64,000 bases of DNA from Yuukianura sp. NJ FZ-2021 (lineage: Eukaryota): assembly GCA_046563655.1 (NCBI GenBank), contig CM102286.1, positions 248,001-312,000 on the forward strand, in the 5' to 3' direction. Positions 1 through 64,000 of the stretch are shown here, piece after piece. Numbering within the stretch: the first letter of the stretch is position 1; each line of letters begins with the position of its first letter. Below the pieces are notes generated by a model that made no database searches, was not told where the DNA came from, and was given only the letters and a program-made list of their open reading frames with translations. Position numbers and translations under genes: made by a program.

Positions 1-230
1 GCCTAAAGCCAATTAAGGAAAATTTTGAATTATTCCTAAAGCCTTTAGGAATAATTCAATTTGACAACGATAACGAAGAGCATTCCTTGCAGAAGTTTTA
101 ATGTCGAGTTAGTTGAAATTAACTGAGACTTTATAGTTTTTACTGAAAGCATACAAATGTGTGACCTTAATGCCACTAAAGTTAAAGTTTTAAAGTTTAA
201 TTTAAAGTGTCAAAAAGTGACATTATGTAA

Positions 231-3655
<3,425 letters not shown>

Positions 3656-4695
3656 GATGACCGCCTTCTTATGGAGCTAGGAATGACAGAAGACAATGTG
3701 TATTGGCAACCAATCTCCGAGTTAAAGTGATCACGATCCAAAAAAGGTGTTTCCCTGTGGCCTGGCAAGAACAAAGAAATAAGAAATTATTCCTTATCTT
3801 TCTTGTTATTAACAATTGGCAACTGATAATTTCAATTGTAAAAGCGAATTACCCGAAATATTCTCTATCACCTTGACCCTGTCTCTTGTCAGTGGTTCGT
3901 TGTGGGTCAAATTAATTAGTCAACGTAGGTAATTGTTAATTGGTCCAGTTCGTGTTCTTCGTATTCACAAAAAAATGTAGAAAAAGTCAAAAATAGTTGA
4001 CGTAAGTATTAAGGACAATCATCGTAGCCGGACAATCAAATTTGTACGTGGTGGCTACAAACTGTAGCCTACAATGGATGACTACTGGCTACATCATGTG
4101 ACTGCTTATGTTGCCACTTTAGGCTTCTCTAAGTTCAAGGAGCTACAATTATTGTTGCCACCAAGATGTAACTGTATAACACTGTGCTGCCACAAGGATG
4201 GTCGTTCGTCCTTAAGTCCAACCACAAAACACAAAAGAAAAAGAAACCAAATCCCTCCAAAATTCGATTTTCGCGCCGCTGATTTTTTTGAATTATGAGG
4301 AAATGAGACAAGTTGAATTTTAAATGCGAATAAGTGCGCGAAATTATTTGAATAAATAAGGACACTGAAAAAAGTCCCAAAGTTTTTTTTAATTTAATTA
4401 AACTAAACGAGTTAAAATCGGTTTGATATTCTTATATTATTTTAGTTTATTAATTATTGTATATATTTATTTCAAAACATTTTAATTCTTAGTATTCACT
4501 TCACTTAAGGTGAAGCAAACGAAATAAACTCCTTGGCAGTCCGGACCCGGAGTCCTGTGACTCGGTGACATTAATTTCCGATTCCAGCAGCCAACAGAAC
4601 ACCGGTAAACCTAAATTCCAAACTTACAATGTCGTCAAGTTCTATTGACAGGAATTAAAAAGTTCTGCTGTGTTTATAGGTGGACCGAATGAATC
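3656..4695. promoter_or_regulatory. Divergent MCM5/ABCB10 intergenic promoter region with two E2F-type sites
   Basis: Head-to-head start codons about 1 kb apart. TTTCGCGC at 4269-4276 and GCGCGAAA at 4336-4343 match the E2F consensus typical of MCM gene promoters. Confidence 0.55.
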
Positions 4696-7600
4696 ATGCT
4701 CAACATTTACTTTCTTGCACAACGACCTCCAGTGATGACTTACGTGTCACCAGCCAGAATCTGGGCTAGGAATTATTCTCCTCTTCGACAGTATTCTATG
4801 ATTCCTTTAGGACGACATCAGATACTGAGGATATCCGACAAAAGCCCCAGAACCATCCAAAGAATTTTATACAGATGTTTTCATTCAAGTTTACGTCGAG
4901 GATGTAATGTCAAACTCAATCCTGCTCGTCCAATCGCCTTGAAGGAAAGTCGCAATGAGTTTAAACGACTACTGGGATTAGCAAAAACGGAAAAGTTTAC
5001 ACTAACAGGTAAAGTGTTTTAAACCAGTGATAAGTTCGACAAGATTTTTGTAAATCCTCGGTTTATAGGTGCTGTCATCTTACTACTGATTTCCAGCGGT
5101 GTCACAATGACAATTCCATTCTGTTTGGGAAAAGTGATTGACATCATCTACACTGGAGACAACACAACGACCAAGAAGAATCTAGATCGTGTGTGCTTAG
5201 GACTGCTCGGAATTTTTCTCATCGGCGGATTGTGCAATTTCGGAAGAGCTTATTTGATACGGGTTTCAGGTAGGACAGAAAACTAAACTTCTTATTTGTT
5301 ATTGTGTTGATCAATATTTTCCGTTCCAATAATTCATTCACAGTTAAATTCAGGTCAAAGGATCACAAATTCTCTACGCACCACCGTCTTTTCGTCGATT
5401 CTTAAACAAGAGATTGCCTTTTTCGACAAGAACAAGACTGGTGAGCTCATCAATCGCCTGTCAGCTGACACCACCCTAGTCAGTCACGCCGTCACAATGA
5501 ACATTTCAGACGGGCTGAGATCAATCTTCATGGTAGCTTCCGGAATTTCCATGATGGTAACTTTTTTGAAAGATTCAGCTGAAGATAAACCTAAAGCTAA
5601 AGTTTGAAGTTTGTGTGATTTCAGTTTTACGTTTCACCTCAATTGGCCATAGTTGGACTGAGTATTGTTCCTCCAGTGGCTGCCATGGCCATTGTCTATG
5701 GCCGTTATATCCGCAAGATTACAAAGAAAGTTCAAGACAGTCTTGCCGGAGCGACACAAGTCGCGGAAGAACGAATTTCAAACATTCGAACAGTCCGAGC
5801 TTTTAGTCAAGAAGGATTTGAAAACAAGCAGTACCAAACGAAAATTGCAGAAGTTTTGAGTTTGGCACACAAGGAAGCCCTTGCTCAGGGAATTTTCTTT
5901 GGAATGGTAAGGAATTTGAGCAAAATCAAAACATATGAAAAAAATTTCAACTTTCAAAGTGAATTTGACACTTGATTTTCATTTTTTTGCAGACTGGTCT
6001 GAGCGGTAACTTGATAATTTTGTCAGTTTTGTACTACGGTGGTTCGATGGTGACGGATGCCACGATCACCGTGGGTAACTTGTCAGCATTCCTGCTTTAT
6101 GCTGCCTATGTGGGCGTGTCCATCGCTGGCCTAAGTTCTTTCTACTCGGAATTAATGAAGGGTTTGGGAGCGTCAAGTCGACTCTGGGAACTCGTCGATC
6201 GTCAACCCACCGTTCCGCTTAGAGGTAAAGAAATTACTAGCATCTTCTACTTCCAGAACAGTCGCCACGTTCAATCCAAAGCAATAATGTCACACATAAC
6301 TTTTTATGAGCACAAACACCTGTTTTACAATGAAACGGAATGGGGCTCCACCAATTCCACGACACTGCCTCATTTCTTTTACTCCATTTTGATCGATTAG
6401 TAACACCAAGTTAATCAATACTTGAAACTTGATCCGTTCAGTTTCAAATGGACTGTTGATTTTTATTATCCATTATAGACAATCAAAAAATGAGGGCTAA
6501 AAAAACGTTTAAAATTGATTCAAATGATTAAAAAGGGGCTAAAATAGAGCCGATTAAGAAAGGTGGGGTGGAATTTACTGATTGATAGGAAACCGTATTT
6601 TAAAAAAATGATCATAATCGATTAAAATGGAGTGATTAAAACCGGGTCAGTGGGGATGACTATAAAAGAAAGGTGGAATTGGGGAGAATGTTGTGGAAAG
6701 AGGTTTATGATTATGATTCCCATTTCGTGTGGTAGTAGTGCTGAGTTTGTGTATTATTTCTAATGGTTTATTTCTATTTGTATTACACAGGGGGACTCGT
6801 TCCGGTTGAAAAGGAATTCCTGGGTAACGTTCAACTGTGTTCCACCACCTTTGCTTACCCCAGTCGTCCAGAAGCCCTCATCATGCGGAACGTTTCTCTG
6901 ACGATTGAGAGTGGAACGATGGTGGCCATTGTGGGGAGTTCTGGTTCCGGAAAGAGCTCTCTGGCCGCCCTCCTTCTCCGATTCTACGACCCGGGGTCAG
7001 GGGTCATCAAGGTTGATGGCATGGACATCACTACTCTGGATCCACACTGGCTCAGAACACAGATTGGCACTGTGAGTCAAGAACCAACTCTGTTTTCTTG
7101 TTCTATCAGAGACAACATTCTGTATGGAGCAGTCAGAGACGAGGACAGAACGACAGAACGAGTTGAAGAAGTAGCTAGAGAAGCAAATGCCTTAGAATTT
7201 ATTACGAGATTCCCCAAAGGATTCGACACTCTAGTGGGAGAAAGAGGCATCATGCTTTCAGGTTACAAACGACACACATTTTACTCAGCAAAACGTTTTC
7301 AAAACGTTTGAGCGAAAAAAAAACGTTTTCCAATTTTTTTGAATTTTTTTAGGTGGTCAGAAGCAGAGGATTGCAATAGCGCGGGCTTTAATTCGGGTAA
7401 GTTACTACTATTGATTTTTGTGAAACGTCGATATTTCGATTTTGACATTTCAAAATTTTTAAAATTCGTTGATTTCGGTTTTCAGCGTCCGAAAATTCTT
7501 TTGTTGGATGAAGCCACGAGTGCCTTAGATGCAGAGAGTGAACATTTAGTACAAGAAGCTTTAGATCGCGTCACAAAAAATCGAACCGTCATTACAATAG

Positions 7601-7829
7601 CCCATCGACTTTCTACTATTCGAAATGCTGGTAAAAATCTAGAAAATGTGTAAACAACTAAAAAAATTGTTGGTTGTTTCAATTGATTTTGACTTTTGTT
7701 TACTTTACAGACAAAATTGCAGTGTTGAGTGACGGACAATTCTTGGAAGTGGGAAGTTACGAAGACCTCATGACAATTCCAGACGGAGTGTTTCGGAGAT
7801 TAGTCGAACGACAAACGATTCAGCAATAG
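4696..7829 (+). CDS. ABCB10: Mitochondrial ABC half-transporter, ABCB10-like
   Basis: Exons about 4696-5008, 5069-5269, 5354-5556, 5625-5906, 5993-6224, 6791-7261, 7353-7396, 7486-7630, 7711-7829. Basic presequence-like N-terminus; membrane-domain motifs [15 protein letters not shown] and [14 protein letters not shown]; Walker A GSSGSGKS; signature LSGGQ split by an intron; Walker [14 protein letters not shown]-loop IAHRLST. Confidence 0.9.
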
Positions 7830-9231
7830 TGACGACACAAGATTTAAATTTCATGACGCAAAGTTTCCATCCACCAATCGCAAGGTAGCACTTGATTTTT
7901 TAATAAATAGGAATGAAAGTGCTAAACAGAAATCAATGGCTTTGTTCTAACGTCAACTGGATTAAAGCGTTCGTTTCTGAGAAGGAATTTATCTCGTCAT
8001 TTCATCAAAAGTGAAAGTCGTTTCTCCAATTTTTTTGTTTTCTTCTGACAGGAAAGTGGAGAAAACTTAATCAATTTTTTGCCCAGCAAAATTCTTGCTG
8101 GAAAATGGAATTAAAAGGTGTACTTTCTTCAGAATGTTCCGATCAAAAGGTCAAGGACTTTTGTAGGATGATGTCTGAATTCTTCAGAGTGTGTAGAGTC
8201 GTGGGTTGCTCAACTGAGGTTCCGTTGTACCATACGATATGGTTTTGACCTAAATTTGGTCGTTTGACGTCAGGAGCATGACACAGAGGGGGTCCAATTA
8301 GGCCTACAACAGGTAAGGAACCAACTTCTGCAACATCAGCATGGCACAACGCAAGCAGCAGGCGGAACAACTTTCCAAGTCACCCAAAAAATCTGCTTTC
8401 TCTTCCGCATTTATCCAGGGTCAGACAACTCCCCATCTCACGACGGGGATTAAGCAAAAAAAAAACTACAAAAAAGAGACAAAAATGCAACGAATTTTGG
8501 CTAAAATTAAAAAGAAAATTATATAACTTGTCCATCGAAAGCTGAAGATTAGTTAATTTAAATTAAAATGCAAAAGTAAACTACAAATAAAATTTTTAAT
8601 CAAGTGTAATTTATCATGGAAAAAAAACGTCTTGTAATTTTGTTAATTTTGATCAAATGTAGCTCGTTTTGAATTGCCCACCACTTTTAGTGTGGGTGGG
8701 TGTCTGGTGGCTGGTTTTTCATGATCCCCAAGAGACAACTTTCTCTGGCTCACCTTTCCTACTCATTCACTCGAAAAAAGAAACGGATTCAAAGTTTGTT
8801 TTTTTGAAAACTCCATTTTTTGAAACTCCTTGGAGGAAACTGGAGAAAGTGGAAGTTAGGATTGTTAGGAATACACAAATTATGATACATGGGATGCAAA
8901 CTGTATTCCAACGAACCCACTTTCCTCCACTTTTCAGTTGCCAAAAAGTAAAAAGCCTCCGTAACTCAACTTTCACAAAGTCAGGCTTTGATTGCCTCCA
9001 CTTTTTTTTTTAAACGAGTTCAGTCACCCGCGGAAACTCAGTGTGCATGGTGGCGGCAAAATTTTGATTCGTTTGAATTAACTTGGAACCTGAACTTTCA
9101 CTTGGAGAAGGTAAAGGAAACGACGCGAGGAAAACAAAATTGGACGTGACAGGTTCAAATTGAGATCAATATTGTCCAGGCAGCTCACCCACTATAAACT
9201 TTGACTCTCGGAGTCGAGATGATCTTCACGA

Positions 9232-9283
9232 GGAGTCATGACTCTTCATGACTCTCGTCATCATGACTCATGACTCATGACTC
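9232..9283. repeat. Short (CATGACT)n-like simple repeat
   Basis: Several imperfect CATGACTC units in tandem. Confidence 0.6.
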
Positions 9284-10963
9284 CCCACATTCCCTCAACA
9301 AATTCACCTTCTTCCTACGCCTCAATTTTCAAAACCATTTTTTCCCTTCGTCTAAAAATCGTTGCAAAAATAAATTTTCATTATAAACTTCTCCACAAAA
9401 GTTACACTTTCTCAAGTAGTTTCAAAATTTTTAACTTTAAATTCTTGACCTTTGACTTTTTAAGTTAAAAAGTTGCAATTTGTGTTGTAGCTTGTTTTCT
9501 TTTGAAAAGAATGCTGATGTTGATGGGAATTCGTCACTCAACATGACTTTAAACAGAGATAAGCCTTGTTCCGTGCATCTCCTGTCACTTTTGCAACTTG
9601 TGGTGACATGGATCGGATTTAGATTTTTCCTAACAAAAAAAAATTTAGTTCTGCGAAGAAAGATTTTCAGTCGTCACTGCCAACTTTTCTGCCAAATTCT
9701 ACAAAAGTTTAGCATTTCCTGACTCCAAAGTAGCAGTTTCAAAAACCAAATTTAAAAAACCGACTGTATATTTTTGTAACTGAGCAAAGTATCAGTCTAA
9801 TTGCAAAAAAGTGGAGTCTATTTGTTCAACTTTACTGCGCTTCTTAAATATTGATGTGTCTCAATTCTTAGAAAACTTTTGTTGTTTTGTCGGATGACGA
9901 CGAGTCTTTTGGCTGAGTCTGTCCAAAGTTTAATTAATTTGAGCCTCGTCTCTTTCCGTGGCAAAAGTCCAACAGCGTCTCTGCCCGAATTAGCACAAGA
10001 CAAAGCACTCACTTTATTTATATACACAATGTATATTAATAGAGATACTCAGCACAGTCAACCATTGGCATACTTTTTTAAAAAGTTTTTTGAAAAACTA
10101 TTTTTTAAAAGAGAACAAAAGGAATTCAAGGGAGCAGTGCAGGCAACAACAAAGTTTTTTTTTTGGCCGGAGCACTGTGTGCTCCCGACGAGCTGAAAAG
10201 CAAACTGCGCAGACGCATCGCTTTTCCCCGGTTTTTGCACAGAGCTAAAACTTCCATGCACGAAAGTGGAGCCACTTTTTAGTCGTGTTTCAAGAGCCGT
10301 GCAGCCCACGGTGAAAGTTCAACGGTCCTCCGTTTTTGTTGGGCTTCTGGAATCTCCCTGGACACGGCCAACATTTCAAAATTTTGTGAATTTCGTGCAC
10401 TTTTTGAAATTTCGAAATTTAAATTTTCCAAACATGCCGTAGCTGAAAACCGTTGCAGTGAAATGTGAGAGGGCGGAAGTGTCTCACTTTTGAAAAACTT
10501 TGACATTTCCTGGAACTTTTTATGAAAAAAGGCTTTTTGAGAGTTCGTCTTCACCGGTATGAAAAGTTTTAAAGTTTTACCGTTTCGAAGCATGACGAAC
10601 GGGCGGACTTTGTAACTTTTTGAAGAGGCTGTGGGTTCGAATCCCGTCAGGTGAACATTTCAATTGGTTGGATCGATCCAGCGGAGAAGAAAGTTACTCC
10701 CTCCAGGAAAGTTTGTTGTGTGGAAGTGATGCTGCTCCTTCTTGTGCAGATTGTTCATCTTTACTTTTCTAATTACCCAAAGTGTAAACTCCAACTTACA
10801 CAAGTAGCAACTTACACAAACAATCAACAAATTAGAAAACTTGTGGACGGAGAACAGAGCGGACCGGCGGACCAGGTCGGGAGGGGACCATGGTCAGGAC
10901 GAGATGGTGAAGCGTCGCTATGGAAATCCATGACCACGGGTGACTCTCTGCGTCTGCTCATCA

Positions 10964-11022
10964 GAGGTCATTGACCTCCAAAGGTCAAACTTTCACTTGA
11001 CCTCCAAAGGTCAACTTGACCT
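10964..11022. promoter_or_regulatory. Cluster of AGGTCA nuclear-receptor half-sites including a perfect IR1 (ecdysone-response-element-like)
   Basis: GAGGTCA-T-TGACCTC at 10964-10978, followed by repeated TGACCTccaaAGGTCA units, about 550 bp upstream of the eag ATG. Confidence 0.4.
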
Positions 11023-11542
11023 CATACACTCTTCAATTCAGTTTATAAGTTTTGAAAAGACCAACGCAGTTTTAGATCTTAGTGAAGTTTTGAAATCGTT
11101 GAAATTTTGAAATCGTGGTTTAATTGCCACTTTGGAGTTTAATGGAGTGTTAATTATTGTAATTGAACTGTGTTAAGTGCTAATGGTTTTGCCGTGACCT
11201 CTGACCTCAAGTTGTAGCTCGTTTGTGTGTAATTTGAGTTTGTAGAAAGTGAAAGTGATCCGATCCAAATCCCACTTGGATCCTTGTGAAGTGGTTTGCA
11301 GGAGAGGAGGATCTATCTTGTCTCAAACACCCCCCCCCCCTCTAGTTTTAATACCCCCTCCCCCCTGTTTTCAGTTTGGGGAACTTCAAAATGTGTTTTT
11401 TTAAAATGTTGTTTCTCTGTTTAAAATGAAGACTTTACACTAACTTGAATTGTGCCGTTTTAGTGTATTGTGTTTTGAAAAGTGTTTGTGCTAGTGGTTT
11501 TTGTAGTTGAGCGTTACGCTGACGGAAAAGAAGGGCGGAGCG

Positions 11543-14500
11543 ATGCCGGGGGGAAGGAGGGGACTCGTTGCCCCCCAAAATACATTCCTCGAAAATATCA
11601 TTCGAAGGTGCAGCTCACAAGGTACGGCATCACACAAACAAAAATTGAAATTTTGAAATTTTAGTAATATTTCAAAAAATTCCTGCCCAATTTTTGGAAT
11701 TTTCAACCCCCTGCCTGACCATTTTACCAAATATTCTCAAAAACAGCGAAAAAAACGAAACATGGCAGCTCAGTTGGTAGAGATGAGAATCTTCCCGGAT
11801 TTAAGAGATGTGGGTTCAAGTCCCATTCGGTTTTTTTATTTTTCTGAACTTCCATGCTTTATCTACGTGAGTAAAACTGACAAGCAAAGAACGAAAATGG
11901 TCGGTTTTGGCTTTCTCTTTTCTGTACAACAATTTTAGCGACAGTTTGAGCAGCATTTTAATTGAAAGGTGATCGAACGAGAGAGTTTAATTTTTCGCCA
12001 ATTTGTATTTACGGGTTGGGCGTGTAAGTTTTAAATTTTGAGTGGTGTTGAAGAGGGAACTTTTGATTACTCATCTCAGTCATTTCGTTTCATAAGTCGA
12101 GTTCATTTTGCCAAGAGGATTCAATTTCAATTTCAATTACTCAAAATGTAGAGGAGAAAAGTAGAGCTGACGGCGAAAAGTTCAAATTAAACTACGCCTG
12201 CTCAATTCTGACAGTTGGAAAATTGGAGATCATGTTTAGTAAACTCAAAAAAAAAATTCAGACTGGAGGGATTTTACTCTCTCAGGAACATGAATTTTTA
12301 AAAAAGCTACAATTTATTTCATATTTTATATTTTGAAGTACAGAAATTTGAACTTTACGCTTTTTCTTCAAAGTGACTTGGAGAATTTCGTTGTGCCTCG
12401 GGGGCATTTCCAGCTTCATCTGTTTCCGTCGACGCACTCCGGAAAAGTATATTTCATTATGGCCGGATTTTGCATTTCTCGTCAAAATTTGAACACAAAA
12501 ACATCTTTTTCAAAAAATTGGTCTCCTGTGGGACATTGTGCGACGAAATACAAAAATCTTCTCTAACAACTGTTTCCTGTCAAAAAAAAACTTTTTAAAA
12601 GAAAGTGAGTTTAGATTTTTTTTTGAAAGTGAAAACTTCTTAATCAAGCCATCTCTCATGTCCCCTCTCTTGGAATACTTAAAACCACTTTTACATTTTT
12701 CTCAACAAAAAGTTGCAAAAATTTTTTCTTTTAAATTTTTCCACGTTTTTGAAAGTTGTGTTTTAAAAAATTTGTTTCTAGAAAATAAGTTCCAGTTTGT
12801 CACAGCCTATTTTTCTTTGTTTTTATTATTCTGTCGCTGAGTAAATTGAATGCAACTCAAACTGAAACGAGAAGCGGGAGTTTTTTGAATTTAGAGAAAG
12901 CTGGCGGGAGTTTTTTTTTTTGAATTTCGGGAGAGTTGCCGGGAGTTTTTCGGATTTTGAGAGAGTTGGCGGGAGTTCCTTGCGGAATTGAGACGAACCT
13001 CATCTCGTATGACACACTGGGAGAACTACTTATTCAAATTAACTTTCCCGCTATTAACCTCATAGCTTTCTCCCGCTCTTTTTGTGCAAAGAGAAAAGCA
13101 CAAACTCTACTTTCGAAGGAAATCTGGATGGACTATCCGTTGTTCTCATTTAGAAAACAGCAAATCTAGTGGCGGGAACTTCAAAATCTGGCACAGGATT
13201 TGAAAATTTGAAAATTGAAATGGATTCGACTGGAGTCGTTCCACCTTTTGAATGTTTGTCAATTCAATTCATTTCCAGATTCCAAATCCTCCCAACTTTC
13301 AATTTCCCTAATTGTTTTCAATTGTCTAAAAAGGGAGCTGAGCTTATTAACTAAACTTGAAAGTGAGAAAAGGATTTCACACTCTATTCAAAATCCAGTT
13401 TGTTTCAGAAAAAAATTTAGAACAAAATGCAATCTCATTTTAAACAAAAAGTTGAAGCTGAAACAACAATTTTCAAGGAAAGTTTTTTAAGCACAGAAAA
13501 CCCAACTTTTTTTTTTATAACTGACGTCTACTTTCTTCAAACTTTGCTCACTTTCTCCTCCCAGCTTCAAACTTACTTTGTTTCTGTTTTGGACAAAAAA
13601 AACTGGCGGAAGAATTTTTTTAAAAATCGATAAGCCGATTAAGTGAAGAATGTCTTATATTTATTACATTCTTTTTCATATTCCAGTCAGATCATGGGCT
13701 CTGACCTCCCTTCACTTGATTTTTTTTAAATTTTGGAATTGAAAATTTAACTTCAAATTCATGTTAGTTTTCGTAATTTTATTGTCAGTGTATGTCACAG
13801 GTAGTTTTTGTAAGTTTGGAAAGAGATTAGTAGTTGCGGTGTGTTTTGTGGGAGAAAGTTGTTTTGTGTTATTTTTATTTTGTTATTTGTAAAATATGGT
13901 TGGAGGGAGAAACAATCCATTTCCTGTCTCTCTCCGCAGTTTTCCATCCAAAAAATAAACATTCCTGTGCTTTCTTTGTGAGAAGAGAGACTGACTAGAG
14001 GGGGAATGCAGGAGATTGAGGGAATGATACATCAAATTGAAAAATCCCTTTCTTCCCTCCTCCAGACTCTCCTTGCTTCAACCAACGACTTTATTCGGCA
14101 CATTCAACTTCAACCAAAGTGTACCTACCCTCTTTGTACCCACCAGGTGAAACCCATTCCCCCAATATTGAATTACTTCAACCCATACAACTTCCATTCA
14201 CTTTCAAAACCCAACAAAAAATTAATGGCTTCAACCCACTACTAACTGCCGCTTTTAAGTAACTCAATGGCTACCACGAATGGAAAAAAAAGAGACGAGA
14301 AAAAAGTGTCTTGAAATAAAACGAAACAGGTTCTGATGCCTGCAGAAGATTTTGATCAACACGAACTTCATCAACAGAAAGCAAAAAATCAACAAAAGCA
14401 AAAGATAAAAGTTCTTTTATAAAACGGACCAGTTTCTGCACAGGACTGTTTTAAACGACTCTATGCGATTTTTGTTCAACACCAATTTCATCAACACAGA

Positions 14501-17500
14501 ATACTTAACATTTTTTACTTCATGGTTGTTCATCGAGTTACTTGTTTCTTGTTTTGCTTAGCTAAACAAGAATTCAGGCCACAGTTTAGGTACTGTGCTT
14601 ACTTAAGTTAATCTATCAAGGTAAAAATGCAGGTAAAAGTGAAAAAAAGAAAGCAAGAATGCGGACAGGGCATGATATCCAAAGGAAAATAGAAATGTTG
14701 AGCTTTGACTTGTGGTGGACAAAAGGAGAAAGTTGTATGTAAGTGAGTCAGATTTTGAATTCATCCGTCCACCAACATGAGGAGGCGGGTAGTGTGCCAA
14801 CATCACCCGGGTAAGGTTGACATGGGCGGAAATTGGAGAAAGGGAACATGTCAACTTGGATTTTGAAGAGCAGGATCCTTGTCCTGTCCACTTTCAACTT
14901 CATTCTTCCTCCTTCAACTAAATTTTATTTCTTCTTTTTCAATAAACCAGAACTTATATGACTCCCGAAGTCACCCGTATTAGCCTCATCAACACAATCT
15001 TAACTTTCTGGACGTCAACAAAAGAAAAAGTGACTTTTGTACACTGTGTTCCAAATGTCGAGTGTCAAAAAAGTGGTCGTTTTCACTTCCACTTTCATCA
15101 GGAGAAAGTTGATCTCAATCTTTATTTTCTTAAGACTGCTTTCCTTGAGTGAGACGTTTGAAGATTGTGTCGGAGGAGAAAGTTACAACTTGGCACTAAA
15201 TCTGATTTCAATTCTCCCGCGCACAAAAACTGATTTGTGGAAGTCGATTTCGGATTCCTAGACTTTGAGCTGCCGAGTTCCACAGGAAAGCGAAGATTAC
15301 ACAAAGATGCGACGTTAAGATTATTCAGAACAACAAGTTTTTGCCAAAAAAAGAGTTTCTACACAATAAAGTAGAAATTCAAAAGCTCCCGGTTGCTGTC
15401 TCTAAGACTGCAAGCATAGGCAGCACCCGAGTTGACCTTTGACCTCTCTCGTGACCTTTGACCTCTGCGTTAGCTTTAGTTTTGGTAGATGGAAGTAGGA
15501 TATTAGAGTTTGTGAGACGCCAAATACAAATGTTTGAACTTTTAATTCCTCCCGGGAATGTATCCACTTCCTCAACCGAGTTTGCCGGGAGCATACAAAT
15601 GAAAACTAGGAATTTTTTTTTTTCAATTTCAAACACACTTTTCAAAAAAAAAAGTTAACTCGTTTTTAAAAAAAAAAATCTGCGACTCAAATTGGATTTT
15701 TTCCAAAAAGTTTGTCTAAGAAATGGATTTTTCTTGGTGTATTTGCAATTTGCTGAAATTGAATTTTGAAATGCCCCTGTGCAACTTTCATTTTTAGCTA
15801 TTTTTGGTGCCCATTACTTAAAAAATTTCTAGCAGAACTTTGGGTGTTCAAAATTTAAATTCCAATCATTCAATCCAAGTCCAATTTAAAACATTTTCAA
15901 AATTCCCTCGAGAGTTTAAAAAGGGTGCGCCAGGAAAAGCCCGTTCCGACTTTTCAATTTTGTCTAAATTCCCGGCATTCAAGAAAAAAAAAGAGGAAAT
16001 CCTATTTGTAAGGATTTTTAATTTTGGAGCTCATTTTTAAATTAGGAGCAAAGCACTTTGGGACAACTTCTCTCTTTTCTCTCTTGTTTCCAGAGTGTAG
16101 AACGCCATTGTTCCGAATCAATTGTTTCGAAGCGAAATGCTAGTACTAAATGGCTTCGAAACCAATTGCCCCAATGGTGAATTGTTCCGAAATTGAATTA
16201 TCTTCTATTAGGTAGTTATATTAAATTAATTAGGATAAAAGACATAAGGCTTATGTTTTGATTAGGCTAACAATTATAACATCACACTGCAGATTTGTTT
16301 TTGAATCATTAGGTTAGGGACTAAAACTATTTTCGGAGCAATTCGTCATTCGTAGCAATCCATTCGGAGTGTTTGGCTTCGAAGCAATTTATTCGGAACA
16401 ATGGGTTGGAATGTCCCAGAGATGCCCATGTATGAAGTAGTTGGTTGAAATGAGGCATGTGCCTCTGAGCAATTATTTCCAAGTCTCTGCCTGCTTTTGT
16501 GCAAGTCCTTCTGGAATAAAATCTGCCCATAAATTCCTTTTTATTTGGAGAAAGTTGGCAGAGGATTTTACTTATTTGGCTCCACTAGAACTCTTCTTTT
16601 CTAAACGGAGGGCCCAATTTGGAACTTTTTAAATGTTGGAGCGAAGAGAGATGATCCTCTGCACGAATTCGGCGGTGGGAGAGAAATGGGCACCAGGTAG
16701 AATTAAATATTTAAAACATTCAAGTGGAATTCCAGTTGGGGCGAAAGGAAACTTCAGCTTTCACTTTCTTTTTTAGTACGGCACATGCGCCGTTAGACAC
16801 TTTCATTTTTACCTGTCTTTCTCAACCATGAAAGTAAAAATTGGAGAGAAGGATGAGCTCAATCAATAACAATAATAACACAACTTTCACAGCAGCAGTT
16901 TGCAAGGAACAGAAAAAGTGGAGAATATTAAATACAGTTCAAGGCGGGGTGTTTGTTCAACACAATTTAGCTCAAAACCAATTTAACATAAATTTTTAAT
17001 CTCAAAACTTTCCTTGTATTAAAAAATAACCACATCTAAAACAAAACAATACTTATGCATTTTTCTAGTTACACCAAAGTCAACTTTTTTGTTCAAATTT
17101 TAGGAGAATTTTTAATATTTAGTTGTGCATTTGGAACAAACTTTGTTGAGATTGTTTTGTTGAAGTCTTTGTTTAATAGATAAACAACACTTGAAATGAA
17201 ACTGGAGAACTCGGAATCAAAAACTTCAAAAAGACAAACTCAAAACAAACTTTTTTATTAAAACTCTTTTTCTAATCTCTCCAAATTTAGAACTACTCAA
17301 CCCAGCTTTGCCACTTGACAAAAATTTAGTAAAAAAAAACAACAACAGCAACGTTTCATTAACTTTTCCTTCCTTTTGTCATTTGTTTTTGTTTTTGTTT
17401 TTTGTGTTTGTTTTTCGTGCATGAACGATTTTTCTCGATTCTTGAAAAACTTAATTGGATCGAATTTGAATACAAAGTTCCAAATGTTTCGCAAAAAACA

Positions 17501-20500
17501 AAAATTCGTGTCAGTTTTTTAACATAAATGATTTTTTGTACAGAAATTGACTTTTCTGATTGAAATTCGGAAGTTTCGAACATCATTTTCAAAAAGTCAG
17601 AAGTTATTACAATTTTGATGCTTTGTGGATCAGTATTTGCCGATTTCTGGTTTCAACTGAAGAATGCCGACATCTGGTTGTGGTTTTTAGCGTTCCGTGC
17701 GGTTTGCGTTGAGAAATGAAGGCCGAAGGCTCAGAGTGGCTCTTTCCATGCTTTTGTGAATATGTCAAGGTTTCGTTGTTGCAAAAATTGGCAAAATTTC
17801 TACAACGGTTTTGCACAAAGGCTTCCCATTTTCCCTTTGATTTGACATTTGCATTCGAATGGGGTCTAAAGATTTTGGACATTGATTGCAAAAAAAAGTA
17901 AAAGTAGGTTGAGGAAAAGTAGAGAAAAGTGTTCGTGTTCGCCTGTTTTGGAAAGTGGAATGGAGAAAGCAGGCCAAATTACAGTGAAAGCATCACTGAA
18001 ACTCACACGCAATTCTCCCTTTTTCCAAAAACACGTTTTTTTTAAAAATGGCTGCGCAAAGGTGCTAACAGTTTTCTCACATTTTCAAATTCAGTACAAA
18101 AAAGCTTACTTGAGTCTGCGCAGTTTGAAAAATGCGTGTTGAAATCAAAACTGTAACGATTTCTATCAAAAGCAAAACTTTTAGTTTTATTTTGTTACTT
18201 TTGAGTTGTCACATAATTTTGCAATTAGAAAATCATGTCAAGGAAAAGTAATCGTAAAGTTTTTACGTTCTCACAATTTCGAAATTAAGTTAGTAAATCT
18301 ATACTTTCTGCATAAGATTTGAATTTCGCAGAATTTCTGAAAATGTTAATTTTGGATTATGAAAAAGTTTCATGTCTGACAAAGTTGAAAAGACGTAGAA
18401 AATTGTGCTTAGAAGGAAGTGAAAGTTACACTACTGCTCAAATGCACGATACATGTCGTTTTAATGTCAGTTTTTGACCTGCAGAAACTTACGACCGCCA
18501 AAATTCCATTTTGATTACTTTCCTCAGGCGAAGGAATTTCAACTCCACCCATCATTTTTTGTTTCCATTTTTACTCGAAATGTCAAGGTGGAAAAACTTT
18601 GTTAAAAAAGCTGTCCAAATATTTATTAGACAAACGCCCAAAACTCAAAAAGAGAAAAGTTGGAAGAAAAAGAGAAAGTTGCCGCCCAGATTTGAGGGCG
18701 TGTCAGTTCAACTTGCAAAGTTTTTGCAAATGTTTCGTTCAAGAATTCCTTTTAACTTTTAACTTCAAAACCAGAAACGCTTTTTTTCAAATTGAGTGTG
18801 TTTCTGTTTGTTGATGTTTGACAGAAGAGAAAAGGAATGGTGACATGGACATGTTGACGGGATAAAGTGCTCCATTTCTCCTTCCGAGCAGGGTACTTTT
18901 AAGGGCTCCTTCTAAAAATATCATGTTGAGCTAACAAGGGACAGGGGCCCTTCAGGGTACCGCGCACTTTAACATGTCTGCCTGCGCCTGTTCGAATTCA
19001 ACAAAAATTTGTTTCTCTTTTATTCGTTTTAAAAACTGCAATCGGTGAAAGTTGGCAAAATTTCTCCAGTTTTAGGATTGTAATGAAGATGGAAATTTTA
19101 AAACTGCACTTCTAGTCTCAAAGTAGCCAAACTTTTTTTTAAACTTTTTTTTTTTTTGAAATTTGAATGTTTCCGCGGTTTGTGCCAAACTTGTGGTTGT
19201 GCTGTCACTGTTAGTCTGGAGGCTGGAGGAAGCAGGTGGAATTGAAAAGAAGTCGGTGGGAAAGTGGAATTTTCACTTTCTTCCAATCACTCTTCCGCTT
19301 CGCAGCAAGCTTGACAGTATCAACCATTTCATTAGACCCACTTCCCACCCGTCACCACCTCCTGTACACTGTCACCATCCACCATAACCACCCTAGTAAC
19401 CACTTATAACCACCCTAGTAACCACTTATAACCACTGCACTTAGAACTCAACAAATAGCATGTCTTTCAGTTACTCAAGATTTCATGTCGCAACATCTGA
19501 GAACAATTAGGAAATGGTTAAATGTCATCAAATATCGCAGCGCAGCATGTGCCATCCCACGTGAAATCCAGTTTTATATTTGTGCATTGCAGTTTTTATG
19601 TTTATTTATTCATTTTATGTATTTTTATTACTACTTTTTATGCCGTACTTTGGTGGTAAGGAAGTTTAGTATCGTCGATACCATCCAAGCGGAACCAATT
19701 CCAAGAAATTTGATGCTCAAAAAATTGCGGAACTTTTTTTAAAAATTTTCCTTGACACTGTTAGTACTTTGGATATTGCGACCACATGTTTAGGCATGTC
19801 GCTCCACTGCACCATATTTCACCATCCGCATCGACACTCACATTTATGCTGGTTTGAAGCATGTGCTGGCAATGCCCTCCAGACCAACACATCCAATTCC
19901 AATCTTTTCCCTTCCAACTTTCACTTTTCCCGCCTCATCTCATAAAAGTTCCATGAATTTCAATGAGCCTCTCCAAGATGAGATGACTGGATTAGCACAG
20001 GTACTTCACACTTTCAAACTCATTCCACCACCTTCTAAGCACAACTCTACATTTCCAGCATCTACTAAGCACAACTCTAAATTTTCAAATTCCCCACCAA
20101 CATCTTCACACGTCTCAGCTTTCCCTAATTGGCATCTGCCTTATTGCGCACATCTTCAAATGTGATGAGAATTATTAGGCGAAACGTAGATTCGATTCTG
20201 GAGGGAATTCGAATTTTTTTTTGAATTTTGATGGATTCTGTGATATCATTTCTCCAAATTCTCCATTTTTTTGCTAAAAATCTAAAAGCCTTTCAATCAA
20301 AATTTTCTCAATCTGGGAGAAACGAAGGAGGCGAAATTTAGTCAAATGGATTCTTTTCCTGACTTTGACGTTGTGACAAAGATGGGCACATGTGTCTCGC
20401 AAATTTAAAAAAATATGAAATTTATAAGGATTTATTGGTTTTTACTAAGAAGTGGGCTAATATGACAGTTTTTGGAAAACGGATTTGAACCATGTCGAAA

Positions 20501-23500
20501 CTGGCAAAAATTGGGCTAATGTGTTCACAAAATTATGTTTAGAACTAAAATTTTGAAAAGTGACTTTTTTAAATTTTGTTTTTAGCTGACTCCAGTTTCC
20601 TACTTGCAAACGCTCAAATCGTAGAGTTTCCAATTGTCTACTGCAACGAATCCTTTTGTAAAATATCAGGATACACGAGGGCTGAAGTAAGTAATTCAAA
20701 TTACACTTTTCAAATTAATTGAAATTAAACCCAATTTCCAAAATTAAATTTCAAAAACAATCTATTTCGATGATAGCTTTCCTCTTAAATTAAATCAACT
20801 TTTGACATTTGGATCCTCCCTGAAGCCAAAATTCTGATTCAAAATTTATGAAATTTCAATTTCTAAAATTTGAGTTTTGGTTTAGGTGATGCAAAAGGCA
20901 TGCCGTTGTGCCTTCATGTTTGGCGAACTGACAGACAAGGAGACCATTGCAAGGATAGACGAAATTCTGGAGAATCATTATCAAGACCAATTTGAGATTT
21001 TGTTATACAAGAAAAACAGTAAGTTCAAAAAATTTATTTTTCAAAATCAAAGTCAAAATTTATAAAAACCAAAATCTTCAAGGCCCCTCAAAAGTAAAAT
21101 TGGAAAACAAGAACAAAATTTGACTCAATCTTAAAAATTTGTGATAATAATATTTGAATAGTCCTGGCATGATTTTTTTTTAAAATATGAAAATATTTGG
21201 TGGCAAATTTGAAATTTGTTGTGTGTTGGATTTGATATTTTGTGCGTTTTGAGTTCCTTCCGCTCGATAAGTTTATGTAAAATGGGCCTGAGGTGAAAGT
21301 AGAGATTGAAAAGAGAAAGTTGCTGCTTTTGGAGAAGAGAAGATGATGATGGTGGCTGAATGTGATGGGGAGTGACGGATCCTTTGACAGGTTCAGAAAC
21401 AACCCGGTGAATGAAATTGGGTACAGACTGTGTACAGTAGTATGTTGAATCTTCTACCCCCAAACTTGGTCCCTTTTTGTGTCTACTGGACTAGACAGTG
21501 TGAGAATTTTCCGGAGGAGGAAGACTTGGGAGTGTTTGTCTGGTCCAGTATGCAGAACAGTCGCTTTAGAAATGGTTGTGTCGAGTATTTTAGACACTCC
21601 AAAAAGAAAAAGAAAAAAAAGACCTTCTTACTGGGATTCGATCTACTGTCCAGCATCGCTGCACTAATTTTTTGTTACACCCACTATCCACCTTACCATA
21701 TCCTAGTTTTTGTTGAACTACTGCTTAAATCTGTTTAATCTTTATGTCATGTATTCGTTATTCACTTTCTTTTATTTAACATCACTTACACCCACAATTC
21801 ATGTATTCGTTAATCTTGAAGTTTTCAATCTTATATTTCAATTTGATCAATCGGTTATACTATTAATGGGCGATTCATGGAACTTATCATAATAGGTTAT
21901 TTAAGATTTGGCTGCAAATCAATGACCTCAAAATTACCCCTCACATTTTCTTTTGATGCAATAGCTCAAAATTCTGAAGACTGTCAAAAAGTTCAAAATT
22001 TTGAAATTCTATGGAATCTGAGACGTAATTTTTCAACTTGAACTTATACGTCCCGTTTAGGTGATTTTTCGTGTAATTAAGTTAAAGTCTGGAAAAAACT
22101 ACTTCAGTGGGAAGTTTTTGAATTTGATGATATTTTTTTTTTGTAAAATCGTTATGGACCCCTGATGTCAAAGAAAATCCGCCTTTTTAAAAAAAAAAAT
22201 TATTCTTCCCTCAAAGATCTGTTAGGAAAGTTATTGGACGGATTTTGATGAAAATCAGTTTATGTTTATGTTTCTGGACTAGAATCTGAAGATAATTTTT
22301 CACTATACTTGGCCACCTAACCAAACATAAACATAAATTGACAAATCTCTTCATATTCGCATTGAGAACACTGAAATTAATGTATGACTCATTTTAATCA
22401 CTATATGCGGACGATAAAAAGAAATCTTTTTGACAAAATCTGGGGGGAAAATGGGAATGGATTTTTGTTAGTTTTCTTTTGGTATTATGAGCTCGGTAGG
22501 GCCTTCGCGACAAAAATTCATCAAAGTCAAAAAAATTCCACCGAATAAGGTATTTCCCCGGTTATAATTCCATTGCTCTTTTTCCGAAAACTCACCCAAG
22601 GTGGATATGTAAAACTGTATGACAGTATTTAAAAATTTTGAACTTCTTAACCGTTTCCAGCACTCTGCTCCGAACTCATTGGAGGTTATTTTGTGTGACC
22701 TGTCAATTTGCAGGCAAGTCAGCCAAACTTTCGAAATGGATCTTCTTTTTTTTCAAATTAAATCAGGGTTCGCCAAATGTTAGAAACGTCGTTTCTAACG
22801 TTAGAAACGTTGCTAGAAAAAGCCATGAAAAAACGCGCGGTTTTTTTATTCAAATTTTGATATATAAAAATTGACTTTGACAATTTTTCAAAGTGAAAAC
22901 GGAAATTGATTAAGTGAAAACAAATGACAACGGAAGACGTCGGCAAACAGTCGCTTACTCTCGCTCGATTTTCCGTTGATTTTGATTGTTTTAGTCAACT
23001 AAGCAACGATACCTCGTCAAAAAACCCAATCTGGAGTAAGTTTGAGCGTGAAGTTCTTTTTCGCGTCGCTAAACTTTTCTAACAAATCTAACGTTTCTAA
23101 CGTTATTTTCGGAAAATAACGTTTTTTTGCGAACCCTGAATTAAATTAACAATTCAAATAGGTTTAACAATAAATTTGCAATAAAATTTGAAATTTATTG
23201 TTGAACCTATACCCAGTATAACAGTTGAAAACATTTTAAGCCTTCCAAATGATACGAGGATGATTGGTTAAAGTTAAGTTAAAGATTTGGAGTACCGGAC
23301 TTGACACAATGCATTGCATATTCTGCATACGTAATTGTTTACAGGATGGAATGCATTCTTTTCTGTGCCGAATTCATGTCTACTGGAGTTTGAAAAATAG
23401 TAGGAGACCCACATCTTGTCCAAATGTTTAGGCACAGGTCAACCGACAGGAACCAATCTACACACGCTACGTCTAGTTAGAGGAGAGAGAGTTCACTAGA

Positions 23501-26500
23501 CATGAATTCGGCCTAAAATAAAACACCGGGAAATGCTGTCCAAAGTAGCTTCTGGAACGTCCTATCATCACAAATTCCAAAATTCAGTGGAGAAAGTCCG
23601 CCCGAGGCAAAGTGAAACCAAATACTCTCTCTTCCGGAAACCAACGAGGAAACTCAATCCAATTTCACGAATCTACACAAAGGATTTTACACAAACATAT
23701 GCACACAATCCACAACAAAATGAACAGTCTCGCTTTCAAAACTAACTTTACAGTCATTGGACCCAAAACACAAATTTCAAAAAAAAAATTGAAAGTTAAC
23801 AAAACACAAGAAGTGGAATTTTGGAATTTGAACGCTACGCCACTTCACCACCGTCCAGAAATTTGAAAAACACAAAAGCCTTTTATTTTTTTTAAGTTGT
23901 GTTCCCGCTTTTTGTTGTTGAGTGGCTCGAGTAGGTTAGTTATTTTAAAAATTTGGAGTTTAAAAGGAAACATTTTGAAAATGGGGCTGTTGAAAGTAAA
24001 GTAAATAATATTTAGGACTTGTTTTTTTTCTGGTAAAATGTAAGAGGCGCGAAAAAACAAAAAGAGTAGGAATTCGTAAGTATGGGCGGGAAAAAGTATA
24101 GTTTGTGATTCAATTTATGGAAGTGCTTCCTGTCAACCTAAATTATTCCCGCCTCACTCCTTTTCCTCCTTCTGTTTTTCAAATCCAACATTTTAACCTT
24201 TACTTTTACCAAAAATAAGGCGGGTCATTTCAAATTCAAACCCATTCTTCAATCACTTTTCAATGCAAATACATCCACAAAGCTCCCAAAGTCAAACCAA
24301 AATCAACTCCCAATGTGCTCCTTAACTTTTAAAAAAAATTCAAAAAGCACTTTTTCGAAACATAGGCCAACATCAACTAAATTGCAGAGTGTTTTCAAGG
24401 TTTGAAAAAGGACTTTGATTTGGGTTGCTCAAACTGCTTTTAAAAGTCAATACTTTTACATTTTTAACCCGCTTTTTAAAAATTCAGGACCGTCACTTTT
24501 AAACTGACCGCCGGGCACTTCGTGGTGACTTTTGAACTGTTTCGGTAAATAGTGCGGTTGGGTGTTAAAATATTGATAGTGCCCGAGGGAGTGGGTTGCG
24601 TCTGCGCAAATGGAAGTTCGTGAAATGTCAGAAGAAAGTCATGGATGGTTTGATTAATGTAAATTGAGTTTGTGGTTTGTTTGTGTCCGTTGGGATTTGT
24701 TCCTTTGCCCTCCATGTTCAAACTGTTTGGAGCCGAGGGAGTTGACGAGGTTTAAATAATTAAAGTCTCCGCACAGCCCTTGTGCATCTCACAAACAACA
24801 GATAAAACTTTTACGACGGCTTCACATGAGAAACCGTCCAACCACTGTCCAAATGGAACAGACTTAACTTTGTGGAAGGCTGTTTAGAGGTGTGTGCGTC
24901 CAGGAAATAAATAACAAGTTGGAGCAGTGCTGCAACCATTTTCAACGAGTCGTGGGTTCGAGTCTCGGCGAAGGTGCGCTCAATTGAAAGTTTGATGGTC
25001 ATCATATGAGAGAAACAAAACTGTAATTGATTCCCGTTTTCACAAAAGTGGTGGCGCACTATTCTAAAAACAGTTCTTTTAAAAAGAAAAAAAAGGTGGC
25101 GCACTATTCTGACAACGGTTGTTTTTTAAACTGGTGGAATATATTAAAAACAATTGCTTTGTTTAAAGTGGTAGCGCACTACTCTAAACAAAAGTTTTTG
25201 TTTTTAAAGTGTCGGTGCATGACTCTAAAAAGTTTCAAGTGAGTCAGCAACTGCAATCTGGAGAAATTTGGCTCACGTGACCTTTGACTTTAAAAGTCAG
25301 AGTTTTAATCCTAAAATGTGCGTGAATTAATAAATTTGTGTACTTTAGCTGGAAAGGGAAGCTACAAAAAGAGGGAAAGAGCGGTGCATGAGTCTATTTT
25401 AATGTTAATGATGATGAAGCCAGGAGAAAAAGTGTTTAATTCCGGAGTTTAATGAGAAAGAAGAGGAGAGTGGCGGTGGTTGTGGGTCTGATTAACGAGA
25501 GAAAGCAGGAGAAAGTAAATGAGAATGCACGAGAAAGCAGAAAATAATGGCACAGATCTCAAACCTTTAAGAGAACCAAAAAAAGCTAATCGATTGTTTT
25601 GCCAACCTCAGCTTTTTATGCTCAAATAAAACTCCCGCCTTAAAAAACTCAATTCCCATTAGACTAAGGCCCATCAAACCCACAATCTAAAGGGAGTAAC
25701 TATTCAAAACAAAAGTTGAAATAGCCTAACTTTTATTTAAAAAAAGAGCCAATTACATTATTAATATTTAAAAAAGGCGGGAGTGGAGTAAAATTTGAAA
25801 TGGCGGGTGTTCTGGTTAGGTTAGTAGCCTACTTTAAGTTAGGTTTTTAGTAGTCTGAGGCCATTATGCTTCGGGTAACAGAAGAGAAGGGAAGTCGTTT
25901 CTGGCCAGAGTCATGAATAAGTTTAGAGAGAAAGTCTGGTTTCTCTCTTTCTCCAAATGCAGAGACTCGAGGAAATGGAAATGCAGAATGTGAAATAGAA
26001 GTTGAGGAAATGGAAATGCAGAATGTGAAATGAGTGTTTCATTGTCATGGTAAAAGTGAGTAAGAGGGATGATACAGCAGCAGAGCAGTGTAGGTTACTC
26101 ATGTTTTTTGGGTTATGGAGAAAGTACTTTTTTGAAAACCCCATTTTTGAAAAAACGGAGTCTAAAGTTAGTGTTTGGGTTTTTGTTGGAGTGATAAGGT
26201 TATGTTGTGGATATAGAGCATTACGAGGAGCCATTAGATGGATAACAAAAAACTTTCTCCTGCCTTGGGAAATCTGGGCTTCTCCTTCTGGTTTAGTCTA
26301 TGCATTAGAGTATTAGGGCGTGTAGCACTGAAATTGGAATGTAGCACTGAAATGTAGCACTGAAATGTAGCACTGGAAGTGGAGGAAGAGAGAGGAAATG
26401 ATCGATTGAGAAGCAGAAGATTTATTATGGATTCGGGGGAAAGTACACCTGATGTTGCTAGGGAGAAAGCACAATGCAAAAGACTTATGTTCTAATTGGC

Positions 26501-29500
26501 CACAATTCAATCCAACACACCTCCACCTAATGTGGCTTCCCACAAAACTACTAAACGAAACAACCAACAAATTTCTGCACCTTAAAAAACTCAACAGAAG
26601 TTAGCTCAACAAAAAAGGGCAACAAAAAGTTGCCAATTAGATATTCTCTTTGTTCTGTTTGACTCTTTTTGGGGAAATTTGTATCTAGTGAGACTAAAAT
26701 TTGCTGATGTGTTTGTTGCTGAGGTTTTAGTTGTTGAAGTTTTTCTATAGTATGAATAGTATGGCTGTGGCTGTTAGCCAAACACGGAAAAAGTGAACAA
26801 CAAAAATTGATAATTTGAGATTTTTGTTTTACTTCAGTTTCACTTTTTTTTAGGAAAGACTGCGTCTAGTGAAACTGAAACTTGCTGAAGTATTTGTTGT
26901 GGATGTTTTTGTTGTTGAAGTTTTTGCACGGTTTGTTGAAGTATGGCAGTAGACGTAACCAAGTGGGTTGTTTTTTTTCTTGGATCAAAAGATGTTCTTA
27001 ACTTTCGTACCTTTTCTAACGTTACAATTACTTTCATTTCGAACTGTTTGTTATTTGCAGCAGGAACATGGAATACAGACGAAAATTTTAATTATAGTTA
27101 ATACAATTAATTACACCAATTTCAACAAATTACCTTTTTTGTGTTACGCCAAGTTTAACATATTACCAAACTACTAAAATATTTACTTTTAATTTTTTTA
27201 GAATTAAACTACAAAACTGCGATTATTTTCCAAAATCTTGAACTTTTCGACCCCGTTTGCAGTTTCCAAATTTTGGAAAAGCAACTAGACCTCTGCGAGC
27301 ATTTCGGAATAAAAATTAGTATAATTTGGACTTTTGTATTCCACTCTGCCTTGTTTCACACCACAGAATCGATAGCGGTTATTCTAAAATTTAGATTGGA
27401 TGATTATTTTGGCAACAGTTTCTGCCTTTTCTCACTTTTAGTTAACCCATAAAAATGGAGTTGGTGTAGTATTTCCATTTGGAGAAAGTTCCAAGTTTGA
27501 ATTCAGTTTGGATTTGTGTTTGCCAAAAAGTTTCCATTAGAGTATTGCTTAGGCCATAAAAGAGTTGGTGAAGGTAAAGAGAGTGGCTGTCTATTGATTG
27601 ACTCTGCGATGGATGTGTCCGTCATTGTCCAAAAAATGTAGGAAATTGAAGTGTCCCCTCAGTAATAGGGAAGGTGGATCAATACCGGAGGACCCCTTTG
27701 TCCACCCTCTTCAATAACAAACTTAAGACTCCTTCTGGACATGACTTTTCAAACAGAACAAGAACCCACCACTGGACTCTCGGTGGCTCACTTCTGGTGG
27801 CTCAAAAACTCCTGCCAAAGAAGAAAAGTCCATTTAACACAATTAGGCTCTTAACTGCCCCGCCATTCTTCTCTCTTTGGCAGAGCAAGTCCCTCGAGAC
27901 ACCAAAACCTAATGGAAAAGGACTTGAAACCACCAAATTTCAACCCGCCCCGCCAACTTGATTCATTGAATTAGGCATAGCATAAAATAGACTTGATTTT
28001 CGGTTTGACCCACCGCAAATTTTGTGGTGGAGCGAATGCGGTTTGGACGGAGAAGCTAAATTTCGGAACCAAGGTTTGTTGACTTTGATTTTCTTTAAAA
28101 GGTTGAGCACTACCTTTTGTTTTTTCGATTTTGCAAAACTTGGTACCAATTTTTGTTTCATCTTTTTTGTCAAAAAGTGAGGTACTACCCAACCTGTTAA
28201 AGAAAATTCATTTTTGGTTGTCGAGGAACCTTGTTTTGGAACGATCAACTCCGGATACTTTCTCTTTTTGCTTAATTTCATGGTTTGTGTTTAGGTTGTT
28301 AGCCTAACTGTTAGGTTTTAGCCTAACGTGAACCTAGTGACTTTTAGGCTAAAAGTGAATGTTGGAATGTGCTGAGTTATGGATGTGGTTGGGAAAAGAG
28401 TGAAAGTTGACCTCGTGGATTATAAATGAAGGTGTTCGGACACAAATTAGAGAAAGGAGAGAAAGGATTTTGAGGTTTGGAATGGAAAAGTAAGTGTCAC
28501 GACAGTGACACACAAAAAGTCAAACAACTTTTCCAAAAGGCCAGGCCTAATTCAATTTCAGACCAAATTAGCCCCAAAATTGGGACTTTTCTGATAAAAA
28601 ACAAAGTTTCGTGATGAAATTTTAAAAAATGTTTGGAATTTTTCCCTAGGAACTCCGCTATGGCTCCTATTACAGATTGCTCCGATCAAGAACGAGCGAG
28701 ATGTTGTGGTGCTGTATCTGTTGACGTTCCGGGACATTACTGCTTTGAAACAGCCCATCGAAGCGGAAGATTCCAAAGGCACCAGCACACTCTACAGTAA
28801 GATAACACACAAACATCCACAATTTTCAAAATACACACCAACGTCCAAAATTTTGAAATTTATACATACCAAGATCCAAAATTTTAAAATTTACCGCCTT
28901 ACCTTTAAGCTCCATCCAACCAAAAACATAAATTTGACACGCAGTGTGGATTTTCGGCTTAAACCAATTAGATAATGTCACAAATTTATTAAATTTATGA
29001 AACCATCGTTCCTAATTCCGAGTTTTAGTCAAACCCCAAGTTCCCTAATTCTTACTTTTAGTCAAAACCCATCATCATCCCTCAGTCTGAGTTTTAGTCG
29101 GAACCACAGCTGTGTACTTTGGGTGTTTGGCGGTTATTGGGTTCGACGAACCCTAAAACCCGGATTTTCCGATCACCGTGGTGTGACATGGATTTTGAGA
29201 AAGTGATTGATGAACGGGAATGTTCCGACGCTGATATTTTCTTCTCGTTTTGTCACTTTGAAGGTTTGAGCAAGTTTGCCAAATTGGCTCGATCTGTGAC
29301 CAGAAGTCGCTCAGTTTTGGCTTCCCAATTCTCTTCACACATTCCAGCCGCCAAGGAGCCATCAAGACAGTCAAACCTAGCTCACGTAAACCTTTTATGT
29401 CAATGTATTAACTTTTGGATGGAAACTTTAAAAAAATGCAATGTTGAATGTGCGTTTGAAACGTCATGTTTGGAAGTTAGGAATGTCTGTCAATTAAAAA

Positions 29501-32500
29501 CACGGTATGGCAAAATGTGTCTAATCCTCAGAATTGTGGTGCTTGTAAAATGTAACCCAGGATTCCGAGGAATAGTCACTCCAACTCATACCGCGTTTTT
29601 AGTTTATTGTAAGTTAGCATCCTAATGAGGGGAAAGCGGCATTTAAAAAAAAGGTAAAAATGGAGTTTTGCCTGGAGATTTTGAACTTTTTTGTTTTTGA
29701 AATTGTCAGATGATGAGTCTGAATGCGGACATTCTGCCGCAGTACCGTCAGGAAGCCCCCAAAACCCCTCCGCACATTCTCCTGCACTACTGTGCCTTCA
29801 AGGCCATTTGGGACTGGGTAATTCTCTGCCTCACTTTCTACACGGCCATCATGGTGCCGTACAACGTTGCCTTCAAGAACAAGACGTCCGAGGACGTGAG
29901 TCTCCTCGTCGTCGACTCCATCGTCGATGTCATCTTCTTCATCGACATCGTTCTCAACTTCCACACCACTTTTGTAGGGCCCGGCGGCGAAGGTGAGCGC
30001 CAACTTCAAAATTTCCAACTTTCAAATTTTGAACTTTTCATAATTTGAGCCTAATTTGGTGCAGTTGTCTCCGAGCCGAAAGTTATTCGTATGAACTACT
30101 TCAAGTCCTGGTTTATCATCGACCTCCTCTCTTGCCTTCCTTATGACGTGTTCAATGCTTTCGACCATGATGAAGACGTAAGTTCGAACCTTGGCAAGGT
30201 CACTTTTTTTTTTTTTTTAAAAAATCTATCAATAATGCGATGTTTGGCAATAGTCTCCCTGCCAAACTGCCAAAGAAGTTGTGCCGTGTTTTAGTGGAAA
30301 TTTCAGACCAGAGCCGGATAGCTCAATTGGTAGAGACCATCTTCCGGAGTGAAGGATGAGGGTTCGAGTCCCACTCGGTGCAATATTTTTTTTGCTCTGT
30401 AATTCTTGTCTCTCAAGCCATGTGAGCTTCCTAAACCTCACTCTACAAAGGTTTTGAAATGGAGGTTCACTTCCGACTCATAAAAGTGGATGATTAGTGT
30501 AGGGAGGACAAGAGAAGCTTTTATGGCGGGAAGTTAAAATTTGTGGGCGGGAGAGTCGTATTTCGGGGAATTCATAAACAAGTTAATGATTTAAGACAAG
30601 AAACTTGAATTCGCCGTCGCTTTTAAAACCAACTTTTACGACTTCAAATGAACGTGTAAGTAGTGGAGAAAGCGGCAGTGAGGAAAGTACTTTTCCAAAA
30701 AGCAATCGTTTTTCAAAAAATGGCTCTTTTGTGTTTTGTTTTTGTAAAAGCCTGTTCTTTAACTTTACCTTTTAAGAAAATTAAGTGCTGTCAAAGGGAG
30801 TCGGAATCAGAAAAGTAATGAACAAAATTAAAATGTCATTTCCCACTCCACTCTTCTCTTCGTTTTACAAAACTTCATCTTTCAAATTAAACTTTCAAAA
30901 GTAACTTTTTAGAAAATAAGGACCGGCGGGAAAGTTTTCCAAACCGGAAAACTCTTCAACTTTTGTGTTATTTTGTGGTTTTAGGCGGGCAGAGTTTTGC
31001 GCCGTCAAAAAATTTGTCGCTAGCTTGTACAACGCTGGAAAAGCCTTTCGCACTTCTCTTTCATTATGAATTATACACTTCAACTTTCTCCAAACTTTGG
31101 CACTTTACATTCATTCATTAACTTTACTTTAATCTCAATTGACTAAGGTCAGAGAAAAACTAAAACAAACTTTTTAAAAGAAGAGAACGCTAAAAGAGAA
31201 ATAAATCTTTTAGAAAACATACTTTTGTCATCCCTGATTACGATTTCTAAAACCACTGAAAAGTATTGAAGAAACTTTAAAATGCTTTCGAAATTTAGTC
31301 AAAAATGCTTCTTCTTTTTTTAATTTGAAATTTGAAATTTAACAATCCGCCGCCGGAAATGAAAGTTGTCTTGTTGACAAGCTATGAAAGACATTCTGAC
31401 AAGCGTATCTCGGTGTAGTAAGGCCGGAGGGCATGAAGATGCCACTTGTCGCTTCTTTTGCGACGTGCTGCTCCACATATTGAATTTTTTTAAAGAACAA
31501 GAGATAGAATTTTTTCAAAAAAGAACAGAAGATTGAATTTTATTTCTGTTTTTTCAGGGAATCGGAAGTTTGTTCAGTGCCCTGAAAGTGGTGCGTCTTT
31601 TGCGTCTGGGGCGCGTGGTGCGGAAGTTGGATCGGTACTTGGAGTACGGAGCAGCCATGCTCATTCTGCTCCTGTGTTTCTACATGCTGGTCGCTCACTG
31701 GCTGGCGTGCATTTGGTTTTCCATTGGGAATGCTGACATGGATGCTCAGTTGCAGTACGGTTGGCTCCAGAAACTAGCCAACCTCACGCAGTCGCCCTAC
31801 ATGATCTCCAACACGTCCATGGAGATGGTCAAGGGCCCTGCACGCAAGACGCAGTATGTCACCGCTCTCTACTTCACCATGACATGCATGACGAGTGTCG
31901 GATTTGGCAACGTCGCAGCAGAGACTGACAACGAGAAGATCTTCACCATCTGCATGATGATCATTGCTGGTAAGGTTTTCATGTTACGTACTTTTTTCAA
32001 GTTTTATAACTAAAAAACGCTACAAAAATAGTAATTTACCTTTGTTTTTTCCAAGGTTGCTTGACAACCGAATTGTATTTTTACAACAGGTTGTCCAATT
32101 ACTCAGGATTCTAAAAAATCTGAAAAAATACTTCTTTTCTTCCATTTTTTTCGATTTGTATTAAGCAACATGTAAATAATTATCATAGAAAGCTGCAGGA
32201 GAAAATTCTTTATGGAATTTTTAACAATTCTCAAAACATTGAGTTATTGGACAACCTGGTGTAGAAAACACATTTTTTTTTGTTTACGAACCTTGGTTTT
32301 TTCCGTCTCAGCACGTCAAATTCCAATTGGAAGACTGCACTACCTTATTTATCGGTGTATAACGCACGTAATGTTTTGTTCAGTATCACAATGAAATGCA
32401 AAAAGTGAAATTTATTTGAGTAGGCGTTATATGCCGACAAATAGGGTAAGTTCTATTTACAATTCAAATTTATGAAATCCTGCTGTTTTGGAAATTGTTT

Positions 32501-35500
32501 GTGACTGCACTGTTCCACATTTTTTGTGGAAATGTAAATTGGAGCACTTGGGATTTGCATAGCTGTTTGCCACTCGCAGAGTTTGATTGAAAAAAGGCAC
32601 CAAACCGAGAAAAATGAAATTTGAAAAGGGAAATACGTTTTGTGTGCTGTGTGTCGAAGCAACTCAATTAGAGGTATTCTGAGACTGTCAAAAGAATTTC
32701 AAAAACTGGCACCGCGGGAATCTTGAGAGACTTTTTCAAATGGCATCTTTTTTAAAAAAGAAACATTTTGAGCAGGAGGTTTTGAAAAAGAGAAAGCAAA
32801 TGGAGGTTTTCTCTTCTTTTTGAAAGCTTTTCTCCGTTCACACCCCGTCGCCTTTTAATTTGCCCTCAAAATTTCTCAGCACACCTTTGGGCAAAACCTT
32901 TTAGAAATTTCCCGCGCTTTTCAAAATCTTAAGCTCTCCATGCACTGTGCGTTCTATAGAGAGAAAGTTAAAATTTAAAATAGTGAAAACTTTACAACTT
33001 TTTTCTTTTTTGCAGCCTTACTGTACGCAACAATCTTTGGTCATGTGACGACGATCATTCAGCAGATGACTTCAGCCACAGCGAAGTACCATGACATGCT
33101 GAACAGTGTGCGGGAATTTATGAAACTGCATGAGGTTCCCAAAGCACTTTCAGAACGAGTGATGGATTACGTCGTCTCCACTTGGGCAATGACACGCGGA
33201 ATTGATTCTTTGAAGGCAAGCACAACTCTAAAATTTTACTTTCCCTTGCAAGCACAACTCTAAAATTTTACTTTCCCTTGCAAGCACAACTCTAAAATTT
33301 TACTTTCCCTTGCAAGCACAACTCTAAAATTTTACTTTCTCTTCCTGGCAAGCACAACTCTAAACTTTCGCGTTCTCTTCCCCGAACTAATATTTCCTTA
33401 TGCTAACTTTTGTGGGGGAGCCCTTGAGTTGTTTACAAGGGCTTGAGAAGATGACTTAAATGTTGTCGGAAGTTGTTTACTCAGAGAACAGCGGCAAACG
33501 GGGACTTTGAAAATGCTCCCGAGGTGTCACCAAAGGGAACACAAATCCTTTTACTCTCTCCCTCTCTCCTGATTTATACCACTTTCATTTCAGTCGATTA
33601 GTCACAGACAAACAATATTTATTTCTACAATTTCAAAGAAATCAAGCAAACACACGTATACCAAATTTTAGAGTTGTGCGCCAATTCCACATTTTTCATT
33701 TTTAATGGAATAATATTAGAAAGTTAGGGTTGTTGTGAGGGTAAACACTCCGTTTTTTACACAAATAATTTTTAGCTTTTTTGTCTTCTTTTATTCATTT
33801 TGTATAAGTTAGTATTTTGGGTAGGAATGGTTGTGTAAAATCGAGTTAAAGTCGGTTGATTTGATTTTAATCGATGAAAAGTAACAAGTAGTTGGATGGT
33901 ATAGGGCATTGAACTCTGTGACAGTAAGAATAGGATTTTTGTCTTTTGTAGTTGTCAGTTGGGACTTTCCCATGGTTTTTGTTGCTTTCCAAGTGAAAAT
34001 GAGTGGTGGATGTTTTCCTATTTCTTTGATCCTTGTCAGAGGAAGTAGTCAATGTACCGAACAAGATCAAAGGAACCACTTTGAGTCATAATTCTACCAA
34101 AGGCACACAAGGGCCCCTGGTCCCTTCACAGGAACAAAGGGCCCAACTACTTGTTACAACCAAATCAATTTCATTACGAAACAAATCCTTTCTTCCTCAT
34201 TTCCAAACACAAATAACTTTTATTCTTCCCAGAAAGTGCAAATCGACAAACACTTTTTGTCTGATCTGCCTCCACTTAAAGCTCCAAATGACGTCAATTC
34301 CCAAGACACGAATATGCAAACATTTATAAAGTGCTTCACAGAACCTTTTATTTCGGATGCCCACCAATGCAAGTTTCAAATTTCAAAAAAAAAACAACAA
34401 AAAAAAAAAACAACAAGGATATCAAAATAATGATTTTGTTGCATAAGAGAGGGAGCGATAGGCATAATTCCACTGATTTTCAAAATAATCCAAAATTATC
34501 GCGATAATTTTCGATTATTTGGAAAAATTTAGATTCGCGAATCTAAAATTTTGAAGATAACTTTAATTTCGTAAACGACACTCGACGGTCACTTGCCACA
34601 CGACGACTCAATTTTTTTTCAAAAGTAGACTAATCAAACAATTATGAGTTGCAAAAATTTTGTTCTAAACTTGCGATTTTCTAAAAATAGTTTTTGTTCA
34701 GTTTGGAATGGAAGACAAAATTAGAACTTTTTTAGTTTCGAAAGTTTAAAATCAATTTGAATTTTAAATTGGGCAGACATTAAGTTTTGTACAGAAGCCT
34801 GTTTTAAATTAAGTTTTTAAAAGAGGGAAGATCAAAATTGAAATCGGATACACACAAAACGGAAGGTGGAAAGTTTTCTTCTAAAAAGAAGCGTTTGTAG
34901 GATAGAAAGTAAGCGTTTACGGATGATGAAAGATGACTTCATCACTTCCCGCCAAAAGTTTCAAGTAGCCGATTTTGTGTCATTTACTCAACAACTTCTT
35001 ACATAGTTTAATATTCAACAAAAGTTCAAAAGTTTACATAACAAGACTTCTCAGTGCCCATCTCTGCACAAAACTTTCTCCCTAACTTCACTTTCATCTT
35101 CTTTTCTCAAGAAATTTCAAGAGTGAATTTTTTAAAAACACAAACTCAAGTAGACTTTTTTGAAAGTGACAGAGCGGAAGTTTGGAAAAAAAAACACTCA
35201 TAACGCATCGTCGATCCAACCGCCCACAGTTTCCTTCTTTACTTTCTCCTTCCGTTTGAAGTCGCATCCTTTGAAACTTTGCGTAGCAACATTAGCTCTA
35301 AATTTTTTTTCGGAATGTCAAAGGTAATTGCTCCCAAACAAAGTCATCAAGGTCATGTATATTTGAATTCAAACTGTTTTTGGCGCCGTTTTTGATCGTT
35401 GAATAAGTCTAGTTTTTTGTACGCATTGCGGAGATTATTTCCAGAGGTTTGGATTAAGCCCACTTTCACTCGAATTGGGCAAAGAGAGAAAGTTATTTTT

Positions 35501-38500
35501 AGCCTCCAAGGCTCCACTCAAACCGGAAAGAGAGACCTTCACCTCCTTTTCGTTCTAAATTTGGCACGCCAAAACTTTTTTTTTGTATTTTGGAGGTCTG
35601 GTGCTAGTCTTGTTTCCATTTGCAGCTCTATCTTTCTTCTCCTGTGAAATCGATAGAGCTTCTCCTTCCGAAATGAATATTTTTTGAATCCGCGTGCCAC
35701 TTTCTCCTTCCCGCTCTCACAACACTCCAACTTCTCGACCTTTCACTTCCTCCTTGTGCTCTTGACATTATGGGGCATAACTCAACTCAAGAGCACAGCG
35801 TGCTCAAGGACGTACCACCGCTACACTTTTTTTTGAAAAGGGAAAAACAACTTGAGCAGACTTTTTGAAATAATCAGACTCTCGCGGTAAAACTTTTCAT
35901 GAAAACGAGAAATTTTTTGGACAAAAACCAATTTTTTTGGTTAGATTTTTACGTTTCTTTTAAAAACCCTTTTAGTTAAGTTGTTTAGCTAACTTTTCAA
36001 AATTTGGTCGTTTGGCTTTAAGTTGACGTGAAGCTCAAATGGAGTCTGGAAAACTGTGAAAAAAAGACTTTCCTGGCTTTCACTACTTCTCAATCATGTT
36101 CGTTCCGCTTGAATGCTTTTCTGCTCCTCTTTTCCACCGTTCATAAGGAAAGACTATTGAGTTTTGACTATGAAAGGAGAAAAGCCATTGTTTCCCTAAC
36201 CAAAACCTAATGGAGATGAATCTCTCCAAAGATCCTCTCCCGCCACTAACAAAATCATAAATCAGTTTTCCCGCCATGACACTCCCATAGTCGACTCATT
36301 CCTTTCCATTTACCTCCACCACAACACAGCATACAGGGGCAACCAATACTCTTTATCCTAATAGGCTTTAGCACCCAGGCAGTGTTGCTGGATGGATAAG
36401 ACGTTTCTGCCACTACAAGATTTCATCCGGACGAAACTCAATTTTCTCCATCGGAAACTAGCTTCTGTCAGGATGAAACCCAATTCTGTCCACTAAAAAC
36501 TGTTTCGTCCGGATGAAACTCAATTTTGTATACCGGAAACTGGGTTTCGTCCGGATGAAACCTTCCAACCAATAGATACCAACTGGATAAAATGCTTTGA
36601 AAATAGATAATTCAGCAACTCTGCAGTTAGCCTAACACTGTAGAATTGAGAGAGGGTGTTTTGCCTGCGTATGTTTAGAGGACACTATTATTTTCAAGAG
36701 AAAGTCAACAACAGTTGGGCAACGACTTCATTTTCCAAGATCACGTTTTCGTTTTTTGCTCACCTTATGTTAGTTTGAGTTAGTTTTGAGTTGAAGTACT
36801 TAATGAAGTGTGTTTTTGTGTGAAGGTGTTGAACTACTGCCCGAAAGACATGAAGGCCGACATCTGTGTCCACCTCAACCGCAAAGTTTTCAACGAGCAT
36901 CCTGCCTTCCGCCTGGCGTCAGACGGATGTCTCCGTGCTCTCGCCATGCACTTCACCATGAGTCACTCCGCCCCGGGGGATTTGCTGTACCACACCGGAG
37001 AAAGCATCGACAACCTCTGCTTCATCGTCACTGGCTCACTCGAGGTCATTCAAGACGACGAAGTGGTTGCCATCCTAGGTAAGCTCAAATAACTTTCAAC
37101 TTTAGCGCTAAAGAAGAACTCCTCGTTTCATTTTTACTTCTAAAGAGCAGGCTAATGACCTCCCTTTGAACTTTCAACGTGCTTTGGCTCCATTTCAATT
37201 TTTGACGTGATGGGGCTAAATGAAGAATCAAAAATTGGAAAAAGGGAGAGCAGTTTTTAAGGGAGAGAAAACCGATTTTTTTGGTGGTTAAGAGAAAAAA
37301 CTTGGCGGTTTTGTGGGAAAAGTGAAGGTGGAGGAAGAAAGTTTGTGAAATGATTTCATGGGAGGAAGGGCTAAGTGGGATTATACTTTTTTCATCTTCA
37401 TTTTTTGTGGGAAAAGGTGGGATGCCCGGGAAAAGAAGAGTACAGAATAATGAAATGGCGAGGGAATCATCTTTGGCTGTGGCGGGAAACTGCGCCAGAG
37501 ATGAGCTTTTTTTTTTCAAAAATGGAGATGTTGCAGTGTGGGAATTCTAAACCCCAAAAAAAGTTGATAAAAAAATGTCTGAAAAAAAAATACGTGCATG
37601 GGTGCGTGTAAATTTTGAAAATCTGCCTCAAAATTGAAACTTTACGGTACAAGGGGGCGTCGGAAGTCTCAAATCATAATTATGCTGACGAGTTTTTGAA
37701 ACCTGAAAGCTGAGTTTTAAAATATTTGAATTGTTTTGAAAAAATAAATCTAAAATTGGAATTCTCCAGTTATTAATTTAAATTGAACATTGGATAGAGC
37801 ATAAAGAATTCAAACTCGAACGTCGCAATGTAAGAGGTTATAGCCCACGTTAGTATTAGAAACTGTATTGAGGCTTAATCGACGTCTTTTCAAATTATAT
37901 TATTGGACATAAAACAAACACGAAAAAAGACAAAAAGGCATTAATAACTTCCGGCACGAATCTTTTTTACCTTCTCAAATCGTCGTGATTCTAACAAACA
38001 CTTAAATCTCAAAGTCTGAATCATTTGTAAAGCTGTAGTCTTGGAAAAATGTATCGCCTAGCATTTCTCCTTGCTTTGGCAATTGCAGCTACAATTTTGC
38101 CTTCATCCTGCTCCCTAGTCAGTTTCTCTACTGCCCTTGTAAAGGACTTTGACAACTGCGACAATTTCATTTTCTTTTTGGAAAATAACACTAACAAAGT
38201 ACTTGACTTTAACCAACTGGCACAATCACCAGTTACGCTAATTTCTTTAGCTGTTAACAAACAAGAGGAAACTACTAGAACAATTCAAAAGTTGAATTTG
38301 ACACGGTATTCACGCAGACTCCTGTGTCATCTGAACATAATCCAGTTGTATCCTACACAAAACTGGTACCGAAAATTGCACTCTGATCTCCGATGGATGT
38401 ATACCTGCGAGTACACGAGTGCACGAGTTGGTATTCCTTATTGCCGCGGTGTTGCATCACATAGCATTTGGATCTACGAAGAGATGTTGCCAGCGAAACT

Positions 38501-41500
38501 GGAAAACTATTTCTATTACACGTTTCAAACTCATTACCAGGTTCAAGTATTAAATTCTACTTATAGAATACATCTTAGTATACGTCATCCTTGTGGTACC
38601 GTCGCGACTGCAGAGGTTGCGAATCAGATGATCGCCGATGTCTCAATTCGACATTTTTTGGAACTATTGCACCATTTTACAATTAGTGGTGATGTGTGCT
38701 ACAACAGTTTCATGCTTAACAAAGCATTATATGACAGGTCCGTCGACACAAACAAAACCATTCCGCACAGAGATGCCTTCATTCTGAACCAAATCTTTGC
38801 ACCTGAAAACCATAACCAGTCTCAAATATTTTTCCACTCCCAAAGTTGGTCAACACTTATAATTTCAATTTCCCGCTGCTCTGCAAATAAAAGTTTTATA
38901 GGAGTAGTTAATAACTACAACATTGCACAAGTACCCTTCATGTTTAATATGTTTAATATTGGAAGGAACTACCACTATGTAACACTGGAAGCGCAATACA
39001 AATTCTTAGCATGTGATGGAGCACACCCCTACTTTTCACTTCAGTTTTATGCTCAGCCACTAAAGGCCGACGTCTGGATAAGTTGTCTCATCACTCTATT
39101 TGCCGCCTATACTCTGGTGGAGTTTTGGTTTCGGTTGAATGGAGTAACATCTATCTCATCCTGCATGTTTTTGTCTACAATTGTATTTGAACAGGAACTC
39201 AAACTGCCGAAGTCCAAGTCCCGAACATGGGTTTTCAACATCTTCGCCTTTACTTTAGTTTTCGGTTGTTTTCAAGTAACAAACGACTACCGTGGAATGG
39301 TTACCAGTGACCTTACGGCTCCACTGCCCTCGCAAACAGTGGAAACTGTTGATCAGGCAATCCAACTTGGATTCAAAATACTAACTGACGTAAGTGAAGT
39401 CAGTCGGCAAGAGCTCCCAATGGCGTATCTGAAAACTGCACATTTGGTGAATGTCATTGCCTTCTTAACTGCGTACAAAGTCAATGAATTCATAGCTGAT
39501 CTGTACAACACTTTTGTATACCATGTGGACGCCCAAAATAATTCCACAAAACAACGATATCAGAGTTGGATGGCCAGTATGCATTTTGAGTTTACCGACA
39601 ACTACTACGACACACTGTTGCAGGATTTTGTACGTTGCGACAAGAGAATTTTCATAGGCGACTTGTCGCAGTTGAACAAATTTTATCTGAGGGCTTATCG
39701 CCTTAACCCCTCAATTGAAATCTACTATGGAAATGAGTCTCTGTTAAAAGGAACCTTGGGTTGGACCATCTACTCAATGGACGAAGACAAAGATGAGCGG
39801 TTCCACATTCGGTTTTTGGCACTTCAACACTCTGGAATCATGCAACAGAAATACTATGGAGATAAGTCCAAGCTAACTCTGGAGGATTTCATGCATCGGA
39901 CATTCAAGTATGCTCCGCTCAACTTGCGGAACAGCATCACTTCACTCTTTTTCGTTTTTGGAGCATGCGCACTACTCGCTATTTGTAGTTTCATGTTTGA
40001 GCTACTGCTCACATGGTACTTCAAACTAAAAGTATTTTGGCTCACTGTGAAGCCTTAAAATATTTGAGAAAAAAAAGGGTAATTTTAAGGATGTAACTTA
40101 GCACTACAGGCATTAATTTTCCTTGTGTGATGGTGAAATTTTATTTTCAGTAAAATATAATTATGCCAAGTAATGAAACATTTGTGTCTCTCTGAAATGT
40201 GAATGTAAAATGGTCAACTCTTGTACATTGCATTTCGTAAATAGCAGTCTTTTTTTGACTTTCGGTTGAGTTTTGGCATGTGGCGGGATGGCGGGAACCT
40301 GGAAATTTAGAAATGAGAAAGAAGTCCCTGGAAAAGACAAAATTAGAACGCAGAGCTGGCTGCTGTTACGCTGAAAAACTCATTTCCCATTCTCATGGAT
40401 TATTAAAAGTGGCTCTTTAATTAAAATGTGAAACTTGAAACTCTTCTTATTACAAAGTACGAAACCCAGGTGATGTTTGGTCTCTCCTTATGCCCAACTC
40501 TGGAATGTTTCATCAACCCACTTTTTAAAAAATTGGAAGGCGCGCTTTGTAGAATTAGAATTCCTGTTTTGTGAAATGTGTTGGTGCTAGGCAACGCAGG
40601 AATGTTTTTTTTACCCCGTCCTGCATTTCAAGTTTTGTTGTTCTCAAAAAGCCTTTTGAGCGTGATTTATACTGTCTGATTCTTTTTTGAAATCTGGGTA
40701 CTTTTTCAAAAGTTTTTGAAAAGTAACAAAGACAGGTTCAAAGAGGTATTTCATGTACAGTGTACACTATGGTCCAAAACGCACGAAGAATATCAAGTAT
40801 GAAGTTGTTTGAATTTTGCAACAAAGAATTCCACCAAATAAGACTAGATCTGTGTAGGTTCAAAATTTCTTTTAAAGAACTGTTTGTCACTTGTTATAAA
40901 AGTTTTGCTAGTTAATTTTTAAGGGAGAGCTTTTTCGAATTTTCAAAAAACTTTTTTTTTAAAAAGTTTTCGTATCCTTCGCTTCAGATTTTTCTCATTT
41001 TCGTGTTTTTATTTTTTCTTTTTCACTCCAATTTTTTTTTGGGTTTAATAATAATACTTGCTCTCGGTGCCGCGTTTTTTTTGTTATTTCGAGTTCAGTG
41101 CCTCTGTTCAAAAGAAATGCGAAAAAGTGAAAGTGAAAAGAAGTGTTTTTGGTGTGTAGAAAGGAAAAGCATGCCTTGGAGAGAAAACTCGGTTTTCTGT
41201 CGTAGCATTCTTTTGATCTGATCATTTGGTGAGGGTGGGGAGGGAATGCATTAGAAACGAGGAGTTTGTGGGGGCGGGGTAAGAAGTCCGGATAGGATTT
41301 CTGTTAGTTCTAGAAATTACTTGAGCACCAGACTGCAACTCCCAAAGTATACAGGAAGCAACAGACCAGAAATCATGGAGAAAGCTTAAAATAGAAACGG
41401 AGTTAAAGGGCATACGAGTCGCTATTCCACTGAGAGGTTCAAAAGAAATAAAAAAAATCATTTTTTATATTAAAGCTCAACGTGCCAAACCACAAAAAAT

Positions 41501-44500
41501 GACCACATCTGAAGATTCTGACGAAAAGTCACACCTTTCTTCCTTTTAAAAAAGGGAAAGAGGAGAAAACGAGTTTGAGAAATCCGAAACTTTAAAAACT
41601 TGGGTTAGAGTAACATTTTTTTTTCGTTTCTTTTTTGGAAAATATGTGTGGCTTGGGAGAAAGTCTTAAATTTCAGGGTTGCCTAAAAGTCTGAACTGTC
41701 TGATTGGGCTTGTAGCGAGTGTGTGAGCGGGAAGCGGGATAATTCGTAGATGTTTGTGGTTTCACTGCCGGAATTTTCTGGCGGAGTTTTAGCTCTCTCT
41801 CGCCACCAGCTCAAAGTTGGAGACTTTCTCTCTCGATTCGGCCTCTGCTACTTTCTCCTGCACTTTTCAAAAAAAAAAGTTCTCCATCTCTCCGTCTCTT
41901 TTAGTATTCTGGGCGGGAAAAGTTGTAAGAGAAAAGGGAGTCGTGCTGCCCATTTTGATTTGTACTTGAACAGAGTTTCCAATCCATTCTCCCTCATTTG
42001 TAGCTTACAACTCCCAGCTATAGCTTCTTGCTTCTGCAAAATTAGGAGACAAGAAGAAGCCAGGAATAGTTGCCGCAAGGACATTGGAAACGCTCATTTC
42101 AAACATCTTGTTCCATTTCAACATAATTGCTTCATCCAAACATTTTTACTCTCACAAGTTTCGGTTTCTCATTTCTCAAAGTCATTGACTTTCCATTCTT
42201 CAGGTCATTGACTTCTGACATTTAAAAAACTATTATGCTGTGCTAAAAACAGGAATTAGACACAGTTTAGACAAAAAAGTGGAAATTCCGATCATTTTTT
42301 GAAAAACAAAAGATTTTGTGCCAGACTGATCATTTCTTTTTCGCAACTGAAGTAGACTCACTGCGTCTTTTTGTGTAAAGCTCTTTAATTCGTTTTTTTT
42401 AATTGTGATCTTTTTTTTAAAAAAGGTTGTTTTTCTCGTTTTTTTTTGTTTACTTTTTAAGTTTTTAGAACGAGGAGGAGGATTTAGAAGTTGAGCAGTT
42501 AAGCTTTCAGGAAAGGTTTATTAAGAAAATATTTCGGAAATGTAACTTTGCCAAAAACTTTTTTTTTCACGAAGTCTTTTGTTTTTTCGAAAACTGTCAG
42601 TTTAAAGAACTTTTGCCTCTTTACTGTACATTTTCTCTCCAAAGTTGATTTTTCCGTGTCCTTCGAAGTGGAACTCATTTTTCTTTTTTAGTTAACTTTG
42701 TCTTTCAACTTCAAAGTCAAGGATTTTCGTACATTCCCTTGGCAGAGTCTAATATTTCTTACTTGCAAAAAACTACAAAGAGCTTTTCCCTTTTTCAAAA
42801 AGTAACCTCACGAGAAATAGAAATTAAAAAAGAGTTGAGTTTTCGGTTTCTGTTTTTGGAACAAAAAAAAAAACGATTTTTTGTTTCCCATTTTGAACTC
42901 GAAGAAATTGAGTTCAATACTTAATTAACTTTTTGAATTTCAACCTCTAAAGTGTTTTCAAGGCGGTCCCACTTTAGTCAAAGTTGCAAAATCCTTTGTC
43001 AAAAACTCCTCGTTTTCAAAAAAATTGAAAGATGTGCATAATTTTTTTAAAACATGCAATTTAATTCGAAAATCTTAAAAATCTTGTGCTCGAGGTACCG
43101 TTTTCAGACTTCTAAAACCGGAAAACACAAAATTTAGAAATAAAAATTACTACACAAGTATTTTTTGTGTTAAAGCCCCAAAAACATGAAGTTTGAAATG
43201 GACCATTGCGGATTGTCGTTTCAATTTGTATATTCTTGGATATTTCTACTAAAGTTGTGAGAAAAAGGAGAAAGTGAGTGCAGCCATAAAAATTTTTGTT
43301 CCGTGTTCAATTCGGTTTTTCCGAAGGCAATAAAGGACTTAAAAGGAAGAAAAAACTTTTATGTTTTCAGTTAATTGCTTTCCTAGCGCCTCACAAACTT
43401 CCACTTTCTCCGGGAAGTGAAAGTACGAAAACCTTAAGACTTGAGATGAACATTTCCTTAGCACATTTTCAAAACTTGTAATTTTTAAAAATGGTTTCAG
43501 GAAAGGGAGACGTGTTTGGAGATGCCTTTTGGAAATCAGAGTATCGTGACAGCGTTGGGCAATCCGCTGCCAACGTTCGAGCTCTCACTTACTGTGATTT
43601 GCACACGATTAAACGTGACAAATTACTGGAAGTCCTGGACTTCTATGCTGCCTTTGCCAACTCATTCTCTCGCAACTTGGTTCTGACGTACAATCTTAGA
43701 ACGAGGGTAAGGAAGCTATATATTTTCAAAAAAAAACTTTTTCAAAAAAAATGCAGTCTTAGAAAAACAACATTTCTAAAACAGACTTTTCGACTTAAAC
43801 TCCTGACAGCAAGAAACTAGTTGCAAAGCCAAAAATATTTCATGTTCCGATTTTTTTTATTTTTTAATGATGTTGGTAAATGTCATTGACATTTTAAAAA
43901 TACAGCGGAAACAACAAATGAATTGATTTCTGAGGAAATACAAATGTACAGTATGAATCTAAAGTACTAAAGTACAGGGTGAACCTAAAAAGTTGGTTCA
44001 GAATTGGCGGAAATGAATTGAAATTCTATTAGATCCTGCTTTCTTTTCTACGCGCGTTTCCATTTCCATTTCAGTTTGAAAAGTTACCCGGAAAACGAAG
44101 AAAAAACCGGGGAAATTCAAAATTAATCGCAGAATCAATTTCGAAATGCGTGTTTCCAATTTTTTTGTTACTTAAAATGTTATACTTTTCTTTTCATTTT
44201 TTTCGATCCAACTCCCCAATTTTTTACTCATCAACAAAAACTCTTAAGTTAAGATTTTTTTTCACTTTATGGGCGGGTTTTGCCAAGAAATTTTGACTTT
44301 CTAACTTTCACTTTGCCTTTTGAAAGTGCTAGGCTTAGTGCTATTCGCATTACATGAATTTTTCATAAACTTTTTCTCTCTCCCGGTAGTTAATCTTCCG
44401 AAAAGTAGCGGATGTGAAGCGGGAGAAGGAATTGGCTGAGCGGCGCAAGAACGATCCACAGCTCGACACTACCCAGGACCATTTAGTACGCAAACTCTTT

Positions 44501-45961
44501 TCCCGGTTTCGCAAAACTCCCGGCCAACCTTCCACTCCGGACCAACGTGTTTCGACCGGTTCGTCTCTCCAAACCGACTCTTCGGCTCTCACACATCACT
44601 TTGTCAAAGATGTCGAAAAGGGAGACGGAAGTGCTCGAAGTGACAGTGAACCGGACGCCGGCGGGCATCCTTTGGACACAAAACTCGTCAAAGTGTTTCC
44701 CGCCCTCCCGGCTCCCAAAGTGGACGATTCCAAACCAAAAGCAAAAGGGAAGTGGGGCGCTTTCATGAGTGGGGCAGCGGCGGGTGGGACTCAAAGTTCG
44801 GTGGAATCTTCAGTAGAAAAAGACGACGTGGCTACAGGAGGTCACCCACCACTGACCAGAAAACTAAAAATTCCACCGACTGGCAACGGTGGCAACGGTG
44901 GTGGTGGCAACAAAGTCTTCCCGAAAAAAGGCGGCCCGCCGGTGGTGACAACCGGACGGCAAGAAACAATTGACGAGCTAACAGAAACGGCTTCGACCGG
45001 TTCACCCTCCAAGTCGCCGGAAATAAGTGGTGGGGCGGCGGGGCGAACCCGCCTCCCGCCGCCGCTCATTCCATCCGTGTCGCCCAGTTCGGTTTCGACT
45101 GGATTGACGTTTCAACCAGGGACCATGTCACCCGAATACCAACAAATCATTGCAAACATGCAAGATTTTAAAGTCGATGTCAAGTTGGAAATCCAGAGAT
45201 TGAACCAAAAGATGAACAAGTTGGAGGACTTGCTTGGCGACATTGTGCACAAACTGAATCAACAGTTGAATGGACCCGGTGGGACTAGCAGCGGGGGTGG
45301 GACCAGCATCAGTGTTGTGCCACCAGCATCCACCGGCCCCACCAGTACTTCCGGAGCCACTTATGCTCAGTCCCGCCTCCTCAGTCCCACCAGCCCCTCT
45401 TTTCCAACTAGTCCATTCCATTCTCACTCAGAACGTGACACAAGTCCAGCAAGTGGTGACGAGCGGGGCGACGGTCGCCGGCGACATAGCCACAGTCACC
45501 ATCACAAACACCACAAACACCGTGACCGTGACCGTGACCGTCGAAGAGACTCGAAGAGTTCCAAAGAAAAGACACCCGACACACTTTCTCCGGGAAGTTC
45601 GCGCAAGTCTTCTGCTGATATTCGAAGTCCGAGCCATTCCACTGACCGGGAAAAAAAGCGGGATCGGAAACAGCGGTCGAAAGTTGCTCCGCCTCCTCCA
45701 GCGACCACTTCCAGCAGCAGTACGCATGTCCACGGACATGGTGACCACGGACATGGACATGGTGACCACGGACACGTCCATGGCCATGGACATGGACATG
45801 TCCACCGCGGGTCAACGGCTGACTCGATGAAAGCCATGCTGGAAGAGGAGATAGCGGAGCAGTCGAGTAAGAATTCTTCAGCGGCGGGTTCAAAAGAGCC
45901 GCTCATTCCAGGGAAACCGGGCATTTACCCCACGGGGTCAAGGTCCCACGAATTTCTGTGA
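11543..45961 (+). CDS. eag: Ether-a-go-go voltage-gated potassium channel (KCNH1/5 family), 12 coding exons
   Basis: Exons about 11543-11621 ([22 protein letters not shown]), 20586-20686, 20886-21018, 28650-28796, 29264-29385, 29710-29992, 30065-30177, 31558-31969 (S4 [14 protein letters not shown]; pore SVGFGNVA), 33016-33215, 36826-37078, 43501-43706 (CNBH domain) and 44390-45961. PAS, transmembrane and CNBHD segments closely match insect Eag. The donor at 28796 is the least certain boundary. Confidence 0.96.
11764..11840 (+). mobile_element. tRNA-derived SINE-like element or tRNA pseudogene (copy A)
   Basis: A box GCAGCTCAGTTGGTAGAG, B box GGGTTCAAGTCCC, degenerate anticodon arm and a 3' T-run. 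Confidence 0.6.
12871..12980. repeat. Degenerate tandem repeat with GCGGGAGTTTTT core
   Basis: About 4 units of agag..gcgggagttttt..gaattt. Confidence 0.55.
16105..16404. mobile_element. Foldback/MITE-like element with long imperfect inverted termini
   Basis: Left CCATTGTTCCGAAT..TTCGAAGC is mirrored by right GCTTCGAA..ATTCGGAACAATGG. Inner arms GAATTGTTCCGAAAT / TTTCGGAGCAATTC; AT-rich centre containing TTAGGTTAGG. Confidence 0.7.
19384..19436. repeat. 22-bp tandem repeat, about 2.4 copies
   Basis: ATAACCACCCTAGTAACCACTT repeated. Confidence 0.75.
22764..23138. mobile_element. Non-autonomous hAT-type MITE (375 bp) with 8-bp target-site duplication
   Basis: TIRs CAGGGTTCGC...GCGAACCCTG; subterminal GTTAGAAACG / CGTTTCTAAC repeats; identical AATTAAAT on both flanks (22756-22763 and 23139-23146). 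Confidence 0.88.
25045..25225. repeat. Degenerate minisatellite with AAAGTGGTGGCGCACTATTCTAAA core
   Basis: About 4-5 imperfect units at roughly 40-bp spacing. Confidence 0.6.
26321..26376. repeat. TGTAGCACTGAAA tandem repeat, 4 copies
   Basis: Read directly from the sequence. Confidence 0.75.
30313..30393 (+). mobile_element. tRNA-derived SINE-like element or tRNA pseudogene (copy B)
   Basis: GCCGGATAGCTCAATTGGTAGAG ... CTTCCGGAGT ... GGGTTCGAGTCCCACTCGG plus T-run; anticodon arm not canonical. Confidence 0.65.
33216..33364 (+). repeat. 32-bp tandem repeat starting at the GC splice donor of eag intron 9
   Basis: GCAAGCACAACTCTAAAATTTTACTTTCCCTT at 33216, 33248 and 33280; variant at 33312; partial at 33348. 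Confidence 0.9.
36380..36623. mobile_element. Degenerate MITE-like element
   Basis: Imperfect TIRs CAGTGTTGCTGGA / TTCAGCAACTCTG; internal repeated palindromes TTTCRTCCGGAYGAAA; no matching target-site duplication. Confidence 0.5.
38049..40058 (+). CDS. Intronless divergent ionotropic receptor (IR / variant iGluR-like chemoreceptor), 669 aa, nested in eag intron 10
   Basis: Uninterrupted ORF with a signal peptide; YKFLAC...[12 protein letters not shown] (pre-M1/M1); [14 protein letters not shown] (M2 SxLxxP motif); [13 protein letters not shown]...ITSLFFVFG...FMFELL (final TM). This is the layout of divergent arthropod IRs. Confidence 0.75.
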   Translation: MYRLAFLLALAIAATILPSSCSLVSFSTALVKDFDNCDNFIFFLENNTNKVLDFNQLAQSPVTLISLAVNKQEETTRTIQKLNLTRYSRRLLCHLNIIQLYPTQNWYRKLHSDLRWMYTCEYTSARVGIPYCRGVASHSIWIYEEMLPAKLENYFYYTFQTHYQVQVLNSTYRIHLSIRHPCGTVATAEVANQMIADVSIRHFLELLHHFTISGDVCYNSFMLNKALYDRSVDTNKTIPHRDAFILNQIFAPENHNQSQIFFHSQSWSTLIISISRCSANKSFIGVVNNYNIAQVPFMFNMFNIGRNYHYVTLEAQYKFLACDGAHPYFSLQFYAQPLKADVWISCLITLFAAYTLVEFWFRLNGVTSISSCMFLSTIVFEQELKLPKSKSRTWVFNIFAFTLVFGCFQVTNDYRGMVTSDLTAPLPSQTVETVDQAIQLGFKILTDVSEVSRQELPMAYLKTAHLVNVIAFLTAYKVNEFIADLYNTFVYHVDAQNNSTKQRYQSWMASMHFEFTDNYYDTLLQDFVRCDKRIFIGDLSQLNKFYLRAYRLNPSIEIYYGNESLLKGTLGWTIYSMDEDKDERFHIRFLALQHSGIMQQKYYGDKSKLTLEDFMHRTFKYAPLNLRNSITSLFFVFGACALLAICSFMFELLLTWYFKLKVFWLTVKP

Positions 45962-47707
45962 TATTTTCTCATCTTATTTACTACAATTAGTTTTAATTAC
46001 AATTAATTAACTTAGTCAATTAACTAAGCATTTTGTAGTTAAAGTGGTTAAGTGGATCTTTCATCCTGCTCTTCCTAAAACAATTCCAAAACTTTCAAGT
46101 CCCAAACTGTCCAAAATTTAAAAAACATTTTAAAAAACTTTCTCCTTGAAATTGTTTTTCCTTTTTGCATCAAGACAACAGATTCACCGGATTTTTTGAA
46201 ATAGGAAAAATTTTAAAAAAAGAGAGCGTTTTTTTTGTAAAGCTTTGTTTCTATGAAACCTAATGTAGTTCATCTGTGGAAAGACCAAAGTGATCTCTGG
46301 AGATCATCAGATGATGATGATGATGATGAGGGGAGAGAATGTTCTCTTTTTGCAACTTGACTCCGCAATGCGTAACTTTTTGTTTACAAATTATTCATTC
46401 TGCTCGCTACATTAAAGTGAAATTGACTTCAGAAAGGAAAGTGCCCAACTCTGCTTTCAAATTCCAGTCTGTGCCCAACTTTGCTCTGTCTCAAAATTAG
46501 CAATTCAACTTTTGTTGTTGTTTGAACAGAAATTTTATGTTTTTAGAACAAAGTGGTTTTGTTCTGAACATGGAAAAGTACAAAGTGACATGACAGTGTT
46601 GTGGTAAAAACAAAGTGGATTTTGAAAGAATTAAAGCTCAGTTTATGCCGAGACTTTAATTGTAAAATTTTAATTTCAAAATTTCAAAAAACTCAAACTT
46701 TCACCAGACATTTTATGCCACACGCCGTGTTTTCTTTGTTTCAGTAAATTTTTTAGGCTATAAAGTGTTGCTTTTTATTTGTTGAAAACTAAAACACGCG
46801 GTCGTTTTAAATATTAAATCAGCCTCGCTATAAAACAATTCAAATGTGTAGAAAATTTCACCTGGAAGGTCATAAAAATTTTCAAAAAAAAAGTAATTGT
46901 TGTCAAACAACTTAATGGTGACAGGAACAAAAATTTTACGACTGCAGTTTTTTGAATACAAACAACATGCGTACCCAACTACTAAACATAAAAAAAACAG
47001 TTAATGGACGAACGTTTGATTTATTTTTTGGAACGTTTCAGCTGCGTTTGACATGTTAAAGTTTTACTTTTTACTTTTCAGAAAAAATATGAAGAAAATT
47101 GGTTTTTAGAATTTTTCTTTGCAACTCCAAAAGTTCAAACAGTTTTCTGCCTCTCATTTTTTTCTACATCTATTACAAAATTGGGAAGACGTAATTTGGT
47201 TAAGACGTCAAAGGCTGCTTGTTTGCTTTCTTATTTCGAAAATTTAACAAATTTAAAAAAAAATATGTTTTCATGCAAGGCACTTTTGTCTTTCAAATTC
47301 ATTCCTAAATTTTTCTCTCTTCTTCTTTTCTTTGAATTAAAAATTGGATTTGTTTTAATATGATTTTCAAATTATGATCCATTTGTTCCATGGAAAAGAA
47401 AATTTGAGTCGGCTTTTGGCTTTTTGACTTTCATGTTTGATTATGATCAGAGTTCTTAGACTTTCGGAGGAAGAGAAAAGCCCGCATTCCATCTCTTAAA
47501 CTTTGTCCATTGCCCAACTCTTCTATTGTCAACCTGCACCACCGCCCAACTCTGGAATTTCAATGAAAATTCCACTTCCAGCTCCATTTTGTCCATTTTC
47601 ATCTTCCCTCCTCCTCAGAATAAGAACAGAACAAAAACTTAAGTTTAAACACGGAATGAACCACTCTCTAAATTGTTTGTCTCCCGCCTCCTCATTTTGA
47701 TAGTCCA

Positions 47708-48010
47708 TGCCCCAATTCAGTTTTCTTAACTTTTACTTATGTGTTACAGTACCCCAACTTAATTCTCATAACTTTCAGTTACGTCTCACATTGCCCCAAG
47801 TCAATTTCATTGGCTTTTACTTATGTCTCACGATGCCCCATTTAGTTTTCTTAACTATGTCAGAATTCCCCAATTTTCACTGATTTTTATTTGCGTCTCA
47901 CATTGCCCCCACTTAGTTTCCTTAAATTTTACTTATGCCTAACAATGCCGCATTTTAATTTCCGTAACTTTTACCTGACTCAAAATCCCCCAATTTATTT
48001 TCCATAACTT
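47708..48010. repeat. Degenerate minisatellite, unit about 42 bp, about 8 copies
   Basis: Units resembling TGCCCCA.TT.A.TTTC.TAACTTTTACTTATGTCTCACA. Confidence 0.65.
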
Positions 48011-49578
48011 TGATCATGAATAGTTAAAATCCATTCAACTCCTTCCCGCTTGTCCCCAGACGACAAAACCCTCCTCTTTTTCTTTGAGATTTGAAAATGA
48101 CTGGGATTTTACATTTCCGAGCATAGTCTAAAAGACTATTCCATTATTTCCCGCGTTCCCCATTATTTCCATAACCTAAAGCCTTTCAGAACCTAACATT
48201 AACCTAACCTCAACCTAAAACCTAACATCAACCTTAAGGAGGCACAAGAACATCAGAAGGAAGCCTTAACAAATATTTTTTTCTTGCAACTTTCTCTCTG
48301 TCTGTATAACTGGAATTCACAAAGGAAATTTTTCTCTAGCCGGAGCAAAAAATCAATGTTTTTTCCTACTTTCTTATTTTTTCCATAGAAAATAGCAGAA
48401 AGTCAGGAGGCGGGAGGAGGGTTTAATTTTAAATTCCAATGAAGCGCAGGATATACAAACAAGACTCAACTTTTGTGTACTCTTTGGCCTTACTTTCACA
48501 TTTTTTCCTCTTCCGAAATCCGTTTCCTCAAAACTGGATTTATATTCCATCATGATACGTAAATTTAGACGAGAGAAAAGCCGCTCTTCAAAAGTCTCCA
48601 AAATAAACAATGGAAAGCGTGCAGATGAGAGAGACTTATAATTGCCTTGATTTATGATCTACTTCACACCTCTTTTCTATCCTTTTCACGCTTAAAAGAG
48701 GAACAATTCAATTACAATTTTTCTCGCGACATGATTTCAGTAGCAGCTTTCCTTTTTTTTATTTTGCTCCTACCAGGATTCGAACCCCGAACTTCAATTT
48801 TGGCACAATACACAACTCCCTTTCACTAAAAAGTTACTGGAGCAGAATTGCTTTGTATTTTTGTGTACAGTTTAGCCGGAAATGCAAACAGTGCATAAAT
48901 TCTGTTTGAACTTTCACTTTTCCAATTTTCAGTTTCAGCGAAAACATTTTTCAATTTTTTATACATAACTAGCCTAACCTCACTTTTTAAAATGGCGGTT
49001 ATATTTTGCAAAAAGCACCAAAAATAGTTGAAAAGTGTTGCAATTTGTAAAATTATAGACTTTGGAAGTTGTATTGGCGTTGTGTTACAAAAAGTTACAA
49101 TTTCCTTCTCACCCTTAATTCGAATCTTCCGCTTTGATGGAAATGAAGTATCGATTGTGGAAATTGAAAAAGAGAAAGTGAAAATAAGCGTCTTAAATTT
49201 AACAGCTTCCGAAGTATCTCTGAATATCTAATCTCGTAAGTTTCTCAAAAGTGGAGTTTGTACCTGTCTCGGGGCAAAGTGAAACTTACTTTTCCTGCTC
49301 ATTAGAAGGAGCAGTGGGGCTTAAACTCAAATCCATCGACTTAAAACTTCTTCCACTTGTTCAAATAAAGTTTATGCAAAAGTTGAAGTGGAGCACAGAT
49401 ATGATTTACTCCTTATCGGTGTCTTCAAACTAGAAAGTTCAAGAAGTTTAAACTTATTCTCGCTCTAACTTATTTCTGTCTCACTTTGCCCCAATTTCCC
49501 TGGGACAACTTGAGAATCAGCTGATAATTTGAATTTCACACCTCGAACCCGCTCAAAATTTAATATTTTGCAAATAGA

Positions 49579-49656
49579 GCCCGATAGCTCGATTGGTAGA
49601 GCCTTTTCCGGAGTATGGAGATGTGGGTTCGAGTCCCACTCGGTTCTTAATTTTTT
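49579..49656 (+). mobile_element. tRNA-derived SINE-like element or tRNA pseudogene (copy C)
   Basis: GCCCGATAGCTCGATTGGTAGAGC ... TTCCGGAGT ... GTGGGTTCGAGTCCCACTCGG plus T-run; clearly homologous to the copy at 30313. Confidence 0.65.
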
Positions 49657-51110
49657 AAGTGCAGTTTCATTTTTTGTTTCTCATACCATGTAACTGAACC
49701 TCACAGTTTTCTCATTATAACTATCTTAGTATTCAATCGTGTAAACTAACCTAATTTAATTGAAGTTGAGTAATTAAATTAGGTTGGTTGAGTCAAAGTG
49801 ACGTTGTTTCTGAGAATTTTGGAAGTTATGTTAAGTTATGTCCGTTTTGAGTTATGGTTAGGTGGGTTAAGAGTTATGGTGAGAAGAAAACTTAAGGGCG
49901 GGAACTTATAAATTTTGAAAAGTGGAAAATGGATGGCACTCTCCTCCTCCTTTGTTTTCTTGTTGATGAAACGGAAAAGAGAGAAGAAAAGAGACATGGT
50001 TTCTCTCCTTTGTGTTTCCATTGAGAGCGCCAAGATTTGAAGGAGTGACAATAGGAATATTTCCGTCTTTTGTTACTTACCTACCGACTTCCTTCGTTCT
50101 CCAACTTAAATGTGAGAGAAAGCAGGAAATTCAGTCTGTTTGAGAGGGAAATTGTATTTCAAAAGTTTGTGGCTCACCAACTTTTGAATTTTCAAATTCT
50201 CTCCCACGTAAACTTTGGATTTTAAGGCAAAAGAGGCATTCTGTCTCCCCTCGTCCTGGAAAAAGCGCGTCAGAATTCAAATTCAAAATTTAAATCAATT
50301 AGAATGGAAACTAAAAAGTTCTTTTCAAATTTCAAAATTTCGAAACCTCCTAAAGCCATTCGGCTGTTCCAAATAATTTCCAAAAACTAAATGTGAATCA
50401 AAGAACCACATATCAACTAAAACCTAATAATAAACATTTGTAATAAAATACACAAGTTTAGTCACACCATAAAAGACATTTTGAAACTGCGCACGCGTAT
50501 AAGATATTAAACTTTTAGTGTAATACCGTAAGTTACATAAATCCGTGTTTTAATTCAAAATTTGTAACTTTTCCCGCCATTTCCTGTTTTTTCAATTCCT
50601 CTACTTTGGCGATTCAGTTTCAGAGTTTTAGTAGGGGCAGGTTGAGACAAAATTAAAACTGAAGCTATAAAAAGAAAGTAGAAATGAGCTGGAAGAGGTC
50701 AAAGGTCAAAGGAGATTATAGTCTAAATAGTTGTAGTGAAGATGTGAACCTGAAATCCTTATTAGGTTATACTCCTAAACCTAATCATTTACACTCATTG
50801 TGTTACTAGCATAATAAAATCATGGTATGGATTTAAGTCTTGTTATACTAAATGTGATTTCTCCTGTCCGTAATACTATTTCGATATTTAGTCAAACTGT
50901 AAAACATCGTAAAATAATGTTTCAGATTTTTTGGTCTGGTTCATGCGATCAACAATTATTATTAATAACAATAATAATAATTATAATAAATAAATAAATA
51001 AAACAGACACGAACAGTCAATCCCGGTTTTACAAATATCCAATCAACACATTATTAAATCCGTTCGGTGTTAAAGGCAGGATTTGAAATCAGGAAGGTTG
51101 TAACTGGGAA

Positions 51111-51195
51111 CTGTGTAGCTTAATGGTGAGAGCGATTACCTCAAAAGTGTGGATGTGGTTTCGAGTCCTACTCCAGCCATGATTTGTTTTTTTTC
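51111..51195 (+). mobile_element. More diverged tRNA-derived repeat (copy D)
   Basis: GTAGCTTAATGGTGAGAGC ... GATGTGGTTTCGAGTCCTACTC plus T-run. Confidence 0.45.
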
Positions 51196-53178
51196 CTTTC
51201 TTGCAAAAATGTCTTTCTGTGCATAGATTTCAAAATGTTCAAAAGCGATAGGTTTTACCACATTTTCAAGTTTCTTGAGCTAAGAATGAGAAGTTGGGAG
51301 TTGATTATAATGAAAATTGATACTTTACAAGTTTGGGCAGGAAGTGTCGTCGTTTGAATTGGGAATTGGCGGGTTGTAAGACCTTGGTGTAAGATGCTGT
51401 TGGTGAGATAATGAAATCTGGGCAGAATGAATTATGTTAAAGCCTTGTCAATGAAGTTAGAATCTCGTGGAGGATAAAATGGCTCAGTGCCTCTCTGAAG
51501 ATTACTTTCTAAAAAGTTCAATTTCCCGCCTAGTCATGGGAGCAGCAACGTTCAAAACGGGCGTGGTGAAAGCCAAAGCACCAATTTTCACTTTTGTTCA
51601 CATCTCATCACTTTCTCTTTTGTCACACCTTTCTCCCCAAATCTCCCCCCATGGTACTTTAGCCCCTCTCCCAGCTGAAACCAACCAGAACTGGGTTCAT
51701 TTTCACTCTGAACCCTAATTGACCCGCCAAAAATCCATGGGTTTTGAAAAAACCCGCCAAAGACTTTTTTCAAAAAAGAGCTCAATGTTGGTTCTGGCTC
51801 ATTTTGGTTGTTAGTTTGGCCCATCCATCATCTTGTGGGCTCAACCCGCCTTTCAAAATAAAACTGCTCAAGTGCGTTGGCCTTTGCTGTGATGATTTAA
51901 TTATAAGCTAGGCTTGTACATGAGAAAACTGGAGAAAACTTTCGTTTTTCTTGTTTTCACTTTCTTACTTCATTTTTCAATTTTGAAAGTGAATAACGTT
52001 TTTTTTGAAAGTTAAGAACAATTTTTTCTTTGGAAGAGGAAGTATAGGTTATTATGAAACTAGAGCTTAGAATCCATAGAGATACTCCATTTTTTTTTAG
52101 GACTCAAAATTGAGAAGTTGCGTTTCACTTGTGATCTTTTTTGATTTCAAAAGTTGTGACATTCATGTGACAAAACACAAAGGACGATGGAGATGGGAGC
52201 AGCAGGTGGAGCCAGTTTCAAAATTCAAAAGATTCTTTCCCGCAAAAATTTTGAAAGAGAAAGCTTTCTTTCTCTTTTGAGTTGAAATTTCCCACCGTTC
52301 GCTTCACTTTGTCTGGTTGTTCTTCTGGTGGCTCAGCCCCACCCGAATCAAGAGCCACCGCAAGAGAGAGAGAATGGACCACATGTTGAGTTTTTCCTTC
52401 ACTGCTCTCGCACTTTCTCCATGCTTCCCTGATTTTTCATAAATCTCTCACACCGCGAATTTTTCAAATTTTTCACTCTCTTCTAAAATTCAATTTGAGA
52501 AAAAAGTTCATTTTGTGTCAAAACTTTCCAGGAATTTCTCTGTCAAGAAATTTTACTTTTTATAACATTTCAGAAACTGTGGAACGCCACAAGTTTTTGA
52601 AAGATTGAAATTTTCTGTATTTGCCGGGAGGTCAATGACCTTTGGTCTTCTCGTCCACTTAGAATCTTAGTTTGAGACATGTAGAAATCCTACCGACAGG
52701 CGTTCAAATCCAATTGAATGCAACTTTTTTTTCCTTTTGCTCATGAATCTCCTGCTCCACTTACCCAGCCCAAAAAATGTGAACTTTTGAAGGGAGAGGC
52801 TGGTGGTGAATGGAAATGGGTCTCTGAGGAGCCAGAGATCTCGACAAGATCGCCACACGACGTCTTCTGCCTCTTTTGCTCTTCTGCTCGTGTGTCAATG
52901 CCAAGAGAGTAGCCTTCTGTAATGTAATGGGATTCAACCATGTCTGAGAAGATCCAAAGTCTCACGATGCCCCATCTTGTCCACTTTCTCTCCAAAAGCT
53001 TCTGGAGAACACAAATCTCCAGATGCATCTCTTCTCACTAAAACGACCACCGACATTTGAAACTTTAAGCAACCACGACCACTACACGCCTTTCTCTAAA
53101 GAAAAAAAAACTAGTTTTGTTTATTAAAAAATTGAAGAAAAAGTAAAATTTAAAAAAAAAAGTCACAAAAATATTTAT

Positions 53179-53664
53179 ATAGTTACTCCCTCCAATCTTG
53201 TTTTCTAATACAAGTTATTCCTTTTAACTCTCATGTTTTATTATGATCTCATGATAAGATTTGTATCGATTTGTAGTTACTCCCTCCGCTGACCTGTGTT
53301 ACTTCCTCCCGTACTTGTATTTTTTGTCAAAAACTCAAACCAAAGTAGGTTGAAGTATTTCTACAATAGTTACTCCCTCTACTCCAATCCCATAGTTGCA
53401 ATGTTTCTAAAATAGTTACTCCCTCCATTCTTTCCATAGTTGTAGTCTTATAAAAAAGTTACCCCCTCTCATCTTCTTAGTGTTGCTAAAATAGTTACTC
53501 CCTCTCCTATTCTTAGCTTTTCTAACATAAGTTACTTCCTTCCATGGCTGTGTTTCTAGAATAGTTACTCCCTCTGCTCAATTCTATAGTTGCACCGTTT
53601 CTAAAATAGTTACTCCCTCCACTTTGCTTGTAGTTGTAATGTTTCTAGAATAGTTGCTCCCTCC
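53179..53664. repeat. Array of about 12 TTTCTA(A/G)AATAGTTACTCCCTC cores with variable spacers
   Basis: Cores near 53179, 53274, 53358, 53404, 53456, 53486, 53520, 53553, 53598 and 53642, plus degenerate ones. Confidence 0.8.
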
Positions 53665-54126
53665 ATTTATGTGGAACCAGGTTGAGGATGAGGTTGATGG
53701 GAATTGGAGTTGCTGGTGGTGGTTGTGGCGGGAGAAATAAGTTAAAATTATATGAGTGAATTAGGGTGCGTGGGTGGTTGCGGAACATTTTCCCAGAGGG
53801 AGCCTCACTTGTTGTTTTAATCCAATGAACTCAGCCATCTCTTCCATAATGCAGTTGGAATGAATCTCAATCCGACGGATCCAGGGATGAGCCTCTCCCT
53901 TTCAAAATGCCAGTAGAAGGGGGAATAGGAATCTCGTGCGAAAAACCGCAAAAACCTCATAAGGTTTTGCAAGACCCTGCACCAAACCCCAAGAGCTATT
54001 TTGCGCATAATAAAATTTCGATTGTAGCTAGATTTCGTTCATTCTAACAATTATTTTTTAACACATAAATACCTGATACTTATTTATTGTTCGTATAACT
54101 AAAATAATTAATGCCATAAAATAAAG

Positions 54127-54639
54127 CAACACGAATGCGTTAAGGAACAGAAGAGAAAATTCTCGAAAGTTCTTTAGCAAAATAACATTTTATTATTTAT
54201 AATAAAAATCATCAAGATAGCAACTACGAGAGCTACCGGCACCATATTTAGTTTAACATTTTTACGAGCTTTACATTATACGAATGACGTTCACTCTTTC
54301 AAGTTTCAAGCTTCGATTAGTGATGGGTTAAAAAGCAACAAGATTTTGTTTTCACTAATTTCTTGAATTTACTTTACCATATGATTCTAAATGAGGCTTA
54401 GCCTTAGTATCTAAATCATCTAAATTTTGAAGCTTGTCACGTAAATTTAAAAAAAATTATAATTGTTCAACACGAATGCGTTAAGGAACAGAAGAGAAAA
54501 TTCTCGAAAGTTCTTTAGCAAAATAACATTTTATTATTTATAATAAAAATCATCAAGATAGCAACTACGAGAGCTACCGGCACCATATTTAGTTTAACAT
54601 TTTTACGAGCTTTACATTATACGAATGACGTTCACTCTT
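54127..54639. repeat. Perfect 172-bp direct repeat pair upstream of the polymerase gene
   Basis: 54127-54298 is identical to 54468-54639 (CAACACGAATGCG...GTTCACTCTT), separated by a 169-bp unique spacer. Confidence 0.92.
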
Positions 54640-54772
54640 AGGGGCGCACCATGCTTTATATCAATAGAACAGTTCGAAAATTTTTACTCTACTTCATCAT
54701 TTATTAAGTGGTTGTTGTCCTAAGAGGTTGTTACACACTATTGTCTTTAAATTGTCGCTATTGTTCTAAACA

Positions 54773-57700
54773 ATGTCAAAGCGCTCAGGCTCCCCAATTG
54801 CTGGACCATCTAGGAAACTCTTTAACTGCATTCTGTGCGGTCATGGATTTACCTCTCGACCATTGTTGAAATTACATTTTGACACTGTTCATAAAAACTG
54901 TCTTGAACCAGCACCACCAGGCTGTGATGTCACGAACGAGGGTGTTCTACAGGAATATCACCATTTGTTCTGTCGAACATGTGGACTTCCATTTAATTGT
55001 CGGAATAAACTTCAAGAACATTTCTACACAACTCATCCAGACTTCAACATTCAAGATGGCGGAGGAGTGTCAACTGATCCAATAACTGTGAAACTAGTGC
55101 TGGAATCTCTAAAAATGAGTCGCAAGTACATGGCAGACTTTGATACATTTCCATGTGGTGAAGGTGTCGACGAGAGGGATTTCTTCGCAAATGTTAAACT
55201 ATCATCTTACGATGTCATCAGCGAAGATATCTCCAGATGGAAGAACTTGAGAATATTTTTTACCTTGGGGTGCCACTTCACCAAAACACACGCAGATGGA
55301 ACGGTTGAAACAAAGGATGCAGGATTTACTTCATTTCGACACCTTGTCTTCAATGAAAACTTGTTATCTAAAGTTTGGTCAGTCATGTGCAGTCAAATGT
55401 CAGATCAAATTGAAGACTTTACAAACGATGGTAGCGGCTGGACTCTTGAGTACATTCAGAAATTTGGATTTGTCACTTCAAAATATCAATTCACCAAGAT
55501 TGGAACATACATGGAGACCCCATATCCACTTTCAACTCACAGAACACTGTTAAACATTGACAATAGTGAAGTGGCAGTCGACAATTCCCACAACAAGTGT
55601 TTTATATGGTCTGTGCTTGCGCATGAGAATATCGGAGGATTATCTGTCAAAACAAAAAGATACAGAGGACACGTCGATAAGCTTGTAAAAACCTACAAGA
55701 CAAACGAGTACATCTTGAACACCAAAGGACTTCATTTCCCGATGACTATGGAGCAGATTCCCCACTTTGAAGAACTCAACCCGAACATTTCTTTAACCGT
55801 TCTTGGTTATGACATGGATGGGTCGATACCACCGAAGTTGAGCAAAATTGAATCATTCAATTTTATACAAAGCAAGATCTCAATACTGTACAACTCTCAA
55901 TGCACAAAGGAAATACATGTTGATCTCATGTGTCTAATGGAGGGAAACAATGGTCACTTCATACTCATTAGAAGTCTTGAAGCACTAATGAGGGCACCAA
56001 ATGTACATACAACCCTGCACATCTGTCGAAACTGTCTCTCCAATTTTCAATCATCTCAAACTCTTCAACAACACATCAAGTATTGCGCTTCATTAGATCT
56101 TCAAAAAGTTGTATATCCCGCCAACAATAAGCTGACCTTCAACAAGTGGGAGAGGACTCAACCAGTACCATTTCGATTCTACGCGGACTTTGAAGCTTTC
56201 CTCCCAAAGTTTAATCCCTCAACTATAGAAGAGGAGGAGCGCCGACAACTCAAAGAAAAAATACGTGGAAGACCAGTTCAGCCTGTGAATAAGTGTTGCA
56301 CTCACCTACACAAGCCATGTGGATATGCATGGGTTTGCGTAGACTTCAATGGAAAACGACGACATGGCGAATATTATCATATCACCAGCGATGACGAAGA
56401 CGTTGCTGCCAAATTTATTCATAGCATCACAGAGTACTCCAAAACACTGGAAGAGGAAGTTAGGTACTATGAAAAAATTGCACCAGACATGCTAAATCTG
56501 ACTCCAGCGCAGAGAAGTGCTGCTGCCCTGGAAAAAAATTGCTGTTTCTGCAAGAAGACATTGGACGGGACCAAAGTGCGACATCATTCACACCTTCCAC
56601 CGTTCAACTACATCGGGATGGCTCACCAAGACTGCAATTTACTAGGAAAAATCAAAAAAGAGTTTCCAGTCTTTATGCATAACTTTTCATCGTACGATGT
56701 GCACTTCATCGTTCAATCCCTTGGAAAACTACGAGAGGACGGAATCATCAAGGATATATCAGTAATTCCGAAAAGCAGCGAAAAATACCTTTGTCTAACT
56801 CTCGTTCCTGGCTACCATGATGACGATGATGATGATGGGAACGATGGGCCTTGGAGAAAAAAACCATTCAAACTAAGATTTACAGACAGTCTTGGATTTA
56901 CACTGAAATCCTTAGACAAATTAGTGAAAGTGATGCGAGCTGATCCCACTGCTAAATTTCCAATCACAAGACAAGAGTTTGCACAACACGATGGCATTGA
57001 ACTTCTCTTCAACAAAGGAGCTTATCCTTATTCTCTCATGAAGTCTTGTAAGGATTTCAAAATCAAAAAACTACCTGCCAAAGAAGATTTCTACAATGAC
57101 TTGACAGAGTCACACATTGACCATAAATTGTACGAGCACGCTCAAAAAGTCTGGAAGAACTTCAACATTCAAGACATGGGAGATTGGCATGACTTATACG
57201 TCAGACTAGATGTATCGCTTCTGGCTGATGTGATGGAAGGAATCCGAAAAATAATGTTTGATGCTTACGAATTGGATCTGGCCCATTATTTCTCTTTACC
57301 AATGATGGCAATGGATTGCGTTCTCAAGAAATCAGGAGTGGAATTGGAGCTAATCACAGATCCAACTATGCATTGCTGGCTGGAGCATGCTATTAGAGGT
57401 AAAACCTAAAAATGTGAAACTGGTAGACATTTTTGATTCATTTTATTGGTAGGTGGATACGTTAGCGTTGGATCCATGCGAGAAGCTAGAGCGAACAACA
57501 AGTACATGGGAGATGAGTTCAATCCAGAGGAAGACACAAGTTACATAATTTACATTGATGCCAATAACCTTTACGTAAGTGTAAAATGTATAATTGAACA
57601 AGTTCACTGAATAAGAGTAATTTAACTTCTAGGGTAAAAGCATGAGTCTGCTTCTTCCAACTGGAGAATTTCGATGGTTAACAGAAGAGGAGCTGATGAC

Positions 57701-59039
57701 AATTCAAGAAAATGATTTTATCATGGATGATGAGAAAGGATACATGCTTGAAGTGGATTTGGAAATTGACCCTTCCTTGCATGACAAACTTAATGATTAT
57801 CCTCCAGCCCCGATTACCCGTACAGTTGCGCAGAATGAGTTATCCCATCACCAGTTACATTTGTCGGAAAAACTCAACACAGGGCCCGGAATTTTCAAAG
57901 TGAAGAAACTTGTGGCAGATCTAAACAATAAGAAGAATTATATTCTACATCATGCCATTTTGATGGAGTACATGAAGCTTGGAGTTAAAGTTACAAAACT
58001 TCACCGTGGAATTTCCTTTACTCAGAGGGCATGGATGAAAGACTTTATAGATTTTAACACCGAAATGAGAAAGATGGCGACATCAGACTTTGAAAAGGAT
58101 TACTGGAAAACTCTCAACAACAACTCGGCATTCGGAAAAACAATTGAACAAGTTCGCAAACGTCAAAATGTTCGTATCGTCACATCCATGGAAGAAGCTC
58201 TACGTTACAACAAGAAACCCACTGTCCAGAATGTCATACCAATTAACGAGTCAACATGCATCTTTATGATGAAGAGACTTCAAGTCACTTTAAACAAGCC
58301 AATATATACGGGCGTCACAGTGCTTGAGCTAGCAAAGAGCATCATGTATCGACATCATTATACGATACAAGCCAAATACGGCATCGAGAAGTGCCGCCTT
58401 ATTTATACTGATACAGGTAAATGTCGTACTATCCTTACTTTAAACTAAAGCTAATTTTAGACTAATTTTAAACAAAAGCTAACGTTTATTTCAGATTCCT
58501 TCATCTATCACATCCAAACTGATGACGTTTATCAAGACATGCTCCAAGACAAGGACTTGTATGACATGAGCGAATATGAATCCGATCATCCAATTTTTGG
58601 AGAGTTTCACGACCCTACAAACAAGAAAGTTTTGGGAAAATTCAAAGATGAAGCTGCCGGTTCGGTAATCACTCATGTTGTTTGTCCTCGTCCAAAAATG
58701 TATACCATCAGATCCTTAAAGCTTCAAGTATACAAAGGATTTGATGGAACAAATATTTACCAAAAGAAGACTGATGGAAGCTGGTTCATCAAAGACGAAT
58801 ACACGAAGAAGGTCAAAGGAATAACTAAAACAGCTGTAAACAACCAAATTGCATATGAAGATTTTGAGAAAGTCCTTAAAGAAGACGTTCAAACTCGGGT
58901 ATGGATGAGAGGATTTAGAAGCGTAGAGCATAGAATTTTCACAGAAGTAACGTTAAAAAGGGCTCTGAACGGTTTAGATACAAAACGTTATGGAGTTAAT
59001 AGAATTAACACATTAGCCTTTGGACATCGTAACATTTAA
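54773..59039 (+). CDS. Protein-primed family-B DNA polymerase (Polinton/Maverick type), 4 exons, 1358 aa
   Basis: Exons 54773-57398, 57453-57574, 57633-58416 and 58495-59039 total 4077 nt in frame. ExoI YADFE, ExoII HNFSSYD, ExoIII YVRLDV. Splicing rebuilds IRGG, motif A YIDANNLYGKSMS and motif C YTDTDS. Motif B K..NNNSAFGK, GKFKDE, PKMY, KVKGI. N-terminal C2H2 fingers and an endonuclease-VII-like insert. Confidence 0.92.
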
Positions 59040-59782
59040 GAATATATATAAAAAATATTCCTTTGTCATAATTTCTGTAATTAAACCTTGGAGTGAGTTT
59101 ATTCCGATGAAGAGAAATATAAAACATTACGGAATGAGTCACAAAATTCTTCGAAAACCGCTTCGTTTTAAACGTAATTGTTCATCATAATTTCTGTCAA
59201 TAATGTAGTGACGGACCGGTTAAGGGTTACAGGAGTTAGAAGTTACAGTACGAATTACAGAACACATTACCTTTGGGCTACCGTTACGTTTTTTTTTTCA
59301 AAAAAAAATGTGGTTGACATCATTTGTGTAAAAGTCAGAGTGAATTTTCGAATCTAAAAAAAAATATTGAATATTACGGAAAAAACAAAATGTACACATT
59401 AGCCTTCTTTGGTTAAAATAACTATTTGTCATTAATTTCTGTAAATAAAGCTTTCAGTGAATTTGGTAGTTGCAGTTTTTTATTGTAACTTTTACATTAA
59501 TTTCATACAGCGAACTCTTTCGATGCTGTCAACAAATCTTTGAAAATTAAAGATCTTCTCTCAATCGTTCAAGATTTTGTGCATTCTCCTGAAATTGTTA
59601 TAGGTTATGAACTATACATATATATGCTAATATGGGTCATGAACTATAGTTAGTAAAAATACTTTTTTTTTGTAAATCATTGTCTTTCAAGAAATAAAAG
59701 TTATAAACCTAAATAATGCTCCAAAGAATTTATTTCAATCAAGAAGGATATGAAACTGACGAATTTTAGGAAAGTAAAGTTT

Positions 59783-60573
59783 CTATAATTCGGAAATCTC
59801 AAACTTCTTCATCAGATTCTCCATGATGGTGACGAAGTTTAATGTTTCATCACGTGTCCAAAAGATCAATGGTCCTAAAAACAAATAAATAAATTTTTTA
59901 AACTGAATTCGAATTGTTATCCCCTTTTAAATAATTCAATACCAATGTAATTCGCAAATCGTGATTCCTCAAGTATTGGCGAATTCAGATGCATTTGAAG
60001 ACGAGAATATCTCCCCCGGATCATTCTCATCCTCGCCGTTTTTGAGGTGGTTGTGAAGACGCTAGGATCACCCCAGAATCCGGAATCCTTAGGATTGATT
60101 TTATCAACAAAGACCGGCTGCGAGTCAATCGTATCCATTGTCTTTTTGACAAACTTCAGGATTTCTGGGATTTCCTTAGCGATGAAATGTAAAACCGTCG
60201 GCGAGAAGTTTGGATAGCTTTTCCGCACATATACCTTGAAACCTGCAAATATATATATTTCTAATATATTGTACAATCTATATATATATATATATATATA
60301 TAATCGCATGACATAATAATAAAATGAAAAAAAAAGACATACATTGTTGCAAGTCATCAAACCCCAATCTGCAAACACAATCTGTGCCAATGCTGTGAGT
60401 CAAATCATTCTGTCCGAAAAACTTATCATTTCCAGGAGTATAAACGTCTCGTGCAGCAGTTTCCAAATAGTTTTGTGCATTCCCTATTGTTTTAAAAAAA
60501 AAAAAAAATGTTATTATGAATACATAGTGACTCAAAACTCAATACTCCTATGTGACTTACCTTGTTCAGACAT
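59783..60573 (-). CDS. Spliced orphan gene, 181 aa, unknown function
   Basis: Exons 60573-60561, 60483-60343, 60242-59943 and 59874-59783 (546 nt) join in frame through three phase-1 GT-AG introns: MSEQGNAQNYLETAARDVY...LQQCFKVYVRKSY...NYIGPLIFWTRDETLNF...FEISEL*. TATA and TCAGT lie upstream. Confidence 0.7.
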
Positions 60574-60648
60574 TTTACTGATGTGAAGATACTTGTCAAA
60601 TGTATCTTTATATAAGACATTGATTGATGGGACATTAAGTGTACTAGT

Positions 60649-60695
60649 TAGACATTAAAGTAGTACGTCAAATTAGTGTACTAATTTAATGTCTA
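60649..60695. other. 18-bp inverted repeat (hairpin) in divergent intergenic region
   Basis: TAGACATTAAAGTAGTAC, 11-nt loop, GTACTAATTTAATGTCTA; 17 of 18 positions pair. Confidence 0.75.
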
Positions 60696-60723
60696 GTCAG
60701 AATAATTGATTTGACCGTCTAGA

Positions 60724-60875
60724 ACATCCGACTGTCTGGAACATCTAACAGTTTGAAAATCTGGTAGTGGCGGTTTGAAGATGGATTTCCAATTAATTCC
60801 ACATCTGGCTGTCTGGAACATCTAACAATTTGAAAATCTGGGGGTGGTGTCAAGATGGATTTCCAATTAATTCCA
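60724..60875. repeat. Two tandem copies of a unit of about 77 bp
   Basis: ACATC.G.CTGTCTGGAACATCTAACA.TTTGAAAATCTGG...AAGATGGATTTCCAATTAATTCC at 60724 and 60801. Confidence 0.85.
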
Positions 60876-60925
60876 ATCAAAAAACTTGCATAAATTGAAA
60901 GCATTTCAGTACGGCATCAGGAATA

Positions 60926-61405
60926 ATGAACTACACAATTTCGGGTATAGGCGGATTCAGTAAGGTTGGGTTTTCCAACTCTGGAAATCCTGAGGAAATA
61001 CTTGTAGCAGAAAAAATAGATCAGCCTGTAGCTCTCATTAAGTTTGACATTGCGCTGTGGAAGAAGTACAGCCCGCGAATTTACCAACGTCAGCAGCGCA
61101 TGTTATCTAAGGCATTCACAGAGTTCGCCGACTATTTTGCAATGAGTTGCACGAAAGTTGGATCTGAATATATCTTCTCGTCTCATCCATTTACAACATT
61201 TGAAAATTCGAAGGAAGCGAACGATTTCATGCACACTACATTGGGTATGATCTACGAACGTAATGGAGACATCGCTGACTCCTTCGCTCAGCACTGTGTG
61301 GAATTCATCACCAACGAGAACTCTATGGATATGAAATGGGTTTTCCCAGATTTCATTATTTCTCAAATCAAAAAAGCTGCAGACAAGCAGAAGGTAAGAA
61401 GATAG
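60926..61405 (+). CDS. Orphan protein, about 156-159 aa, paralogue of 62752-63264
   Basis: Open frame with clear end-to-end similarity to the 170-aa ORF. A possible intron 61394-61470 (AAG|GTAAGA...TTTAG|TGA) would move the stop to 61473. Confidence 0.75.
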   Translation: MNYTISGIGGFSKVGFSNSGNPEEILVAEKIDQPVALIKFDIALWKKYSPRIYQRQQRMLSKAFTEFADYFAMSCTKVGSEYIFSSHPFTTFENSKEANDFMHTTLGMIYERNGDIADSFAQHCVEFITNENSMDMKWVFPDFIISQIKKAADKQKVRR

Positions 61406-62089
61406 GTTGTCATTATTACTGTTCCTATCTATTTCTTACATTGTTTTTATTTTTTTTTTTTGTTCTTTAGTGAGTCTGAGGAGTACATCCACTGGTGTCA
61501 ACACATCCAAAATCCGTTAATGAAAACTTATTTCTGATTTGGTTAATTCATAAGCCTAAGTGTTGAATGATACACACAAGAAAATTCGGATGATGAATAA
61601 AAATTTAGCAGAAGCATAAATTCTTTATTTTCAACGTTTGAATGTTTGAGTATTTTGTTAATCAATTTGTCAGTTTCGTTAAAACATGGAATAGGATTGC
61701 AAATCCTTCAGCAATCGTCTACATTAGTGAAGTTTTCAATCATACACATGTTTTCCTAAAATATATAAATAAAAACAGCAGAAAACAGGTTTTTTTTTTT
61801 TTGTATTGTTCAAACACTAAATAGAAATTTTTAATCGGGAATTTAAAATCTTAAATATGAAATAAGCTCTTGTTCACCCTCTTCAGGAACTGTGTGTGTA
61901 TTCTGTTTTGTATGAACCCCATTGTAGACTACTAGGAGGAACTCTCACTCAGCAGTGTGAAAGAAAGAAAGACACCCACAGCTCCAATTTAGAGCTAACG
62001 AACTCTAATTCATTTCTTCATGTTTATTCAAAACAATTCTATTTGTTTCATGTTCAAAAAAAAACCATGTTGAATTTGACATTATCTTT

Positions 62090-62548
62090 TCACTCACTAT
62101 CCGAATAATACGTATAGTAGTAATCAAAGAGTTGTGGATGTGATAGTGAAGATTTACAGTCCAAGAGGGTTAGCTCATTGTTGATATAATCATGGTATGA
62201 ATTATCAAGCAGCTCAGCCAAGCAGGTAGTAGTTACAGCATGATCAGAGGATTTTCCAAAAATTGCAGTTGCTAAGTCATCAAACTTGCTGCCAAAGAAT
62301 TGAATAAGGTAGAGACGAAAGTATTTCTGCCATTCTCTTTGAGTGTTCTGAAATAAAATGTTAGATTGCTGTGAAAGAAGTACTCGAGCGGCAGAAAGTC
62401 GAACACAATTAAAGAAGAAAACACGAGCGTATTCCCAGTTTTGGATCTTTGCAGAATCAGTAAGTGGATATGTGTGCTTTATTTTCTGAAATACTTTTCT
62501 AATTATCTTAACAACACATTTGTCTGACGGAGAACCGTATGGTGCCAT
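62090..62548 (-). CDS. Orphan protein, 152 aa
   Basis: ATG in AAAATGG context, long open frame in AT-rich DNA, with TATAAAT (62635-62629) and TCAGTT (62605-62600) upstream. Confidence 0.6.
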   Translation of the reverse strand: MAPYGSPSDKCVVKIIRKVFQKIKHTYPLTDSAKIQNWEYARVFFFNCVRLSAARVLLSQQSNILFQNTQREWQKYFRLYLIQFFGSKFDDLATAIFGKSSDHAVTTTCLAELLDNSYHDYINNELTLLDCKSSLSHPQLFDYYYTYYSDSE

Positions 62549-62751
62549 TTTTTCCTCCTAAGTCTGATTTTTGGTATTTGGATTTGACTTTTTGTTGGGA
62601 ACTGACTCGGTACTAGTCCACTGACTCCATTTATAAACATGCTGAAAGAGGGCGGGGAGTGAATGCTAACTTCTCAAGCGACACCTAAAAATTCAGAAAA
62701 AAAATTAACTTGCAGAATTAACAAAGAAACTTATTTTTGTACCTTACGACG

Positions 62752-63264
62752 TCATTGGTGATTAAGATGTTCTAGAATGATCTCCTTCCATTTTTTGGTT
62801 GATTTTATCATCATAAACACAAAGTCTGCAAATATACGTTTTATGTCAAAAATGTTCACGCCAAAGTTTGCAACACAGTGTCGTGCAAAGTCGTCAGCGA
62901 TATTTCTTGCATCCTCAGAAGCCATGCATATTATAGTATGCATGGCTTTGGTTGCCTGTGTTGAGCTGTCAAACTGCATGACGGGAGCTAGCACATGTCC
63001 CTCAAAAATAATGCCAGCGCCAACTTTCGTGCAACATATTTTGAAGTAATCGGTGAATTCTGAAAATGCCCTTTTCAGATGCATCCTTTGGGGCCCGCTC
63101 AGTGTCCAACACCACTTTTCGTAAAGTTCATCGTTAAATATAATTAACTTTGTTGGTTCACCTACTGCACTTTCGATAAGTTTTAAAATTTCTTTAGAGT
63201 CGGTAAGACTGGTTTCACCAATCTTTGCCGCGCCGTCTGGTGTGCTGATGGAGTAGGAGTTCAT
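62752..63264 (-). CDS. Orphan protein, 170 aa, paralogue of 60926-61405
   Basis: Shares AFxEFxDYFxxxCTKVG, MHT, IADxFAxHCV and FxDF blocks with the plus-strand paralogue. TATAAG and TCAGT lie upstream. Confidence 0.78.
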   Translation of the reverse strand: MNSYSISTPDGAAKIGETSLTDSKEILKLIESAVGEPTKLIIFNDELYEKWCWTLSGPQRMHLKRAFSEFTDYFKICCTKVGAGIIFEGHVLAPVMQFDSSTQATKAMHTIICMASEDARNIADDFARHCVANFGVNIFDIKRIFADFVFMMIKSTKKWKEIILEHLNHQ

Positions 63265-63767
63265 TTTGTTAGACTGATGAACGTAAGGAAATCCAAAAGT
63301 TCCTTATAAGTCATTTTTAAATTGAGTTAACTGCATGATCTTCAGCAGAGAATATCTCTAAGTCACCAAATCCCACAAGTTTTTAACTGGTTAAATTAAA
63401 AACCTCTGGAAGATGTCCTTTTGCCTTTTTGCGTTTGCCTTAATGTCTCACTTTTTAATTGAGTTAATTAAAATGAATTCAGTAAAGTTAAAAAGTCCAC
63501 CAAAATCCCGTAGGATTTAGATTATTATAGCCTTGAGACAAGTCTCCTAATTTCTGAGTTTTTAATTGTCTTAATCAGTGACTTCAGCAAAATCGCCTAA
63601 AATAATTGTTGTGAAAGCCATTGCGTCTACCAATGAAATTGTGGTCAACTATGGCGAAGACGTTAGACCTACACAAAACGACATTAGGTGTCAACGCTTT
63701 ATTACTTAAGTCAAGTTGATCCATCTCCAACACATTTGATTTTGACACTGTAGACATTCACTATACT

Positions 63768-63986
63768 TTGTCATTTCAAAATTCCGAAGTCTCAATTTTG
63801 TCCATGCTAGCAATGGAACAAGGAATTATTTCCGCAATTCTTGCTCTTCAAGAGGAATTAGTTCAGTTACGAATGCAACTGAGAGACACCACTAGAGACC
63901 TTTATAACACCAAGGAATCACTTTACAAACTGAGAACTGTAGTCTTAGAAAAAGAGAACGAAATTACAGTTTTCAAGCAAGAGTAA
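63768..63986 (+). CDS. Coiled-coil-like ORF or exon, probably incomplete
   Basis: Heptad-like LQEELVQLRMQLRDTTRDLYNTKESLYKL; ends at a GTAAG donor-like site near the window edge; start uncertain. Confidence 0.4.
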   Translation: MSFQNSEVSILSMLAMEQGIISAILALQEELVQLRMQLRDTTRDLYNTKESLYKLRTVVLEKENEITVFKQE

Positions 63987-64000
63987 GCATTTCCATTGTA

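Follow-up and report, generated by a model that had tools for sequence, protein, structure and literature searches.

Polinton/Maverick elements encode a protein-primed family B DNA polymerase (pPolB) for which the domain order terminal protein (D1)-vOTU-exonuclease-polymerase has been described, together with the relation of D1 to the little finger (LF/PAD) domain (PMC11161782). The gene considered here lies in a window of 64,000 nucleotides, the whole stretch of Yuukianura sp. DNA that was analysed, and shows the same order, the catalytic Cys and His and all motifs. Compared with Polinton/Maverick pPolB, it adds two N-terminal C2H2 fingers, carries three spliceosomal introns, belongs to a long-branch clade of five and has no integrase, ATPase, capsid gene or terminal inverted repeat (TIR) in the window. 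Intact vertebrate Mavericks (PMC8097293) share the polymerase superfamily, but the window gene has introns and no detectable ends. The PolB of Bidnaviridae, as described in PMC4061559, resembles it in being Polinton-derived, in having a priming domain fused at its N terminus and in lacking a nearby integrase, and bidnavirus-like polymerases are close structural matches; the window gene, however, keeps its OTU residues and has neither parvoviral genes nor TIRs beside it. A further likeness is offered by the multi-copy pPolB genes of invertebrate Polintons, those of nematodes among them (PMC10748475). According to its account, that survey tallied integrase-linked polymerases only, which puts unlinked copies like that of the window outside its scope. 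Because Polinton surveys usually count in this way, unlinked intact polymerases are overlooked.

The polymerase gene occupies 54773-59039 on the forward strand and consists of four exons (54773-57398, 57453-57574, 57633-58416 and 58495-59039, stop included). The three introns (57399-57452, 57575-57632 and 58417-58494) are bounded by GT..AG, measure 54, 58 and 78 nt and fall in phases 1, 0 and 1. Joining the open frame at 54770-57409 to three further pieces gives a spliced coding sequence of 4077 nt and 1358 aa with no internal stops, and the four pieces cover positions 74-1241 of the 1244 in the polymerase HMM. The frame contains the full set of exonuclease motifs as well as polymerase motifs A, B and C. 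The GC3 of the gene resembles that of host exons.

The N-terminus carries two C2H2 zinc fingers (54821-55033, residues 18-41 and 68-88 of the exon-1 translation) of the pattern C-x2-C-x12-H-x4-H, seen directly in the translation and matched by Pfam zinc-finger models below threshold only. The same feature is present in three relatives (P0005, P0006 and L013). Nor is it confined to them and the window, as the best match in BFVD, a protein of Drosophila-associated adintovirus 2, carries the label of a C2H2-type domain protein. The next three domains were compared with VIA-align on a predicted structure that covers exon 1 (residues 1-879 of its translation). D1, the terminal-protein-like domain (55109-55492, residues 114-241), adopts the little finger (PAD) fold of a Y-family polymerase; it aligns with the PAD of Pol eta (2r8j_A) at Z 8.5 and rmsd 3.5 over 114 residues, and at least ten further matches are to Y-family polymerases. 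The OTU-like cysteine protease domain (vOTU, 55523-55984, residues 252-405) gives Z 5.4-6.7 against about 15 OTU entries, led by the Kupe virus OTU (6oar_A, Z 6.7) and followed by OTUD1 and nairovirus OTUs (Z 6.0-6.5). Its putative catalytic residues, C277 (in NKCF) and H396 (in GHF), are invariant in an alignment of 22 sequences, and from these two residues the protease looks active. The DEDD 3'-5' exonuclease (56162-56893) contains ExoI (YADFE) and ExoII (HNFSSYD), matches residues 5-123 of phi29 DNA polymerase (1xhx_A) at Z 8.3 and has D473, E475, N638 and D643 invariant in the same alignment. The palm, fingers and thumb portion of the polymerase (57453-59036) includes motif A (DANNLYG), motif B (NSAFGK), motif C (YTDTDS) and KFKDE, and corresponds to HMM pieces at E 1.6e-13, 2e-89 and 1.1e-46. 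Intron 2 interrupts motif A and intron 3 interrupts motif C.

The Pfam model DNA_pol_B_2 (PF03175) does not match the three large exon translations, each scanned alone, even at E<=10. This model misses this polymerase clade, since none of 12 polymerases from integrase-linked viral and metagenome loci matches it at 1e-5 either. The best viral structure matches in BFVD are polymerases of adintoviruses, MELD-viruses, bidnavirus-like viruses and adenoviruses (top E 4e-28), the bidnavirus-like ones, labelled densovirus or parvoviridae sp., matching at E 1e-25 to 1e-20. A tree built from 73 sequences over 361 columns nests the window polymerase among integrase-linked polymerases. It falls in a clade of five on a long branch (window, P0005, L013, P0006 and L015; support 1.0), whose sister pair includes L041, a locus bearing rve and A32. 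Within the window clade itself no integrase is demonstrated in any member, with L013 and L015 offering only 931 and 5 nt of downstream sequence. Clade members have short introns of their own, which suggests long residence as nuclear genes. One intron of L013 lies within one codon of intron 1 of the window gene; elsewhere the intron sites differ among L013, L015, L041 and L066. The window polymerase is thus a canonical Polinton/adintovirus-type enzyme, a member of a known family and not demonstrably a new virus. Several elements of the original prediction hold in this respect: the polymerase is a real gene with an intact four-exon frame, its short GT-AG introns are host-like, and its domain architecture, structure matches and position in the tree all place its origin with viruses and Polintons.

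The genes that accompany such polymerases were sought with profiles that recover them elsewhere. The comparison set comprised 92 related polymerase loci, 90 after removal of duplicates. An rve profile built from eight of these loci matches 27 related loci at E<1e-5, a capsid profile (jackhmmer, seeded on the Pfam-confirmed double jelly-roll ORF of L004) matches 17 ORFs in them, and the A32 profile finds many matches there. In six frames of the 64-kb window, the profiles for rve integrase, A32/FtsK-like packaging ATPase and double jelly-roll major capsid protein each give no match at E<=10. Twenty-two of the non-duplicate loci have 6 kb or more of flank, and in 18 of these an rve, A32 or capsid gene is present (112 ORFs were checked against Pfam), which makes the window locus atypical. 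In 20 of the 27 rve-bearing loci the integrase is found no more than 800 nt past the polymerase; it lies about 2.9 kb downstream in two and 3.9-7.0 kb upstream in three. With such distant integrases in some relatives and 4.96 kb of downstream sequence in the window, a core module may lie beyond position 64000. At E<=0.001, none of 107 flank ORFs of at least 46 aa (46000-54772 and 59000-64000) matches any Pfam family, and parvoviral NS1/SF3 helicase and capsid domains are absent from these ORFs. Nor does this Pfam scan give a match to an adenain-like cysteine protease or a minor capsid (penton) protein.

The region to the left of the gene (46000-54772) contains no stop-to-stop ORF of at least 150 aa and no recognisable gene. 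Upstream of the polymerase lies a pair of direct repeats of 172 nt (54127-54298 and 54468-54639) that are identical at 172 of 172 positions (blastn). They stand 169 nt apart and 134 nt before the ATG, and reflect a tandem duplication of 341 nt present in about 1.5 copies. On the other side of the polymerase, a hairpin with 18 paired bases (60649-60695) sits in the 350 nt that separate genes D and A, which are divergently oriented; its DNA fold reaches -15.8 kcal/mol (z = -4.6), and none of 200 shuffles folds as well. Just upstream of gene A, a unit of about 75 nt occurs twice in tandem (60724-60875); the two copies are 87-91% alike (87% over 78 nt by blastn). Between 53.7-54.8 kb and 62.6-64.0 kb, inverted and direct matches do not exceed those in shuffled sequence, and no TIR appears when 46-64 kb is compared with itself by BLAST.

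Downstream of the polymerase, five small ORF-bearing genes lie on both strands. The interval 59040-64000 has four ORFs of at least 150 aa, against a mean of 0.003 in shuffles, and none of 300 shuffles reaches four. Gene D (59917-60573, reverse strand; exons 60573-60561, 60483-60343 and 60242-59917; 159 aa) requires two GT..AG introns, with donors GTAAGT and GTATGT and acceptors ..ATAG and ..GCAG. This is the sole GT/AG combination in the scan with an open frame above 140 aa, and its product has no Pfam match. Gene A (60926-61405, forward strand, 159 aa) and gene B (62752-63264, reverse strand, 170 aa) are paralogues with 37% identity over 153 aa (E 1e-28) and the same MN-Y-IS start. Gene A has no Pfam match and no usable Atlas match. 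Gene B has no relative in a word-indexed search of 5.8 billion proteins, and when 1.84 billion representatives were searched with a profile, its sole match was a repeat protein, which is spurious. Gene C (62090-62548, reverse strand, 152 aa) has an Atlas lead below threshold only (0.88, DDE_1 clusters) and no IMG/VR relative. The first exon of gene E (63804-64000, forward strand) is coiled-coil-like, with a GTAAGC donor at 63983 and Pfam matches below threshold only, and the gene continues past the window end. When 153 flank ORFs were compared with those of the 92 related loci, no credible match emerged (one of 62 aa, 19%, E 0.008), and the small genes have no relatives in IMG/VR. They are spaced at 200-900 nt with divergent promoters, unlike the tight packing of related viral contigs. 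The surroundings had thus been described correctly: some 8 kb to the left without a recognisable gene, then a polymerase and at least five small genes on both strands within 10 kb (borne out by the ORF excess over shuffles and the splice sites), accompanied by genuine repeats and a hairpin, with small genes that match no Polinton core gene by profile or Pfam. The TIR expected to pair with the left edge was not found in 46-64 kb.

Read contigs from one sample bear on copy number. In one run, a variant letter is carried by 7-13 distinct contigs at polymerase sites and by 1-3 at flank sites. The matching contigs range from 99% to under 90% identity. Those that bear variants accumulate only in the polymerase coding sequence (about 54.97-58.85 kb), not over the small genes. 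This hints that the sample holds several diverged copies of the polymerase. In runs X1, X2 and X4, the summed depth of contigs drops over 54.0-54.7 and 59.3-63.3 kb relative to both flanks. Contig depth is a poor measure, and the weak hint it gives would fit a block of 54.0-63.3 kb, polymerase and small genes together, as a haplotype-specific unit.

The locus is probably a solitary, intact Polinton/Maverick (adintovirus-type) polymerase gene in ordinary invertebrate chromosomal DNA, stranded from a known kind of element. The original prediction had joined the polymerase and the small genes into one new virus or giant transposon. Such an element, of which the window would hold the left part or the whole, either capsid-less or with its core genes beyond 64000, could explain why an intact, viral-type polymerase has unmatched orphan genes packed beside it, and the lowered depth in X1, X2 and X4 points weakly the same way. 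This reading is unlikely and goes unsupported because every test able to link the two failed: the core profiles have no match in the 64 kb, neither a TIR nor a flanking direct repeat shows up in 46-64 kb, and credible counterparts are lacking for the flank ORFs in the related loci and for the small genes in IMG/VR. Moreover, the variant-bearing contigs stop at the polymerase, and the gene spacing differs from that of the related viral contigs. An endogenous bidnavirus-like element, that is, a parvovirus derivative with a captured Polinton polymerase and no integrase, is highly improbable. Bidnavirus-like polymerases do rank among the best structural matches, and bidnaviruses are likewise described without an integrase (PMC4061559). 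However, the OTU Cys and His are present and invariant here, whereas an inactivated vOTU is reported for bidnavirids in PMC11161782, and the flank ORFs provide neither parvoviral domain, nor does a TIR appear.

It is also unlikely, though less so, that the polymerase belongs to a Polinton-derived gene family retained by the host, through domestication or other selection, for a cellular or defensive role rather than transposition. A frame kept intact without partner genes in the window, short introns and GC3 of host type, and clade members with introns of their own would all suit such a family. Against it, the several diverged copies that seem present in the sample are more readily explained by an active repeat family than by one domesticated gene, and introns have been reported from Polinton-like proviruses of protists as well (PMC11957031). 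A bolder proposal, quite unlikely at present, is that the five-member window clade forms an intron-bearing, zinc-finger-tipped TP-vOTU-pPolB lineage that persists and multiplies in the genomes of invertebrates with neither integrase nor capsid. Such a lineage could take one of two forms: a minimal, polymerase-only self-synthesising element, here a haplotype-specific block of about 9 kb with orphan cargo genes, or a polymerase family kept by the host.

For the stranded polymerase gene, the favoured explanation, the following picture may be drawn. The gene retains its terminal-protein domain, an OTU protease that looks active, the proofreading exonuclease and the polymerase, with the two C2H2 fingers in front. 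With no integrase, packaging ATPase, capsid or TIR at the locus, it is therefore presumably unable to move or replicate alone. If the gene is expressed, its enzyme could do no more than work in trans on copies with ends at other genomic sites. It may have been stranded when one of several related copies was inserted only in part, underwent a deletion or rearrangement, or was copied in a segmental duplication. Against this picture, one would not expect an old dead fragment to keep a frame of 1358 aa intact with every motif, which argues for youth or selection. The five neighbouring genes would be real, spliced, lineage-restricted orphans with no detectable tie to a virus or transposon, and most likely they lie near the polymerase by chance.

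On present evidence, the locus presents a well-annotated, known polymerase family in an unusual context, not a new virus. Intact, spliced, solitary TP-vOTU-pPolB genes could represent debris of recent origin, helpers that act in trans for defective elements, or genes retained by the host. If the whole clade truly proved to be without integrases, this would be relevant to the question of how a minimal set of genes can allow self-synthesising elements to persist.

The polymerase of the window is a bona fide Polinton/adintovirus-type pPolB that is atypically solitary. The gene (54773-59039, plus strand) consists of a long frame at 54770-57409 and three more pieces in other frames, linked by three canonical plus-strand introns: intron 1 at 57399-57452 (GTAAAA..TAG), intron 2 at 57575-57632 (GTAAGT..TAG) and intron 3 at 58417-58494 (GTAAAT..CAG). 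The spliced CDS (4077 nt, 1358 codons) has no internal stops. Motif A is cut exactly by intron 2 (DANNLY/G) and motif C by intron 3 (YTDT/DS), which is strong evidence that these are true introns and not decay. The spliced frame also contains ExoI (YADFE), ExoII (HNFSSYD), motif B (NSAFGK) and KFKDE; judging from this predicted frame, the pPolB is apparently functional. A GC3 comparison set neither the polymerase nor the small genes apart from host exons. The polymerase 3' end is repeated in short stretches about 370 nt downstream (families D6-D8); these repeats did not reach a blastn E-value of 1e-4 and were discarded.

A word-indexed search returned 280 polymerase relatives, headed by P0005 (44% identity) and P0006 (36%). 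The others are mostly about 30% identical and about 1250 aa long, and include annotated spider and leafhopper proteins. Many arthropod relatives (e.g., P0014, P0030, P0031, P0110) bear a precomputed Endonuclease_7 domain (PF02945), in contrast to the polymerase of the window, and the Endonuclease_7-bearing relatives group into clusters with as many as 313 near-identical members. Pfam assigned no family at E ≤ 0.01 to the three large exon translations, and at E ≤ 10 it gave nothing but sub-threshold zinc-finger matches. All 12 scanned polymerases of related integrase-linked contigs were likewise missed, so the gap reflects a limit of PF03175 rather than an oddity of this gene. Sequence searches of the PDB found C2H2-finger proteins only (weak E-values with P0001; 2e-7, to PRDM9, with the A1 profile). 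A Foldseek comparison of the 879-residue model with the PDB gave nothing at E ≤ 0.001, and neither a single-protein scan of IMG/VR nor tblastn against phage records produced a match.

The fold was modeled with AlphaFold2 for the exon-1 product (22-sequence alignment, pLDDT 70.1), followed by a structural search of all PDB representatives. Residues 114-241 resemble the little-finger/PAD domain of Y-family polymerases (Z 8.5), residues 252-405 OTU proteases (Z up to 6.7) and residues 465-708 the exonuclease domain of phi29 polymerase (Z 8.3). The same order, TP(D1)-vOTU-exonuclease, and the same LF/PAD likeness of the terminal-protein-like domain D1 are described for Polinton pPolBs in passages of PMC11161782. 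Two C2H2 fingers lie N-terminal of D1, as they do in clade relatives. Two Polinton-like contigs carry separate multi-C2H2 zinc-finger genes (L001, 1909-3087; L030, 15792-16514); there the fingers have a gene of their own, whereas the window's clade has them fused onto the N terminus of the polymerase.

Alignment scans yielded 12 IMG/VR loci and the best 80 metagenome loci, the latter from a scan that confirmed 513 of its 599 matched stretches. By Pfam annotation of 112 ORFs, 12 long loci are typical Polintons: the integrase (rve) directly follows the polymerase in 8, Pox_A32 packaging ATPases occur in 8 and a DJR capsid in one. Profiles for rve, A32 and capsid were made from the related loci. 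Two duplicates (L028 = L007, L012 = L009) were left out of the count: of the 22 non-duplicate loci with flanks of 6 kb or more, 18 have at least one of these core genes, the exceptions being L011, L022, L035 and L055. Of 27 loci with rve, 20 have an integrase that starts at most 800 nt downstream of the polymerase. A FastTree phylogeny (361 profile columns; 75 sequences reduced to 73 by removing identical rows and rows with >30% gaps) joins the window with P0005, L013, P0006 and L015 in one group with support of 1.0 and a long branch; the sister pair of this clade includes a locus with rve and A32. Judged by titles and abstract openings, none of the publications listed concerned unlinked or "solo" animal pPolB genes.

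To the right of the polymerase, 59040-64000 holds four ORFs of at least 150 aa, whereas 300 shuffles averaged 0.003. Gene D (60573-59917, minus strand) is open over 159 aa only if two GT..AG introns are spliced out. Gene A (60926-61405, plus) and gene B (63264-62752, minus) are paralogues with a common N terminus; gene C (62548-62090, minus) follows about 200 nt after B, and gene E starts at 63804 and leaves the window at a GTAAGC donor. The repeats and hairpin of the original prediction are borne out: the divergent 350-nt region between D and A contains an 18-bp hairpin (z -4.6) and two ~75-nt units. AlphaFold2 models of A and B from a two-row alignment had a pLDDT of 45.8, too low for a fold search. 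No relative of A or B was found by the word-indexed protein search or in IMG/VR, and Atlas held no usable match for A. A profile of the pair matched one of 1.84 billion representatives, P0245 (E 1.7e-7); this was dropped as a repeat-summed false positive because P0245, a bacterial subtilase, contains six Big_7 repeats. For gene C, the Atlas lead to DDE_1-containing clusters scored just 0.88, below a meaningful level, and was rejected; IMG/VR held no relative. The small-gene proteins thus have no detectable relative across Pfam, word-indexed, profile, Atlas and IMG/VR searches, and look like lineage-restricted, host-style genes, with no tie to any virus found.

The setting is invertebrate chromosomal DNA with a G+C content of 33-50%. 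To the left lie MCM5 exons (1.8-3.3 kb, minus strand), ABC transporter exons (5.6-7.7 kb) and a long potassium-channel-like gene whose last exon is His-rich and ends at 45961. An MCM5 exon is at most 80% identical to those of diverse invertebrates (Daphnia 79%, a hemichordate 78%). The final channel-like exon (44390-45961, plus) is of low complexity, with long His-Gly and His-rich runs, and its 55% G+C contrasts with 33-41% elsewhere in the window. Within the span of the same gene, 38031-40058 (plus) is an unbroken ORF of 675 aa that has hydrophobic stretches and, at its N terminus, a signal-like segment; it matched no Pfam family at E ≤ 0.1. A tRNA-like sequence at 49578-49647 (plus) scores 30.1 bits against an Rfam gathering score of 29, while ARAGORN makes no call; it probably forms the head of a SINE of tRNA origin. 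Summed contig depth in the surrounding bin (49337-50003) is far above its surroundings, with dozens of loose read ends at 49618-49656. An array at 53160-53667 has at least seven copies of a ~37-nt motif with the core AATAGTTACTCCCTCC; its minus strand reads GGSNY in shifting frames, making a minisatellite likelier than a coding repeat.

Read evidence came from DNA contigs of four runs, three of one sample and one (X3) of a second organism (organism B), which is about 4% diverged in the host part. Within the polymerase CDS, single sites show variant letters in 7-13 distinct contigs per run, compared with 1-3 at sites in the flanks, and aligned contigs range in identity from 99% down to <90%. 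This suggests several diverged polymerase copies, the second organism included. Among the variant sites listed, those from such contigs lie at ~54.97-58.85 kb, with none over the small genes; the others are in host flanks only (46.0-46.7 and 63.4-63.5 kb). Over 54006-54672 and 59342-63343, summed contig depth is 2- to 40-fold below both flanks (three runs, one sample), but contig depth is not copy number and the low-depth block at 54.0-63.3 kb is a lead only. This ~9-kb block may be specific to the assembled haplotype or highly divergent. Run X3 gave essentially zero cover over 59.3-62.7 kb, and none of the listed contigs spans the block. The joints leading from 46689 and 51602 to 59289/59290 rest on 18-21 letters at a T/A run and were deemed spurious.

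The original prediction had joined the polymerase and the small genes in one candidate undescribed endogenous DNA virus or giant transposon. Its observation that the small genes are unlike the Polinton core holds: none of 107 ORFs of at least 46 aa in 46.0-54.8 and 59.0-64.0 kb matched Pfam at E ≤ 0.001, and the rve, A32 and capsid profiles found nothing at E ≤ 10 in a six-frame translation of the whole 64 kb. The integrase, capsid, ATPase and TIR expected of a single element did not appear within the 64 kb. Comparison of 153 flank ORFs of at least 40 aa with the ORFs of the 92 loci gave no credible match, the sole one being 19% identical across 62 aa (E 0.008). When 46-64 kb was compared with the window by self-BLAST, only local repeats came up, and the best inverted and direct alignments between 53.7-54.8 and 62.6-64.0 kb scored under shuffled controls. 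These null searches leave a polymerase with no other Polinton hallmark in the 54 kb upstream of it or the 5 kb downstream. The most economical reading, and a fairly probable one, is a stranded polymerase copy beside unrelated orphan genes; that polymerase and small genes form one element is unlikely.

Among predicted viral structures, the top matches are adintovirus, bidnavirus-like, MELD-virus and adenovirus polymerases, led by a Drosophila-associated adintovirus 2 protein (E 4e-28). A bidnavirus-like origin is nevertheless disfavored as highly improbable: the catalytic Cys and His of the OTU domain do not vary across the 22-sequence alignment, whereas both are lost in bidnavirids, as in adenovirids, according to parts of PMC11161782. 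That the polymerase belongs to a family retained by the host is also unlikely.

The predicted introns of the polymerase can be compared with those of its relatives. PMC8097293 describes intact vertebrate Mavericks as intronless, in contrast to the three predicted introns here; dinoflagellate Polinton-like proviruses may bear introner-type elements, as part of PMC11957031 relates. Short GT..AG introns occur in four related polymerase genes on metagenome contigs, at 2819-2870 in L013, ~2925-2990 in L015, ~5915-5985 in L041 and ~2065-2140 in L066. L013 has a phase-1 intron at most one codon from intron 1 of the window, in the IRGG/Y motif, as well as a motif B intron absent from the window, and lacks the window's intron 3. 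The introns of L015, L041 and L066 fall at three distinct points of motif A (DANNLYG), within about 5 codons of intron 2, which hints at motif A as a hotspot where introns are gained or slide. For the most part, then, each lineage has intron positions of its own, suggesting that this clade has long been evolving as nuclear-spliced genes.
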